A DNA stretch of 60,967 bases, from the IMG/VR virus record IMGVR_UViG_3300046820_000595, positions 1 to 60,967 of that record; one strand, 5' to 3'. Below are positions 1-60,967 of this stretch, one piece after another (the stretch's first letter is position 1; each line of letters begins with the position of its first letter). A program made the position numbers and the translations under genes. This DNA comes from a virus (lineage: Duplodnaviria; Caudoviricetes). The notes under the pieces are model-generated. The model was not told the DNA's origin, did not search any database, and saw only the letters and a list, made by a program, of their open reading frames with translations.

Positions 1-21
1 GTTGTGGGGTAGCAGGTAAAA

Positions 22-96
22 TGCAGGATGGAGTAATGGTAACTCGCTTGGCTCATAACCAAGAGACTTCTGGTTCAAGTCCAGATCCTGCAACCA
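22..96 (+). tRNA. tRNA with CAT anticodon (Met; fMet or Ile2 identity not excluded)
   Basis: Acceptor stem TGCAGGA/TCCTGCA, anticodon arm CTTGG-CTCATAA-CCAAG, T-loop GTTCAAGTC, encoded 3' ACCA. Confidence 0.93.
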
Positions 97-97
97 A

Positions 98-111
98 TTT
101 AGCCGTCTAAA
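98..111. promoter_or_regulatory. Dispersed palindromic box TTTAGCCGTCTAAA
   Basis: One of 12 TTTAG-N4-CTAAA copies; between the tRNA and the next start codon. Confidence 0.7.
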
Positions 112-114
112 AAA

Positions 115-966
115 ATGTCAAAGTCATTATTAGGTAAAGCATTTCAAGTTGCTAAGAAAGACGATTCAGCAAGAGTCGTATTAAAAAATAATGCTCCATC
201 CACAAAACAAGCATCAGTTAAATTAGGCAAAGCGTTTCAACCTAATGATAATTCTCCATTTGCATCCGCAAATAATTTCTTTGGAGGACTTTCTGGCAAC
301 ACTGTCAAACTCCCCAATAAAATCAATCTTACCAAAAAAGAAATTGCTAAATTTGAACGACCACCAGTAAGCGAGCAGCTCGTAGAGCAATATAGTCCAC
401 TTGAGAGAGCTGTTCAAAATTTAGAGACTCTTAACGATTTGGCATCAGGCGCTTTATTTGTCAATTCATTGGCTTTGTCTAATCCTAATGCTGCTTCATT
501 GCCAAAACCATTTAAGTCACTAAATAAAATTGCTGGCAAAATTGGAGCAAAAAATGATTATGCCGACGTAGCTCTTTGGGCTGTTGATGCAAGCAGAGCT
601 TTACTTGATCCAGAATACAGATCCGAAATAGACAAGGGAATCAATAGGTTTATGGACTCAGGACTTGAAGGATCTGACATGGTTGCGCAAGCTCTTCAGT
701 ATGGGGCGCAAAGGCCAGTTGGTCACGCTGCTGGTTTAATGCGATCATATCAAAATACAGCTAAAGAGCAAAAACGACTTGATGCTGAAAACGTTGTTCT
801 TGATCAAAAGCTTAAAAAAAAGAAAGAGGACAGCAAGTCAGCAATTATTCCAAAGGGATCAAAAGTTGATGATCAAAATGTTGGCAAGTTCAAAAAAGAA
901 GAAGAAGACGCGCTTAAAGCGGCAAGAGATTTTTTCCTGAAATCCAATCAGCAATCCATAATGTAA
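115..966 (+). CDS. Hypothetical protein (283 aa, no Cys seen; possibly virion-associated)
   Basis: Long ORF on the structural-gene strand; no recognisable motif. Confidence 0.75.
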   Translation: MSKSLLGKAFQVAKKDDSARVVLKNNAPSTKQASVKLGKAFQPNDNSPFASANNFFGGLSGNTVKLPNKINLTKKEIAKFERPPVSEQLVEQYSPLERAVQNLETLNDLASGALFVNSLALSNPNAASLPKPFKSLNKIAGKIGAKNDYADVALWAVDASRALLDPEYRSEIDKGINRFMDSGLEGSDMVAQALQYGAQRPVGHAAGLMRSYQNTAKEQKRLDAENVVLDQKLKKKKEDSKSAIIPKGSKVDDQNVGKFKKEEEDALKAARDFFLKSNQQSIM

Positions 967-980
967 TTTAGCCGCCTAAA
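967..980. promoter_or_regulatory. Dispersed palindromic box TTTAGCCGCCTAAA
   Basis: Directly after a stop codon and 8 bp upstream of a -35 element. Confidence 0.7.
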
Positions 981-988
981 GAAACGTC

Positions 989-1016
989 TTGAATTATTGG
1001 CGTTATTTGCTAACTT
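989..1016 (+). promoter_or_regulatory. Sigma70-like promoter TTGAAT-N16-TAACTT
   Basis: Same geometry as four other + strand promoters; ATG follows 9 nt after the -10. Confidence 0.55.
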
Positions 1017-1025
1017 CGTGCAGGT

Positions 1026-3860
1026 ATGAGTATTTCATTGCAACGCTACCCAGTATTTGATGTAGCCACCCCGCTTAAAGACCTATTGTTTTTCGAGGTT
1101 GTTGATTACAATCTACAGGCAAATAGAAACATGTCTTATGGTGATGCGCATCATGATGTAGCAAAATATCCTCATCACGTTCTTGTTTACATTACTCCAG
1201 CAGATAAAGAAGGAAAGTTTTACAGGTTTTATTATGCTGCTAAAAGAGAGAATCAAGACCAATACAATTGGGAGTCGGCTCCTACCCAGATTGGCGGCAT
1301 AACAGTTGATTCTGTATCAAGAACATACATTATTCCTAGAAGTGAATTTAATGTTAGTAGCCCAGCAATTGGCTCGGCAATGCCAGATGTTCCATCAGGA
1401 AAATTTGGAACTGGATGGAAACTTTTTAATGTTATTCAAGGTAGAACATCTGAGCCAGAATTAGATTCTATTTATGTTGTTGTTAAAAGGATTTATGTAA
1501 AAGACACTCAAGCAATTGGTAAAGAATATGGGAAAATTGTAACTGAGGATATTCAGATTAATACATTAGTTCCAGAAAACACTCAACCAGATACGGGCAT
1601 TGAAATCCTTTCATCTCAGGTAACGCCCATTGGAAACGGGTTGGCAACAAAAGAGACTAGGAGTGTCACGGGTGGCGTATGGCCAGATCCTATAGAGAAA
1701 CAAGTGTCCAAGTCGCGGGAGAATCTTATTCCGCAAAAGTTCAGAAGTTTTATTACGCGACTCCTCACATCGCGCAAAGTGGCAAATGTCCCTGACAGCG
1801 TTACGCTTGGCGGAAACGTGGTCGGGAAAGAATACGTCCGCGAGACGCCCGATCGCGTTGACGAAAAAATAATTGAGGAGATTCTGGATGAGAATGTCGA
1901 AGACCTCGAAGGGGAGCAATACGGCAAGATCGTCACTGTTTCCACTTTTGAGAAACTGGTAGAAGAAGGAACTCCTGCTGAGACAGGCATTAACGTAATG
2001 TCCAGTACGGTCACGCCGCTAGGAAACGGCAAATCTATCAAGCAAGACGAAATCGTTAAAGGCGGCTGGCCTAATCCTGTTGAAAAGCAAATATCCAAAA
2101 CGAGAGACAATCTCATCCCCCAAAAATTTAGAAACTTTGTAACTCGGCTTATGGTGTCACGCAAAGTGACCAACACCCCCGAATTTATTATTTTGACTGG
2201 TGATGAGATCGGCAAGGAATACGTAAAGGAGACACCTGACCGTGTTGATGAAAAAGTAACTACTGAAACTATTGATGAAAATGTAGAGCCTTTGACTGGG
2301 GAATCTTACGGCAAAATTGTTACCGTTGAAACAGAGGAAACACTTGTAGAAGAAGGCACCCCAGCAGAAACGGGGATAGCCATTCTCACTTCTACCGTCA
2401 CCCCTCTAGGAAATGGAAAGGCAATTAAGGCAACTGAAAAAGTCAAAGGTGGAGTTTGGCCAGATCCAGTTACAAGAGGGTTGCAAAGAGTTCGCGACAA
2501 CCTCATCCCTCAGAAGTTTAGAAACTTTGTTGTAAGAACTACAACTAGCCGAAAAGTTTCTTCTGCGCCAGAATCAATTACTTTGTCTGGCGATGTTGTA
2601 GCTAAAAACTACATTAGAGAAACGCCTGATCGTTTTGAAGAAGAAACAGTGACTGAAACCGTTGACGAGAACGTAACCCCTTTATCGGGCAAGCAAGTTG
2701 TCACTAATTTTGGTGGCGGTGTAGCAGATACTATTGAAAGCCTCGTTAATGAAGTCGGGGAGGTAACTGGAGGATTTAATGTCGTCTCTGAAAGCGTAAC
2801 ACCTCTTGGTAATGGCAAATTCATTAGAGAAAAAGTTAGCGTGGAAGATGCGTGGCCAGTTCTCCAAGGATCAAAGTATGATCCAGATTTGAACATTTCT
2901 TTTTCTTTTACCGATGAAGTGCGTCCAGCCAATGCGGGAGGGGGGCAAGGCATTGACGTTGACCCACTTGATAAATGGAGGTCTAAAGTAAGAACCCAAA
3001 ACGTATCTGAAATAGTTGAGCAGCTTGCAGATATTCACGTAATACTTCCCACCCAACAAAACATCCAACTTCCAAACACTCTTCAATCTGTAAAAGTTAT
3101 TGTTTCAAGGACACTAGGGAATGGCAACTCCGTAAGCATGGGAAGTTCCTTTAGCCTTGGCATGGATAGCGCAGTTTCGGTGTCTGCGGATTTAACATGG
3201 CAAGTAAAAGAAGGGTATAGCGGTCCAGTTGACGCAGAAATCCATGTTTTTTACATGCCACTTGGAGGCGTGACCGCCGAAGACATACAGACGAAAGTAG
3301 GAGCGCAGCCATGGCCGCAATACGCACCAGTATCGCACAGACTTGTCATTACGGGTCACGGTGTTACAAAATCATACGATAGCCGTAGGTCAGCCGATGG
3401 ATTTTCTATGTCAGAATCCTCAACGGTAACAGCATTAACAAACTCAGCTATTTTGCCTCAGTGCATCAACGACCAGATTGATGTGCAAATTGAATACATT
3501 GACTTGGTAGCACCTACATCGGGCATCGATGAAGCTATTGATGCAGCAGTAGCAGCTCACACTGCTAAAGTTGAAGCTCAAATTGCAGAAGTTGAGTCTG
3601 GTTTCTATCTTGGAATACCAATTACTGCCTCTCAATCAACAGTTTTAAAACAAAGACTTGAATTTAATTTGAGCGAAGCTAGATTTGTAGGCGACTTAGT
3701 TTTGGCCGACTTTCCCGTTAAAGTCAGACCAGCGACAATTTCTCCTACATCCCCAGCAGCTATTGTGGAAGGAAAGTATGTTTACAGCGCAAATGTTCAA
3801 CAGTATGCGTATGGAATGGTTCGCGTGACAGCGGTCGTGGTAAATTTAACAGGAGTATGA
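1026..3860 (+). CDS. Putative virion structural/tail protein with internal ~130-aa tandem repeats
   Basis: 944-aa ORF, Val/Thr/Glu/Pro-rich; repeated blocks GxxYGKIVT...VTPxGNG...WPxP...NLIPQKFR...RETPDR...DENV. Confidence 0.7.
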   Translation: MSISLQRYPVFDVATPLKDLLFFEVVDYNLQANRNMSYGDAHHDVAKYPHHVLVYITPADKEGKFYRFYYAAKRENQDQYNWESAPTQIGGITVDSVSRTYIIPRSEFNVSSPAIGSAMPDVPSGKFGTGWKLFNVIQGRTSEPELDSIYVVVKRIYVKDTQAIGKEYGKIVTEDIQINTLVPENTQPDTGIEILSSQVTPIGNGLATKETRSVTGGVWPDPIEKQVSKSRENLIPQKFRSFITRLLTSRKVANVPDSVTLGGNVVGKEYVRETPDRVDEKIIEEILDENVEDLEGEQYGKIVTVSTFEKLVEEGTPAETGINVMSSTVTPLGNGKSIKQDEIVKGGWPNPVEKQISKTRDNLIPQKFRNFVTRLMVSRKVTNTPEFIILTGDEIGKEYVKETPDRVDEKVTTETIDENVEPLTGESYGKIVTVETEETLVEEGTPAETGIAILTSTVTPLGNGKAIKATEKVKGGVWPDPVTRGLQRVRDNLIPQKFRNFVVRTTTSRKVSSAPESITLSGDVVAKNYIRETPDRFEEETVTETVDENVTPLSGKQVVTNFGGGVADTIESLVNEVGEVTGGFNVVSESVTPLGNGKFIREKVSVEDAWPVLQGSKYDPDLNISFSFTDEVRPANAGGGQGIDVDPLDKWRSKVRTQNVSEIVEQLADIHVILPTQQNIQLPNTLQSVKVIVSRTLGNGNSVSMGSSFSLGMDSAVSVSADLTWQVKEGYSGPVDAEIHVFYMPLGGVTAEDIQTKVGAQPWPQYAPVSHRLVITGHGVTKSYDSRRSADGFSMSESSTVTALTNSAILPQCINDQIDVQIEYIDLVAPTSGIDEAIDAAVAAHTAKVEAQIAEVESGFYLGIPITASQSTVLKQRLEFNLSEARFVGDLVLADFPVKVRPATISPTSPAAIVEGKYVYSANVQQYAYGMVRVTAVVVNLTGV
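1518..2850 (+). repeat. Three full and one partial ~390-bp coding repeats
   Basis: Units start near 1518, 1911, 2298 and 2688; conserved at protein level, with many synonymous differences. Confidence 0.85.
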
Positions 3861-3861
3861 T

Positions 3862-5130
3862 ATGAGCAGTGATCCAGACTACGCAAGCATTGTCCACAAC
3901 GAAGAAGCTACTGCGGAGCTTAGAATCGCAAAAGCATTGGAAGAAGCCAAAGCGGAAGCATCCCGCATTGCTACTGAGGCGATCAACGAAGCGTTAAAAG
4001 CCCGAGACCTTAAAAACGCTCCTCTGTTTGGGAATGAAATACGAGACGCAACACAGGTGAATTACCGACCAGCGTTGCAAATGGAGCGCGAAAACATAGT
4101 AAAAAAATCTGAGCTTCCTACCCTAAAAAGGGACATTCCTCCCTTTTTGTCAGACGAGGAAAAAATGTTTTTGCCAAACAGAAGAAAGCCCTATGCTTTT
4201 TGCTTAGATGTTTATGGGGAAACAGTAGGCATTTGGCCGGGCGTGCTACTCACTGCGCGAACCATGATTTCGGCTTTGTCGGAAGATGGCAGAATTAGCA
4301 TTTCTGGGCAAGACGCAATCCCCACAACCGACATCGTTTATGCTGATAACATAGACTACGACGTAGAAGCCCCAACGGAGTTACCGTGGGTCGGAGATGT
4401 GTATGGGTATTGGGAGGCAAATGACCAAGGAGAGGTGACGCTTTTTGATATTCGAGGACCAGAAAAACCAGATGCTGAAAGCATAAGCGCGTTAAGCCAA
4501 AGCATGCAAAGGGATACGCCAGCAGGAAAGTATTGCATTTTAATTGGAAGTGTCTCCGTAGATAAAGTTGTAAAACAACACGTATCTAGCGACATCCCGT
4601 GGTTTGTAACAATTCTCAGAGGACCACACGGATCTAGCAGTTATTCTGGAACAAGCGATTCAAGCGGTTCAAGTGACTCTGGTGGCTCTACAAGCGACTC
4701 TGGCGGCTCTACAAGCGGTTCAGACAAAAGCACCTGTATCGTTCCTGCATCATGGGCTAGGACAGGCTACACCGCTTTGTTCACCATGGAAAGCCCCGAA
4801 GTGGTCTTTCGAGATGCTTTCAAAGACTTGCAACTCCGAAAAAAAGTGAGCAGGTTTTTGATTGACCCTCGGTTTACGGAAGCGTGTGTTGCCCACACAA
4901 TCAGGGCGATTGGTTATTCCGCGAACAAACCACACCCTCTCGGAATATCAGTAGAGCACGGACAGTTGGTAATCGAGAAGCCTTTATTTGCAGGAGACAT
5001 GATTGCCCAAGTGGAAATCACAGGCATTCGTCGAGGGTTCTACGGAATGCGATTCCCGCTCCGCGATGCAGAACAATTTAAAGCAAACGAAGCAACGCTG
5101 AATGCAGCATATCCCGCCAAAAATCTATGA
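3862..5130 (+). CDS. Putative tail fibre/tip-associated protein with Ser/Gly linker and C-terminal chaperone-like domain
   Basis: SG-rich tract (includes a 21-bp near-duplicate at 4675-4716), then KSTCIVP...YTALFTMESPEVVFRD...ITGIRRGF, resembling C-terminal domains of phage tail-fibre proteins. Confidence 0.55.
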   Translation: MSSDPDYASIVHNEEATAELRIAKALEEAKAEASRIATEAINEALKARDLKNAPLFGNEIRDATQVNYRPALQMERENIVKKSELPTLKRDIPPFLSDEEKMFLPNRRKPYAFCLDVYGETVGIWPGVLLTARTMISALSEDGRISISGQDAIPTTDIVYADNIDYDVEAPTELPWVGDVYGYWEANDQGEVTLFDIRGPEKPDAESISALSQSMQRDTPAGKYCILIGSVSVDKVVKQHVSSDIPWFVTILRGPHGSSSYSGTSDSSGSSDSGGSTSDSGGSTSGSDKSTCIVPASWARTGYTALFTMESPEVVFRDAFKDLQLRKKVSRFLIDPRFTEACVAHTIRAIGYSANKPHPLGISVEHGQLVIEKPLFAGDMIAQVEITGIRRGFYGMRFPLRDAEQFKANEATLNAAYPAKNL

Positions 5131-5555
5131 GTTATGGAGCAGCAAAATCTTCTGGGTCAATATCGGAAAGCAGCGGGTCTAGCAGCGACTCGTTTTCAAG
5201 CAGCGGATCTAGTAGCGGATGCAGCGCACCTGCTTCAATAAGTCAACAGATTCGAGAAGAATTTGAGGGATACGTCCAAGCAGATCAAATCATAAGCCTG
5301 CAAAACTCAGGGTATGACCCCTTGCAGCACAACATTGAAGTAGTGCTTACCAGCCCCATTATTTTGGATTACGGAACGATTGGCGGGGTCAGCATAACAG
5401 GTGCGGATCAGTTTGAGGACACTTTTACTGTTGGATACTCTATCAGCACGGAAGATGGGTTATTGCTGCTCACTGTTATTGCCGAGGGGTATACAGAGTC
5501 CCCCGCATTAGGCGTAATACAAGGACTTCTCACCGTAAACTTTTCTTGCAAATGA
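5127..5555 (+). CDS. Hypothetical protein with Ser-rich N-terminus
   Basis: ATGA-coupled to both neighbours; SSGS-rich first ~35 aa. Confidence 0.7.
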   Translation: MSYGAAKSSGSISESSGSSSDSFSSSGSSSGCSAPASISQQIREEFEGYVQADQIISLQNSGYDPLQHNIEVVLTSPIILDYGTIGGVSITGADQFEDTFTVGYSISTEDGLLLLTVIAEGYTESPALGVIQGLLTVNFSCK

Positions 5556-6883
5556 CTAGGCTTATCGCACTCTACTGGGACACTAACCCGACAAGGATGG
5601 CTGAAATCAACCATGCTTTATGGCAAAACGTCCAAAACCCTGACATTGACGAAGTGGTTCTTTTGATTTCAGAAGGAACGCAAAGTCGTTTGCCTGAGAA
5701 TCCTAAAATCCGATACATCGAGCTTCCAACGCAGCGACCAACCTACAAAGAAATTTTTGACACTGCCAACTCGTTGCTCACTTCTCCACATGATCGCACA
5801 GTCCTGATAAACTCAGATTGTTATTTCGAGGTAGGAGATTTGGCAAAACTGCAAGGCGCAGACTGGCGGCAATTCATGTTTGTTGTGACACGCAGAGATG
5901 AGGGAACTGACGGCAACGACCTTTGGTACACTGGGCAAGACGCGTGGATATTTACAGGGAGAATCCGCCCGATGAAGTGGCTTGATTTCACCCCTGGCAG
6001 TCCCAAGTGCGACTGGTATTTAGCGTGGCTTGCGAGACATGCTGGGTATCTGATTGCCAACCTCGAAGGTGACATGACGTTGTGGCATCTTCACAAAAGC
6101 GAAATACGAACGCTAAATCCCATTGTTTCTCCCCCTCGGCATTTGCAAGTCGGGGAGATACGCGAGATCAAGCCCACTCGCTTGGCGAGCATTCCACACC
6201 CGCAAAATGTCCGCACAGGAGTCATAGCTTACTCTCTTTACGGAAGTGAAGCGATTTACTTGCACGGTGCTTGCATCAATGCCGAAATGACCCGACACAT
6301 CTACGCAGGGTTTATCCCACGTTTTTACATCGACGAAACCGTGCCATGCGACATTGTAGCAAGGCTTGTCGAGTTACATTGTGAAATTGTTTGGATGCCG
6401 CGACACGAAGGACACGAAGGCGCATTGTGGAGACTCAAAGCGTTAGAAGACCCTAGTGTAGATTTTGTTTGCATCCGCGATGTCGATAGCAGATTGTCAT
6501 ACCGAGATCGAACAATGTTCGAGCAATGGGTGCAATCAGGGTTTGAATATCACGCTGTCCGAGATCACCCATGGCACAAAAACCCCGTAATTCTCGCGCA
6601 CTTCAATTCGCGCAAGGCTTTCACACTCCCAACCATGGAAGGGCTGTCAAAAAGCTACGGGCAAGACGAATGGTATTTCGCCAATAGGGTTCTTCCTTTG
6701 CTTGGCGATTCGGTAGCATACCACGACACTTTTTGCTCGTCAGCTCCGTTGCAAGGCGCAAAACTGTTTTCGCATCCCCTCAGTGAAGACTGGTCTTACT
6801 ATGTAGGAGTAAAAATATGGCCCGACGAGGGCATGGACCCAGCAACGCTTGCCCCGATATTTCCAAACACAAATACCAATTAA
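5552..6883 (+). CDS. Two-domain putative glycosyltransferase
   Basis: N-domain with INSDCYF and QDAWIF...CD; C-domain IAYSLYG...Y..GA..NA...RFYID...RDVDSRL...VRDHPWH containing a GT-A-like DxD. Start set at ATG 5552, overlapping the upstream TGA. Confidence 0.6.
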   Translation: MTRLIALYWDTNPTRMAEINHALWQNVQNPDIDEVVLLISEGTQSRLPENPKIRYIELPTQRPTYKEIFDTANSLLTSPHDRTVLINSDCYFEVGDLAKLQGADWRQFMFVVTRRDEGTDGNDLWYTGQDAWIFTGRIRPMKWLDFTPGSPKCDWYLAWLARHAGYLIANLEGDMTLWHLHKSEIRTLNPIVSPPRHLQVGEIREIKPTRLASIPHPQNVRTGVIAYSLYGSEAIYLHGACINAEMTRHIYAGFIPRFYIDETVPCDIVARLVELHCEIVWMPRHEGHEGALWRLKALEDPSVDFVCIRDVDSRLSYRDRTMFEQWVQSGFEYHAVRDHPWHKNPVILAHFNSRKAFTLPTMEGLSKSYGQDEWYFANRVLPLLGDSVAYHDTFCSSAPLQGAKLFSHPLSEDWSYYVGVKIWPDEGMDPATLAPIFPNTNTN

Positions 6884-6884
6884 A

Positions 6885-7865
6885 ATGCTACTTGACTACT
6901 ACGACCGCATCATTGTTATCAATCTCAAGCACAACCCTGACCGCCTAAAACGACTGCTCAAGCAAATTGAACCTTACGCGCCCGAAAGCAAGATCCGCGT
7001 GCAAGAGGCAATTTACGGGCAAGAGCTTTTTGCTCCTGCATGGTGGAAACAAGGAAATGGCGCATGGGGATGCTTGCAGAGCCATATCAGAGCGTTGCAA
7101 GACGCATGGCAATCGGGAGACGAAAAAACCCTCATCATCGAAGATGATGCCATTCTTGACGCAAACGGATTTGATTACTTTCAAGTGCTCATCAACAACT
7201 GCCCCGACGACTGGGCGCAAATGTATCTCGGGGGACAACATCAGCATCAACCAGAGATTGAAGATGGGTATTTCATCGGCAGAAGTGTAAACCGAACCCA
7301 CGCCTACGCCGTGCAGAGACATGCCATACCCAAAATTCTGCAACACATTCAGCATTACCCTGACTACGGAACATGGAGGCATGTCGATCACCAGCTAGAA
7401 CTCGCGCACATGCGGAAAGACTGGAAAGTCGTTTGTCCTGTTTGGTGGCTTTTTGGGCAAGGAGAAAACAAGAGTGGAATCAATGGCAGAAGTCACCCTG
7501 ATAAATGGTGGGACTGGGCAGATCCAGAGATGATAAAAGAATATCCGTGGGTAGTTGTAGACGACACCACGAATGAAGAGGAACTAGCAGCGTGTCGCCA
7601 CGCTCTACATTTCGGTTGGTCATTGGCGCAAGACGGGAAGACCGACGTAGGGATGCAGCTTGGCATGTCAAAAAGAAACCGATCAAACCTGACAAAAGCG
7701 ATTAACACCATTGCAAGAGAGGCGTGGGATATGAGAAAGCTCCCTGCTGTTTATTTCGGAAACGAAGATTACAGAGACGTGTTTCTCAAAACGACAAACC
7801 CTAAGACATTGCCATTATCAGAAGTAGGTATTTTTGATTTCAAAAAATGGTCTAATGAATTTTAA
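6885..7865 (+). CDS. Glycosyltransferase family 25-like protein
   Basis: VINL...DRL, GCLQSH, IIEDDA, YLGG, THAYAV, HVD motifs typical of GT25. Start set at ATG 6885. Confidence 0.8.
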   Translation: MLLDYYDRIIVINLKHNPDRLKRLLKQIEPYAPESKIRVQEAIYGQELFAPAWWKQGNGAWGCLQSHIRALQDAWQSGDEKTLIIEDDAILDANGFDYFQVLINNCPDDWAQMYLGGQHQHQPEIEDGYFIGRSVNRTHAYAVQRHAIPKILQHIQHYPDYGTWRHVDHQLELAHMRKDWKVVCPVWWLFGQGENKSGINGRSHPDKWWDWADPEMIKEYPWVVVDDTTNEEELAACRHALHFGWSLAQDGKTDVGMQLGMSKRNRSNLTKAINTIAREAWDMRKLPAVYFGNEDYRDVFLKTTNPKTLPLSEVGIFDFKKWSNEF

Positions 7866-7875
7866 TTGTCTTTAA

Positions 7876-7889
7876 TTTAGCCGACTAAA
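7876..7889. promoter_or_regulatory. Dispersed palindromic box TTTAGCCGACTAAA
   Basis: Intergenic, 12 bp upstream of a -35 element. Confidence 0.7.
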
Positions 7890-7901
7890 AACAGATTCTT
7901 C

Positions 7902-7929
7902 TTGCAATTCAATGTATTATCTGTAAAGT
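7902..7929 (+). promoter_or_regulatory. Sigma70-like promoter TTGCAA-N16-TAAAGT
   Basis: ATG 7936 lies 6 nt after the -10; no Shine-Dalgarno. Confidence 0.6.
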
Positions 7930-7935
7930 CGGCTT

Positions 7936-8604
7936 ATGTCTCAGTCGCTTACATTTGCGGAAGCTCAGCAGCGTTTTGCCAACCTAGTTACAACTGAGGT
8001 GAATATTGCCGATGCAATTCAGGAAGTTGTTGATCGCGCTTATGAAATGGGGCGCTGGAGAGGTATGACTGAAGAGATTGTATGCAATAACAACCCCAAT
8101 GTGACATTTGTTGAAAATACGGAAAAGGAAGAAATTTACATTGATTTCAATCCAGACATATTTGATGGCGCTATTGGGTTTAGATACAAGTCCCGTGGGT
8201 ATTACATCAAAACATTGATTTCTCTTTATCAAGAAGACCCGAGCGTAGGCATTGGCTATTTCATTGACCTTGGTGATGTTGTAGTTAACAATGTCATTTA
8301 TCGTCGCTATCGGATGCCGCTGCACTGGCAGATGCCCACAGAGCCTCTCTACGCCCTCATGAAGAAGGTTAGCATCAACCCACTAGAAGATGACACGATC
8401 CTCCCAATCAAGAGCATTGGCGCGTTAAAGGCTGGCATTCTTGCCGTAGCATACGAAAACGTAAACGACATTGAGAGATCGGAGATTCACTGGCAAAGAT
8501 TTGCTCAGCTTATGGAGAAGGCTCAAAAGCAATACAATGGCAATCGTAAGATTCACATTCGTATCAATGACAACATGAAGAAACGTCCAACGCAATTCAG
8601 ATAA
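7936..8604 (+). CDS. Putative structural protein (head-tail adaptor/tail tubular-like)
   Basis: Size, position ahead of internal-protein-like genes, and helical N- and C-termini; function inferred only. Confidence 0.45.
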   Translation: MSQSLTFAEAQQRFANLVTTEVNIADAIQEVVDRAYEMGRWRGMTEEIVCNNNPNVTFVENTEKEEIYIDFNPDIFDGAIGFRYKSRGYYIKTLISLYQEDPSVGIGYFIDLGDVVVNNVIYRRYRMPLHWQMPTEPLYALMKKVSINPLEDDTILPIKSIGALKAGILAVAYENVNDIERSEIHWQRFAQLMEKAQKQYNGNRKIHIRINDNMKKRPTQFR

Positions 8605-8605
8605 T

Positions 8606-10051
8606 ATGGGTGCTAAAAGAAAAAATCAACAAGAAGATCCAGACAAGTATTTCGGAAAAGAAGATTACTTCAAGAACAAGGATCAACAACGCCGTGCTGT
8701 AAACAATCTACGTCGTGAAGAGCGTAATGCTCGGATTATGCAGCAAGGTCTTACACGTAATATCAAGAAATTGATTAGAGATGAAAAAGACCCTTCTGGT
8801 TTAATTAGAGCAGCTGAAGCTCTTGGTGTGAATCCTGTTGGTGGTGGAGGTTTTGGTGAAGAAGCGTCCGATAGGGATGCTCGTCTAAAATTAGAAGCCG
8901 ATCAAAATTTTAACGCATTAAAACGAGCAGAAGAACAAAGATTTGGGAAAAACAAACCTAATGCTCCCGCCAATGCTCCAGCTGGCACTGATGCTTCTGC
9001 ACCCGCGACGACAACCCCACCTGCCGCACCAACTGCCACTACTCCAACAGTTGCGGGAACTGAAGATGTATCACCAACTAAACTCGATGCTGGATTAATG
9101 ATGGATGATGCTGGTGGTAAATACTCCACAGATTTAGCCAAAAGAGCAAATGCTGTATTGTCTGAAAAGGGTGACAGTAAACAATTCGAGCAAGGCTTGT
9201 CTAATGCAATGGGCATGGCTAAAACTCAAAAAGAAATTGATGAATTAAGACAAGTGGCAATTGAGTCAGGCATTCCTGTTGATCGTTTTAATGCTCAAGC
9301 TAATCCGTCTTTATTGCAAGGCGCACCTGAGTGGGCTAAGGATGTCAAAAACGACTCTACATTCAAAGGCCAAGACTTAACTAGGTTTGGTAATATGACC
9401 AGAGAAGAAGCTCGTGCAAAACTCATGAGTGAACGCGCATCAAAACTAATGGGTGGATTCAATAAAGCTGGTAGACAACTTAGCGAAAAAGAAGAAAATG
9501 AAAACAATCTTAGTAGACGAACTGCTGAATATTCACAGCAATTAAAAGACCTAAAATCTTTTGAGGCTACTCAAAAAGCTGACATGGCTAGAAAAAAAGC
9601 CATTCAGGACAAATATCCAGCAATGACAGATGAAGAAAGAAAGTCTATGATGGGTCTTGCTGATCGCGCATTTGCTCAAATTGATAAAGCTAAAAATCTT
9701 TCTTATGAAATTTCTAATTATGGAACATTTGGTGGACTTAGTGAACAAAGCGCGCCTAGTAGTTATCAACCTGAAAAAGACCCAGAGTATTTAAAGAATC
9801 TTGCGAGAGCAAGAAATAACATGGCTGCTCAATCAAAAGCAGATGCAGAACTTGATAAAGCTATGCAAAATTCCCAAGATGACGCAAGAATCGGAGATAG
9901 TGTTGATAGAGAAATTGCAAACGTTTTTCAGGATAATTTCAACAAACAACAAAGATACCAAAATAGACCTGAAGCAGTATTGTTTAGAGGCTTTTCAGAA
10001 GCCACTAGAAATGTAACTAAAAGAATCCTTGAACTAAATTTATTTGAATAA
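8606..10051 (+). CDS. Putative internal virion (ejection) protein
   Basis: 481 aa, charged/helical, Ala-Pro-Thr linker, no Cys seen; precedes the giant ORF. Confidence 0.5.
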   Translation: MGAKRKNQQEDPDKYFGKEDYFKNKDQQRRAVNNLRREERNARIMQQGLTRNIKKLIRDEKDPSGLIRAAEALGVNPVGGGGFGEEASDRDARLKLEADQNFNALKRAEEQRFGKNKPNAPANAPAGTDASAPATTTPPAAPTATTPTVAGTEDVSPTKLDAGLMMDDAGGKYSTDLAKRANAVLSEKGDSKQFEQGLSNAMGMAKTQKEIDELRQVAIESGIPVDRFNAQANPSLLQGAPEWAKDVKNDSTFKGQDLTRFGNMTREEARAKLMSERASKLMGGFNKAGRQLSEKEENENNLSRRTAEYSQQLKDLKSFEATQKADMARKKAIQDKYPAMTDEERKSMMGLADRAFAQIDKAKNLSYEISNYGTFGGLSEQSAPSSYQPEKDPEYLKNLARARNNMAAQSKADAELDKAMQNSQDDARIGDSVDREIANVFQDNFNKQQRYQNRPEAVLFRGFSEATRNVTKRILELNLFE

Positions 10052-10055
10052 CAAT

Positions 10056-11498
10056 ATGGCTAGCCCCTTTGACAGAGTTACGGAGTCTGATCGGATGCGT
10101 GTTTTTGAAGACACTCAATCTTTTGAAGCAGAACTTGCAGCAAAAAACAGTGCTATTTTCGACGCTGAATTAAAAAGAATGTCTATTGATGACATTAACA
10201 CAAGGAAATCAAAAGAGAATGAAAGAGATCAAGTTCTTGCGGAATATGGTCAATCAGTTATCAGCTCAACAAGTGATCCAATGGAGCGTGTTCGCAGGAC
10301 ACAGAATTTTCTTAGCAACCCAAAAAACGCTAAATACTCCAAGGAGATTATGGCAAACTCAGCCGCAGCTGCTAATATGTTCACAGCTGCAAATCAAAGC
10401 TCTATTCAATCATTGGCGCTTAAAGACGCTGAAAGAACGGATGACTTCAAAACTAAACAACAAGCATTAATGGAAAAAGTGGCTGCTCAAGAATTAACAA
10501 ACAAGGAACTTGAAGCAACCCAAAACCAATACAATTTTGAAAGAGAAAAGTTTGAAAACGAAGAACAAGCAATGGGTGTGTTCAGAAATATTACTTCAGG
10601 CATTCCGCTTGAAACAATGAGACCAGAAACAAGGGCTATTGTTGAATCTAAAATAACTGAGGCTGATAAAAAGATTAGAGAGGCGGCAACTGCGCAAGCA
10701 AGATTCAAAGCTATTCGCGACTATGCTTCTGCATTTGGACCATTAGCTCAAGCAAGCCAAACATTCACCACTCTCAAATCAAACTTAGCAACAAGGCATA
10801 ATGCGACTATTGCTAGATTGGAAGAAACTCATAGAGATGCTTACAAACTTTGGTTGATAGGCAATAAAGCAAAACCTGAAGCTGAAAAAGAACCTGAAAA
10901 TTTTGAAACGTTTTTAATATCTTCTGCATCAAGCGATGAAACTAATGCGATTAGGCAAGACATTGCAAAAAACAAAGATTCTCAAAGAGCAATTGAATCT
11001 CTTATGCACCTTTCTAGTATTAAGTCAGAAATGAAAAGCTATCTTGATGCTGTAGGATCATCAGATTTTTCAGCACCTATTTTAGTGCAAAGACAAGCTG
11101 GTAGGCTAACTCAAAGAATGAACCTAATTATTGATGCGCATAAGAATGAGACTGAAATCGAAAAAGCTGAACTAGACAGAATGAGAGTTCAATCTACTGT
11201 TGACAAGAATCAAGCAACAGCTGACAATGCAAGAATCGCCTTGCTTAACAAGCAATATCAAACAAGGCTTAATACTATTCAGAAAGAGAAATCAACAAAC
11301 ATTAGAAGGAGAAACGAAATTACAAACATGCTTCAAGAAAGCGACCCTGGAAAGAAACCTGCAAAGCCTGATGATCTCAAGGAGGAACTTCAAACCCTTG
11401 TGAAGCAATATGAAGCTTTGGATAACGAAAAAAATAATCTTGTCCTCCCTTCCGTTACTAGCCCAGAATCCTCTGGCGCAATTCCCGAGATTCCTTAA
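10056..11498 (+). CDS. Putative internal virion (ejection) protein, coiled-coil rich
   Basis: ~480 aa, Ala/Glu/Lys/Gln-rich, no Cys seen; start set at ATG 10056. Confidence 0.5.
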   Translation: MASPFDRVTESDRMRVFEDTQSFEAELAAKNSAIFDAELKRMSIDDINTRKSKENERDQVLAEYGQSVISSTSDPMERVRRTQNFLSNPKNAKYSKEIMANSAAAANMFTAANQSSIQSLALKDAERTDDFKTKQQALMEKVAAQELTNKELEATQNQYNFEREKFENEEQAMGVFRNITSGIPLETMRPETRAIVESKITEADKKIREAATAQARFKAIRDYASAFGPLAQASQTFTTLKSNLATRHNATIARLEETHRDAYKLWLIGNKAKPEAEKEPENFETFLISSASSDETNAIRQDIAKNKDSQRAIESLMHLSSIKSEMKSYLDAVGSSDFSAPILVQRQAGRLTQRMNLIIDAHKNETEIEKAELDRMRVQSTVDKNQATADNARIALLNKQYQTRLNTIQKEKSTNIRRRNEITNMLQESDPGKKPAKPDDLKEELQTLVKQYEALDNEKNNLVLPSVTSPESSGAIPEIP

Positions 11499-11530
11499 AT
11501 AGCAACAATCAATAAAACATTACATAAAAT

Positions 11531-14500
11531 ATGATCAATCCATTTGAAGACGAAATTTTTACAGCTCCTTCGATTGCCAAAGCTCCTGATGACGCAATTG
11601 CTACAGAAGAAGATGATAAAAGCAAAGAGGAAGTTGATAAAAATTATGATTACTATGGCATCAATTTGCCAGACGATAAGAATCCCTTCAAAAAGATTGA
11701 TGCGGCTTCATGGTTTACTAATCCAGAGGCAAGAAAACAACAAGCTGCTACGCTTGCTGAGCAAATAGCAGATGAATACGAAAACTCTGACGTTACAGTT
11801 CCAGTCATTAGGAATGGTAAGGTAGAGCAAGTAAAGGCATCTAATAACGGCGTTTTAACTGATGCAGGGCAACATGCGCTGGCTCAAACATTGATGATGA
11901 TTGATCAAGCCAGCAAAGACCCTAGTGGTGGCGCAAGAAAGAATCCATTAACTGGCAAGACAGAAGCAGCTTTTGGCAGTAAGTTCCTGACTCCTTACAA
12001 TGCTGATGAGAAACTTGCTGAAAGAGAAAAGAAAAGAGTTGCTGGAGAAAAAGGTGAATACGGCGCTACTGAATATCAATTAAGCAATGATCAAGTTTTT
12101 GATTATGGACACGTATCCAAGGTTATTGATGCTTACGCAAAAATCAATGATGTTAAGCCAGATGAATTGAATCCTGAGAGCTTTGATGCAAAGAGCTTTT
12201 TGGATTTGCGCGGCAAGGTTAAACAAGCTCTTCCAGAAGGAATGCTTGAGCTTGGTGCTGAACTAGATCAAACCAAGGCTCCAGTTCTAGATGACAAGTC
12301 ACAAAAGATTTTTGATAAAGCTCTTGGCAGGTATTTTGCTGAAAAGAAAATGGGCGACAAACTTGTCGATGTTTATGATGGTCAGCCAATTGTAAATTAC
12401 GAAGCTCTTGCTGAAACTGGTGATCTTAAAAGATTTGAGTCTGAATTAAATGGGCTAGAACTAGCTCCTTCAGCTAAAAAGATTTTTCTTTCTTCATTTA
12501 AGAAGGAGTTTGAAGGGCAAGCTGCTAGCTTGTTACTTAAGCAAGCTCAAGGAGATATTTACAGTGATGATTCGACAAAGCCAATTTTAGAAGCTGCTGA
12601 AAAAGGACAAAGTTTTTATAACCTACTTAAAGAAGATCCATACGCATTGCAGTCTACTGGAAGCAACACGCTAGACTTCATGAAAAGAGTAGCAGATCAC
12701 GCAACTAGCATTACAGCAGGGGCTACATCATCAATTGGAAGCATAGGGCAAATGTTTCTTGCTGGCGGAGCTAAGGCAATGGGATTTGACGAATATGCAG
12801 CAGATGTAGTTTCTGGCATTGCTACTGTTTCTGATCAAATTGGCGCTTTTAGGGAAACTCGTGGTTTTGGAAAAGATCAACTTGATTTAGGATTGTTTAG
12901 TGTTACAACTGGGGATATTCATCAATTGATAAGTGAAGGCGCTATTGCTTTTGCAACAATGGGTGCTTCTGCATTATTGTCCTCATCAAGAATTGCGGCA
13001 ACAACCACAATTAAGGGTGCTGTCAACATCGGCCTTCAATCTGCTGCTAAAAAGATCACCGAAAAATCTGCCAAGTCTGCATTGAGTTCTCTTTCTCAAA
13101 ATTTAATTAAGTCCCAATCAGTTATTGGTTCCGTGTGGAAGAATGCTAGCAAAGCAAGAACATTGGATAATGTATTGGCAACCACTCTTGAAGGATCGTT
13201 CCGTTCAGCCGCATCCGCTTGGGGAGAGTCATATCAGAAAAACATTGATAAAGGCCTTTCTAATGTTGATGCGTTTAATGATTCAACTGGTCAAGCGGTG
13301 GCTAATGGATTGGCAACATTTGTTGCTGGTGCAATCATGAACTCAATTGCTCCAGGTCTTGATAAAATCAATGTTGCACCTGATTCAGGTTTATCGTTAA
13401 CGCAAGCAATTAAAAACACAATCGCAAATAGGGCTGCGCAGAAAAGCATTTCAAGTGGTTTGAAAAGCTTCCGTAATAACATAAAGAATAGAAATGATCT
13501 CGTAAAAGGAGTTGCTGATACAATTCGTGAAGAGGCTTCTAAGCAGGGGCTTAAAAACTATCTTGGTGGAGTTGCTGTCCAAGGACTTGGTGAAGGCATA
13601 GAGGAATCAATGGATGCTGCTTTAGCCAATGCTTTGGATCAATACTTAAACAATTCTGAGGAGGCTCGTAAAGAGTTTGAAAAGAAAGGGTATTGGAATC
13701 AAATAATTAAAGCTGGTTTCCTTGGAGCTATTATGGGTTCTGGCATGAGCACGATTTCAAGAACTTCTGATAGGAATCTGCAAATTGCCGAAGACGCAAA
13801 GGCAGCGATGTCTAGTTTCATAAAGAAAGTTCCAGAGTTGGCTAAGTATGCTGATCAAGAAATTATTGTTCAGGGCGCTAAAAAGGATGCTCCTGAAATT
13901 AAAACTACGATCAATCAGATCCTTCAAAACGGCACTTTGGACCAACAGGTAGAAGCTATTGCTAACATTGGTAAGACACGCGCTCAAAATCTTCTTTCGC
14001 CAACTAAAGTGGGTGGGACACAAGGCACTGGAATTACGCCAGCAGCAGACGCGCAAACTTCATTAGCTGAGAATAAGCTACCTACTGCCGATGCTACTCC
14101 ATCTTTAGAAACTGGTTCTGCTCCAGTAGAAGAAACTGTCTCTCCGTTTAAGAAGTCTGCTACTGGCGCTGTTGATTTCAAGACTGCTGAATTTAATGAC
14201 ACTGATAAAGGCGTATCATTTGAGGTTTCTTCTAATGCGCCTAAATCACAAGGACTTCAATTAAAGATTGCTGCCACTCCCAAAACTGTTGATGGCAATG
14301 TGGAAGTTGAATGGTCGATTGAAAAAGAAACCCAACCTAATTCTGGACAATATCAGAAGATGAGAGCTAATGGTAGAGATTCTGCCGTAAAAGCATTTGG
14401 AGAAGAGTTTGTTGCTGGTATTGAAGCATCGCAAAAACAAGCTGCTGGAGCTGACCCAGTTGCTTCACAATCTGCTGTTACGGCTCTTAATAGCCAATTG

Positions 14501-17500
14501 GCACAATTACGCCCAACACAGCAACCAACTACAACAGAAACAAATGCTGAAGCCCAGCCTAAAGAAGAAGCTCCTACTGAGCCACAAAGCTTTACATTGA
14601 CTGATAACACTGGCGGACAATCCAATGTTAAGGCGCTAGTATCCAAGAAGGAGAACTTGTCGTCTTATGCTTATGAGAAAGCTCATGGAACTAAAGCTCC
14701 CGCTGGCACACTTGAGCCTAAAGCTAAAACCACAACGGCAACTGTCATGGTTAATGGCAATCCACAAAGCGTTCCCGTAACCTCATACACAATTGACGGC
14801 AAGGATGCGGATTTGCATAGTGTTACAATAGGTGACAATGAAACGGTTTTCTTTAAGAAGTCTGATTCCGTTAACGCCATTAAAGGTGCGGTTCAAGGAG
14901 CTAGTAGAGTTATGATGAAAGGTGAATTGGCCAGCAAAAACGATTATGCTGAGCAATTGCAATCTACTCCACCGCCTACTCAAAAACCTGAAAGCAAGCA
15001 ACCAGCAAAGTATTCACCAGAATCATCTGAACAAACTACTGAAAGCGGAGCTGTTTTCACTACAAGAACACGACTATCTACAGGACAAGAACAAGTATTG
15101 TGGAAGAAAACAAAATATGGTCGAAAAGTTGGAGATAAATGGGACGCAGGGTTTCCAGAAACCGTTGTATCGGTAGAAAATAAGACTACTACTGGAATGC
15201 CAGAAGAATACACTGTTGCGGAAGTGTCTAAGATTCTCCACGGTGAAAGAAAAAATGGCGAGGTAGAACTCACCATTCGTGACATGACTCCTGAAGAAAT
15301 AACAGAAGCTAAATCCAAAATGGAAAAAGCAAATGCTCAACGTCGCGAGCTTGGGATAAAAGAAGAAGTTGTTCCAGAAATCCCAGTCGCTAAAACGCCT
15401 GCTACAGAAGCCAGTAAGCCTAAAGAAAAGTCTCAAGCTCCTGCGCCTTCTAAAAAGAAAAAAGAAGAAGTGGATGAGGATGATGGTCCGATTAAAGGGG
15501 TGAATAAACTTGCTGAACCACTACGTAAAATCGCAAGGAAATTCAAAGGCATTGCGTCTAGTATTGGCGCTCAGATTATTATTGTTAAGGATGATGCTGA
15601 TCTTCAGCAGCAAATGAAAAACCTTGGTTTTGATGATCAAGCAATCAAAAATGTTGGAGATTCTCCAATGTTCTTTTCTCCTGATGACAATGTAATTATT
15701 GTTCGTTCAAATCGAGCAAATGAATCTAATTTTGAAAAAGGAATCAAACATGAAATTTTTCACGCAGTTGAAAAAATGTTTGCAGCTAGCGATGCTGGAA
15801 AGAAACTTCTAGGGGAGATTGATATTGCCAAGTTGGTTAATGACCCAGAGGTAGTTGAATACATGAAGAAGGAGTATAGCAAGTCTTACCCTGACATGAC
15901 CAATAATCAAAAGTTTGGTGAAATTACACGCGCGTTTGTTGCTGGCAAGTTGCATAAGAACACTCTTGGCCAAACTGCGTTCCAGAAATACTTGAAAGCA
16001 TTCTTGAAGTTTGCTCGTAAATTCACCAAGAAAAACACTGAGCTTAAATCCTATCTTGATGGATTAGAGAAATTCTACCTTGATACGCTTCAAGATTACA
16101 AAGCTGAAGCTGGTATTGTTGCTAGTGAGTCGTCTGGATTCAAGTCATGGATTGGCGGCATCCTTGCTTCTGGCATTAAGGCAGCTAAGATGAAGTTGTC
16201 TGGCTTTGAATCAACAAGCTCCATTAAAGCTAGCGATGAGGATATTGCCAGAATTGCTGATGAAGTGCGCGGCGATATTATTGAGCAGGTCAATGCGGCC
16301 GCAGCATTCAATAAGCCTCTCAATGCTGTTACGTTGCTTGAAAACATTAGCAAGAACATCAATGATACTCACTTGGGTATCAATAAGACAATGGACGCAA
16401 ATAGTAAAATTGCTGTCCTTCAAAATGTTCTCAAAGGATTGGAAGGTAATGATATTGATCAAACTGTTAAGGACGCAATTGCTAGTGCAATGGAGTCTGT
16501 TAACTCCGATAGGTCTGACTTGTTGATGAGCGTCCCCGATGAAAGCCAAGAGGTTCTTGATAGCGTCGAGGAGAAGAAGCAGCTTAGCAGCTGGACTGGT
16601 GTTCGTAGATACATTAAAGCAGAAGATTTGTTTAGTGATGTCAACGTGGTTAATCGCCGTGGCTTCCCAGATCAAGACTCTGAAGTTGGCGAGCAAAATG
16701 AATACACCAATTCTTACATTAGTGTTGATTTTAATAAAGAGGCGCAATCGTATCCTGACCTGGGCTTGAATCCTGGAGATGTTGTTGAGATGCTTGATTC
16801 TCTTGGTAATGTTACTGGCGTATTGGTTTACAGTCATTCTGTAGAAGTTGCCAGCCAGCAAGACGGGGTTAAGCGTTTGCAGTATCGCTTTATTAAAGGT
16901 GAAACGGTTGCTAATGGTAAAATCACTCCATTTGCCGCTATTCGTCAGGCGCAATACTCTCAAGAGTTTTACGATATGTTTGCAAAGTCTGGCATTGCTA
17001 AGACAATGTTTGGTGATGTTAATGGCAGAACTGTGATTAATACTCCTGAAGGATTGATCAAGATGGTATTTGAATCCCTTGTTGCTAAGAATGCAAAAGG
17101 CAAAGCTGTAATTAAGCAAGGAGACAAAACGCTTTCGTTTAAGGATATTTTTGTATTTCAGAAAGATAAAGACAATAAATCTCTAACTCCGTTTTATTTT
17201 AATGCTGGTGATGGGAAGATTTATGTTGATCCAGAAAAGCTTTCTACAAACTTTGCTTTCATTGAAAGCTCTGCGCTTAACAGTGATGGTAAAAAGCAAT
17301 CCACCGCCTTGCTTGTAGCTTCTACTGTAAGAGCAGCGATTGAGGAGGAATTGCTTCACCTTGCGACAGTTGGGACATTTACGCAACAAGAGCTTGCCGA
17401 GTTTGCCGATGATCTTCTTAAACGCAATGCTTTTGAAGGAATTGTGTATCAAGTGCGCAAAATGCAACGCATTACGAGTCCTATTGACTCAATGACGGAT

Positions 17501-20500
17501 GGAGAAAAAGCTATTGTTGCTACTGAGGTTCTTTCCTTCTTGCATCAAAAGTCTGCGGAAGGCGCTACTTATGGCGATCAATATGAAGAACTTTTTGAGC
17601 TTGCTGCTGGTAAAGGCAGTGCAAGGATACAGACTGCTAAGGCTTATGGTCGCCGTATGCGTTACATGCTTGGTGCTCGCGCTGCGACATCGTTTATGTC
17701 TCCACGTATGCAGAAAATGGTGGAGGTTCTCAACTCCCGCAAAGCTGAAATGGGAGTCAATCGCCGTGCTACAAACATGTCTGAATTGATTGCTCGTTTC
17801 AACCAAGAGCAGTTCCGTGGCAGTAAGAAAGCTATGCAGGATGCAATTAACCAAGCATTTGTTAATCAAGCTGCTGAAGTTAATGATCTGCGCCAAATGC
17901 TTAAGGAGAATGACATTCCTGTTCAGAATATTTTGGATATCAATTTTGAATTAAATACAGTTTCTCTTGTTCCTGAATTTAGCGATTACTACAGACTCAA
18001 ATATGGGCAAAAATCCCTTGATGACCTCAATGACTATTTTAGCCGACTAAACCAAAATGAAGCCGTTGGCAATTTGGCTGACTCCGTGCGCACTGCTCGC
18101 TCTAGAATGGATTCTCTGCGCTTGTTAATGGATACCACCAGTGAGCTAGATCGTCTTGTGGAAATGGCGACAAATGGCAATTTTGACGAATTGTCAGAGT
18201 ATTTGGAGAATCCAGAGAATCAAGGAGTGTTTGACTTGGGTTCTTTGATTCAAGTTCTTAATGGTCTTAAATACGATACGAATATCGCAAAGGGTATTGA
18301 GCGCGACAAAGCTAGAATTGAAAACGCATTTAACGCTGTATTTGATCCTCAGAAACAAGTAGCCAATAAAGATCAGGCTATTGGATACCTGTCCAATTTG
18401 CTTTCTAGGTATTATCAGAAAAATGAAATTGAAACAGATTTGGAATTTGTTGAGCGCATTGCTTCTGAAATGAATCAAAGCAAAGAGGAGTTGATTCAAA
18501 CGCTTCAATCCATGGCGCGTGAACAAGGTGGCATGTTTACATCCAATGAAAACTCTGCTCGTAGCAGCATTGTTGAACGTGATAGCAGGGATAAGCTGCT
18601 GGCATTGCTAAAAGAAAAGAACAATGCTCAACCAGAATCTCCTATTCGCCCAACGTATTACTCTTACGCGCAAGCTGTAAGTGACTACAATGATTTGGTT
18701 CTTAACTACGCCGATATCCTTCTCAATAAGAACTTGAGTGAAGTTGATGAGTTCGGCCGCAACTTTGCCGATGTCACAACTGCCCTAGAGAACCCTGCAT
18801 CAACCCTGACCTTTAATGTCAATTTGTTTGGATACAATAACGAGCTGGCTACAACGGCAATGGGTCATCGTGCCGCAAGAACAAAAGCGCTAAGTGACAG
18901 TCCTGACGATGCTGCATTCAAAGCTACTTTTGCATACCAACAAGCTTTTGTCGGCCGCATTATTAGTAATGACAGAAATGATGCCATTGATAAAGTTGTG
19001 CGCATTGAGTCTAATGCTGCATTCCTTGGTGAAGAGGCTTACAACGATTTCTGGATTGCTCGCCTTTCTGGTGAAGTGCCAACCATTGGCGGCTTGCAAA
19101 TAAGCTACAAGGACTATCATACAACAATGGGCTTTCAACCATTGATCACCAGAGAACGCGCTTCCGATGGCACAGTGGAACCAGAAGACCTTTCTTTGTA
19201 TTTGCTTAAGCTTAGAGTTCCTGATGCAGAAATTGATTTTAGCAGCAAGATTTCTGGCAAGAAGCCTTCTATTCGGAACTTCAGAGATAACTTCTTAAAG
19301 CTAGCTCAAAGTGATGCGGCAACAAAAGAAGCTGCCGCGAGACTGATTACTGAGCAGCTAGTTGATGTTGCGCAAATTGGCAAGTGGATTAGTGACCTGC
19401 AAGACTTGATTGGTTATGACAATAAAACTGGTTTGTTTGATGTTGTTGAGTCATTGAATAACAAGGAAACATTTGCTTCTAAGTTTGCTAAGCAATTGAT
19501 TTATCGCATATTTGACAACAAGCTTGTTGTTGGTGGAACAAAGGGTTTGACCGTTAATGGCGCTGACCCAATGAATCCAACATTGTTTGAGCATTTGCAA
19601 TTGATTCAAAGAGTTTACGACGCAACGCATCCAGGAAAATCTGGTAAAAAGGAAGTCAATAAAGATGATCAAGACTTATTGTTGTCGTCACTTCCAATTA
19701 TCCTTGAGCAGATTGACGCATTGAATAGCGATATTGGTCTGGCGCGGAAAACCAACTCTCGCTTTAAGAGTCAGTATGTTGCTTCTACAATCATGGGCGA
19801 TATTCGCTTGATTCAGGAGCAGGGCGCTGAAGGTATCCGTGCAAACGCCGAGCTAATCAAAGCTATTCAGGATTCTTATTTTGACATCCAAGCAATGGAG
19901 GATGCTGAGTGGCTTACAAATTACCACACTAAAAACGGCCCAGTTGGATACAGCGGGGTCACAGCTCTTCAGCTTATTGATTCCTTTGCTAAAATTCCCA
20001 GTTCTGCAATGAATGAGTATTTTGTTACTCAAGGAATTCAAGGCACTAATGTAGCTGCGTTGCTCCAGAGATACTACCAAGCTCAAGAAATGTATGCAGA
20101 ATTAGGCATGGGTTCTCCAAGGGCTAAGGATAGTGACGGAAAGACTACTTACGCTCTAGACAACCTTACGTTTAACACAGTTGAGCGTGTTGGTGATCGC
20201 CCGAGCGAAACTGACGAGGAGTTTAATGATGATCGCCCAGCCTTGAATAGAGGGCAAGAAACGGCTGGAACTATGCCTCAAGGCTATGAAGGAACGCAGG
20301 AGCAACTTGAATCTCAGAGACGCAAATCCTTGATGGAAGAAGTCAAGAGAATCAAGTCTTGGATGTTTGCTTCTAGTGTAAGTATATTCCAGTTATTTGA
20401 TGAAAATCTTGAATTGAGTTACACCAGCAAAATCAACACGAATAGAGCTAAAACGTTCTTCCGACTTTTTGCTGAGGCGCAAGTAAATGGTGAATCGAAT

Positions 20501-23500
20501 AAAGAATCAAAACAAAGATTGCTTAACTTGGTTAGGGATCAAATGGTCTTCCTTCATTACAAGTATAACACTAATGAGATTTCAGTAGATTCTCCTTTTG
20601 TTGTAATTGCTGACAATCTTTTCAATTACAAGCACCCAATGGAATTTCTGTTGGATGTAGCTGAAGCCATTGCTGAGAAAGAAAGAGCGTTTATCAATGA
20701 TCTTCAGGCTCACTCCAAAGACGTTGGTGTAATGGTTGCCAAGGAACTCGGTAAAAATGTCGAAAGCAAAAAACAAGCTGACTTGAATGGCGATGGAAAC
20801 ATTGACAATGTTAATGCACTTGCTTCTGAGTCTTTGTTGAAATCGCTTCAAGAGGATATTGATAAAGGCAAGCTTGTTGATGGCACATTATTCCATGCGC
20901 AAATGTTCAAGATGGGCAGTAGCCAAAGCATGATGGATTCTATTCTTTTGGAAAAAGCTCCATTGTTTTCATCATTGCTTCAGTCGATGCCCAATTTGAT
21001 CATTTATCAGCCATCCCAATACGAAGGGAAGCGCAATTTCATTGAGAACAATATTGAGTTTGCAACCCTACCTAATAATGACGTTGTTTTGTATATTGGC
21101 AATGCAACTGGGCTTGGCTCTAGTAAACAAGCAGAATTGCTTGAGCGTGTATTGACGGCTCGAATTAAGCAAGAAATTGGCGCAAATGGAACACAGTCTC
21201 CTTTAGCCGCCTCAATTAAGCAAATAGCTTCCACGATTAGAGAGCAAATCAATTACGTTTTCAGCACGACTCCTGAGCGTATTAGACAAATGGAGGAAAA
21301 AGCGTTTAGTGTTATTAACGGAAATCCCAATATTCCTACCAATGTTGTTAATACGCTTGTTGAACGCTATCGCAAAGCGCTTGAGTCCGATGCTGCCAAT
21401 AAGTTATCAACGCTAGGAAATCCAGCAAGTCGCGATAAGTTTGTTTCTGACATTGTTGGTGACAGGGCTGGCGATATGCAGTTGTTCTTGGATAACTTGC
21501 TTAGCGCGGATGTTGAATCCAATGAGAATAGTATCCTTCAAGACATTAAGCTGATTGTTGACATGTTTACCAATCCAGACACATACAAGATTCTTAGCGC
21601 AATCAAGTCTCCTGAAGTTGAATTAACTAGCACTGAACTTGATCCTAAATACAAGGAGTTCTTTGACACAGCAATCAATCGCTTTGTTTCTGAAGAAGTT
21701 CAAAGCTCGATGGTTTACGATATTGCATTGGAGCAGGGCGCTAATAACGCATTTGATGAAGACAATCTTGGAGTGTTCACCCCCGAAGCTGATACTACTT
21801 CATTCATTGTTGATGAAATTATTAGCTCTTGGAGTGACAATTTCCTGAGTGGCGAGCCAAAAGAGGATGCGAATAACGCAAGAAAAGAAAAACAAATTAA
21901 GAGCGTTATTGAGAATTCTCCTTTGGATTTGGTTAAGAGGGTTGTTGATGGATTGATTGTTGTTAATGAGGTTAAGGGTGGCAGAGAATCCGTTAATCTC
22001 ACTTATGATCAAATTGCCACAACGACAAACATCCTGAAAGAAGTAGCACCTACTCCAGACTTTATGTTTGAGTTTGTGTTTACCGAAATGGTTCATGCTC
22101 TTGCTCCTCATAATGAAGCTCGCTCTGTTCTTGATGGAACTGCGCCAGCTCCTATTGGACGGCCGCAAAATGTTTTTGAGCTGCTGCAAACTAGCTCTTT
22201 CCCAGTATTGATGAATTCAACTGGTCAAGGCAATTTCCGTTCAAGCTACAACATTACTAACTTTTACTACAATAAGGCTCCAACCACCAAGTTGTTTGAA
22301 ATGCGCCGTAAAGAAGCGTTTGTAAGCAGCTTGGCATCCGCTACGCCGATTGGCCAAGAATTACTTCAATACGTCTATGATGGCGCTGACAAGTCTGGTC
22401 AATATGCAGTTCAGCGCATTGACTTGATTGACGCTCAAGACACGTTGGCTGCTTTGCGCAATCAAATCAAGGATGTCATTGGAGAGGATATTTTCAATGA
22501 AGCTGTTGAGAATCATGAGACACTTGAATCGAGAAAGCAAAAAGACATCGAGGATGCAAATGCTAGAATTGAAGAAGTAGATCGCCAGATTCAGGCATTG
22601 AGAGAGGATGGCTTAAAGCAATTGGAACAAGTGTTATTGGATAATGCTAGGGGTAATTACAACGAGTCAATTGATACAATTCTAGACCTGGCTGTAAACA
22701 TTGCTGGTATTGTTCATGATATTGGTCAAAAACATCAAGTTGCTACATCCGCTGTTGTTAAGGACGCCTCCAGTGAAAGCGCGTTGGAGAAGTTGAATAA
22801 TTACCAAGAGTCAATTACCCAGCTTGAGCGCATTGACAAAGAAATCAAAAATCATTTGAGAGACAATTCTGGATTGATTTCTGACCCAGTTGCTTACAAT
22901 AAGGCTTATTTTGTTTTGGTGCTAAATCATAATGCTTATGCTGGTCATGCGCGTAACGCTTTAAATTCCTATGCTAATGAAGTTGCTCAATCTATTGCGA
23001 GGAACTCATTCAATAAAGCTTATGATTTGATTTCTGACGTTTCTGCTTTGCAGGAAGCTGTTGTGCAATCAATTTCAAGGGGATTAAATACATACACAAT
23101 TAACGCTGAAACCATTACTCCTCAAAATTCCGCAAGTATTAATCAATCGCTTTCAAGATTTTTGATGACAACTGGACGTAAAGCTAGTGCAATGAAAATT
23201 GCTCGCGATTTGTCCTCTCCCTCAAATGTAAGCGCATTGCTTGAAAGAGTTCAATCTAATCAAGCATTGACCAATTTGATGCAGGAGCAAGTTGATGCAA
23301 TCATCGCAAGCCCAGATACAAACGATGCCGTTAAAGAGCTGTTTAGCCGACTAAAGAAAAAAGAGCTTTCTAAATCAATGAAAGAAATTGTTTCTAAGTT
23401 TGATCCAAAATTATCTTTGAAGCAAATCTCTGACCTAGTTACTACTGAACTACTAAAAAATCCTAAATTAGTAGATAGACTTGGTAAGGAGATGTTTAGT

Positions 23501-26500
23501 GGCGATGTCAAAATGGCATTGAGAAAGAGTGCAGAATTCGCTAGCGCTGAACTAGGCGCTGAAAGAGAAGGCTTTTCTCACATTATTGCTAGTAATATAG
23601 CAAAACAAATTGACGACCTGAATGACCAGAGAGAAGCGCTGCTTAGAGCATTGGCTCGCCTTGAGGTTGAAAGCAAGGGGGAAAGTATGACATTAATGCA
23701 GCTGAGTAAGAAGTTTTCATTTGATGAGAAATCAACTATTGAGCGCATTCAAAGAACTGCTTCTCCTCAATTTGACGCAAGACTCAATCTTGTTTTTGAT
23801 ACAAGAAGACTAGACAATAGCCCAGATTCAATGGCTACCAAGAAGAGAATTCTTAGCAGCGTTGCTATCATCAATGAGGCCGCGAGACTATTCCTTGAGA
23901 AAGAAGGAGAGAACATGCACCGCGCATTGTATGAGGATGTAGAAATGTTTGGTCAAGGATACGACCTTATTCAGGACTTTAACAATGTCATTGACTTGGC
24001 GCGTTTAAGAAACTCTTTGCAATTTAGGGCAGATGAAATGTTTGCATTCCGCGCCGATGAGGCATTGAACACTCTTGTCACTGAAGCCGATGAGAAGGCT
24101 GTTCAATTGTTCGGGGTCACGGTGCAAGACATGGTGACAAACAATATGTCTCCCGCTGTTGTAGAAATTGTCAAGGATGGGCAATTAACTAAATCCCATG
24201 TAATTAGAGAAAGTAAAAATGATGAAATAGAGGAGCGAGAAATGAAGCTAGAGACAATTGGGCTTCATAACATCGTAAGTAAAAAAGAAAGACTAAGAAG
24301 AACCGCATTGTTTATCAATGACCAGTTTTCTTCCAGTATGTTTATGCCAACAACTACCAAGCTGGCGGAGGAGAACAACAAGTCCTACTTGGTTTACAGC
24401 ACTAACGCTAGAAATGAACTAGCTAAGAACAAGAGACAAACCAAAGCCGACTGGAATGTAGATGAGAAGCTCAAAGAATTAATCTTCCAAGCTGCACAGA
24501 ATCCGCCATCTAGGGGAGAAGGGGGACTAAAAACCCAAACACACAAAAAAATCACAACTGATCTCAACAAACAAATCAGCGACTCTTTAGCCAACGAAAC
24601 AAAACTTCCAAAGGAAACTACTGTTGGCGAATTGATCAAGATTGCTACAAACAGATTCACCTCATTCCTTATTAAGAACACAATCAATAAGGAGATGGGC
24701 GCTTTTGCTCAAGGCATCCGTGTGAATGGCTCGATCAAGCGGACACGCGCCATGAGTGACGAGGAATTTGAAACTGCGTTTGATGATGTGTTTGCATTTG
24801 CTTCAAATCCAGACAATGACGCGACCTTGCAGACTGCTGGCTTTGAACGTCTGGGCAAGAAAAAATCAGACTACTCACTGAGTGAAAAGAAAAACTTGGT
24901 GGAGAAAGCTTATGCGGCCGCAATTAAGGAAAACGACTTCCTTGATCCTGACAGCAAGGTTAGCCAGTCTATTGCGTTTTATGAAAAGCAGTTGGTTGAT
25001 ATTGTCACCATGCTTAACAGTGATGAGATTGGACCTCAAATGGGGAACTTTGCAGAATACATCAGAAGCGCTGAGCGTTCAATTGGAAAATTGGTCAACA
25101 TCCAAACAGCTGTAGATTCTGCATCAGAAGTTAATCCATACACTATTAGTCGCGCTGTCATGGACTTAGATTTGAGTCACAATTGGTCACGCCTGTATTC
25201 AATCCTTTACGGACGAGAAACACTCAACAAGCTAGTTACTGGCGCTCTTAACGCTAAAACAGATGACGGGCAAGTTACTACTTTTAGCGCTCACGAAAAT
25301 GCCTTAGTTCGCCGCAAATTTTCAAAAAGTTATGGAGCATACAATGAAGCTCTAAACCTCATTGGATTGCTTGACCATGGATTGGACGGAAGTAGTGGTA
25401 GAAACCGTTTCAGCGCTGAATATCAGTCATTCCAAGATAGAGTTGGAAAGGCATCTAAAAACCTTAATAATGACTTCGTGAAAGGCGCTAAAGCCATGGT
25501 TATTGCTTCGCTCAGAGGTATTGCTGTAGCAAATGAAAAAGACAATGGATCAAATGCTCAATACGCCAACAGAGTTTGGATGTGGGCAAACGCTTGGAAA
25601 AACGGAATGAAGCAACATGAAAAACTTGAGAATGATCGTCAAAAAGCACACGAGCAAGGAAACAAATTCATGCGCTTTAGCAACAGAATCATGAAGAGGG
25701 GGCGCAAGCAAGACAGGGAGAGAGCTGGAACTGAATTGATTAACAATCTCATTACTGATGAAGTAAACTCAATCGTCAACATCATTAACATCAATCACAC
25801 TAAGCCAGAAATGCTTAATGCAAGAATTGAAGCAATGATTAGCAAGCTTGAGTCTGGATACGAACCTTCAGACCTTACTGCAATTAGAGAATATTCTGAC
25901 GCATTGCTGTCTGAATTCACGGAAATCAGTGAAGCATACAGAATTACTCAGGCATTTGCTAGCCGCGACAACAGAACTAAAATCTCTGATGAGCAACTAC
26001 TTGACTCCACAGTCATTTCTGATGTTTTGTCTAAAAATTATTCTGTGTTCCCATTGCGTTTTGGATACGTAAAGAATCCATTGCACGTAAGCCATGAGGC
26101 ATACAGCCACAATAAAGCTCCAATTACGGACTTTATTGGAATGGAACAAGGTGTGATTAACTACCAAGGAAAACGAACTGGCTTAATGGAAGAAGAGTCG
26201 GATAAAGATGCTATTCGACCACTGGACTTAAATCCCTTCACGGCTCCTGACCAAATCGCTAAGGATGCAATGTATCGCATGTATGTTGCGCCTACTTACA
26301 AAGTAATCAACAAGTTGCTCGGCAAGAGTTCAACCGACAATGCAAGACAATCTATTACAACAAATGGATTTTTGCACGGCGTAGCTAATGCTACAAACAC
26401 AGATAGCGAAACAACTTCTAAATATCCATATATCGCGGCATACATCATGGATACAATCGACAAAACGATTAAAAATGACAAGCCAGAGAATGTTGAAGAT

Positions 26501-28027
26501 AGTATTCTTGCTGATTACTTAAGAGCTAGCGCAACTTTAATTGCTGTTAAATACCTTGTTGAACCATGGCAAATTGTTTCTCAGGGCATTATTCCAGCAA
26601 TAAGCAAGTATTTAACAATCAAGTTTACAAATTTAATTGTAGCAACACAAAAAGACACAGATATTTTGATGGAGGCTTACAAACATGCCGCAATGGGATA
26701 CAGAAACCCCAATAGCCAAATAGCTAGATTTGTAAAAGAAAACAGCATCAAGAATTATAAGTGGTTAACTGAGGGAACTGACACGCGCCAAGAGCAAATC
26801 TCTTTAACGAGATACGAAGGCGAATCAAAAATTTCCTCTGCATCCAAAAAGATTCTTTCTACAACTCAAAAAATTGGAGAAAAATACTTAGACACAGTAA
26901 TTGGTGGGCCAGAAAGAGCAATGATTCAATCTATTTATGCTTTTGAATTATTCAATCAACTGCAATTGGTAATGGGTCCTGAAGCTCCCGCTACACTTGA
27001 TGAAATGTTTGAAATGGACCCAAGCGAGATCAATACATTAGCAAAAACCAAAGCTGACATCATGGTCACTGATTTCATGGGTCTTGGAGACAAAGCGAAA
27101 AAAGCTGCGGCTTACAACATCAAATCAAAAAGCGCTATTGTTAACATGCTTATTCAGTCGTTTACTAGATTTGGAAACCACACATCTACAGTTGAAGCAA
27201 ATAGAGGTGTCTTTTCTGAGTATTTGTTCAACAATTACATGAGAAGAAGGGGTTACGCAAACAGCGAGTTTACAAAAGATGCTATTGAAAATATTGTTGG
27301 AACAACTCTTCAAAACAGCTTGTTCTTTTTGACTAAATTGCCATTTCTTGTTCCTGCCGCTACGTATGCAGCTAGCATTCTTTATGAATTTGTTGAAGAA
27401 CTATTCTTTGATGACGATGAAGAAGATGAAGATAATTTGGAAAGCATTGCTCAAAGAGCTTCAGAATGGGCGACATCATTAACTCAGTTTGATGAAAATG
27501 GATTCTTGCCATTGCAAATGCTCAAAGAACAAATGTTTCCTAAAAACATGAGCGTAACAAATCCAAGCACTATTGCCGAAGAAGGTTATAGCGGTGCTTA
27601 TTTTGAAATGATTAAAAAAGCTGGAGTTGATATAGCTTGGGATACTACTGGTGTATTACCGAATTCAACAGCGGCATCATTGCTTAGTTACATACCGGTT
27701 AAATCTTTTGTAAGACTTGGAATTGGATCGGCAAAGGACAAGTTTACTGAAAGCGAAAAAAGTGATTACAGCGAAATGCAAAGAAAATCATGGCTAGCTG
27801 AGCGCTTTGCAGAAACATTCATTATGCCAATTACAGAACCTGCTATAGCAGCAAACAATGTTAAGAATCTAATGCTTAACTACGCTCTGCCTAAAGACGG
27901 TTACGAAGGAATTAGCACTGGTGAGTTCCTTAACGGTATTGTAACTGGACTGCTTGGAACTAGAAATAGTCGGCGCTCAGTGCCTAAACGTCACGCCGAA
28001 CAAGGTGGTTGGGGAGTTGAGAACTAA
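11531..28027 (+). CDS. Giant 5498-aa protein, probable ejected internal/polyvalent-type protein with zincin-like metallopeptidase domain(s)
   Basis: Uninterrupted 16.5-kb ORF; Gly/Ala-rich hydrophobic segments in aa ~390-740; HEIFH at 15749-15763; degenerate EELLH near 17345; no Cys seen. Confidence 0.8.
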   Translation: MINPFEDEIFTAPSIAKAPDDAIATEEDDKSKEEVDKNYDYYGINLPDDKNPFKKIDAASWFTNPEARKQQAATLAEQIADEYENSDVTVPVIRNGKVEQVKASNNGVLTDAGQHALAQTLMMIDQASKDPSGGARKNPLTGKTEAAFGSKFLTPYNADEKLAEREKKRVAGEKGEYGATEYQLSNDQVFDYGHVSKVIDAYAKINDVKPDELNPESFDAKSFLDLRGKVKQALPEGMLELGAELDQTKAPVLDDKSQKIFDKALGRYFAEKKMGDKLVDVYDGQPIVNYEALAETGDLKRFESELNGLELAPSAKKIFLSSFKKEFEGQAASLLLKQAQGDIYSDDSTKPILEAAEKGQSFYNLLKEDPYALQSTGSNTLDFMKRVADHATSITAGATSSIGSIGQMFLAGGAKAMGFDEYAADVVSGIATVSDQIGAFRETRGFGKDQLDLGLFSVTTGDIHQLISEGAIAFATMGASALLSSSRIAATTTIKGAVNIGLQSAAKKITEKSAKSALSSLSQNLIKSQSVIGSVWKNASKARTLDNVLATTLEGSFRSAASAWGESYQKNIDKGLSNVDAFNDSTGQAVANGLATFVAGAIMNSIAPGLDKINVAPDSGLSLTQAIKNTIANRAAQKSISSGLKSFRNNIKNRNDLVKGVADTIREEASKQGLKNYLGGVAVQGLGEGIEESMDAALANALDQYLNNSEEARKEFEKKGYWNQIIKAGFLGAIMGSGMSTISRTSDRNLQIAEDAKAAMSSFIKKVPELAKYADQEIIVQGAKKDAPEIKTTINQILQNGTLDQQVEAIANIGKTRAQNLLSPTKVGGTQGTGITPAADAQTSLAENKLPTADATPSLETGSAPVEETVSPFKKSATGAVDFKTAEFNDTDKGVSFEVSSNAPKSQGLQLKIAATPKTVDGNVEVEWSIEKETQPNSGQYQKMRANGRDSAVKAFGEEFVAGIEASQKQAAGADPVASQSAVTALNSQLAQLRPTQQPTTTETNAEAQPKEEAPTEPQSFTLTDNTGGQSNVKALVSKKENLSSYAYEKAHGTKAPAGTLEPKAKTTTATVMVNGNPQSVPVTSYTIDGKDADLHSVTIGDNETVFFKKSDSVNAIKGAVQGASRVMMKGELASKNDYAEQLQSTPPPTQKPESKQPAKYSPESSEQTTESGAVFTTRTRLSTGQEQVLWKKTKYGRKVGDKWDAGFPETVVSVENKTTTGMPEEYTVAEVSKILHGERKNGEVELTIRDMTPEEITEAKSKMEKANAQRRELGIKEEVVPEIPVAKTPATEASKPKEKSQAPAPSKKKKEEVDEDDGPIKGVNKLAEPLRKIARKFKGIASSIGAQIIIVKDDADLQQQMKNLGFDDQAIKNVGDSPMFFSPDDNVIIVRSNRANESNFEKGIKHEIFHAVEKMFAASDAGKKLLGEIDIAKLVNDPEVVEYMKKEYSKSYPDMTNNQKFGEITRAFVAGKLHKNTLGQTAFQKYLKAFLKFARKFTKKNTELKSYLDGLEKFYLDTLQDYKAEAGIVASESSGFKSWIGGILASGIKAAKMKLSGFESTSSIKASDEDIARIADEVRGDIIEQVNAAAAFNKPLNAVTLLENISKNINDTHLGINKTMDANSKIAVLQNVLKGLEGNDIDQTVKDAIASAMESVNSDRSDLLMSVPDESQEVLDSVEEKKQLSSWTGVRRYIKAEDLFSDVNVVNRRGFPDQDSEVGEQNEYTNSYISVDFNKEAQSYPDLGLNPGDVVEMLDSLGNVTGVLVYSHSVEVASQQDGVKRLQYRFIKGETVANGKITPFAAIRQAQYSQEFYDMFAKSGIAKTMFGDVNGRTVINTPEGLIKMVFESLVAKNAKGKAVIKQGDKTLSFKDIFVFQKDKDNKSLTPFYFNAGDGKIYVDPEKLSTNFAFIESSALNSDGKKQSTALLVASTVRAAIEEELLHLATVGTFTQQELAEFADDLLKRNAFEGIVYQVRKMQRITSPIDSMTDGEKAIVATEVLSFLHQKSAEGATYGDQYEELFELAAGKGSARIQTAKAYGRRMRYMLGARAATSFMSPRMQKMVEVLNSRKAEMGVNRRATNMSELIARFNQEQFRGSKKAMQDAINQAFVNQAAEVNDLRQMLKENDIPVQNILDINFELNTVSLVPEFSDYYRLKYGQKSLDDLNDYFSRLNQNEAVGNLADSVRTARSRMDSLRLLMDTTSELDRLVEMATNGNFDELSEYLENPENQGVFDLGSLIQVLNGLKYDTNIAKGIERDKARIENAFNAVFDPQKQVANKDQAIGYLSNLLSRYYQKNEIETDLEFVERIASEMNQSKEELIQTLQSMAREQGGMFTSNENSARSSIVERDSRDKLLALLKEKNNAQPESPIRPTYYSYAQAVSDYNDLVLNYADILLNKNLSEVDEFGRNFADVTTALENPASTLTFNVNLFGYNNELATTAMGHRAARTKALSDSPDDAAFKATFAYQQAFVGRIISNDRNDAIDKVVRIESNAAFLGEEAYNDFWIARLSGEVPTIGGLQISYKDYHTTMGFQPLITRERASDGTVEPEDLSLYLLKLRVPDAEIDFSSKISGKKPSIRNFRDNFLKLAQSDAATKEAAARLITEQLVDVAQIGKWISDLQDLIGYDNKTGLFDVVESLNNKETFASKFAKQLIYRIFDNKLVVGGTKGLTVNGADPMNPTLFEHLQLIQRVYDATHPGKSGKKEVNKDDQDLLLSSLPIILEQIDALNSDIGLARKTNSRFKSQYVASTIMGDIRLIQEQGAEGIRANAELIKAIQDSYFDIQAMEDAEWLTNYHTKNGPVGYSGVTALQLIDSFAKIPSSAMNEYFVTQGIQGTNVAALLQRYYQAQEMYAELGMGSPRAKDSDGKTTYALDNLTFNTVERVGDRPSETDEEFNDDRPALNRGQETAGTMPQGYEGTQEQLESQRRKSLMEEVKRIKSWMFASSVSIFQLFDENLELSYTSKINTNRAKTFFRLFAEAQVNGESNKESKQRLLNLVRDQMVFLHYKYNTNEISVDSPFVVIADNLFNYKHPMEFLLDVAEAIAEKERAFINDLQAHSKDVGVMVAKELGKNVESKKQADLNGDGNIDNVNALASESLLKSLQEDIDKGKLVDGTLFHAQMFKMGSSQSMMDSILLEKAPLFSSLLQSMPNLIIYQPSQYEGKRNFIENNIEFATLPNNDVVLYIGNATGLGSSKQAELLERVLTARIKQEIGANGTQSPLAASIKQIASTIREQINYVFSTTPERIRQMEEKAFSVINGNPNIPTNVVNTLVERYRKALESDAANKLSTLGNPASRDKFVSDIVGDRAGDMQLFLDNLLSADVESNENSILQDIKLIVDMFTNPDTYKILSAIKSPEVELTSTELDPKYKEFFDTAINRFVSEEVQSSMVYDIALEQGANNAFDEDNLGVFTPEADTTSFIVDEIISSWSDNFLSGEPKEDANNARKEKQIKSVIENSPLDLVKRVVDGLIVVNEVKGGRESVNLTYDQIATTTNILKEVAPTPDFMFEFVFTEMVHALAPHNEARSVLDGTAPAPIGRPQNVFELLQTSSFPVLMNSTGQGNFRSSYNITNFYYNKAPTTKLFEMRRKEAFVSSLASATPIGQELLQYVYDGADKSGQYAVQRIDLIDAQDTLAALRNQIKDVIGEDIFNEAVENHETLESRKQKDIEDANARIEEVDRQIQALREDGLKQLEQVLLDNARGNYNESIDTILDLAVNIAGIVHDIGQKHQVATSAVVKDASSESALEKLNNYQESITQLERIDKEIKNHLRDNSGLISDPVAYNKAYFVLVLNHNAYAGHARNALNSYANEVAQSIARNSFNKAYDLISDVSALQEAVVQSISRGLNTYTINAETITPQNSASINQSLSRFLMTTGRKASAMKIARDLSSPSNVSALLERVQSNQALTNLMQEQVDAIIASPDTNDAVKELFSRLKKKELSKSMKEIVSKFDPKLSLKQISDLVTTELLKNPKLVDRLGKEMFSGDVKMALRKSAEFASAELGAEREGFSHIIASNIAKQIDDLNDQREALLRALARLEVESKGESMTLMQLSKKFSFDEKSTIERIQRTASPQFDARLNLVFDTRRLDNSPDSMATKKRILSSVAIINEAARLFLEKEGENMHRALYEDVEMFGQGYDLIQDFNNVIDLARLRNSLQFRADEMFAFRADEALNTLVTEADEKAVQLFGVTVQDMVTNNMSPAVVEIVKDGQLTKSHVIRESKNDEIEEREMKLETIGLHNIVSKKERLRRTALFINDQFSSSMFMPTTTKLAEENNKSYLVYSTNARNELAKNKRQTKADWNVDEKLKELIFQAAQNPPSRGEGGLKTQTHKKITTDLNKQISDSLANETKLPKETTVGELIKIATNRFTSFLIKNTINKEMGAFAQGIRVNGSIKRTRAMSDEEFETAFDDVFAFASNPDNDATLQTAGFERLGKKKSDYSLSEKKNLVEKAYAAAIKENDFLDPDSKVSQSIAFYEKQLVDIVTMLNSDEIGPQMGNFAEYIRSAERSIGKLVNIQTAVDSASEVNPYTISRAVMDLDLSHNWSRLYSILYGRETLNKLVTGALNAKTDDGQVTTFSAHENALVRRKFSKSYGAYNEALNLIGLLDHGLDGSSGRNRFSAEYQSFQDRVGKASKNLNNDFVKGAKAMVIASLRGIAVANEKDNGSNAQYANRVWMWANAWKNGMKQHEKLENDRQKAHEQGNKFMRFSNRIMKRGRKQDRERAGTELINNLITDEVNSIVNIININHTKPEMLNARIEAMISKLESGYEPSDLTAIREYSDALLSEFTEISEAYRITQAFASRDNRTKISDEQLLDSTVISDVLSKNYSVFPLRFGYVKNPLHVSHEAYSHNKAPITDFIGMEQGVINYQGKRTGLMEEESDKDAIRPLDLNPFTAPDQIAKDAMYRMYVAPTYKVINKLLGKSSTDNARQSITTNGFLHGVANATNTDSETTSKYPYIAAYIMDTIDKTIKNDKPENVEDSILADYLRASATLIAVKYLVEPWQIVSQGIIPAISKYLTIKFTNLIVATQKDTDILMEAYKHAAMGYRNPNSQIARFVKENSIKNYKWLTEGTDTRQEQISLTRYEGESKISSASKKILSTTQKIGEKYLDTVIGGPERAMIQSIYAFELFNQLQLVMGPEAPATLDEMFEMDPSEINTLAKTKADIMVTDFMGLGDKAKKAAAYNIKSKSAIVNMLIQSFTRFGNHTSTVEANRGVFSEYLFNNYMRRRGYANSEFTKDAIENIVGTTLQNSLFFLTKLPFLVPAATYAASILYEFVEELFFDDDEEDEDNLESIAQRASEWATSLTQFDENGFLPLQMLKEQMFPKNMSVTNPSTIAEEGYSGAYFEMIKKAGVDIAWDTTGVLPNSTAASLLSYIPVKSFVRLGIGSAKDKFTESEKSDYSEMQRKSWLAERFAETFIMPITEPAIAANNVKNLMLNYALPKDGYEGISTGEFLNGIVTGLLGTRNSRRSVPKRHAEQGGWGVEN
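18038..18051. promoter_or_regulatory. Dispersed palindromic box TTTAGCCGACTAAA (intragenic)
   Basis: Identical to the 7876 copy; inside the giant ORF, encoding FSRL. Confidence 0.6.
23342..23355. promoter_or_regulatory. Dispersed palindromic box TTTAGCCGACTAAA (intragenic)
   Basis: Identical to the 7876 copy; inside the giant ORF, encoding FSRL. Confidence 0.6.
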
Positions 28028-28389
28028 ACGTCTTGCCTTTTAACCGCATCAAGTAGAATTGTTCCTGACTCTAAGCGTTTTGTGATAATCTCCCTTGCTG
28101 TTGGTGTTACTGGTTTCTTGCTCAACAAGAAGCGGATAGCATCAATAAGCAGGGGGATAACGCGCAATGATTCAAATTTGACCATCTGTGGAGTGATTAC
28201 GGACACAACTGGAGTGGCTGCATTAACTTCGTCTAATGGTGCGTCATCATTTGATAACGCCGCTGAATCGCCATTCAGGTCTTCAATTTGGTGCGTAACT
28301 TGTAGTTCTTCATGGCTAGTTACTTCTGGTGGAGCAGCTAGTTGTTCTTCGTCAATTACTTGTAGTTGTTGTTTTTTTGGTCTTGCCAT
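28024..28389 (-). CDS. Hypothetical protein
   Basis: A-rich leader before ATG; stop codon overlaps the convergent giant ORF stop. Confidence 0.7.
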   Translation of the reverse strand: MARPKKQQLQVIDEEQLAAPPEVTSHEELQVTHQIEDLNGDSAALSNDDAPLDEVNAATPVVSVITPQMVKFESLRVIPLLIDAIRFLLSKKPVTPTAREIITKRLESGTILLDAVKRQDV

Positions 28390-28409
28390 AATGTTTGTTT
28401 GTTAAATTT

Positions 28410-28490
28410 TGGTGGTGCTAGAATGGGCCACCGCTCCAACCTATGCCGAACCCTCTAGCTGGGAGAACAGAAAGGAACGTATTCCTTCGG
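28410..28490 (-). ncRNA. Candidate small structured RNA with acceptor-like stem and ACCA end
   Basis: Minus strand GCTAGAG...TTCTAGC-ACCACCA, preceded by an AAGGAA-TACG-TTCCTT hairpin. Confidence 0.4.
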
Positions 28491-28495
28491 CAAAA

Positions 28496-28786
28496 TTATT
28501 GCATATTGAGGAAATTGGGTTTTGGGGAAACAAGCCATCCCTCTTCTTTAGCTTGCTTTGAATTGTGGTGAACCCATTCATGGCATTCATGGCACAATGG
28601 TAGGATTACACAGCAGAAAGCTCTTGTCGTGCGCCTAAACGGATGATGTGGCTCAAAGTCTCCATTGAAATGTTTCCAATTGTTTCCCTTGATTCCGCAA
28701 CGAGCGCAAGCTGATGGGATATACACCTGCAAAATGCGCTTGTATTGCTCAAGCCATTCAGCTCGCTTCTCTGATACGTGTCTCAT
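28496..28786 (-). CDS. HNH-like Zn-binding endonuclease
   Basis: CARC...HH...LPLCHECHEWVH. Confidence 0.7.
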   Translation of the reverse strand: MRHVSEKRAEWLEQYKRILQVYIPSACARCGIKGNNWKHFNGDFEPHHPFRRTTRAFCCVILPLCHECHEWVHHNSKQAKEEGWLVSPKPNFLNMQ

Positions 28787-29061
28787 AAGTCCAATGCTTT
28801 CTTAACAGCCTTTAGGCAAATGTCATAAATCATCTTGTCTTTTTCTGACAAGGCTCTTCCTTCATCAATCGCGCTATCTCTAATATGATTCATTGCAAGT
28901 TGTGTGGCTTCCAATAATTCTGGAGATGCGGCGGCTAAATAAGCATCAGCATGACGAGAGATAAACCCATCAAAGACAACATGAATTCTGTTTTCAACTT
29001 TAACAAGTTTTTCGTGGTGTATAGTAACCCTCCATGGAGTAGCGCTAATTACTTGGTTCAT
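28783..29061 (-). CDS. Hypothetical phage protein
   Basis: TPW...ADAYLAAASPELLEA pattern common in small phage ORFs; ATGA-coupled. Confidence 0.7.
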   Translation of the reverse strand: MNQVISATPWRVTIHHEKLVKVENRIHVVFDGFISRHADAYLAAASPELLEATQLAMNHIRDSAIDEGRALSEKDKMIYDICLKAVKKALDL

Positions 29062-29468
29062 TTTACTGCTTCAATGTAGTGATATGGAGAGCCTTGAGGT
29101 TTGCCAAAAAATGAATCCGACCATGCAAATTCACCATCAATATATCGGCCTACAGCATAATGAATAGGTGACACAGAAGTCAAAGAGGTTCCTTTATAAA
29201 CCCATTTATTAAGGCCTATTGGCAATGTAGGGAGCGGAATGTCTTGCAAGCCAGGCGGGAACTCATTGTCGCTTTCACTTTGCTCGACAAGAACTTCTGA
29301 AATAACTGGCTTAGACTCAACATAACCAACACATTTCAGGATTTCAAATTTTTGATTGACCTGATAATTCGCCAATCTTTTAGCTTCGGCAATAGCGCTT
29401 TCAAGGTTTTCATGCTTGCGGCTTGGGCCTGATCCATGCCTGTTGTAAACGTAATAGTATTCTTTCAT
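29058..29468 (-). CDS. Hypothetical protein
   Basis: ORF coupled to neighbours; start set at ATG 29468. Confidence 0.65.
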   Translation of the reverse strand: MKEYYYVYNRHGSGPSRKHENLESAIAEAKRLANYQVNQKFEILKCVGYVESKPVISEVLVEQSESDNEFPPGLQDIPLPTLPIGLNKWVYKGTSLTSVSPIHYAVGRYIDGEFAWSDSFFGKPQGSPYHYIEAVK

Positions 29469-29469
29469 A

Positions 29470-30123
29470 TTAGTGTTTTGATTTAGGGAGTTCATCTTTG
29501 TCGAGCGTCTTCTTGAAGCCCACATTGGCGGCTGTATGAAAGACAACAATGCCTTCTGGATTCATAAACCCTGGAGCAGCTTGGCTTCCAGTAGCTCCCA
29601 AGTAAGTAAGGGTAGCTTCGATACGCGCCGTATCAAAAATACCTTTGTAAAGAACAGGAACAAGACCTACGCATGGAGGAAGAACATCTTGATATTTTAA
29701 CACTTGTGGATTTTGACTTGGAATGATTTGAGGTTCTTGGCCGTGCAAGCACCAGCGAGTTACATTAAAGAGGCTCAAGCGCCTTTCTGAGAGGCCATAC
29801 TTCCTTTGGATGCCTTGCCCCCACCATTCGCCAAAATGCGTTCCTACGCCAAGTTTGAGCAATTCCTGAGCATTGTCGTAAACCCATGAGGCAAATCCAA
29901 AATTGTCATCAATGAGAGTGATCCATTTGGTTCTACTGCCAGCAAGCATTTTGTAGTTTAAACCATCTGCTCCAAGCCATCCAGTAATAGCGTAAGGGTC
30001 ATCTTTGTGACTGCCTTGCGTAATGTGAATACTAGCATTGGTTCCGTCAATTTTCTCGGTGACGATGCACTCTCTGGATAGTCTGCCCATTTTGGGGAAT
30101 TCTTTAAATGTTGGTGTATTCAT
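29470..30123 (-). CDS. RNA ligase family (ATP-dependent nucleotidyltransferase domain)
   Basis: Motif I TEKIDGTN, GSRT, motif III FGEWWG, motif IV PEGIVV, C-terminal FKK. Confidence 0.85.
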   Translation of the reverse strand: MNTPTFKEFPKMGRLSRECIVTEKIDGTNASIHITQGSHKDDPYAITGWLGADGLNYKMLAGSRTKWITLIDDNFGFASWVYDNAQELLKLGVGTHFGEWWGQGIQRKYGLSERRLSLFNVTRWCLHGQEPQIIPSQNPQVLKYQDVLPPCVGLVPVLYKGIFDTARIEATLTYLGATGSQAAPGFMNPEGIVVFHTAANVGFKKTLDKDELPKSKH

Positions 30124-30145
30124 AATTTGATTTGGTTAAAATTGA

Positions 30146-30470
30146 ATTGCATTAAGTGTCATGTTTTAAAGTCTTTGTGGACAGGCACTCTTCCCATTTA
30201 AGGGATTTATCCTGGGTCGCCACCCCAGCCTTAATGCAATAACCGATTAGTCGGTCAGACTGGCTGCACTCTGTCCAGAGCGTGGTTCGTCTTTAGCCAT
30301 TGACTATCTGGTTCACCGATCACCAGCAGGTTTCTCGCGTCCAAGAAAATCATTCCCTACTCCGTTGCGCTAAACGGGATCACACGTTAATTCGTGCTCG
30401 ATGTTGCGCGACCGACCGCGTGGGAAGGTTCGTGTTGCACCCGTGGTGAAACAGAGGCGTTCTGAGAAAG
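30146..30470 (-). ncRNA. Candidate structured RNA(s) upstream of the RNA ligase gene
   Basis: ~350-bp gap without a credible ORF; perfect 11-bp inverted repeat 30146-30156/30230-30240 enclosing inner hairpins; further hairpins at 30242-30255 and 30261-30299. Confidence 0.5.
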
Positions 30471-30481
30471 TTTTCATGGTT

Positions 30482-30760
30482 TCATCGTGGTGTTGCCAGA
30501 GATTTTGGTGTGATCCACCATTCTTGATATTTCAAAATTTCGCGCCCTGATTTGTCCACCCCAGACGGCTCGAAGCCTCTGAAGTATATTCCATGCGTCG
30601 AAGCCGAAATGATTTCAGGGGTGCGGATTTCAGCGAGTATTCGCCCCATCGTAGTCGTTGGGTCATCCCACCATAGCAATCGCTTTTCATAGCAGGTCAT
30701 AGTCCCGTTGATTGGTTTCGATGGTTTTGGAAGTTGTTTTTGTAGTTTTCCGGTAATCAT
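30482..30760 (-). CDS. Hypothetical protein
   Basis: ORF on the operon strand ending YQEWWI; start uncertain. Confidence 0.55.
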   Translation of the reverse strand: MITGKLQKQLPKPSKPINGTMTCYEKRLLWWDDPTTTMGRILAEIRTPEIISASTHGIYFRGFEPSGVDKSGREILKYQEWWITPKSLATPR

Positions 30761-30799
30761 AATCAAAGAGGTTAATAAGCGAATGACAGCAGGCGCTCT

Positions 30800-31018
30800 T
30801 TATGTCGACTTAGCTATTGTAAGCGCAACCAATAAAGCATCTACGTCTTCCCATCTCATGCAACCAGCAAGCTTTATATTTGTTTTTTCTTTTCCCATAA
30901 CTATAAATGAGCATCCTTCTAAATTAGACCAGTCATTTACAACTACTTCAATGTTATCATTTTTGACAATGACTTCGCTGACTTTGTTTGTCATTGTTTT
31001 TAGTTCTAAATCTTGCAT
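30800..31018 (-). CDS. Hypothetical protein
   Basis: AACAAACAAAACAAC leader before ATG, like other minus-strand genes. Confidence 0.65.
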   Translation of the reverse strand: MQDLELKTMTNKVSEVIVKNDNIEVVVNDWSNLEGCSFIVMGKEKTNIKLAGCMRWEDVDALLVALTIAKST

Positions 31019-31039
31019 GTTGTTTTGTTTGTTGAAATT

Positions 31040-31600
31040 TGGTGGCCTGTGCGCATCGGCATTGTGAGCTTGACTTATCCTTGGTTGGTTACGACCAACA
31101 CTCAGAGGGATTTAGTTGCAGGCTTTCATCCGCAGACCGTTTTATTCTCTGTCTTTCCAGAGTGTCAAACATGCGTATTTATTAACCTTCTCCAGCATGT
31201 TAGAGTATGAAAAGTTTTGTGGCTAGATGGCACAACCTTGGATCGAATCTGCCATTTTCATAGTTAATCCATCACTATTGAAACCACATTCCAACCCCCG
31301 ATCAGGTCGCTCATTCAGATGTCGTGTTTCATGCCTGAAACCGTATGCTCTATTGAATGCCCTCATTTCGGAGGCTGGGATGTGGTCTCTGTCTTTCCAG
31401 AGTGTCCCGATTTTATACAAGCTATTGGAGAATTGGTTTCTCCGCATTTTCCAAAACTTGCTTTGGGGCCGTGCCTTCCGTCTCGTTGCGGCCATGCGCT
31501 TCTACTTTCGTAGGGACGACGCAGAAATCTTTGGTAAGCGTTTTTTAGGATGCGCTTCCCCCTTTTGCCCCTGCTCGTTGAGTCCTCCCAATCCGCGAGG
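31040..31600 (-). ncRNA. Candidate cluster of structured RNAs
   Basis: GC-richer 560-bp gap with many hairpins, a 19-bp stem, a 21-nt direct repeat (31146-31166, 31386-31406) and an ACCA-terminated stem. Confidence 0.55.
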
Positions 31601-31605
31601 AAATC

Positions 31606-31619
31606 TTTAGTCAACTAAA
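31606..31619. promoter_or_regulatory. Dispersed palindromic box TTTAGTCAACTAAA
   Basis: Abuts the primase-helicase stop codon. Confidence 0.7.
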
Positions 31620-33446
31620 TTACGCCCATGGAGCTTTGGAATACATAGGGCGAACAACCCCAGGATTAGCAAGGAAGCGCTTTGTTTCTTTGTCAAACCA
31701 CGTGTTGGTCATCGGTATCTCGCCAGTAGCTCGCTGCTTGCGACAAATCAATTTGCCACATGGAGTTGATTCCCAAAACTCTTGAATTGCTGTTTCTGGA
31801 TAGTCATTGGCTTTCATCTCGGCCATGCGTTCATGTTTGGATACATCACGCCAAACAGTAATAATGTTGTCAGGCATATTACCCCACTCGCTAGCGCCTT
31901 GAATCTCGGCAATTGCGGGTGGACTACTAATGCCTTCTCCACTCTTGCGTGGGTGAGCAACAACATGAACATGCACGGGATAGTTGGAGGCAAAGACACG
32001 AATAGCATCAATAGCTTCAGCTTGGGCTGTATTGTCGCCGCGATCAACATCCATAGTCATAACATTGTCGATGACAAAGTTGGTAACTCCATAGCGTTTG
32101 TGCGCATGGATGAACATATTGATGAGCTTTAATGGGTTGGCTTTTTCCCTGCTCTTGTAGATGAATACGTTTTCACTGAGATACTTGTATGCCACCTCGA
32201 AATCAAGGGAGTTAACAATGTCTCTATTGCCAGTCATGTTCATCAGGATTGAACCAAATGTCCGTTCTGGCGGCTGCTCAAACGAAGCAACTACACTCAT
32301 CACCCCACGCGCAGCTAAATTCGCTACTTGGTTTTGAACTGCTTGTGATTTGCCTTGGCTGGTGTAACCAAACCAAAGGGTAATCTCATGCTTGCGGAAT
32401 GTGAGGTCAAAGCCAGGAATAAAGAATGGGTCACCATCGAGAAGGTAGTCACCGCGCATGAAGTCCATAACGCCGTGCTTCATCTCTACAGCATCAACAA
32501 TCTCGTCAAGCTGACCCTTAGCAGTGGATTCAATCAAGTTGGCAATCTCATTGCCACGATTGGCCTTAAGCATGTCATTGGCATCTTTAAGGGGGAGATT
32601 GACAATGATGCAACGATCAACGCCAAGTCGAGCAGCTACATCAGCAGCGCATTTACGACCAGCATTGTCGTTATCCATGATAAGAACAATAGTGTCAAAG
32701 TAAGAAAGATACTCGTAATCCTCCTTGATCCAGTTCATGTTTGACACTCCAGAGGGAATTGAAACGGCTGGCAATCCAATTTCATACATTGCCATAGCGT
32801 CCCATTGACCTTCAACAATGATCAAACGATCTGAATTTGAGGATGGATCACAAACATCTTTACCAAACAAGTTGTGGATTGGGTTAACGCTGCTCCACAT
32901 AACCTTCTCATTGTTTGGCATCCAATGTTTAGTAAGGCTAAGTTTAGAGTCGCAGTCATAGTGGGGGAAGATTAGCTCGCCTTTAGCGCCAGATTTGACG
33001 TTGTAGGCTTCTAATGTCTTTTGACTAATCTTGCGCGATGCAGCGTAATCAATGCAATCCTTCGTCAATGGCATTAGCGAATTGGCCAACTCATCATAGT
33101 TGGTTGACTTGCTAGAGCCAGAGAAGTTTTGAATTGGGGATACATTAAGGAAATTACCTAACCATGCAATGCTAGCAGGAATAGACATGCCTTTAACCAT
33201 GGATACCAGCTTCCAAGGACTACCCTTGATTGATGGATTAGCATGGTCATAGAACTGCCCAATGTTGTATGCTTTGGTTGAGATACTGAGGCTTTCACCA
33301 GGATTGCCATCAATATCGCCAATGCGATAGCAACCAGTTTGCTTTTTAGCATTTGGGAATAGCGTAAGAACAAACTCATCAATGCGAAATTCTAGCTTCG
33401 CTTTGATTTCCTGTAGATCGTAAATGGTTTTGGTTTCTTTAATCAT
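31620..33446 (-). CDS. DNA primase-helicase (T7 gp4/Twinkle-like)
   Basis: TOPRIM IVEGQWD and MDNDNAG; SF4 helicase Walker A GYTSQGKS, FVIDN, VAHPRK, KQR. Confidence 0.93.
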   Translation of the reverse strand: MIKETKTIYDLQEIKAKLEFRIDEFVLTLFPNAKKQTGCYRIGDIDGNPGESLSISTKAYNIGQFYDHANPSIKGSPWKLVSMVKGMSIPASIAWLGNFLNVSPIQNFSGSSKSTNYDELANSLMPLTKDCIDYAASRKISQKTLEAYNVKSGAKGELIFPHYDCDSKLSLTKHWMPNNEKVMWSSVNPIHNLFGKDVCDPSSNSDRLIIVEGQWDAMAMYEIGLPAVSIPSGVSNMNWIKEDYEYLSYFDTIVLIMDNDNAGRKCAADVAARLGVDRCIIVNLPLKDANDMLKANRGNEIANLIESTAKGQLDEIVDAVEMKHGVMDFMRGDYLLDGDPFFIPGFDLTFRKHEITLWFGYTSQGKSQAVQNQVANLAARGVMSVVASFEQPPERTFGSILMNMTGNRDIVNSLDFEVAYKYLSENVFIYKSREKANPLKLINMFIHAHKRYGVTNFVIDNVMTMDVDRGDNTAQAEAIDAIRVFASNYPVHVHVVAHPRKSGEGISSPPAIAEIQGASEWGNMPDNIITVWRDVSKHERMAEMKANDYPETAIQEFWESTPCGKLICRKQRATGEIPMTNTWFDKETKRFLANPGVVRPMYSKAPWA

Positions 33447-33847
33447 TGGTTAATTGTTTTTTTATTAAATTCAGCAATAGCTTCTGTAACTGAAACTAAT
33501 CCGATAATATCTGAAATTGTTCCTACAAGACTTGTGACCAAGTTAACGTGCATAGCATCTGCTAATGGAATCAATGAGATGAAACGTTTAATTTCTTTCT
33601 CGATGATTTCATAGCCGCGATTATCGCTAGCGGTGTCAATTTTTTTGAGTTCTTCGCTCATTTCTCCACTACTCCTAATATCCTCAGTGAGTGCTCCTTG
33701 AATATACGAAGTTAGCTCAATAAAATTGAAGACGATATCTTTTAAGTGCTGATCTTCATCACTCCATTCTCTGTCTTCACTGTGTTCTCGTTCAGGTTTA
33801 TCACTAGGTCGCCCTGTGGTTCCATCAATGCTTTGGTTCTCTTCCAT
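33443..33847 (-). CDS. Hypothetical protein (start uncertain)
   Basis: Fills the gap and is ATGA-coupled to the primase-helicase; called start overlaps the upstream gene by ~100 nt. Confidence 0.5.
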   Translation of the reverse strand: MEENQSIDGTTGRPSDKPEREHSEDREWSDEDQHLKDIVFNFIELTSYIQGALTEDIRSSGEMSEELKKIDTASDNRGYEIIEKEIKRFISLIPLADAMHVNLVTSLVGTISDIIGLVSVTEAIAEFNKKTINQ

Positions 33848-34716
33848 AAGTTGCTTTCTTTGTCGTAAATGACGTAATCCACAGTAGCGTCTTTGCAGGC
33901 TGCAATTAGGTCTTTGATTTGTGATTTGTCAGTCAATCCAATAATAACTGAATTGCCTAGTCGTTTAATAATGCTAGCCATGCTGCGCACATCTTTAGCG
34001 GAAAGATCAAGCTCAACTGCTTTAGAAAGCAATAGGTCTTTGTCTTCTTTTTCAATCTTGGCGTAATATGCTTCTTTGTGGTGACTGAAGGACAATGGAT
34101 ATTTACGTCCATTATATTCCTTAAACACCCCAACGGCAGTAACGATTGTGTTGTATGCTTTGTCTGAAATCTCAGAAACTTGGCTTACGTCAAACTCATT
34201 GCCAAAGTAGCCTTCGAGTTCTGCTGTAATGCTGCCAAGTAGCCATGTTGAGTAGTCGTCAATTTTGTTTGTGGTTTCACGCGCAACAAAGATGCGATCA
34301 ATGACTTTGTATGCTTGTTCAAGAGTTGGTGGATTGTCAGCACGTAGAGTTGCTTGGCCACCTTCCCTGATAACAAAGTGCTCTGAAATAGGATTGGTGA
34401 CAATCTGAATCATCGCTGCAACATCGTCAGCTTTGTCTTCTGCTTGACCTTCTACAACTTCTTGATATGTAATTACTTCCATGGGCGCGAAGTCGTCACA
34501 TGCTTCTTGTGGCGCTTCTCTCGACAAGCAGACAATGAACTCATCTACTTTCTTCTTGAGAACGCCAGTGTAAGCATCGCTTTTGATACTTTTTCCAGCT
34601 CGATAATTAGCAATCAGTTCTGAAATAATGTCAAAAGGAATCGAATACTCCTCGCTAAGGAATGGGATTTCTTCGTCATTTACAATGACTCCATCTAGAT
34701 AAATGTCTTCACTCAT
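33742..34716 (-). CDS. Putative DNA-binding protein, LmbU-like HTH region
   Basis: WLLG...AYNTI..AVGVF...LSFSHHKEA...LLSKA...LSAKDVR resembles the LmbU-family pattern. Confidence 0.55.
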   Translation of the reverse strand: MSEDIYLDGVIVNDEEIPFLSEEYSIPFDIISELIANYRAGKSIKSDAYTGVLKKKVDEFIVCLSREAPQEACDDFAPMEVITYQEVVEGQAEDKADDVAAMIQIVTNPISEHFVIREGGQATLRADNPPTLEQAYKVIDRIFVARETTNKIDDYSTWLLGSITAELEGYFGNEFDVSQVSEISDKAYNTIVTAVGVFKEYNGRKYPLSFSHHKEAYYAKIEKEDKDLLLSKAVELDLSAKDVRSMASIIKRLGNSVIIGLTDKSQIKDLIAACKDATVDYVIYDKESNLWKRTKALMEPQGDLVINLNENTVKTENGVMKIST

Positions 34717-34719
34717 GTT

Positions 34720-35070
34720 TTACTTTTTATTTTTTGTTGTTTTTTTGGGCGTAGAAACCAAGTAGTCTAATACATCGCGCCAAAGTTGCGGAGATAATGA
34801 TTTCTTTGATTCATCTTTATTGAATTTGTGAACAATAAAAGTCTTCAAGCAGATGACTTCAAACTTTACGCTTTTACGTTTCAGGTAATTTGCAAAGCTC
34901 AATGCAGATTTCTCTGAATTGAAATATCGCTTCATCTTTTTGCTGAACTCATTAGACAGAATCATATATTTGTATTTGCTGGGAACAGGAATCGTTCGAT
35001 TCTTAAACCAAAAACAAAATGGCTTCAGCCAAAATGGAGCAGTTAATTTAGTTGGTAGTTTGATTTTCAT
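34720..35070 (-). CDS. Hypothetical basic protein
   Basis: ORF tiled in the operon. Confidence 0.55.
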   Translation of the reverse strand: MKIKLPTKLTAPFWLKPFCFWFKNRTIPVPSKYKYMILSNEFSKKMKRYFNSEKSALSFANYLKRKSVKFEVICLKTFIVHKFNKDESKKSLSPQLWRDVLDYLVSTPKKTTKNKK

Positions 35071-35378
35071 AATTTATGGCTTTCGATTACAACGCCATTG
35101 AACTCAATGAGATGACATTCACTGGACCTATTGATTAGTAGCAAGCATTTCTCTCTGCTTTCAGAGACTCTGATTAGCTCTCCATCTAAGATAACACCCC
35201 ATAAAACCCTGGTCGATTCTGGAATTGAATTGTATTCCCAACGATCAAAGTCCCATGATGGGCAAACCGTTACTTTCCAAGGGTCATTGCTTCCTGCTTT
35301 TCTGTAGTAAACAGGACTACCTTCAGCGTGTGCTTTAATTGCACGAATTGTTTGTTCTTTATTGATTTCCACTTTCAT
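35067..35378 (-). CDS. Hypothetical phage protein
   Basis: ORF tiled in the operon; PSWDFD..EY pattern. Confidence 0.65.
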   Translation of the reverse strand: MKVEINKEQTIRAIKAHAEGSPVYYRKAGSNDPWKVTVCPSWDFDRWEYNSIPESTRVLWGVILDGELIRVSESREKCLLLINRSSECHLIEFNGVVIESHKL

Positions 35379-35382
35379 GATT

Positions 35383-35396
35383 TTTAGTTGGCTAAA
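35383..35396. promoter_or_regulatory. Dispersed palindromic box TTTAGTTGGCTAAA
   Basis: Encodes the final L-A-N-stop of the DUF932 gene. Confidence 0.7.
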
Positions 35397-36382
35397 GCCA
35401 TTTCTGAGTTAAGGAGTTTTTCACCGCGACGCACATTTGCATCCCAGTCGATTTCAAATCGCGTAGCTGCAAGCGTTTTTGTTGATGCTGACGCACCCCA
35501 GTTACTTGTGTAAGATTGAGCATCAGGATCTTTGCGATTAGAGGACTCATGAGTTTCAAACTCTGTCAATGCTTGGAATGCGTCAAGTCGTGTCCGACCT
35601 TCGTTACCCTTACCTCGCTCAAACAACTCACCAATGCGAGCTACTTTCTGAATTAAACCATTTGTTGCGTGTTGCATATTACGTCCCTGAATGCCAGCTG
35701 CCCAAGCACGGGCTTCATCTCGACTGCAAGAGGCTTCATGCGCGCGCTGCAACAAGGACTTGTAGAGATTAGACGTTCCTGCAAATTGGTCAATAGCATT
35801 GATCAATCTTTGCACATTTACTTCAAGCATCGCCGTGTGCTTTGCTTTGCCAATCTCTTCGCCGCTTTGCATGGATGCCATGAATGTATTATGACAAACT
35901 GTGCAGAAGCTCAAATATTTGGCCGTCATCGCCGTGGATTTGTCGAACGAGTCAAGAACAGTGATAAAGTCCTTAAATTCGCGTCCAGCAACCTCAAAGC
36001 CTTCCGATACCTTAAGTGAGCAGAAAAGCTTCTGGCGGTTATCTACAGTGCCAGCAGAGATAATCTGGTAAGGAGTCTCGCCCATGCCTTTACGAATAAC
36101 TTCCCAAAACATTTCCACTGATGATGGATGATAAGAGGGAGCGTAAGGTTGACCAACTGGAAGCCAGTCGTCAGTTGCGAGCAAGATTTTGGAATCTGGA
36201 TTCTCTACATAAATATCAGGCAGTCCTTCAACTTGTGATGGTCTATTGAAGAAAATAGAGGATTCTTGAACCTCAAAGGGCATTGAGTTTTCGCGTGTCA
36301 CTTCATCAACAATAGTTGTGAGTCCGTGCCATGCTTGGCCAATCCCTGCTTGGATGTCTCGTTTTTCGATTTTGTGTGCCAT
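35384..36382 (-). CDS. DUF932 / phage-plasmid LGT family protein
   Basis: AWHGL, SAG, DSFD, VCHNT, KHT, AFQALTEF..H motifs. Confidence 0.8.
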   Translation of the reverse strand: MAHKIEKRDIQAGIGQAWHGLTTIVDEVTRENSMPFEVQESSIFFNRPSQVEGLPDIYVENPDSKILLATDDWLPVGQPYAPSYHPSSVEMFWEVIRKGMGETPYQIISAGTVDNRQKLFCSLKVSEGFEVAGREFKDFITVLDSFDKSTAMTAKYLSFCTVCHNTFMASMQSGEEIGKAKHTAMLEVNVQRLINAIDQFAGTSNLYKSLLQRAHEASCSRDEARAWAAGIQGRNMQHATNGLIQKVARIGELFERGKGNEGRTRLDAFQALTEFETHESSNRKDPDAQSYTSNWGASASTKTLAATRFEIDWDANVRRGEKLLNSEMALAN

Positions 36383-36422
36383 TTTGTTTGTTTTTTCTGT
36401 TGTTTTTGGTTATTGTTTGCTC

Positions 36423-36956
36423 ATGAGAGCATCTGGTATTTCAGTTAATCCACCTGTAAAGGTGATGTGGGAGGGGAGAATTGTTCCTGTAAGTGATCCT
36501 AGACTGTCAATTAGGCATTTGGATATTCCATTTGAAAAGCGTGATGCTTTTTACAAAGCGGTTTACGATGTTGCTCCTTACCTAGTTACTGATGTCGAGG
36601 CAATTACGCCTAAACGTGTTCATTTTGGTGAAGTTCAACAATACCTCAAGGCACTAAAGTCGCGTTGGGTGGACTCAAGGATTCCTTTAGCCGACGAAAA
36701 GACGGCTGTTAAAAGAGCCAAGATTTGCGCTGAGTGTCCTGAGAAGGTCAAGATTTCTGGTTGCTTTGGTTGTAGTGGTGTATCCAAACTTCTTTTGCAT
36801 ATTCCAAGAGACTTTTTTGCACATAACATAGGATGCGGCAAATGCTCTTGTTACCTGAATAACAAAGTGTGGATGTCTGAAGAAGTGCTTAATGTTGACA
36901 ATAGGGATATTGAATACCCTAGTCATTGCTGGATGAATGAGGCAAAATATCCATAA
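36423..36956 (+). CDS. Cys-rich putative Zn-binding protein, oriented opposite to its neighbours
   Basis: RAKICAECP...CFGC...CGKCSC.L..KV...HCW; ATG 36423 is 6 nt after TATTGT. Confidence 0.7.
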   Translation: MRASGISVNPPVKVMWEGRIVPVSDPRLSIRHLDIPFEKRDAFYKAVYDVAPYLVTDVEAITPKRVHFGEVQQYLKALKSRWVDSRIPLADEKTAVKRAKICAECPEKVKISGCFGCSGVSKLLLHIPRDFFAHNIGCGKCSCYLNNKVWMSEEVLNVDNRDIEYPSHCWMNEAKYP

Positions 36957-37209
36957 ACTTATTCATTGCATCAACAGAATTTGAAAACGTCCATCCTTTG
37001 CTACCCCATTCTTCATTGCTAGGAGGAAACTCTGCTGGTGGAAAATAATTTCCTGCAATTTCTCTTCCATTATGTGACTTAATAATAATAACTTCCCAAG
37101 TTTTTATTGTTCCAACTTTTGGAGAACCACAGAAAACGCCAACATTACCTTTTCTTGTTAAGAGTTCAAAGTCATATCCATTTTTAGTGTAGCTAGTTAA
37201 TTGCTTCAT
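36919..37209 (-). CDS. Hypothetical phage protein
   Basis: EVI...EFPPSNEEWG..GWT pattern. Confidence 0.7.
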   Translation of the reverse strand: MKQLTSYTKNGYDFELLTRKGNVGVFCGSPKVGTIKTWEVIIIKSHNGREIAGNYFPPAEFPPSNEEWGSKGWTFSNSVDAMNKFMDILPHSSSND

Positions 37210-37597
37210 TGTTTTGTTTTTGTTCTTTAGTTACTTTGGCATGGCAGTTGACGCATAAGACCCTAAATCCATCGACTTCACAGAATAGCCTTTGAGCAAA
37301 TCCTGGTAGGTCATTAAAGTCATTAAGAGAACCAGCAGGGATAATGTGATCGGCATTAACTTCTTTTCTTGGGAATTCGCCGTAGCACATAGAGCATTGA
37401 TAGTGCATGGCTATTCGGCCAGTTTTCTTGTTAACAATCTTTGCCGTCTCCGCTTCTTTCAAGCATTGATATTTAGGTTTCCACCTAGACGATGCTTGCC
37501 TTAATGCGCTTCTAATGAATTGAAAGAATCTAGCTTTTGTCCATTCTCCATTGCAATAAGGCTTTTCAATGTCGCGTCGTTTCTTGATCTTTTTCAT
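37193..37597 (-). CDS. HNH endonuclease (possible resolvase-type)
   Basis: RSALR...YQCSMC...ADHIIP...VLCVNCH. Confidence 0.85.
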   Translation of the reverse strand: MKKIKKRRDIEKPYCNGEWTKARFFQFIRSALRQASSRWKPKYQCLKEAETAKIVNKKTGRIAMHYQCSMCYGEFPRKEVNADHIIPAGSLNDFNDLPGFAQRLFCEVDGFRVLCVNCHAKVTKEQKQNNEAIN

Positions 37598-37799
37598 GGC
37601 AGATTTCACAAGAAAACTTCATTGTTTGCAATTTGTCACGCATTTTCTCGCTTACTCCCGCTTCTGGAAAACGAATGAATGACATGTGATGCCAAGAGTA
37701 ATAGCGCTCAATATCATTGTTGACTTCTTTTGCAGTGATTGAGCTTCCGCAAAATGCGCATTTCAACGCAACTTCTTCTAATGGGATTGTTTCAGGCAT
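37566..37799 (-). CDS. Small Zn-finger protein
   Basis: CAFC and CEIC pairs. Confidence 0.6.
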   Translation of the reverse strand: MPETIPLEEVALKCAFCGSSITAKEVNNDIERYYSWHHMSFIRFPEAGVSEKMRDKLQTMKFSCEICHEKDQETTRH

Positions 37800-37883
37800 A
37801 AAAAAAGCAGGCTTTAATCGGTCTGCCAGCGATTGTTACTGATTTAATGCAAATTTTCTCCAAGTTGGAATAACGACATTCTC

Positions 37884-38435
37884 TCAGAATCCAGCTTCAG
37901 AATCTACTTGTTCTGGTTCTTTGAGTTGTTTTTCACCAAACCACCATAAAGCCGCAATCTGAGGGGCGTTCTCAGTGATCTTATTGACGATTTGATTGTC
38001 AATTTCCATGTGGATAAGAGCTTGTTGAAGTTCATAGGTGAATAAGGCAATTTGGCGAGCCATGACATCAAGGCTAATCTTGCCGCTGCCACCGCCATTT
38101 GATGGAGCAGAATTGCCTGTAGGAGCGCTTTGAGCAGAATCACCGCCTTCGATGGTCACATTCTCAGCAGTAATGCTTGTAACGCCATTGTAGTCGTTTC
38201 TTTTGATAGCGCCAACGAAGGTGACTGTATCGCCTTGATTGATGTTGAGATTGGCTGCTGCACCCCATAGGCTCATCTTGGATTTACCAGAGCTGTCAGA
38301 TACGGTGATGTTCCGCATAGACTTGCCAGTTTTGGTAACAGACGCAGGAAATACGCTGTCAACTTTAACTGGACCGAGGGACAAGGCAGAGCCTTTTGGT
38401 GACAAGTTTAATACTTGATGGATTGATGTAGACAT
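37884..38435 (-). CDS. OB-fold single-stranded DNA-binding protein
   Basis: RNITVSDSSG...MSLWG...GD.V OB-fold pattern, Gly/Ser linker, acidic tail ending in F. Confidence 0.75.
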   Translation of the reverse strand: MSTSIHQVLNLSPKGSALSLGPVKVDSVFPASVTKTGKSMRNITVSDSSGKSKMSLWGAAANLNINQGDTVTFVGAIKRNDYNGVTSITAENVTIEGGDSAQSAPTGNSAPSNGGGSGKISLDVMARQIALFTYELQQALIHMEIDNQIVNKITENAPQIAALWWFGEKQLKEPEQVDSEAGF

Positions 38436-38480
38436 AATTGTTGTGGTGTTATTGTATCTTTTTCTTTGTTTTTGTCTAGT

Positions 38481-39314
38481 TTATTGTTCTGCTTGGTATT
38501 GGGGGCATACATGGGCAAATCCGCAAAACGATTGGCAAAAAGTCTTTTCCCCTGGGCGTTTCTCAATGATTTCCCCAGGTTTTTGATCTTCTGCTGCTTC
38601 AGCGTGTGAGTCATAAACTCTACGAGCGCGTTTCGCATCTGGTTTCTTTACAGCATAAGTATCAGGCTTAGCCCATTGTTCATCCAATGTGCATTTCCTT
38701 GGCTCCCCAAGCGAAGCTTTATGATGTTCTTCGGCCGAGGCAAGTAATGTCTTTTCTGCAAACCCATGGTCATAAGGATGGATAAATATCCGAATTGGAG
38801 TTTTGGGATATGTCGGGTCTACTTTAGACTGCATGTATTTCCAGTCACGCTGGAAGTAAACAACGCCAACATATTCGCATTCAATCCCGTTCTTGATGGC
38901 TAGATTGGCATTTAGCTGCACCTGCTTGTAGTGTTCTGGCTTTATTACCTCCTGAACTCCGCCAGTCACTTTGTAATCATAAAGGCATCTGTTCTCCCAG
39001 TAGTCCATTTGACCAGACACAACAACCTCATCGCCAAGAACTTCAATCGTTGAGAAGTTGCGAATCTCAGCCAGTTCGTTTTCTTCTGGTCGGCAATACT
39101 TTTCTAGAATAGCATGAACGGCCGTGCCTAGAAGCGCCATGAATGAAGCATACTCATCCTTTACTGCTGGATGATTCTTTGCCAAGAATGTGCGCTGTGG
39201 AGGGCTGACAAGCTGTGTAACGCTGTAGTCTGATTTGCCCTTGGTGTATTCATTTGCTTTTAATGCCCGTGCAAATGGTGATGGCATTGATTGAATTTGT
39301 TTTTCTTCATTCAT
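38481..39314 (-). CDS. PD-(D/E)XK (Cas4/RecB-like) exonuclease
   Basis: GTAVHAILE, SGQMD, DYKVT, QLNAN, C-terminal CQSFC...CPQY. Confidence 0.85.
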   Translation of the reverse strand: MNEEKQIQSMPSPFARALKANEYTKGKSDYSVTQLVSPPQRTFLAKNHPAVKDEYASFMALLGTAVHAILEKYCRPEENELAEIRNFSTIEVLGDEVVVSGQMDYWENRCLYDYKVTGGVQEVIKPEHYKQVQLNANLAIKNGIECEYVGVVYFQRDWKYMQSKVDPTYPKTPIRIFIHPYDHGFAEKTLLASAEEHHKASLGEPRKCTLDEQWAKPDTYAVKKPDAKRARRVYDSHAEAAEDQKPGEIIEKRPGEKTFCQSFCGFAHVCPQYQAEQ

Positions 39315-40525
39315 AATGATGTCTCAGTGATGTTTAGATTGTAAGCCCAGATAAGTCGAGCAAGGTTTTCGCACAGGTATTGCTCATAACTGCGAGACTC
39401 ATCTGTGTAGCCTTCGCAATGACTGAACTCCTCGATCAGCGTGGAAACTAAGTAGTCTTGATTCTTAAAAGCTGCTCCAGTGACATTTACCACGTCAGGA
39501 TTGTTGCCTTCAACAAAGGCAATTAGATTTCTATCTTTGATTTCTACCATGCGAATTTGATAATCTGTTTTGAATCCAGCATTTTTAAGCGCCTCTAAAG
39601 CAAGATTGAGCATACGTGATTGAATTTGAGTAAATTCAACAACATTATATTCAACTTTCTTGCCTTTCAAGACTTGGCTTTTAATTGTTTTGTTGATTTT
39701 GTCTGGATGCAATGCTGTTAATTCTTTGATTTTTTCTTCCATTTCTGGGTGAATGGTTGTCATCCAAGGAATGTCAAATTTTCCTTCGTCATAGCCATCA
39801 GACAGCAAGAAGCCAGTTTTTCTTTCATCCCATGCTGATTCAAGAATCGCTCGCATAATCATTGTTTCAAACTGATACTGATTCGCCATTGTTCTGTCTT
39901 CAGTAAGCAAAAGATTGGTCAGAATGTTGTAGCCATATTTGCAATCTGGTCTTTCGTCAACTAAAATGCCTTTCAAATAAACTTTGCCTTTGTATTCTCC
40001 ATCGAGGATTTGATACTCGCTATTCTCAAAGACAATGTTTTTGTCGTATGATTGGTTGTTACTCCCAAGGAAATACAAGTGAGCTGATTCATAAATCTCG
40101 CAAAGAGCACTTGATTCAATAGTGATTACTGTCCCGTGCGCAATTTGAGGATTGCTTTTACCAACTTCCATGTATCCATTTTCATCTAAGCAATTACTCC
40201 AGAGTTCTCGAATTACCGCCCAGTCTTTCCAGTGATTACCATAATGGGTTGTGAACGGTAGTTGAGTGTCATTGCAGTAAATGATTTCAACATTTTTGCC
40301 TCGGAAGTCTTCTGTTTTTGTTGTAAATGAGTATTGAGACTCTTCGCCTTGATTGAATGTGGTAAATGTAATTGGCCAGTTTTGGCGCATACAAATAGCA
40401 ATAGCGTATTTAAGACCAGTGCCAAATTGACCAATTGGGTTGTCACTGTTTGGCTTGGAACTAAGACCAACAATAGACCATGCTTTGGAGTCAATGATAG
40501 TTGGCGTAACGAAATGAATTTTCAT
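39311..40525 (-). CDS. GHKL-type ATPase with C-terminal zincin-like segment
   Basis: GLSSK...IGQFGTGLKYAIA, RELWSNCLDE; C-terminal TLIEEFSH. Confidence 0.7.
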   Translation of the reverse strand: MKIHFVTPTIIDSKAWSIVGLSSKPNSDNPIGQFGTGLKYAIAICMRQNWPITFTTFNQGEESQYSFTTKTEDFRGKNVEIIYCNDTQLPFTTHYGNHWKDWAVIRELWSNCLDENGYMEVGKSNPQIAHGTVITIESSALCEIYESAHLYFLGSNNQSYDKNIVFENSEYQILDGEYKGKVYLKGILVDERPDCKYGYNILTNLLLTEDRTMANQYQFETMIMRAILESAWDERKTGFLLSDGYDEGKFDIPWMTTIHPEMEEKIKELTALHPDKINKTIKSQVLKGKKVEYNVVEFTQIQSRMLNLALEALKNAGFKTDYQIRMVEIKDRNLIAFVEGNNPDVVNVTGAAFKNQDYLVSTLIEEFSHCEGYTDESRSYEQYLCENLARLIWAYNLNITETSL

Positions 40526-40809
40526 TTTTCTGTGTATTTTAATGGTTGTTTGTTTTCGTATTTGAATGTGTCAACATTGATAAATTCATTTAACAACTGA
40601 ACACATTCTACAACATCCTCTAGCGGAGCTATCAATAGAGCATCAAGATCGAGTCTAGGTCTATTGTTTGCTTGATACGCTAAAAGAAGAATTGTGTATG
40701 AATTAATATCAAATCCTGGAAGAGCATTGGCTTTGAATGCTTTATCCGCAAGGATGTTAATTTTTTCTCTGATTGGTGGATTAACGTATAATTTGTGAAA
40801 TGCTACCAT
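40522..40809 (-). CDS. Hypothetical protein
   Basis: ORF between tRNA-Arg and the ATPase; start moved out of the tRNA. Confidence 0.6.
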   Translation of the reverse strand: MVAFHKLYVNPPIREKINILADKAFKANALPGFDINSYTILLLAYQANNRPRLDLDALLIAPLEDVVECVQLLNEFINVDTFKYENKQPLKYTEK

Positions 40810-40822
40810 ATTAGTAAAATGT

Positions 40823-40899
40823 TGGTGCATCCATCAGGATTCGAACCTGAAACCACCGACTTAGAAGGTCGGCGCTCTATCCAATTGAGCTATGGATGC
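40823..40899 (-). tRNA. tRNA-Arg(TCT)
   Basis: GCATCCA/TGGATGC acceptor stem, CCGAC-CTTCTAA-GTCGG anticodon arm, GTTCGAATC T-loop, ACCA end. Confidence 0.95.
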
Positions 40900-41391
40900 T
40901 TAAATGTGACCAGCCTCTTTGAAGCTAAAATAAGGAGATCGTCCAATTTCTGGCTCTCCTATAATTACGTGATCAATAAATCGTATTTGAAGCATTTCGC
41001 TTGCTTCACGAATTCTTGTTGTCAGTTGGCTATCTGCTCGGCTTGGGTTTGGGTCGCCAGACGGATGATTGTGCATCAATGCAAAGCCAAATGCGCCAGT
41101 GCAAATAACTGGTCTAATAACTTCACGTGGATGAGCTAATGTTTCGCTGACAGTTCCTACTGAAATTTTGTTGTAAGCAAATGGTTTTAGTTTTGCATTA
41201 AGCAATACGCAAACTAATGTTTCTTTATCAAACTCATGGCAAGAAGCTTTTTCAATAACTACTTTCCAATAATCATATAACAACTCAGGAGAATCTACTG
41301 TTTTGTAATAAGCATCCTCCTTAACTGTTGAGATTATGATTCGTTGAGTTATTCCTGATTTTGTTTTAATGCAGGGAAGACTTCTTTTCAT
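40900..41391 (-). CDS. radC: RadC-like JAB domain protein
   Basis: AHPREV, HNHPSGDPNPSRAD, IDHVII. Confidence 0.92.
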   Translation of the reverse strand: MKRSLPCIKTKSGITQRIIISTVKEDAYYKTVDSPELLYDYWKVVIEKASCHEFDKETLVCVLLNAKLKPFAYNKISVGTVSETLAHPREVIRPVICTGAFGFALMHNHPSGDPNPSRADSQLTTRIREASEMLQIRFIDHVIIGEPEIGRSPYFSFKEAGHI

Positions 41392-41611
41392 TTGTTAATT
41401 TATTGAGAAATTTTATTCTTCGATTGATTTCTTGGTTTAGATACCATTGAGCTTTTTGCAGGTCTTCAATAGCGTCATGTTTCAAATCTGCTCTCCAAAT
41501 GTATTTAACTGCGTTACCAAGGCAGAAATTCATGTGTTCAGTAATTTGAATACATTCAATTCCAGATGGGTGATCTGTGTAGTGTTTTGGGTTGTTTACG
41601 TTGTCGTTCAT
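41366..41611 (-). CDS. DUF3310 family protein
   Basis: VNNPKHY...IECI...GNAVKYIWRA..K...EDLQKAQWYL. Confidence 0.9.
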   Translation of the reverse strand: MNDNVNNPKHYTDHPSGIECIQITEHMNFCLGNAVKYIWRADLKHDAIEDLQKAQWYLNQEINRRIKFLNKLTNEKKSSLH

Positions 41612-41829
41612 TGTTGTGTTTGTTGACTTTTTATTTTATTGCCTAGCTCTGGGTCATCCATGCAAATAATTGCTTTTAACAAAGAGTAAATACTTGCTCT
41701 GCATAATTGCCAATATGGTTCACCCATTCGATTGAAAATAGCTTCTTTTGCATCCCATATTTCTTGATATGCTCTAAACAGTGAATGAGCTTCAGGAGAT
41801 AAATGATTTGGCAATTCTAGCTTCTTCAT
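41608..41829 (-). CDS. Hypothetical protein
   Basis: ATGA-coupled ORF. Confidence 0.6.
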   Translation of the reverse strand: MKKLELPNHLSPEAHSLFRAYQEIWDAKEAIFNRMGEPYWQLCRASIYSLLKAIICMDDPELGNKIKSQQTQQ

Positions 41830-41834
41830 TAGTA

Positions 41835-42089
41835 TTAATAAGTTAAATGAATTGCCATAAAATCCAATAAATGTTCTTTATCATTACCCATGGTTTCTCT
41901 TCCATGAGATTTAGCTAATCTCCTTTGCAGATTGATGCAATCGTGAATTGAGGCGCTAAGCGTAACATGAGCAATTAAATCATTTCCTTCTGGTCCACAA
42001 GCTGGCCATGGCTCGTTCCAATGAAGTATTGTTTCGTGGCGCGATTCTAAAAGACTTTCTATTTTTTCATTAAGTTCTTTGTCATTCAT
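41835..42089 (-). CDS. Hypothetical protein
   Basis: ATG 42089 overlaps the thyX stop. Confidence 0.6.
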   Translation of the reverse strand: MNDKELNEKIESLLESRHETILHWNEPWPACGPEGNDLIAHVTLSASIHDCINLQRRLAKSHGRETMGNDKEHLLDFMAIHLTY

Positions 42090-42787
42090 AACCAATCTTT
42101 CTTCTCCACGCATGGCTTATGCGTTTTCACTAACTCGCCAATCATCGGGAACTCTTGGCAAAACAACTCCAGCATCTGCAAGGCAAGCTCACGATGCTCC
42201 TTTTGGGCGTGTTTATCGCACCGCTGCCAGAAGTATGTCATCCATGAGCGCACTGAGCCTTTGACATAAATTGTGGTCAGTGTCGCCAGCGGGAGGATAC
42301 TACGCGCTGTTTCAGGTGATGCGCCATTCTCAATTAAATAGCGGTAATTGACAGCCTCCATTTTGCATCTGCTTTGCGCCCATTCGCTATGTGGCTTCAT
42401 TGGCTCACCTGATCCTTGCCGATTTCCGCCTTTTGCTTTCTCGCGAATCTCTACATGATCGTAGTCAAGATCAGACACTTCCGAATACCGTTGGCTAAAC
42501 TCTTGGAAGCGCATCGACCAGTGCCTGAGAATCTGCGCTGCAATCGCCCGTGACGTTGTGACTTCAAACGCAATGTCCACCATGTCAAATGGCGACCAAT
42601 GGCCTTCCCTGACGAGGAAAGCAAGAAGCTTATCGCTTGTCTCTGTGTTGTGCTGGTTGCTAGGATTGCTGATTCGCGCTTGGTAAGCGATGAACTCCTC
42701 GGCTGTGAATGGTAATCCTGTGTTCTGGTTGATGACCCGTGGCTGGGTGATTGATATGATTTGTGGTGGTTTCATGTTGTTATCCAT
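42086..42787 (-). CDS. thyX: FAD-dependent thymidylate synthase
   Basis: HWSPFD, QILRHWSMRFQEFSQRY, ETARSILP, GSVRSW, HAQKEHR. Confidence 0.95.
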   Translation of the reverse strand: MDNNMKPPQIISITQPRVINQNTGLPFTAEEFIAYQARISNPSNQHNTETSDKLLAFLVREGHWSPFDMVDIAFEVTTSRAIAAQILRHWSMRFQEFSQRYSEVSDLDYDHVEIREKAKGGNRQGSGEPMKPHSEWAQSRCKMEAVNYRYLIENGASPETARSILPLATLTTIYVKGSVRSWMTYFWQRCDKHAQKEHRELALQMLELFCQEFPMIGELVKTHKPCVEKKDWL

Positions 42788-42959
42788 TCCAATAATTTTG
42801 CATGGCGAAAAGGCTTTTTCCGCGACTCCAAAGCGTTAGCGTGAAACAGGCTAGGCTTACCTCAACGCAGAATCCATTCCACTTTGGGGACATGATTGTG
42901 AATCCAATCGTGAATGATCGGACAAGTTTAAGTGTTATTTTGTAGGTCATTAGTTTCAT
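42780..42959 (-). CDS. Hypothetical 59-aa protein (not in ORF track)
   Basis: MKLMTYKITL...NYWNG*, with AACCAACCAAC leader; fills the gap ahead of thyX. Confidence 0.5.
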   Translation of the reverse strand: MKLMTYKITLKLVRSFTIGFTIMSPKWNGFCVEVSLACFTLTLWSRGKSLFAMQNYWNG

Positions 42960-43015
42960 GTTGGTTGGTTAAGTAGTTCCCAAGTTTTAGATGATGAAAA
43001 TAATTTTCAGCGGCT

Positions 43016-43357
43016 TTATGAATTTAAAAATGCTTTCATTGATTCAATTGTTTTCAATATTTCTTTTATCGAAACAGGGTCTACTTCAATATCGTTTTGA
43101 TTTATGACACGAAAAGGATATGGCTGTGCATTTGCTAATTCTACAATATGCATGAGATAGCGACGATAATCACCAAAAGTCCATGTTTTTCCGCCATCGT
43201 CAGAATATTCGTAATAATAGAATTTATGCTTCATGTTAAATTTTCTTTGTTGCTCCCGAAATTTAGCAAGCTCGCAAAAAGGACATTGTTCAGGAGTCCA
43301 GCCATAAGTAATTGTTTCGTCTCCACAACTATTGCATTCTTCATGATATTTGCCCAT
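43016..43357 (-). CDS. Hypothetical protein with N-terminal Zn ribbon
   Basis: CNSC and CPFC. Confidence 0.6.
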   Translation of the reverse strand: MGKYHEECNSCGDETITYGWTPEQCPFCELAKFREQQRKFNMKHKFYYYEYSDDGGKTWTFGDYRRYLMHIVELANAQPYPFRVINQNDIEVDPVSIKEILKTIESMKAFLNS

Positions 43358-43381
43358 TGGATTAATTTTGTTATTTTAATA

Positions 43382-43744
43382 TTATGATTCTTCTTTTGAA
43401 GAATTGATTCGATCTACGATTTTATTGATTACTTCAACCATTTTATTGATTGCTTTTTTCCCTTTCGGAGTAATCAAGTAGATAACGCTTGGCTTATTGT
43501 TTGCTTCTCGTTTGCCAGTAGGGTCATTTTGCCTCTCAATAAGTCCAGCATTTTTGAGATTCATGCGTTTCATTTTATGCGCATGTCCGTTAATGCTTTC
43601 TCCATTATACAATTTCCAAAGCAATTTCATGTCACACATGCTTACTTTCTCTTTAGTAATCTTGTCTCTTACTTTTTGAGAAAATGATTTCCATGTAACT
43701 CTGGCAGTTTCATTTAATATGTCATCAAATGTTTTATTCATCAT
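43382..43744 (-). CDS. Putative winged-helix DNA-binding protein
   Basis: LKNAGLIER...IYLITPKGK MarR/PadR-like wing. Confidence 0.6.
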   Translation of the reverse strand: MMNKTFDDILNETARVTWKSFSQKVRDKITKEKVSMCDMKLLWKLYNGESINGHAHKMKRMNLKNAGLIERQNDPTGKREANNKPSVIYLITPKGKKAINKMVEVINKIVDRINSSKEES

Positions 43745-43829
43745 CTTCTTTATCCAAAATCATCTCAAGGTGACTAACTTGCGTTTAATTTATCTAATGT
43801 GTCCAAGGCGCTATTTACAAGGTCACGTA

Positions 43830-44063
43830 TCATACGTTCTCCTTTCTTGCTGCGAGCATTGCGTCTGCGTATTCGAAAGAGGCCTTTACGACTGTTTCAG
43901 GTCTTACATCTATAGGATTCGCTAAAATCCCCTGCAAAGCCGCCGCCGCGAAGTAATCGCGCAGGGTCATGCCTTTTTGAGCTTCGATGATGCTCGAAAC
44001 GCCTTCCGCTGTTCTGGTTACCATGCTTGAAGCAATCGGCCCTCCATCGTCAATCTTACTCAC
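43830..44063 (-). CDS. Conserved small phage protein
   Basis: DGGP...GMTLRDYFAAAALQG...ADAMLAAR. Confidence 0.85.
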   Translation of the reverse strand: MSKIDDGGPIASSMVTRTAEGVSSIIEAQKGMTLRDYFAAAALQGILANPIDVRPETVVKASFEYADAMLAARKENV

Positions 44064-44347
44064 TTAGCACCTCCTTTCACGGCGGCGAGGGCTTTTTCAA
44101 GCTGCTCAATAGTCTTAGTCGTCACCGCTCCACGCTTGGCGTGTTCGATTGTGTATCTATTTGCCGCCGTGGCAAGATTGTCGCGCTGCTTCTGGATCTC
44201 ATCAAGCTCTTTTTCTAGCATCCCTGAGAAACGATACATGCCAGCAATTATCAGCCTAAGGGCTTCTTCAGTGTTGTAGTTCCCATTAGGGATCGCTTTC
44301 AGTCTCTCAAACTCTTTGTCTGTTCTTGGCATTTTTTCTTCGTCCAT
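44060..44347 (-). CDS. Hypothetical protein
   Basis: Coiled-coil ORF coupled to the next gene. Confidence 0.65.
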   Translation of the reverse strand: MDEEKMPRTDKEFERLKAIPNGNYNTEEALRLIIAGMYRFSGMLEKELDEIQKQRDNLATAANRYTIEHAKRGAVTTKTIEQLEKALAAVKGGAK

Positions 44348-44349
44348 GT

Positions 44350-44363
44350 TTTAGTTGGCTAAA
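44350..44363. promoter_or_regulatory. Dispersed palindromic box TTTAGTTGGCTAAA
   Basis: Intergenic, 2 nt from a minus-strand start codon. Confidence 0.7.
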
Positions 44364-44373
44364 TTTTGTTTTG

Positions 44374-44751
44374 TTACAAATTCGCGAGGAAATCAGAAGA
44401 CAGTTTATTTTCATAAGCAAGATTAAACAATCTTAGTTTCCATTCTTCGGGGGCGCTATAATCATGAATGTTCTGAAGATCCATAATTAAGATTTCATGT
44501 CGATCTGGAACTTTACCTTCTAATACCAATGTTTTCCATTGAGTGTTTTTGTTTACATCATCAAAGCTTGGGTCGTATTCACAGTCGGAAATCAAGCATC
44601 CAGCAGCACATTTCAATCCTTCTTTGCTTCGATAAGCGCAACCTGTTAATCCTTTGGAACGTGCTTTCTGAGTTAATAAATGAACAGCCACTTGGTCAAA
44701 AACTTCTTGAGCCGTAGCGTCATTCAATGTTTTCAGTGTAATTTTTTTCAT
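44374..44751 (-). CDS. Hypothetical protein, paralogue family A (CxYR...KCAxG...LQxxHD)
   Basis: Similar to 48140-48511 and 47755-48147; start set at ATG 44751. Confidence 0.75.
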   Translation of the reverse strand: MKKITLKTLNDATAQEVFDQVAVHLLTQKARSKGLTGCAYRSKEGLKCAAGCLISDCEYDPSFDDVNKNTQWKTLVLEGKVPDRHEILIMDLQNIHDYSAPEEWKLRLFNLAYENKLSSDFLANL

Positions 44752-44778
44752 TGACTTGTATTTTGTTTGATTTAATTT
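44751..44778 (+). promoter_or_regulatory. Sigma70-like promoter TTGACT-N16-TAATTT
   Basis: ATG 44786 follows 7 nt after the -10; heads the + strand basic-protein island. Confidence 0.6.
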
Positions 44779-44785
44779 GAAACCC

Positions 44786-45070
44786 ATGGACAAGAAGCCC
44801 ATGATGAAAAAGCTAGGTCTTGAAGGTTACAACAAACCCAAACGAACCCCAAGCCACCCCAAGAAGAGCCATGTTGTTATGGCTAAGGAAGGAGATAAGA
44901 CTAAATTGATTCGTTTTGGTGAGCAAGGCGCAAGCACGGCTGGCAAGCCTAAAGCTGGTGAGTCTGAGCGCATGAAACAAAAGAGAGCGTCGTTTAAGGC
45001 GCGTCATGGAGCTAACATTGCTAAAGGCAAAATGAGTGCTGCGTGGTGGGCCTCGAAAATCAAATGGTAA
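44786..45070 (+). CDS. Conserved basic phage protein
   Basis: NKPKRTP.HPKKSHVV...KLIRFG.QG...RASFKARH...SAAWWA...KW pattern seen in aquatic phages. Confidence 0.8.
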   Translation: MDKKPMMKKLGLEGYNKPKRTPSHPKKSHVVMAKEGDKTKLIRFGEQGASTAGKPKAGESERMKQKRASFKARHGANIAKGKMSAAWWASKIKW

Positions 45071-45074
45071 AACT

Positions 45075-45251
45075 ATGAAATCCAAAAGCAAAGTGAACCA
45101 GTCGGGCAATTACACTAAGCCTACTATGAGAAAGCAATTGTTCAATAAGATCAAAGCTGGCACTAAAGGCGGTGATCCTGGAGAATGGAGCGCACGCAAA
45201 GCACAGCTCCTTGCCCGTGAATACAAAGCTAAAGGGGGTAAATACAAATGA
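45075..45251 (+). CDS. DUF5872-like protein, N-terminal half
   Basis: YTKP..RK.LF..IKAG.KGG.PGEWSARKAQLLAREYKAKGG.Y. Confidence 0.75.
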   Translation: MKSKSKVNQSGNYTKPTMRKQLFNKIKAGTKGGDPGEWSARKAQLLAREYKAKGGKYK

Positions 45252-45481
45252 AGAAGCCACAAGAATCTTTAAAGAAATGGACTGAACAGAAGTGGAGAAC
45301 ATCTGATGGCAGTCCATCTAAAGGCAAGAAGCGTTATTTGCCAGACGCTGCTTGGAAAGCACTTTCACCTGCGCAAAAAGCCGCTACTAATGCAGCCAAA
45401 GCTAAGGGGAATAAACAAGGAAAGCAATTCGTAAAGCAGCCTAAGAAGGTTGCCGATATTGCTAAACAATACAGAAAATAA
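45248..45481 (+). CDS. DUF5872-like protein, C-terminal half
   Basis: QESLKKWTEQKWRT...RYLP..AW..LS..QKAATN..K..G...GKQFV. Confidence 0.75.
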   Translation: MKKPQESLKKWTEQKWRTSDGSPSKGKKRYLPDAAWKALSPAQKAATNAAKAKGNKQGKQFVKQPKKVADIAKQYRK

Positions 45482-45485
45482 CAAT

Positions 45486-45608
45486 ATGATGAACAAAGGT
45501 TACGGGAAACCGATGGCAGCTAAGGCTGCAATGGCAAAGCCAATGGCTAAGAAGGTTGCTAAGAAAATGGCAACTAAATCTAAAGGTGCCATGAAGAAAG
45601 CTAAATAA
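45486..45608 (+). CDS. 40-aa Lys/Ala/Met-rich histone-H1-like peptide (not in ORF track)
   Basis: MMNKGYGKPMAAKAAMAKPMAKKVAKKMATKSKGAMKKAK*. Confidence 0.7.
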   Translation: MMNKGYGKPMAAKAAMAKPMAKKVAKKMATKSKGAMKKAK

Positions 45609-45616
45609 GACTAATG

Positions 45617-45653
45617 GCCTAGCTGCTGATGGTGGCTAGGCTATTTTCTTTTT
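45617..45653 (+). terminator. Intrinsic terminator
   Basis: GCCTAGCTGC-TGATG-GTGGCTAGGC stem followed by TATTTTCTTTTT. Confidence 0.7.
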
Positions 45654-45995
45654 CTTTCTTGTCCCATTAGGTTCATTCTTGAACTCCTTAATGTTTACGG
45701 GAAAGAAAGCCAAGAGCTTTGCGCATGACTTCATTCCTGCTTCTGAGAGCTTGTAATGATAGGAGATGTTACCTCTGTCATTTCTTAGTTCTTTAACATT
45801 AAATGCCCATTGCATACGTTTCATTGTCGTTTGCACTTTAGGCTCCCCCATTAGTCGAGCAACCTCTACGCATGTGCAATAGCCATAGGCTTCCTGTAGC
45901 TCAAGCACTGCTAAGATAATGAATGCTTCTCTGTAGGTGATGCCAAGGCTATTGATGTTTCTTGTAAAGCAATTGATTGATGACAATTTATTCAT
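45636..45995 (-). CDS. Putative winged-helix DNA-binding protein
   Basis: GITYREAFII...CVEVARLMG...YKLSEAG; start set at ATG 45995. Confidence 0.55.
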   Translation of the reverse strand: MNKLSSINCFTRNINSLGITYREAFIILAVLELQEAYGYCTCVEVARLMGEPKVQTTMKRMQWAFNVKELRNDRGNISYHYKLSEAGMKSCAKLLAFFPVNIKEFKNEPNGTRKKKKIA

Positions 45996-46206
45996 TGATT
46001 GATTGTAGTAGGATTTCTTGCAGCTCGGCAACTGTATGTCGCCAGTATTTGTATAAACTACTGACAAACTCAAATCCAATCACATCTGGGTAAACTAATT
46101 GAATTGCTTTGTTGATGTCTCCTCCTTGATCAAAGTCCTCGAATGGAATTGTATGAAGAAGAGCGTCAGGTTTGTATTTGCTTAGGATTTCAATGATTTC
46201 TTCCAT
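45988..46206 (-). CDS. Hypothetical protein
   Basis: ORF tiled in the operon. Confidence 0.55.
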   Translation of the reverse strand: MEEIIEILSKYKPDALLHTIPFEDFDQGGDINKAIQLVYPDVIGFEFVSSLYKYWRHTVAELQEILLQSINE

Positions 46207-46208
46207 AT

Positions 46209-46688
46209 TCAGCTTATTCCAATTGTGTCTAGTGTAATGTTGATTGCTTTTAATGAATCAGGATTCTCAAGCAATCGTAGTGGATTTTGATTGTTTACGC
46301 CATTCAACTTAGCCTTGATTTCTTTGCGCAATTCTTTTTCGTCAATGCATTTGATTTTCTTAACATATTCTGCATGTTCCGCCATCAACTTGTCCAACTC
46401 TGGCGATGTCACTTTAGGGTAATTAACATTGCAATACGGCTCTTGGCATCTGCTGTAAATATTAATTCTTGGTGTTACAACGATTGTGGGCGATTGATTT
46501 TTAATCGCTTTAATTGCAGCTTTACGAATTTTGGGTTCAAGGGTGTCAATCTTTTTGCTGCATTCTTCATTGATTATTGCTTGCCTTTCCTTTGCGCGAA
46601 TAACCATTGCCTCAATGATTTCTGCTTTGGTAGGCTTTGGTTGAATTGTCGCTGGGATTGCAAGTGCTGTAGTAGTTGTGTTGCTCAT
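46209..46688 (-). CDS. Hypothetical protein
   Basis: A-rich leader, ORF tiled in the operon. Confidence 0.65.
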   Translation of the reverse strand: MSNTTTTALAIPATIQPKPTKAEIIEAMVIRAKERQAIINEECSKKIDTLEPKIRKAAIKAIKNQSPTIVVTPRINIYSRCQEPYCNVNYPKVTSPELDKLMAEHAEYVKKIKCIDEKELRKEIKAKLNGVNNQNPLRLLENPDSLKAINITLDTIGIS

Positions 46689-46696
46689 AGTTTTGT

Positions 46697-47053
46697 TTAT
46701 ACAAGGTCTTTGACGAATTTTCCGTTAACCATTTTGCCTGTGCGCTTAGAAATAACGCCATATGCTTTCTCGGTGCATTCTTCTAGGCTAATGTTTAACA
46801 TCATACAAATTCCCACAAGGGTCACTACGATGTCACCAATGCCATCCTCAATCTCTGCAAGAATCTCATTCTCTTGGTCATGAGTATCAATGGAAAATGA
46901 TTTTCGCAGTAAGCGGGTTTGAAGGAGACGCGCCAAAGCAATCTTTGTTTCATCTACTTCTTCTTGTGTTTTCTCGATTTGTTTTAGCGGATTACTGAAT
47001 GCAATGATTTGCTTATCAATAAACCATTGTTGGATTAGTGGTATTGTGTTCAT
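46697..47053 (-). CDS. MazG-like nucleotide pyrophosphohydrolase
   Basis: KTQEEVDE...DGIGDIVVTL...AY.VISKRTGKMVNGKFVK. Confidence 0.85.
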   Translation of the reverse strand: MNTIPLIQQWFIDKQIIAFSNPLKQIEKTQEEVDETKIALARLLQTRLLRKSFSIDTHDQENEILAEIEDGIGDIVVTLVGICMMLNISLEECTEKAYGVISKRTGKMVNGKFVKDLV

Positions 47054-47376
47054 GATTCTTCCCATAGGTTAAGTGTTTTCAAAAAGGCTTCTGCTCTTTG
47101 CGCGGCGGTGGCAAAAACGCTGTCTGCCCATGTGAGGTATCTATCGTTCCTTGGTGCGTCAGCAAGAATGTCTAAGTATTTTTGCTCATCATTTTCTGAT
47201 AGCGTTTTTTCCGCTTCGTTCATCGCGTTAAGGTCTTCTGGGTAATTAGGAGGGTCGTATGATGCATTTCCCGATGGGACGTGTAGCCAATCCAGTATTT
47301 TCGCGGTATGCGGTTTAGGGTTAGGAATCCACCCACAAGCCTCAGCTATCTTGATTCGTTGTTGTTCTGGTGTCAT
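47050..47376 (-). CDS. Hypothetical protein, paralogue family B
   Basis: QRIKIAEACG...PNYPEDLNAM.EA...ATA.Q.AEAFL.TLNLWEE shared with the adjacent ORF. Confidence 0.8.
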   Translation of the reverse strand: MTPEQQRIKIAEACGWIPNPKPHTAKILDWLHVPSGNASYDPPNYPEDLNAMNEAEKTLSENDEQKYLDILADAPRNDRYLTWADSVFATAAQRAEAFLKTLNLWEES

Positions 47377-47753
47377 TCTTCCCATAGGTTAAGTGTTCTT
47401 AAAAATGCTTCTGCTTGTTGTTCTGCTGTAGCATCAAGCAATGTTTCTACATCCCATTCATTACGATTTACAATGCGCCCTTTAATAATGTTCGCGAGGT
47501 GATCATTGAATATGTAACGATATCCCCAGTCCTTTTTCCATAAAGCTTGTTTAGCTTCATGCATCGCGTTGAGGTCTTCTGGGTAATTAGGGACTTCAGC
47601 GTATGTTGCTGCACCACCATGATGCTCTTCACAATACCAGAGCCTGACTCCATTTGGATCGGGTTTGCCTTTACGCGTTGTTCTGCGTAGCGGCATGATG
47701 CGAAATAAACCACAAGCCTCAGCTATCTTGATTCTTTGTTTTTCTGGTTTCAT
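47373..47753 (-). CDS. Hypothetical protein, paralogue family B
   Basis: Tandem duplicate of 47050-47376 with near-identical DNA blocks. Confidence 0.8.
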   Translation of the reverse strand: MKPEKQRIKIAEACGLFRIMPLRRTTRKGKPDPNGVRLWYCEEHHGGAATYAEVPNYPEDLNAMHEAKQALWKKDWGYRYIFNDHLANIIKGRIVNRNEWDVETLLDATAEQQAEAFLRTLNLWEE

Positions 47754-47767
47754 TTTAGTTGGCTAAA
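47754..47767. promoter_or_regulatory. Dispersed palindromic box TTTAGTTGGCTAAA
   Basis: Encodes L-A-N-stop of one gene and abuts the next ATG. Confidence 0.7.
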
Positions 47768-48147
47768 ATAGATGGCAATAGTTCTTTTGAGTAGCGCTTC
47801 CATATTTTTTGGGCGTTAATCAATCCTTCTTTGCTTATTTCGTTTTCAAGGAAATTTCTAGAATTGTCGTGCCAGTCTTGTAGTTCTTGCCAAAATCCGT
47901 ATTCATTACCTTGATACTCTGGCAGTAGTAGCTTTTGAATTTCATTCCAACAGCGCTCTACTGAATGCTCTAATTTCTCTAGTTCCGCTTCTTGATTGAG
48001 GCATCTGCCAACTGCGCATTGTTTAAGATTTACTGGGTCGCGATAAAAACACCCGCCATTGTCTCTTACTGCTCTGTTGGATGGGTCTGAGTAGAACTCA
48101 AACGTCTCGATCATAATTTGTTCTTTAGTTTTCATATGGTTATTCAA
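47755..48147 (-). CDS. Hypothetical protein, paralogue family A (divergent)
   Basis: CFYR...QCAVGRCL...LQDWHD. Confidence 0.7.
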   Translation of the reverse strand: MNNHMKTKEQIMIETFEFYSDPSNRAVRDNGGCFYRDPVNLKQCAVGRCLNQEAELEKLEHSVERCWNEIQKLLLPEYQGNEYGFWQELQDWHDNSRNFLENEISKEGLINAQKIWKRYSKELLPSILAN

Positions 48148-48511
48148 AGATTTCTGTTACGATTCCAAATCTGTCAGCAAGTGACTTCAATTTGTCTTCC
48201 CATTGAAATTCTGGGTAAGTGTCGTGAATCGACTGGAGCATTGTAAGCAATTCTAAATGATCGCTGATTTTGATTCTTTTGTCTCTTACTAAGCATTGAA
48301 TTGCCGAGTCGGAAACCATATCAAATACTGGATCATACTCATCATCTGCAATAATTACTCCTACGGCGCATTTAAGGCCATCTTCCCCCCTGTAAGCGCA
48401 TTTACCATTGTTCATGCACCTTTGGTTTTGATTGAGCAAATGCTGCGCTACAAACTCAAATACTTCTTGAGCTGTTGAATCTTTTAGGTTGGCTAAAGTG
48501 ATTGTTTTCAT
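48140..48511 (-). CDS. Hypothetical protein, paralogue family A
   Basis: TAQEVF..VA.HLL.Q...CAYR..DGLKCAVG...LQSIHD. Confidence 0.75.
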   Translation of the reverse strand: MKTITLANLKDSTAQEVFEFVAQHLLNQNQRCMNNGKCAYRGEDGLKCAVGVIIADDEYDPVFDMVSDSAIQCLVRDKRIKISDHLELLTMLQSIHDTYPEFQWEDKLKSLADRFGIVTEIFE

Positions 48512-48598
48512 GGCTGTGATGTTGGTGGTGTATCAATCCAACAAAAAATGATAATCAATACAATGATTGCTAAAACTAATTGCATTCCTAAGTTCATA

Positions 48599-48991
48599 TT
48601 ACTTTTGGGTGAAGGATAAAAGTGCTTCGGCGTGGAGCATTGCAGCTTCTTTGGTGAGATGAACAATGCCTTTGTCCATTGTATGGAAATCCCAACTTTC
48701 TCCACGCCATATGTATTTCACAACATTATCTGCTGATCCAATGGATACGTCATAATACTCTTGCCCGTCTTCAAGTGGTTCTCGCACAGGCTCAGGCACC
48801 TCGTAGCCGTTAATGTTGATCGTGCGTGGTTTGCGGCGGTAATCGGTTCCCTTATCCCACATAGGATGTTGGATCATCGGCTCCCATTTATTGTCATATT
48901 CGTAAAACCACTCCCACCGTTTCCACGGTTTATCAGTTTCCATCGCGTCTTGCGCGTAAAGAGCCATCAATTCTGCGTGTTTATGCTTCAT
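48599..48991 (-). CDS. Conserved hypothetical phage protein
   Basis: HKHAELM..YAQDA...PW...YRRKPRTININGYEVPEP...HLTKEAA..HAEAL. Confidence 0.8.
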   Translation of the reverse strand: MKHKHAELMALYAQDAMETDKPWKRWEWFYEYDNKWEPMIQHPMWDKGTDYRRKPRTININGYEVPEPVREPLEDGQEYYDVSIGSADNVVKYIWRGESWDFHTMDKGIVHLTKEAAMLHAEALLSFTQK

Positions 48992-49377
48992 AATTTTTGC
49001 AGTAGTTCAGTTGTTCGTTTTTCAATCTCGATCAACACCAGGTAGGCTTTATTCCTTAATGAATGCACAGCAATCAACCTAAGTTCTGGAATTCCGATGA
49101 CAGAACTTACTCTATCACGCATAACTCCTATGTGGTCAGCGAAAACCAATCCTAGATGTCGCAGCTCATCATCCAATGGATACCCACCTAGTTCATCTCT
49201 AGGCAGATTTTTACAGAGTTGACCGCAAGCGCAAGTCACCCAGTTGTCTGCAGCTGATTTGGCAGCATCAACCTCTGCTAAGTTTTGACATAAATCCTCA
49301 GCGGAGCGTTCCAAGAACAGAAACCAGTTAAAATTTGAGTTAAATGGGTCTGCTGAGCCTTTTTTTGATTTTTTCAT
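48988..49377 (-). CDS. Hypothetical protein
   Basis: WVTCACG...P.D..L..LG..F; start set at ATG 49377, downstream of the terminator. Confidence 0.65.
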   Translation of the reverse strand: MKKSKKGSADPFNSNFNWFLFLERSAEDLCQNLAEVDAAKSAADNWVTCACGQLCKNLPRDELGGYPLDDELRHLGLVFADHIGVMRDRVSSVIGIPELRLIAVHSLRNKAYLVLIEIEKRTTELLQKL

Positions 49378-49398
49378 AGTCTTTGCCTGTGCTTGCAT

Positions 49399-49431
49399 AA
49401 AAAAAGGGAGAAGGGCGCTAGCCCCTCCCCC
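49399..49431 (-). terminator. Intrinsic terminator
   Basis: Minus strand GGGGGAGGGGC-TAGC-GCCCTTCTCCC-TTTTTTT after the 49448 ORF. Confidence 0.8.
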
Positions 49432-49447
49432 TTTAACCATACACTAC

Positions 49448-49831
49448 TTAGAAAACTTCATCAGTGGATGGCGCTTCGCCTTTACCGATCGCCTTGAGAT
49501 ACAGCGGAGATTCGATAAGCTCCTTGTATGCTTCCATGTCCATGATTTCCATGGCTGCGATGTTTTTTGGTGGTTGGCAGCCTGTTGAGCGGCCGCCTCC
49601 AGGAAGTGCCTTATCCCATGCTCGGATAACCGTTACCTTGCCGATTGTGGCGGCTACGTCCAGCGGTAAGCCAGTGGTTACGATCTCCTTGCCTTCGCCC
49701 TTAGCGGTGCCAATAGCAACCTGTGTGGGCAAGGTGAGGCCAAATACAACTTGTGCATCGGCTACTGCGGATGGCATTACGTTTTTCAGCGTGTTCAGTT
49801 CTTGTTCGTCTCTTACGTGTAGCAATTTCAT
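49448..49831 (-). CDS. Hypothetical protein
   Basis: A-rich leader, followed by a terminator; acidic tail ending in F. Confidence 0.7.
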   Translation of the reverse strand: MKLLHVRDEQELNTLKNVMPSAVADAQVVFGLTLPTQVAIGTAKGEGKEIVTTGLPLDVAATIGKVTVIRAWDKALPGGGRSTGCQPPKNIAAMEIMDMEAYKELIESPLYLKAIGKGEAPSTDEVF

Positions 49832-49906
49832 ATTTTATTCTGTTTTGATGTTAAATTTGCGTTCTTGGTATGCGCAACCCACCTCGTAATCACAATGATT
49901 ACACAA

Positions 49907-51490
49907 TCAACTAAAGCGAAGCTTCTTCTTCGCTACGTGTTGAGCTTTCTTGAGTGACCCTGTAAGCTCAAGCGCCCACACAATGGACGCAAGGCGGGGT
50001 GACATATTGGAAGCATTGAGCTTTTTAGGCTCTTTAGTCGGCGCAACTGCGCGATGCCCTGAAGCATTAACGCATACAGTTCCGTATTGACCACGATGCT
50101 TCTCAACAACTGGTGCAGTAATAAGACATTCTGGGATGTCATTGACAATCTTGATGTTGTCTTTCGGTGCTACATAGTCTGACACTGGCAAGAACGTATC
50201 TTGACGCACTGGGTTACGTGCTGGAAGTCGATACTGATTCTTGATTTCGTATGCGGATGGAACACCGAAGAAGCGCTTGCGATTCATCTTGCTGCCACGA
50301 ACATTGAAATAGGATTTCTCCACATTTGGATATTCTGTGTAAGCAAGACATTCTTCTAGCGCGTCGAACATGTAAGCATGTTGCCAATGCGCTTCCATTT
50401 CGCTAATACGGGCGATTTCAGCCTCATTGACGTGTCCCTTGGCTCCTACCATGTATTTCTGGTAAAGCTCCTTAGAACGCTGTTTTACGCGCTCATGGAT
50501 AAGGTCTACCCATTCGTCTTTGACAGCGCCATTGGTCATGAAGTCGATAAGCTCGCCATTTTCGGCGGCTAAATCCATCATGATAAGCTCTGTGGGAGTC
50601 ATGGTTGATTCATCCATCTTCTCGCCGTTGTATTCCATCATGAATTGAGCTTGATGTGATTCATCGAACTCGAATCCATAATCCATTGCCATTTCATCAT
50701 CTTCCTCGCGGATGAGTCCCTTGATAAGAGAATACTCAACTTCGGAGATACTGGCTGCTTGATTGTGAACGTCACCTGTGATGACCTCACCAGCCTCTGT
50801 TACGGCAAAGCGCGATGGCGTAATCTTCGCATCACGCATGGGTGTGACAAGAACAACCCATTGATTGCCAATCTTGGCTGTAACGGTTGTCCCTACAAGA
50901 TCATCGTTATTGCACAAGGCTTTTACGATGTGAGTCCAGTCACCATTAATCCTACGACCGAGGCGCGTAGCAACTGCTTGCATTGCGCTTGTTGGGTTAT
51001 CGTGGAGAACTGGGGAGAACTTGCCATCCTGCGTTCCAAGATCGACACGGATGTCGCCGTGCTTGAATACATAGCGAGCAGGAACATGCTTGAATGTATT
51101 GTTCTTGGTCAATCCACCCTTGAACGGAGGGAACTGAGTGAACATGGCATCAACCCACTTACCACCAACCTTAACGGCGGGGTCAATTGATTGATATGAC
51201 TTACGTAGGTTATTGCTAACCCACTTACGGATGCTCTTCTGACGCTCTATGCAGCAGAATACTATGGCAATAGCTGCGCGAGGATCATACTTCTCCTCAT
51301 TGCAGATTGCTTGCAATTCACGGCGCAAGCGAGAAGGAACAGCACCAAGGCTATTCACTACCCAGTTACGGACGTAGGGCGGGAGAAAGCCACGCTGAAG
51401 CATAGCATACTCCGTATCGCTGATTAAATTCTGCCCATACGAATCAGCGTAAACGTATGGTTCTTCAGTTGTGTTGGTTATTGTCATCAT
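49907..51490 (-). CDS. Hypothetical protein (527 aa)
   Basis: Long ORF with an acidic Met-rich middle; no recognised motif. Confidence 0.75.
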   Translation of the reverse strand: MMTITNTTEEPYVYADSYGQNLISDTEYAMLQRGFLPPYVRNWVVNSLGAVPSRLRRELQAICNEEKYDPRAAIAIVFCCIERQKSIRKWVSNNLRKSYQSIDPAVKVGGKWVDAMFTQFPPFKGGLTKNNTFKHVPARYVFKHGDIRVDLGTQDGKFSPVLHDNPTSAMQAVATRLGRRINGDWTHIVKALCNNDDLVGTTVTAKIGNQWVVLVTPMRDAKITPSRFAVTEAGEVITGDVHNQAASISEVEYSLIKGLIREEDDEMAMDYGFEFDESHQAQFMMEYNGEKMDESTMTPTELIMMDLAAENGELIDFMTNGAVKDEWVDLIHERVKQRSKELYQKYMVGAKGHVNEAEIARISEMEAHWQHAYMFDALEECLAYTEYPNVEKSYFNVRGSKMNRKRFFGVPSAYEIKNQYRLPARNPVRQDTFLPVSDYVAPKDNIKIVNDIPECLITAPVVEKHRGQYGTVCVNASGHRAVAPTKEPKKLNASNMSPRLASIVWALELTGSLKKAQHVAKKKLRFS

Positions 51491-51530
51491 AATAATGATA
51501 ATTCGTTGTTATCCATAGCGAAGCTTCGTC

Positions 51531-51558
51531 TTGACAACCATTGCCAATCCAATAAGCT
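51531..51558 (+). promoter_or_regulatory. Sigma70-like promoter TTGACA-N16-TAAGCT
   Basis: Consensus -35; ATG 51565 is 6 nt after the -10. Confidence 0.7.
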
Positions 51559-51564
51559 AACGCT

Positions 51565-52041
51565 ATGAAAATTGATAAACCACGGCGGGGAAGACCACCA
51601 CGGATTGCAGACGAAATCTGGGAAGATATTGAAACCAGATACGTTGCAGGAGAAAATTCGCTCAAGGAATTGGCTGCGGAATACAATCTCTCATACGAAA
51701 CTGTAAGAGACAGAAGCAAGCTGAAGCGTTGGCCGAGTGCCAAGAGAATCGAACATGCTTTATCCCGCACGGATTTACCCCCATCTGACGCTGCTAAGCA
51801 AATCGCAGACAAATGGGCGGAGCGAAAGGAACAAATGAGAGAGAGAATCTACCAAGGAAGCAAACGCGCATTAGATACATTCTTTGCTCTCTCACCTATC
51901 CCTCAGGATTGGGCTGAAGCCGAACGCGCGGCGAAATTACTTGATAAAGCAATCAACCCAGAGGAAGGCAAACAAGATAGCAACATCAACCTAGCTATCC
52001 TCACTAATGGCTTTAACCCATCACCAATAGTCGATCTTTAG
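51565..52041 (+). CDS. Putative terminase small subunit
   Basis: GRPP, then W..IE.RYVAG..SL.ELA.EYNLSYETVR.R....RW HTH typical of TerS; same strand as TerL. Confidence 0.65.
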   Translation: MKIDKPRRGRPPRIADEIWEDIETRYVAGENSLKELAAEYNLSYETVRDRSKLKRWPSAKRIEHALSRTDLPPSDAAKQIADKWAERKEQMRERIYQGSKRALDTFFALSPIPQDWAEAERAAKLLDKAINPEEGKQDSNINLAILTNGFNPSPIVDL

Positions 52042-52264
52042 CCAATATCCCCATCTCCTTAACGCCATTCACTCATACCATTAACCAAATCTTACCCGAT
52101 TTATGCCTTATTTATGCCCAAAAAAGGCTACAAACAGGAATAAAAGTGGTAGATGAGCAGAAAATCTGTCTATTGTGGTTAAACTTGGCTAAAGAAATGG
52201 CGTAAATCAGGGGAAATTGGGTGTTTTCCCGTGTTTTTGGAGACAAAACTTGGCTAAACTGTAA

Positions 52265-52278
52265 TTTAGTTGGCTAAA
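52265..52278. promoter_or_regulatory. Dispersed palindromic box TTTAGTTGGCTAAA with nearby half-sites
   Basis: AAACTTGGCTAAA also at 52181-52193 and 52246-52258. Confidence 0.7.
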
Positions 52279-52652
52279 GTGTTTGCCTGTAGAGGGAGGA
52301 TTAGTTGCGCAAAAGCTAGGGATCACCCATGATTTTACGAAAAACTTACGTTATGACGCATTTTTTCCTTGATCAGGGGGCATTCGCCCATCCATTACTA
52401 GTACATGTGCTAACGCTAATGAATAATCATTAACATTAAACATGCGCATTGATAACCAATTTGACAATAATGGTGGGGTCTAGCCCTTGGGTGTTTGCCT
52501 GCCATTAACGCGCATTAGCCCATTAGCTACGTCACGTCTTTGCCTGCTACTCCTCCAATTGTTTAAGACCATAGAGGTCAATAAAGGAACTACTTGTGGT
52601 AGCGCCCAAGACAACGCACCAGACATAAGCCTGATGCGCTGATGATTGGATG

Positions 52653-52814
52653 CTAGAGCGTGTAATGCTCTTTAAGGTGCGCCCATGTCACCGTGTAGCG
52701 TTTACCGCTAGGGAACATGAGCGTTACATTGTGTGGGTCAGTGTTAACCACGACGACCTTCCCTCCAGCCTTTCGACGGAGAGTGTCGCCTTTCCTTGCT
52801 TGCGTTACTTTCAT
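52653..52814 (-). CDS. Small hypothetical early protein
   Basis: MKVTQARKGD...HYTL*, ATGA-coupled to the upstream ORF. Confidence 0.5.
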   Translation of the reverse strand: MKVTQARKGDTLRRKAGGKVVVVNTDPHNVTLMFPSGKRYTVTWAHLKEHYTL

Positions 52815-52990
52815 TTGATTGGTGGGAGAGTGAAGGGTTTGAATGTCTTGAAGATGCGGCACAGCACCCATCTAGGATGTTGCGCAGGACATTTAAGAAG
52901 AACCATCGGAGCTGGCTTGTATGGCCGAGACTCAAGATACTTCATTGCTGCATTCATTCCGTCTACTTGTGTTAACTTATCAGTTGTCAT
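52811..52990 (-). CDS. Small hypothetical early protein (59 aa, not in ORF track)
   Basis: MTTDKLTQ...LPPIK*; its stop overlaps the next ATG. Confidence 0.45.
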   Translation of the reverse strand: MTTDKLTQVDGMNAAMKYLESRPYKPAPMVLLKCPAQHPRWVLCRIFKTFKPFTLPPIK

Positions 52991-53113
52991 ATTAGTGTAT
53001 TCTGTTATTGCGCTGGACTCGTCAGTATGGTGCGCAGTTGTTCGTCCTAAACCATAGACTCCTTACGGGAGTTACTCGTGCCAGTTTAGAGACATGGCTG
53101 GTCTTGATGGAGG

Positions 53114-53308
53114 TTACTCCCACATCTCTTTAGATGGGTAGTCCTCGCTTGCCCAATCAGGCATTGGCTCGAACTCCACCGCTTTCGCAGCTTCGTAGCT
53201 GCCAAGCTCACCAAGTTCGGTTGCCGCCACTGAAGCAATCCGAAGATCGCCAATGGCAATTGCGTGTGCTTGGATGCGATGCCCAAGCTTTTGTAGTTCA
53301 CTAGTCAT
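53114..53308 (-). CDS. Small acidic hypothetical early protein
   Basis: MTSELQKL...KEMWE*. Confidence 0.5.
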   Translation of the reverse strand: MTSELQKLGHRIQAHAIAIGDLRIASVAATELGELGSYEAAKAVEFEPMPDWASEDYPSKEMWE

Positions 53309-53373
53309 ATTCGTTATGGTCTGGTTCAAGCTGGTCCACCAACGTGGTAGGTTGCAGCGAGAGGAATATGACC

Positions 53374-53387
53374 TTTAGTTGACTAAA
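53374..53387. promoter_or_regulatory. Dispersed palindromic box TTTAGTTGACTAAA
   Basis: Intergenic, within a hairpin-rich region. Confidence 0.7.
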
Positions 53388-53505
53388 CGGGTTTATAACA
53401 CCCGAATACGTGTCTGGGCTTGGAACCAGAACTGCCGCATTACACCGCCGAAGCGATGTCCTCTGCGAGGATGAGCAGTTTTAACGCCTTGCTCAGGGCG
53501 ATGCC

Positions 53506-53754
53506 TTACCAGCTTCGAGTAACCAAGCATCGCTTGACTATCTCTGCGATTGTATTGTCAATCTCCTGAACCGCACTCATAATGAATCCAGTGCCAGAGC
53601 CAAGACCGCAAGGCACTGACCTGCAATCAGCAGGATGCTTGTTCTCATGAGGGAACGATCCATCAGGAAGCAAGGCTAGTAATCTTTCCTTCCTTGCTTG
53701 CAGTTCATTGATTGCAGTTGCAGCGGATGTCGGTAGTTCTAGTATCGTAGTCAT
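53506..53754 (-). CDS. Small hypothetical early protein
   Basis: ACAACAATACAATACT leader before ATG 53754. Confidence 0.55.
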   Translation of the reverse strand: MTTILELPTSAATAINELQARKERLLALLPDGSFPHENKHPADCRSVPCGLGSGTGFIMSAVQEIDNTIAEIVKRCLVTRSW

Positions 53755-53892
53755 AGTATTGTATTGTTGTGTGTAGCTCAAGGGGGCCACGGGTGTCACC
53801 TGACTCCCCAATAGCACCAAACTCACTACACAGACTGAAGGGAACATTCATGAAAAAATTCTCGTAAAAAAATTTCCGCATAAAAAAATCCC

Positions 53893-53906
53893 TTTAGTTG
53901 GCTAAA
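53893..53906. promoter_or_regulatory. Dispersed palindromic box TTTAGTTGGCTAAA
   Basis: 11 bp upstream of the terminase -35 element. Confidence 0.7.
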
Positions 53907-53917
53907 AAAATTTTCTT

Positions 53918-53945
53918 TTGATTCTGTGGGTGTGGGTGTTATTGT
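53918..53945 (+). promoter_or_regulatory. Sigma70-like promoter TTGATT-N16-TATTGT
   Basis: An in-frame GTG at 53952 lies 6 nt after the -10. Confidence 0.55.
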
Positions 53946-55679
53946 GTGGGTGTGAGTAGTTATGGAATGAATTGGCCGACTGGGGTAAATCAGTTGACGA
54001 TTGAGTTATGGTGTTTTGCGCATAGGGTGTGTAGTCCTGATGAGAGGTTTGGGCATTTTAAGGCTGCTGTGGATTTGGCATTTAACTGTCAGGGGAGCTT
54101 AAGGAGGGTGATATGGAATCGGTGGACTATTCGGATGATACGATCCGCTATTGGGAATTGGGAGAAAAAGAGATTTTTGGGTGTGGCTGGGTGTAGTTCT
54201 AGCGGCAAGAGTGATGGATACGCTTTGTATGCTTTGATGCATTATTGGAGTCGTCCTGCGGATACGTTTGTGTTTGTGATGTCGACGACAAAGAACGATG
54301 CACGGAATCGTATTTGGAAGAGCTTAACGCAATTGTTTGGGCAAGCACAAAGGATGGGATGTCCTGGGAAGCTAAATGACTCTGTTGGGGTTATTAAGGG
54401 TGTAGACAAGGCAGGGAAGATTAGTCGAAACAGCGGCATTCAGTTGGTGGCTGCTGGTAAAGCTGACGCTGGCGAAGCGAGTAGTGGCTTGATTGGTATT
54501 AAAAGCCCTAATGTTGTGGTGATTGCTGACGAGATGCCGAATTTGGGTGATGGCATTTTGGAGGCAGCGTGGGACAACTTAACATCGAACGATCGGGTAT
54601 TTTTTGCTGGATTGGGCAACCCTAATTTGTTTAGTGACCCATTTGCTGAATTGTGTGAGCCAGCCGCTGGTTGGGCATCCATCACTGAGGAGGATGAAGA
54701 ATGGAATACAAAATATGGGTCGTGCATTCGTTTTAATGCCGAACTAAGTCCAAGGATTGTTGACCCTGACGGGGAGAAGTATTTCTGGCAACCAGATAAA
54801 GCGTATTGTGAAAGGATTGCTGACGCTCGCGGTGGAACTAAGAGCCGTGGCTACTATCGTTTCGTAAAAGCGTTTTGGTGTCCCGAGGGTGCTGGAAATA
54901 CAATTTACCAAGAAAGCGAGTTCAGGATTAACAACGCATTGGATTCTGTGGAGCCAATATGGGATTCACAGCCAACAACGATTACGGCATTAGACCCAGC
55001 TTTTACTCGCGGCGGGGATAGAGCTTACAGTGGAGTTGCTAAAATTGGAAAGGTGGACGGCAGGGATCATTTGCATATTTGCCAATACAAGGCATTAACA
55101 GAAGACACGTCCGACAAAAAAAATCCGCTGTCGCATCAATTGGTTTTGCAATGGAAAGAATTAGCTGACGATTGGGGCGTAACGCCATTCAAAGCAGTTC
55201 TTGATGGAACTGGTAGCGGTATTGCTTTTGGTCATATTGTGGATAGCTTATGGAGTCCTGCGGTGAGTAAAGTGAATTTTAGTTCTAAGCCGTCTGGAAG
55301 AAAGGCGTATTTCCGTGGGAAAGAAATGGAATACTACAACAAAAATAGCGAGTTGTGGATTCAGCCAAAGGAATTTATTCGTAGTGGGCAAATTACTGGG
55401 GTAAATAAGGAGCTAATGGCCGAGCTTTGCACCAGACAGTATTACAGCAAGGAGACTGCTAAATTGCGCGTGGAGGGTAAAGAGGAGCATAAAAAGAGCA
55501 ATAATGGGGAATCCTGCGACATTGCAGACATGTTTTTATTATTGGTTGACAAAGCAATCAGTATTGGTATGTTCCACTCCGAAGAGGTTAAACGTGTGAG
55601 TAAAGTCACGCGAACCAATTGGTCAAAAATTGCCCGTAAAAAACAAGTTAAAGCTTGCTGTGGCAGAAAATTAAAATAA
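53946..55679 (+). CDS. terL: Terminase large subunit
   Basis: Walker A GCSSSGKS, Walker B VVVIADE, coupling motif GLGNP, nuclease ALDPAF..GGD and DIAD; true start may be GTG 53952. Confidence 0.9.
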   Translation: MGVSSYGMNWPTGVNQLTIELWCFAHRVCSPDERFGHFKAAVDLAFNCQGSLRRVIWNRWTIRMIRSAIGNWEKKRFLGVAGCSSSGKSDGYALYALMHYWSRPADTFVFVMSTTKNDARNRIWKSLTQLFGQAQRMGCPGKLNDSVGVIKGVDKAGKISRNSGIQLVAAGKADAGEASSGLIGIKSPNVVVIADEMPNLGDGILEAAWDNLTSNDRVFFAGLGNPNLFSDPFAELCEPAAGWASITEEDEEWNTKYGSCIRFNAELSPRIVDPDGEKYFWQPDKAYCERIADARGGTKSRGYYRFVKAFWCPEGAGNTIYQESEFRINNALDSVEPIWDSQPTTITALDPAFTRGGDRAYSGVAKIGKVDGRDHLHICQYKALTEDTSDKKNPLSHQLVLQWKELADDWGVTPFKAVLDGTGSGIAFGHIVDSLWSPAVSKVNFSSKPSGRKAYFRGKEMEYYNKNSELWIQPKEFIRSGQITGVNKELMAELCTRQYYSKETAKLRVEGKEEHKKSNNGESCDIADMFLLLVDKAISIGMFHSEEVKRVSKVTRTNWSKIARKKQVKACCGRKLK

Positions 55680-55687
55680 AAGAAGGC

Positions 55688-58009
55688 ATGTCACTACAAG
55701 AAAGCACTAAGGAATTGGATGTTATGGCCGAAGGGCTAAAGGGCATTGACAAGGAAACTGGCAAGGCTCCCAAAGAGCGCATGTTACGTCCTGCTGCTTT
55801 GCGTAGTATTCATGATAAGAACATTACCGACGATGAAGTTGGCAGCTACAATCGTAGTTTGGTTCAAGCCGATATGGATTTTGCGCCTCCATTTGATGAA
55901 AAAGAGTTGGCGGAAAAAGGACAAGGAGACAGATTTAACTTTAACACAGGCGAAGCAGCCGCAATTAAAAATGAAGCAGTTAGTGGTTACGTTGATATAT
56001 ACAGCACTCCGACAACGATTGCTGAAATTCCTCTCAAGAACATTGAAGAGCCGATGAAGAGCCTTTATGAGAAGATCATGGCGGAAGAATTTACTTCCAT
56101 GGATCGCGCTCATGATTCCTCGTTCCCAACATTCTTGCAGCTTTGCGACCTTTACGTAACTCACGGGGTTGCTATTGGTTATTTTGAAGACAAACAAACA
56201 ATGCACTTCAAAGTTGGTGGTCTTGACCGATTCAAGTTTCCACGCAAGACAACAATCATCACAAGCGATTTGACGCTTTGCACGTGTGACTCAACAATGT
56301 CAGTTATCGACTTGTATCAAAAGATTTCTGGAGATACGCCACTTAAAGGCTGGAATAAGGATGCCGTTATTAAGGCAATTGTAAATGCTGCATCCCAAAA
56401 AGCAACGCGCTGGAACGAATGGGAAAAAGTTCAAGAGGACATTAAGAGCAATGACGTTTATCTTGAGTCTCAAGTTGATGTCATTGAATTGGTTTATGGA
56501 TGGGTTGTAGAATTTGATAAGAGTGTTTCTTTTTACATTACAACCAAGAATGGACACCTGCCTGGAACTACTGAAGCTGAAGAGGAGTTTCTTTTCAAAG
56601 AAGTAAGCTACTACAAGAGTGTTCAAGAGGCGTTTCAAATTTTTGCTTTTACCATTGGTAACAATGCTCGCATCCATTCTGTTCGCGGCTTGGGTTATTT
56701 GATTTATCAGATTTGCAATGCAATGAATGTGCTGACATGCAAAATGATGGATAATGCGCGTGTTGAAGGATCAATGCTTTTCCAAGCTGGCACACAAGAA
56801 GACTTGGAGGACTTGGAGATTATCGACTTTGGTGGTGGCATTGCTTTGCCGCCTAGCCTAAGCATTCCAGCAAGAGGGCAAGCAGCCAATCTGAATAACT
56901 CAATGGTTCCAGCTATCAATCTCGGCCGTGGTCTTCTTGATCGCGCTACTGGTGGACTTAGCGCTGGCAACATGATTCTAGCTAACCAACAAGATCGTAG
57001 AACTAAGTTGGAAGTGTCTGCTCAATTGGACTGGATCAACAAACTCAATAGCTTTGCAATCAATTTGTTTTATGGCCCACTCGATCATTTGATGCGCGAA
57101 AAAGTTAAACGTGCATTCACTGTGCGCCAACCAGATCAAAAAAGCAGAGAGATGGTGGAAAGCATGAAGGAACGCTGCCGCTTGCGTGGAGTTCCCGATA
57201 TTGTTTTTGACCAGATTGATTACGAGAAGGTTAAAGCTCAACGCATTATTGGCACTGGTTCACGTGTTAGCCGTGTAATGATTTACGATCAATTGCAACA
57301 AATGTATGCGAGCATGGATGAAATCGGCCGTAAGAACTTCACCTTTGATGTTGCATCCGAACTTATTGGCGCTGATAAAACTACTCGCTACTTTGGTAGA
57401 ACGGAAGAGCAACGTCTCCCTATGGATGCAAAAATTGCAGAACTGGAAAATACTCAATTGCTACAAGGTCAACAAGTTGCGCCAATGGATGGAGAAATGC
57501 ACATTGTTCATATTCCTCGCCACTTGGCAGCCCTTGAAGAAGGATTGCAAGGAGTCGAGAATGGTCAAGTTGATCTTATGGAATACGCTGTATCGCGTTC
57601 TCCATTGCACGAACACCTTATCCAAACGCTACAGATCACAACTGTGCAGCCTGAGATTCAGGAGGAATACAATTCTTACGTGCAACGCGCACAGCAAATT
57701 GGTGAAATCATTGTTAATGGCATTCGTGCTTACAATAAACAGCAGCAACAAGCGGAAGAAGAAGCCGCTCAACAAGCCGCTCAAGGTCAGCCACAAGGAC
57801 AAGGTGAGCCTACAACTGATCCAGTAAAAGCGCAGGAGGCTAGAATGAAGCTCCAAATGCAAGCTGAAATTCATCAAGAAAAACTTCGTCAAATGAAAGA
57901 GCTTGGACAACAGAAGATTGTCCTAGAAACTCAAAAAGCAATGAGTCAAATTGCTGCAAAAGACGCAGAAACCCAAGCTAGAATTGAAAGAGCTAGAGCC
58001 TTGGGCTAA
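55688..58009 (+). CDS. Portal protein
   Basis: ~770 aa directly after terL, with a Gln-rich coiled-coil C-terminus as in podoviral portals; start set at ATG 55688. Confidence 0.75.
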   Translation: MSLQESTKELDVMAEGLKGIDKETGKAPKERMLRPAALRSIHDKNITDDEVGSYNRSLVQADMDFAPPFDEKELAEKGQGDRFNFNTGEAAAIKNEAVSGYVDIYSTPTTIAEIPLKNIEEPMKSLYEKIMAEEFTSMDRAHDSSFPTFLQLCDLYVTHGVAIGYFEDKQTMHFKVGGLDRFKFPRKTTIITSDLTLCTCDSTMSVIDLYQKISGDTPLKGWNKDAVIKAIVNAASQKATRWNEWEKVQEDIKSNDVYLESQVDVIELVYGWVVEFDKSVSFYITTKNGHLPGTTEAEEEFLFKEVSYYKSVQEAFQIFAFTIGNNARIHSVRGLGYLIYQICNAMNVLTCKMMDNARVEGSMLFQAGTQEDLEDLEIIDFGGGIALPPSLSIPARGQAANLNNSMVPAINLGRGLLDRATGGLSAGNMILANQQDRRTKLEVSAQLDWINKLNSFAINLFYGPLDHLMREKVKRAFTVRQPDQKSREMVESMKERCRLRGVPDIVFDQIDYEKVKAQRIIGTGSRVSRVMIYDQLQQMYASMDEIGRKNFTFDVASELIGADKTTRYFGRTEEQRLPMDAKIAELENTQLLQGQQVAPMDGEMHIVHIPRHLAALEEGLQGVENGQVDLMEYAVSRSPLHEHLIQTLQITTVQPEIQEEYNSYVQRAQQIGEIIVNGIRAYNKQQQQAEEEAAQQAAQGQPQGQGEPTTDPVKAQEARMKLQMQAEIHQEKLRQMKELGQQKIVLETQKAMSQIAAKDAETQARIERARALG

Positions 58010-58014
58010 TCTTT

Positions 58015-58251
58015 ATGACTGAAATTGAACAACAAACATTAAGTAGCTTGCTCTCCAACCCTGCAATGCAAAAGGCATTGGAAGAGGTTGCGGCAACTCG
58101 CAAAAAATCTGACATGGATAGCATTGAAAAAGCAGCCTTGTCTCAAGCATACAACGTGGGTCTTTTAGCTGGTCTAAACGGATTGCTCGAAGTTGCTAAA
58201 ATCAAACAAACATTAAGCATAACACCAAAAAAATTAAAGTATGAATCCTGA
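58015..58251 (+). CDS. Small head-assembly-region protein
   Basis: Helical 78-aa ORF between portal and scaffold. Confidence 0.6.
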   Translation: MTEIEQQTLSSLLSNPAMQKALEEVAATRKKSDMDSIEKAALSQAYNVGLLAGLNGLLEVAKIKQTLSITPKKLKYES

Positions 58252-59422
58252 AGACAACGACTTGGGCGGAGATGATATTTTTTCCGCAATGAACAGCGAG
58301 TTCCCACCCATTGACAGCGATGGCACAACTGATCCAGTTGATGATGGCGGGAGTAGTTTTGCACCTAATAACGAACCAAAAGAAGATAAGCCAAATGAAA
58401 GCAAGCCTAGTGAATCGGATCAAGTATCAGATGATACCAATCTTGATGAAGCTGATGATTTTTTCAATGATGATGACTCTTCTAATAATGATGAGTTTAG
58501 CGAGGAGTCTTTCGACAAAGAGACGGAAACACTTTCGCAAGGAATGGATAAAAAAGCATCCGATAAATTTAAGGAGCTACGCAATGAACTAAAGCAATTC
58601 AAGCAAAAGACTAAAGAGGTTTCTGTTCCTGAAGATGTTCAGGCGAAACTAAAAGACCTTGAAATCAAGGCAGCTGAAGCTGAAGGGTTGCGCCAACAAG
58701 TTGAAGAGCTTTCTTCGGTCAGCGCAAAGGTAAAGGTTGAACAAAGCAAAGAATACAAAGAGCGTATTCTTGTTCCAGTAATGGAAATCCTTACTGAGGC
58801 TGATGCTATTGCTGAAAAGCACGGAATTGAGTCAGATGTCATTCAGGCAATTATCCGTGAACAAGACAAAGAAACTCAAGTCGGATTAATTCATAGTCAC
58901 CTTAGCGATCTTAATGAGCTTGAAAAACAAGATGTTTATCGCATGATTTTTGACTTCAAGAATCTTAGTAAAGCGCGTGAAGAAATGCTGGCTGACGCAA
59001 GCAGCAAACTAAGCCAATTAGAGGCGGAGCAAATTGCTGAGCAAAATCGCATTGCAGCAGAAGAAAAGAAAGCTGTTCAAGAAATCCAAGTTAGTATTTG
59101 GGATAAATACAAAGAAATTATTCCTGGCTTTGTTAATGAGGATGGAGAGCCAACTGAAGATTGGAACAAATTGCGTAATCGAGCTTTGTCTATTGACTTC
59201 AGTAAGGCTGCTGGCAAAGACAAGGCTTACGCTGCTTTCGCTGGCGTTGCGCTTCCGCATGTAATCAAAGAATTGAATCATGCCAAGAAAATGCTTAAGG
59301 AATATAGCGGAAAAGAAGCTAATGAATTGCTTCGTCGGCCAAAGCTAGGGCAAGCTCCTGTAAGCGAAAACAACGATGATACAGACTTCCTTTCGCTCAT
59401 GCGCAAAACAAAATTCAAATAA
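58241..59422 (+). CDS. Putative capsid scaffolding protein
   Basis: Very acidic disordered N-terminus, then coiled coil; directly upstream of the capsid gene. Confidence 0.7.
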   Translation: MNPEDNDLGGDDIFSAMNSEFPPIDSDGTTDPVDDGGSSFAPNNEPKEDKPNESKPSESDQVSDDTNLDEADDFFNDDDSSNNDEFSEESFDKETETLSQGMDKKASDKFKELRNELKQFKQKTKEVSVPEDVQAKLKDLEIKAAEAEGLRQQVEELSSVSAKVKVEQSKEYKERILVPVMEILTEADAIAEKHGIESDVIQAIIREQDKETQVGLIHSHLSDLNELEKQDVYRMIFDFKNLSKAREEMLADASSKLSQLEAEQIAEQNRIAAEEKKAVQEIQVSIWDKYKEIIPGFVNEDGEPTEDWNKLRNRALSIDFSKAAGKDKAYAAFAGVALPHVIKELNHAKKMLKEYSGKEANELLRRPKLGQAPVSENNDDTDFLSLMRKTKFK

Positions 59423-59441
59423 GTAAAAAAAATAATTGACT

Positions 59442-59507
59442 AATGCTGCTATTTGAGCTAATTGTTCCTCGAACCATTTGAGGTGCATGGTTCTAAATAG
59501 CAGCATT
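59442..59507 (+). promoter_or_regulatory. Nested inverted repeats upstream of the capsid gene
   Basis: AATGCTGCTATTT (59442-59454)/AAATAGCAGCATT (59495-59507) enclosing GAACCAT/ATGGTTC; TTGACT immediately upstream. Confidence 0.55.
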
Positions 59508-59600
59508 TTCCGTTGGCTCGGTCGTTATCCGTTCTAGATATTACTGCTACAGGATTCATCCAGTAGTTTTACTTCTTAACATTTAACATACTACAAAATT

Positions 59601-60967
59601 ATGGCTAACGAAATCAATGACTGGCTGCTCCGCGAATCGGGCAGAATCACCCCTAACATTAACCAAAAAATGATGGCCAAGACTACCCCTTGGCTTACCC
59701 TGCACTCTCGTGAACAATGGGAAGAAGGCATGGGTCACACTCTGAAGACTTTTGTTTTCAACCGTGCTGAACTTACTGAAGACCCAGTTGACTGGGCTGA
59801 CATGTTCGACGAACCCGATGCTCCCGATGGTGGCAGCTGCGTTCCTCCTGCTGACGAAGTTAAATTCAGCCAATTGAGCCGTGAGTTCAATCTGAAAACC
59901 AAAGCTATTTGGGGTCCCAACATTTGTGTTAACAACCTTCGCTACACGTTTGTTCGTGAACAGCAAATGCAAGCCTCGATTAAGGCTCTTGCTGACCAAG
60001 CACGTGAAACGTGGATTGAGCGTTATCGCTCGGAATACACTCGTGTTGCCGACAACAAGGCTCTTGCTAACGCTTCCTTCTCGCTTGACGGTGGCAAATA
60101 CGACTCGTTCGACTTCCCAAGTCCAGGTGCTACTCCAGCAGTATCCATTCTTACTCAAGGTTTCCTTGATTATTGCTATGAATACCTGAATCATCAAGGC
60201 GCTCAAGAAGGCTCGATGGGCATGTCTGAGTCCCGTCCTGTTTATGGTCTTGTGACTAGCGCTCGCACTAGCCGCAACTTGATCATGGCAAATCCTGAAG
60301 TTCGTGAAGACTTCCGTTACTCGTCTCAAAACGAGAAGCTTCTTGCTCCTATGGGCGTGAAGTGGAACTACGCTGGCTTTACTCACTTGATTGACGACAA
60401 GACTCCTCGCTGGAACTGGCAGGCTGCCACGTCCGCTACTGGTGCAGTTGCAGGAACGACCCTTACGACTAGCGCAGCTTCTACGCTGACCGTTGGTTCG
60501 CAGGTTTACATTGGCTCAAATAAATACATTGTTCGTCGTGTTCTCAGCGGAACTACCTACACTGTTTCCAGCGTAACTGGTGGTGCTCCTACCGCACAAA
60601 CCGCAGCTGTTTACAGCGCATGGGTTAAAGTGCCTGAGTTCATCAAATCGCAAAGTGGTGTTGTCATTCCAAACCCTGCTTGGTTGTCGGCTGAGTATGA
60701 AGATAGCTTTATCTTCCACCAAAAAACTGAAGTGTGCTTGATTCCTAAGCCTCTTACGAATGTTGCTGGTGCTAAATTCGACCTTGTTAATCACGCTGGT
60801 GAGTTCTCTTGGAAGAACTACGCTGACGAAATCAAAAACCCTGATGGAACGATTGGTCGTTTCCGTGGTGTTCTCACCTCTGGAACTCGCCCTGAAAATC
60901 CTGAGTTTGGTATTGTCATTCGTCACAAAGCATGTCCGAACGCTTTCGGCATGATCACTGACTGCTC
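59601..60967 (+). CDS. Major capsid protein (3' end outside window; absent from ORF track)
   Basis: Open frame MANEINDWLLRESGRITPNI... running to the window end (>455 aa); biased codon usage; follows terminase-portal-scaffold. Confidence 0.8.
   Translation, partial: MANEINDWLLRESGRITPNINQKMMAKTTPWLTLHSREQWEEGMGHTLKTFVFNRAELTEDPVDWADMFDEPDAPDGGSCVPPADEVKFSQLSREFNLKTKAIWGPNICVNNLRYTFVREQQMQASIKALADQARETWIERYRSEYTRVADNKALANASFSLDGGKYDSFDFPSPGATPAVSILTQGFLDYCYEYLNHQGAQEGSMGMSESRPVYGLVTSARTSRNLIMANPEVREDFRYSSQNEKLLAPMGVKWNYAGFTHLIDDKTPRWNWQAATSATGAVAGTTLTTSAASTLTVGSQVYIGSNKYIVRRVLSGTTYTVSSVTGGAPTAQTAAVYSAWVKVPEFIKSQSGVVIPNPAWLSAEYEDSFIFHQKTEVCLIPKPLTNVAGAKFDLVNHAGEFSWKNYADEIKNPDGTIGRFRGVLTSGTRPENPEFGIVIRHKACPNAFGMITDC

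Follow-up and report, generated by a model that had tools for sequence, protein, structure and literature searches.

The window analyzed here is an entire viral record (60,967 bases, ~92% complete), in which a stand-alone RNA ligase gene lies among three noncoding gaps on the minus strand. Reading along this strand, the primase/helicase gene (phrog_239, 2.3e-84; Toprim_2, 9.4e-10), which in 15 related loci is the conserved gene upstream of a variable region, is followed by gap 3, ORF72, ORF94, gap 2, the ligase, and three small ORFs, the last of which encodes a small HNH endonuclease (phrog_740, 1.7e-7); gap 1 then precedes ORF121. The corresponding positions are as follows:

33446..31620, minus strand: primase/helicase
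31619..31019, minus strand: gap 3, between primase/helicase and ORF72
30481..30124, minus strand: gap 2, between ORF94 and the ligase
30123..29470, minus strand: RNA ligase, 217 aa
28496..28786, minus strand: small HNH endonuclease, 96 aa
28495..28390, minus strand: gap 1, a hairpin and an A-rich leader (CCACCAAAAUUUAACAAACAAA) upstream of ORF121

The arrangement of three gaps and a ligase on one strand, as described in the initial annotation, is thus borne out, as are the sequence motifs said to be shared between the gaps: an exact 21-nt repeat occurs twice within gap 3 (0 copies expected) and nowhere else in the window, and a 22-nt leader is common to gap 1 and gap 3 (31024-31045). A hairpin and leader related to those of gap 1 can also be read by eye in L007. 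The description of all three gaps as hairpin-dense, however, applies to gap 3, the only one to fold better than its shuffles (z = -5.97), and not to gap 2 (z = -1.28) or gap 1 (z = -0.56). Nor is a large gap peculiar to the surroundings of the ligase, since the ORF list places other gaps of 270-600 bases elsewhere in the window (e.g., 41392-41834, 45110-45635, and 52042-52649). The ORFs inside the gaps encode 35 aa (30370-30477) and 90 aa (31223-31495), neither with a family match, and the latter overlaps an element (E3, below) with copies that range in length from 83 to 175 nt. A giant 5498-aa ORF was considered as a candidate virion RNA polymerase, an assignment that we abandoned as it has no Pfam, PHROG, or PDB-sequence match.

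The ligase itself matches PF09414 over residues 18-194 (E = 1.7e-9, 38.5 bits, curated cutoff 27) and phrog_548 (8.4e-25), with no match among PDB sequences or in NCBIfam. Motif I of the nucleotidyltransferases, which carries the catalytic lysine, has the form KxDGxN; here, it reads K-I-D-G-T-N (T-E-K-I-D-G-T-N when read from the DNA). Relatives are found in 82 GenBank phage records, every one at <60% identity. Two cultured phages have a related ligase gene that sits tightly among genes for replication, where the annotated gaps measure ~200 nt or less. The tRNA repair system of T4-type phages consists of an RNA ligase together with a polynucleotide kinase/phosphatase. The present gene resembles this system in that it, too, encodes an RNA ligase of a phage and falls in the PF09414 superfamily, but differs from it in that the 217 aa comprise the catalytic nucleotidyltransferase domain alone, in that its cultured relatives belong to modules for DNA replication and recombination, and in its lack of partners: profile searches of the full 60,967-base record for the AAA_33 kinase, the PNK3P phosphatase, and RtcB gave 0 matches each, so that the absence of a kinase/phosphatase partner, noted in the initial annotation, holds at that sensitivity.

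E3, a conserved rod-like RNA element in gap 3

Within gaps 3 and 2, we distinguish the following elements, listed in the direction of the minus strand:

31531..31604, minus strand: M1, conserved stretch directly after the primase stop codon
31410..31525, minus strand: M2, structured module on the upstream side of P0/E3, with a homologue in L102 and compensated hairpins
31387..31406, minus strand: P0 hairpin of E3 (CUCUG-GAAAGA-CAGAG), within the exact 21-nt repeat 31386-31406
31283..31386, minus strand: E3, rod-like structured RNA (model R2, 91.7 bits on this strand versus 29.2 on the opposite strand)
31146..31166, minus strand: second copy of the 21-nt P0 repeat, preceding E5
31041..31145, minus strand: E5, second rod-like module (GGUCUGC-NNR-UGAAAGC ... 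GCACAGGCC); an A-rich leader and the start codon of ORF72 come after it
30254..30355, minus strand: E4, conserved structured stretch upstream of E2, 78% identical to the L007 intergenic stretch 11398-11499
30240..30258, minus strand: P0-type hairpin (CUGACCGA-CUAA-UCGGUUA) abutting E2, a sequence reading
30147..30239, minus strand: E2, leader element closed by a 9-bp stem that encloses three predicted inner stems, ending 23 nt before the ligase start codon

E3 is a compact RNA with a very well supported fold. Its terminal helix, P1, is 17-18 bp long; the rod further includes a bulge of two bases (mostly CA, but AA in the window copy), a mismatched G.G, an asymmetric G/AGCGA loop with an invariant AGCGA side, a second helix P2, and a distal end that varies from ~25 to ~115 nt. 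Together with its P0 hairpin, it folds with z = -6.08. In 20 copies collected by hand, 97.7% of cells are paired, compared to 33-44% in slid controls, with 8 doubly compensated pairs and a covariation of 0.283, versus 0.133 in shuffles (0/500 as high). Extending the alignment to 50 distinct copies left 97.7% of cells paired and raised the number of doubly compensated pairs to 13 of 28, with 0/500 shuffles as good. The structure is moreover specific to one strand: a G-U pair at alignment columns 12/204 is retained in 50/50 copies, and the copies score 84-102 bits on the forward strand and 14-36 bits on the reverse strand. We note that these copies were gathered with a pattern fixing 23 bases of the 3' arm, and thus apparent sequence conservation is inflated and divergent members are hidden; that the family extends further can be seen from divergent copies, such as those of L010 and L004 and the second copies of L103 and L167. 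The 3' strand of P1 contains GGAGG/GGGGG and AUG/GUG, and its 5' strand CCUCC. Two further readings of the structure were set aside: a K-turn or box C/D motif in the loops (by eye), as the required G.A/A.G pairs are absent and R21-Y157 covary as a Watson-Crick pair, and tRNA mimicry as a general feature, as just 2/50 distinct copies contain a T-loop hairpin, defined by a stem of 4 bp or more and a UUCRANY loop.

E3 was matched in 23 viral-contig stretches and 39 metagenome stretches, which derive from dozens of uncultured, mostly freshwater phages with a GC content of 42-63% in the E3-bearing records, and it occurs at a single place in 17/18 records. The flanking ORFs are mostly co-oriented with it, and the comparison brought out neither a conserved neighbor nor a partner protein: no family is common to more than five of the 22 loci compared, and in a set of five complete records a single family recurs throughout, which has no Pfam match. 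A tRNA-Met or tRNA-Ile gene lies 100-250 nt upstream in L010, L004, and L001, and a tRNA gene 87 nt upstream in L104. The E3 pattern gave 0 matches in 185,579 prokaryote genomes, and neither P0 with E3 nor the 5.5-kb region matched GenBank phages by blastn. Comparison with Rfam 15 likewise left the gaps without a family: nothing in the window region reached gathering thresholds, there were 0 matches at E <= 5 in 27900-31800 (families without a match include Y_RNA, phi29-like pRNA, twister-sister, hatchet, GOLLD, ROOL, and HEARO), and at E <= 1 across eight E3 loci only tmRNA and tRNA were matched, with nothing at E3 itself. Set against Rfam 15, prokaryote genomes, and GenBank phages, E3 thus apparently constitutes an undescribed RNA family.

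The proposal of an RNA-based module built around the ligase therefore survives in one part only: the gaps do hold conserved, strand-specific structured RNAs, but that these form a module with the ligase is not supported. When linkage was examined with covariance models and homologous loci, it failed: PF09414 is present in 3/17 E3-bearing viral records and in one of the four that are at least 90% complete, the E3 model matches 2/78 loci fetched via the ligase, and a ligase lies in the available flank of 5/39 E3-carrying metagenome stretches. The structured RNA elements travel independently of the ligase.

P0 hairpins, companion modules, and transcripts

The main units E3, E5, and E2 each start with a short covarying P0 hairpin that leads directly into a long terminal helix, and P0 abuts P1 without a spacer in 45/48 E3 copies. 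These hairpins are also where strains diverge. Breakpoints fall at 31385/31386 in runs X3, X4, and X8, beyond which related strains carry a different unit, and loose ends fall at 30241-30242 in X3 and X4, with an X8 contig ending at 30237; the breakpoints at 31385/6 and ~30240 coincide with the 3' edges of P0 hairpins. A terminator scan placed no site at P0, and no U-tract follows it in the sequences displayed. A role for P0 as a general phage promoter was considered and rejected: the 21-nt repeat is confined to its two copies in the window, a scan for the hairpin plus ACCACA found no other convincing copy, and the GACCGACGUAAUCGGUC form occurs just once or twice per record, beside E3 or E5.

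The remaining modules are each known from 2-6 sequences. The 77-nt core of E2 is 91-92% identical in L001, L002, L004, and L010, compared to 72-77% for the coding DNA there, and its closing stem contains five doubly compensated pairs, which occur in only two haplotypes. All six copies of E2 are separated by 15-23 nt from the next start codon; the gene that follows is an HNH gene in four of these (homologues of the small HNH endonuclease, in the same four loci) and a ligase or ligase fragment in the other two. Model R1, run over 94 sources, recovered only its six training copies, and the E2 pattern matched five viral contigs, all already known. M1 shows 84-85% identity to its counterparts in L047 and L054, compared to ~70% for the primase DNA of these loci. 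The M2 pattern has a single match among viral contigs, L102. E4 shows compensated hairpins by eye in two sequences, and E5, with its structure also read by eye, recurs in L106, L115/G008, and L122, where it likewise lies downstream of E3 and comes after a P0 hairpin.

At least one gap element appears to be highly abundant as RNA. In the metatranscriptome X8, the contig covering 31385-31510 (M2/P0) has a depth of 142.9, versus 2.1-8.7 for the seven other X8 contigs listed for this stretch, which cover neighboring coding sequence, while these parts are equally deep in the DNA run X3 (146.5 and 144.7). The abundant contig spans M2 and P0 and not E3, which is replaced by other sequence in that strain; this is, moreover, a single metatranscriptome seen as contigs, and contig depth is a poor measure of expression to which several strains could sum. 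X8 has no coverage at 28000-30207 and 30944-31311, which is no sign of silence. A sigma-70 consensus (at least 10/12 matches) lies within 120 nt upstream in only 3/42 distinct E3 copies, versus 7/802 control windows, and thus the promoter scan gives no support for independent transcription.

Proposed exchangeable RNA cassettes and competing explanations

Taking these observations into account, the explanation that we favor, and to which we assign roughly even chances, is that the gaps are hairpin-delimited, exchangeable cassettes of stable RNAs in a variable accessory region after the primase/helicase gene, with no device centered on the ligase; the ligase would then be one of the usual accessory genes that phage replication modules carry, placed among the RNA cassettes by chance. 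E3 would be a stable RNA made from the operon strand and acting in trans, its conserved rod serving as the platform to which a conserved factor of the host or phage binds, and its distal domain as the variable effector part. P0 would mark the shared edge of the units, used in processing and/or recombination, where strains swap one unit for another, and E2 is most likely a cis-acting 5' leader of whichever gene comes next. The helix sequence of E3 stays nearly unchanged in phages that range from 42 to 63% GC and have almost no genes in common. Such conservation is usually the sign of an RNA that holds on to a conserved piece of cellular machinery, which makes E3 a good candidate for a previously unknown RNA interaction between phage and host.

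A precedent for exchange at hairpins is offered by the PeSL (promoter-early stem-loop) cassettes of T4-type phages, reportedly also treated by Comeau et al. in 2014. As described by Arbiol et al. 2010 (PMC2839356), these are short conserved hairpin motifs between small accessory genes of a hypervariable region, each a strong sigma-70-like promoter joined to a terminator stem-loop. As at P0 (31385/6 and 30237-30242 in X3, X4, and X8), strain differences start and end at the motif. PeSLs differ in that a consensus promoter is found at only 3/42 E3 copies, in that P0 lacks a U-tract in the displayed sequences, and in that P0 leads into long sequence-conserved structured RNAs, which are absent from PeSLs. 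Were the cassette explanation correct, RNA genes would behave like gene cassettes exchanged at a common hairpin, extending the PeSL idea from promoters to structured RNAs.

In overall form, E3 is reminiscent of the Y RNAs of bacteria and phages (YrlA). These RNAs, described by Chen et al. 2014 (PMC4201824), are closed by a long irregular stem between their two ends, with conserved bulges and a large internal loop, which leads into a modular distal domain that is tRNA-like (D-/T-arms), with a Ro60 (TROVE) gene nearby or in the genome. To the extent of that description, E3 is similar in its size (about 80-175 nt), its end-to-end long stem, its variable distal domain, and its proximity to tRNA genes, as well as in the T-arm hairpin of two copies, although these are only 2 of 50. 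E3 differs in that TROVE/Ro60 (PF05731) is found in 0/18 E3 records, in searches that recovered the Deinococcus and Bacteroides controls, in that its 5' strand has no GGUCCGA-like motif, and in having no Rfam match. E3 may or may not be among the 8,495 candidate structured RNAs of DNA viruses reported from IMG/VR by Fremin, Bhatt and Kyrpides 2023 (PMC10690425), which come from the same data source and, in the portions of that article consulted, are likewise intergenic viral motifs with covariation support; the words "ligase" and "primase" are absent from its main text as available, and the candidates are listed in its supplements.

The foremost alternative, which we nevertheless regard as unlikely, is that E2, E3, and E5 are cis leaders controlling the genes downstream, through sequestration of the ribosome-binding site, mRNA stabilization, or put-like processive antitermination. 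The put antiterminator of HK022 consists of two stem-loops just downstream of an early promoter, which render RNA polymerase resistant to terminators; here, the position relative to promoters is ambiguous. The short distance from E2 to the next start codon fits this explanation, as does that from E5, which amounts to 25-40 nt both in the window and in G008, together with the co-orientation of E3 with the operon and the strong sigma-70-like promoter 31-50 nt upstream of E3 in 3/42 copies. The pairing of SD-like with anti-SD-like strings in P1 would also suit a cis-acting translational switch, but no conserved ORF starts from the AUG/GUG of P1. Furthermore, the genes after E3 are mutually unrelated and lie from a few tens of nt to >1 kb away, a near-invariant helix sequence at 42-63% GC would be unusual for a leader, and the depth of the RNA contig suggests an RNA species that accumulates.

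An arrangement in which the ligase repairs, joins, or circularizes the RNAs, or in which the RNAs are decoys working with the ligase, we consider improbable. Its appeal is plain enough, as the ligase sits between RNA-bearing gaps in the window and a second lineage (L110, L114, L143, L157, and L158) carries a ligase of 52-55% identity ~1.5 kb from E3, but the two lineages with both share structural genes, and thus common descent may explain the proximity. Rnl2-type nick-sealing RNA ligases join a nick in a stacked helix, and an RNA running from P0 to P1 would place its ends at just such a nick; the abundant RNA contig, however, continues through P0 from the upstream M2, and so lends no support to P0 as a 5' end. 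The occurrence counts given above, the HNH gene that follows E2 in most copies in place of the ligase, and the lack of any encoded end-healing enzyme at the profile level weigh further against this arrangement. The true observation, of structured RNAs, is to be separated from the attractive but unsupported account of a ligase-RNA module.

Comparably doubtful is a DNA-level element beside the primase gene, such as an origin of replication, a hairpin for primase loading, or a site of packaging or recombination. In its favor, E3 is present in a single copy per genome and lies directly downstream of the primase/helicase in the lineage of the window, strain breakpoints fall at hairpins, and in G004, the one record with terminal repeats, E3 lies ~1.1 kb from an end. 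Most E3 copies are nevertheless not near a primase gene, pairing beside bulges is preserved by compensatory changes, and the strand-specific G-U pairs (50/50) and strongly strand-asymmetric model scores weigh against such an element, although a hairpin in single-stranded DNA would be compatible with the G-U, strand, and compensation points.

A long shot, for which we hold out very little expectation, is that P0-E3, like the units related to it, is a rod RNA encoded in DNA, with ends that meet at P0/P1 like a nick in a continuous stacked helix. A nick-sealing ligase, that of the phage where it has one and a host enzyme elsewhere, would seal such rods into circular or end-protected RNAs lasting throughout infection; if true, rod RNAs closed at P0/P1 would be phage-encoded viroid-like circular RNAs in exchangeable cassettes. 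Equally remote is a new class of self-cleaving ribozyme cutting at the P0/P1 junction, as E3 is a simple rod with no pseudoknot detected and no Rfam ribozyme family matched, even though its invariant nucleotides lie in internal loops and not in helices, its conserved block begins exactly at that junction, and the same phage encodes a Twister-P5 ribozyme elsewhere (Rfam).

Operon anatomy and its intergenic gaps

The window takes up a whole viral record of 60,967 bases, with an estimated completeness of 92%, in which a minus-strand operon spans 33446 down to 28024, its 3′ end facing, tail to tail, the 3′ end of a 5498-aa ORF. In transcriptional order, the operon comprises:

Primase/helicase, minus strand, first gene (phrog_239, 2.3e-84)
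31619–31019, gap 3, 601 bases, after the primase/helicase and before ORF72 and ORF94
30481–30124, gap 2, 358 bases, between ORF94 and the RNA ligase
30123–29470, minus strand, RNA ligase, 217 aa (PF09414, 38.5 bits with the cut-off at 27; phrog_548, 8.4e-25; motif I KIDGTN)
Downstream of the ligase, minus strand, ORF163, ORF92 and then a 96-aa HNH endonuclease
28495–28390, gap 1, 106 bases, between the HNH gene and ORF121, the last operon gene

The initial annotation had described these gaps around a ligase lacking a polynucleotide kinase partner, and this anatomy is borne out, since the gene order is as it described and profiles for polynucleotide kinase, 3′-phosphatase and RtcB gave no match across the whole 60,967-base record. 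Its further description of all three gaps as hairpin-dense holds for gap 3 (fold z against dinucleotide shuffles, −5.97) but not for gap 2 (−1.28) or gap 1 (−0.56), the last being a hairpin plus an A-rich leader also present before ORF72, which folds no better than shuffles. The Rfam search that it proposed, run on the gap and ligase region, returned no family even at E ≤ 5. The observation of structured RNAs is real, and richer than was stated there.

Structure and covariation of the gap elements

We compared relatives at 15 loci fetched via the primase and 80 via the ligase, where blastn found islands within the gaps to be more conserved than the neighbouring genes. Two gap 3 islands, 31386–31355 and 31316–31283, are opposite arms of a single long helix, E3, and these arms recur at 88–100% identity in loci with ligases only 53% identical. 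The E3 consensus begins with the terminal helix P1 of 17–18 bp (ACCACAYUCCAGCCUCCG / CGGRGGUUGGARUGUGGU), followed by a bulged CA (AA in the window copy), a short helix with a G.G mismatch, an asymmetric loop in which a single G faces an invariant AGCGA, and helix P2, with the total length (83 to 175 nt) set by the distal domain.

Among 20 hand-collected copies, paired cells amount to 97.7%, double changes occur at 8 pairs, covariation is 0.283, a value that none of 500 shuffles reached (0.133 in shuffles), and pairing drops to 33–44% when partners are slid by 1–3 columns. Fifty distinct copies on R2, our covariance model of E3, show double changes in 13 of 28 pairs, and none of 500 shuffles matches any measure, in an alignment that is biased towards structure by having been fitted to the model. 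Because the pattern used to collect copies holds 23 bases of the 3′ arm constant, sequence conservation is overstated, and the family probably extends beyond the copies collected. Two divergent copies (L010 and L004) have most of P1 rewritten (CGCGCUCAUUG / CAGUGGGUGCG) and retain the AGCGA loop. R2 scores 84–102 bits on the operon strand and 14–36 bits on the opposite strand, and one G-U pair is conserved in 50/50 copies; the E3 fold is accordingly one of the transcript or of the operon DNA strand.

An exact 21-nt repeat (31406–31386 and 31166–31146) forms a hairpin, P0, that leads directly into P1. In 45 of the 48 E3 copies with sufficient upstream sequence, a hairpin whose stem has 5 bp or more stops precisely where P1 starts; the stem sequence varies greatly (GACCGA, GACAGAC, GGCACUC and CUCUG among them). 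E5, another rod-like module, follows the second repeat, and the order P0-E3 then P0-E5 is found again in L106, L115/G008 and L122. We rejected P0 as a general promoter: its forms are found only once or twice per record, adjoining E3/E5-type RNAs. Long E3 distal domains (171–175 nt, e.g., L107 666–838) contain an internal hairpin of P0-like form (CUGACUAGCUAUCGGUCAC), which points to the hairpin being a module of the RNA and not a DNA signal. Further elements are:

M2, upstream of P0/E3, homologous to L102 with compensated hairpins (no other match in viral contigs)
M1, upstream of P0/E3, 84–85% identical in L047 and L054
30355–30254, E4, in gap 2, with 78% identity to intergenic sequence in L007, hairpins compensated
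30258–30240, P0-type hairpin before E2

E2 was seen as an island (30231–30155) with 91–92% identity in L001, L002, L004 and L010, where coding DNA has 72–77%; the full element (30239–30147) is 93 nt long. Its 9-bp closing stem has one form, UUGCAUUAA/UUAAUGCAA, shared by the window and L007, and another, GACUUCUA/UAGAAGUC, in L001, L002, L004 and L010. Thereby 5 pairs are altered on both sides, in only two haplotypes; a search for copies beyond these six found none. In 6/6 copies E2 ends 15–23 nt before a start codon: that of the ligase in the window, that of the HNH gene in L001, L002, L004 and L010, and in L007 that of a ligase 5′ fragment present as a duplicate. In L007 (8845–10176), the nearest relative judged by its ligase, E2 precedes a duplicate of the ~24 initial ligase codons that ends at the catalytic lysine, then a 164-aa ORF that Pfam does not match, then the full ligase, an arrangement resembling an insertion with duplication of its target.

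Strain variation, expression and interpretation

Four runs, of 19 found by one search, were compared, one of them RNA (X8, a metatranscriptome available as contigs, its strain 95–99% identical to the window). Breaks lie at 31385/31386 in DNA runs X3 and X4, with the X8 contig departing from the window exactly at 31385, and at 30237–30242 in three runs. Both sites coincide with the 3′ edge of a P0 hairpin, so related strains have different units behind the same hairpin. The X3 strain also skips 279 bases (28780–29060), lacking ORF92, and has 30480–30810 (the ORF94 region) replaced by 364 other letters. Gene content downstream of the primase varies among the 15 relatives (ThyX, acyl carrier protein, DUF3310), some of which carry tRNA-Met or tRNA-Ile 100–250 nt 5′ of E3.

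In X8, a 456-nt contig covering 31385–31510 (M2 and P0) has a depth of 142.9, compared to 2.1–8.7 for the seven other contigs shown for the stretch. Over these parts DNA run X3 has equal depths, 146.5 and 144.7. The X8 figures hint at an abundant RNA and do not prove one, since depth is a single figure per contig, may sum several strains and may include DNA in the library.

We give about even chances to a reading in which the gaps would carry stable-RNA cassettes on the operon strand, exchangeable and bounded by hairpins, with the invariant E3 rod a putative platform that a conserved factor would bind and E2 a leader acting in cis. Regulation in cis throughout, to which the spacing of E2 would be suited, is the foremost alternative and rather unlikely; the genes 3′ of E3 are mutually unrelated and at varying distance, and no conserved protein neighbour was found among the loci compared. 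A site acting at the DNA level would fit the strain breakpoints and is improbable, given strand-asymmetric R2 scores.

The proposed cassettes behave similarly to the PeSLs of T4-type phages, as PMC2839356 describes them, but differ in that a consensus sigma-70 promoter accompanies only 3/42 E3 copies (controls, 7/802 windows) and that the hairpins run into long structured RNAs. Y RNA was ruled out as an identity for E3: a TROVE gene occurs in 0/18 E3 records, a GGUCCGA-like motif is absent from E3, and T-loop hairpins occur in only 2/50 copies. E3 may already be among the unnamed candidates in the supplements to PMC10690425, an extensive IMG/VR catalogue of candidate structured RNAs, the main text of which contains neither "ligase" nor "primase".

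Distribution of E3 and its relation to the ligase

The 3′-arm pattern matches 23 IMG/VR stretches and 39 stretches of metagenome contigs, and none in 185,579 prokaryote species (one genome per species); blastn of E3 against 50,697 GenBank phage records gave no match. Records carry one copy, save for two in G015.

The suggestion that the gaps form a ligase-coupled module, to be tested by linkage, did not hold up: R2 matches 2/78 ligase-fetched loci and 7/15 primase-fetched loci, PF09414 occurs in 3/17 E3-bearing records (1/4 among those at least 90% complete), and a ligase lies within the available flank of 5/39 metagenome E3 stretches. The L110/L114-type lineage (G004) again has ligase and E3 ~1.5 kb apart, a repeat that common descent can explain, because this lineage and the window share structural genes. 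The ligase family is widespread among cultured phages, with 82 records, of which 37 are from Mycobacterium phages and 9 from Caulobacter phages; in two phages inspected it lies amid genes for replication and recombination, where annotated gaps measure ~200 nt or less. The ligase-centred interpretation is thus not supported, and we consider such a module improbable. That E3 is a ribozyme is very unlikely, as is the idea that the P0/P1 junction unites RNA ends for sealing into circular RNAs.

A 944-aa ORF (1026–3860, plus strand; no Pfam or PHROG match) is the sole protein family common to the five complete E3 records compared (G000, G003, G004, G005, G007). The 5498-aa ORF (11531–28027, plus strand), for which searches of Pfam, PHROG and PDB sequences gave no match, has giant homologues in two other complete E3 records (G003 47281–65214; G004 9969–23153).

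Other RNA genes occur in the window and in E3 contigs. The window encodes tRNA-Met (CAU; 22–96, plus strand), tRNA-Arg (UCU; 40823–40899, minus strand) and a full-length type-P5 twister ribozyme (53414–53467, minus strand; 51.2 bits, gathering score 37.6) within a 448-base stretch (53058–53505) free of listed ORFs of at least 90 aa. About 10–100 nt 3′ of E3, L102 and L108 share a stretch, not called as a tRNA by ARAGORN, whose end resembles the T-arm and acceptor 3′ strand of a tRNA (GGAGGUUCGAAUCCUCCCGCCACA). In L104 a tRNA (4154–4255) whose anticodon region carries a 48-nt insert lies 87 nt 5′ of E3, and two E3-bearing contigs encode phage tmRNAs (L103 2924–3287; L117 1570–1955).
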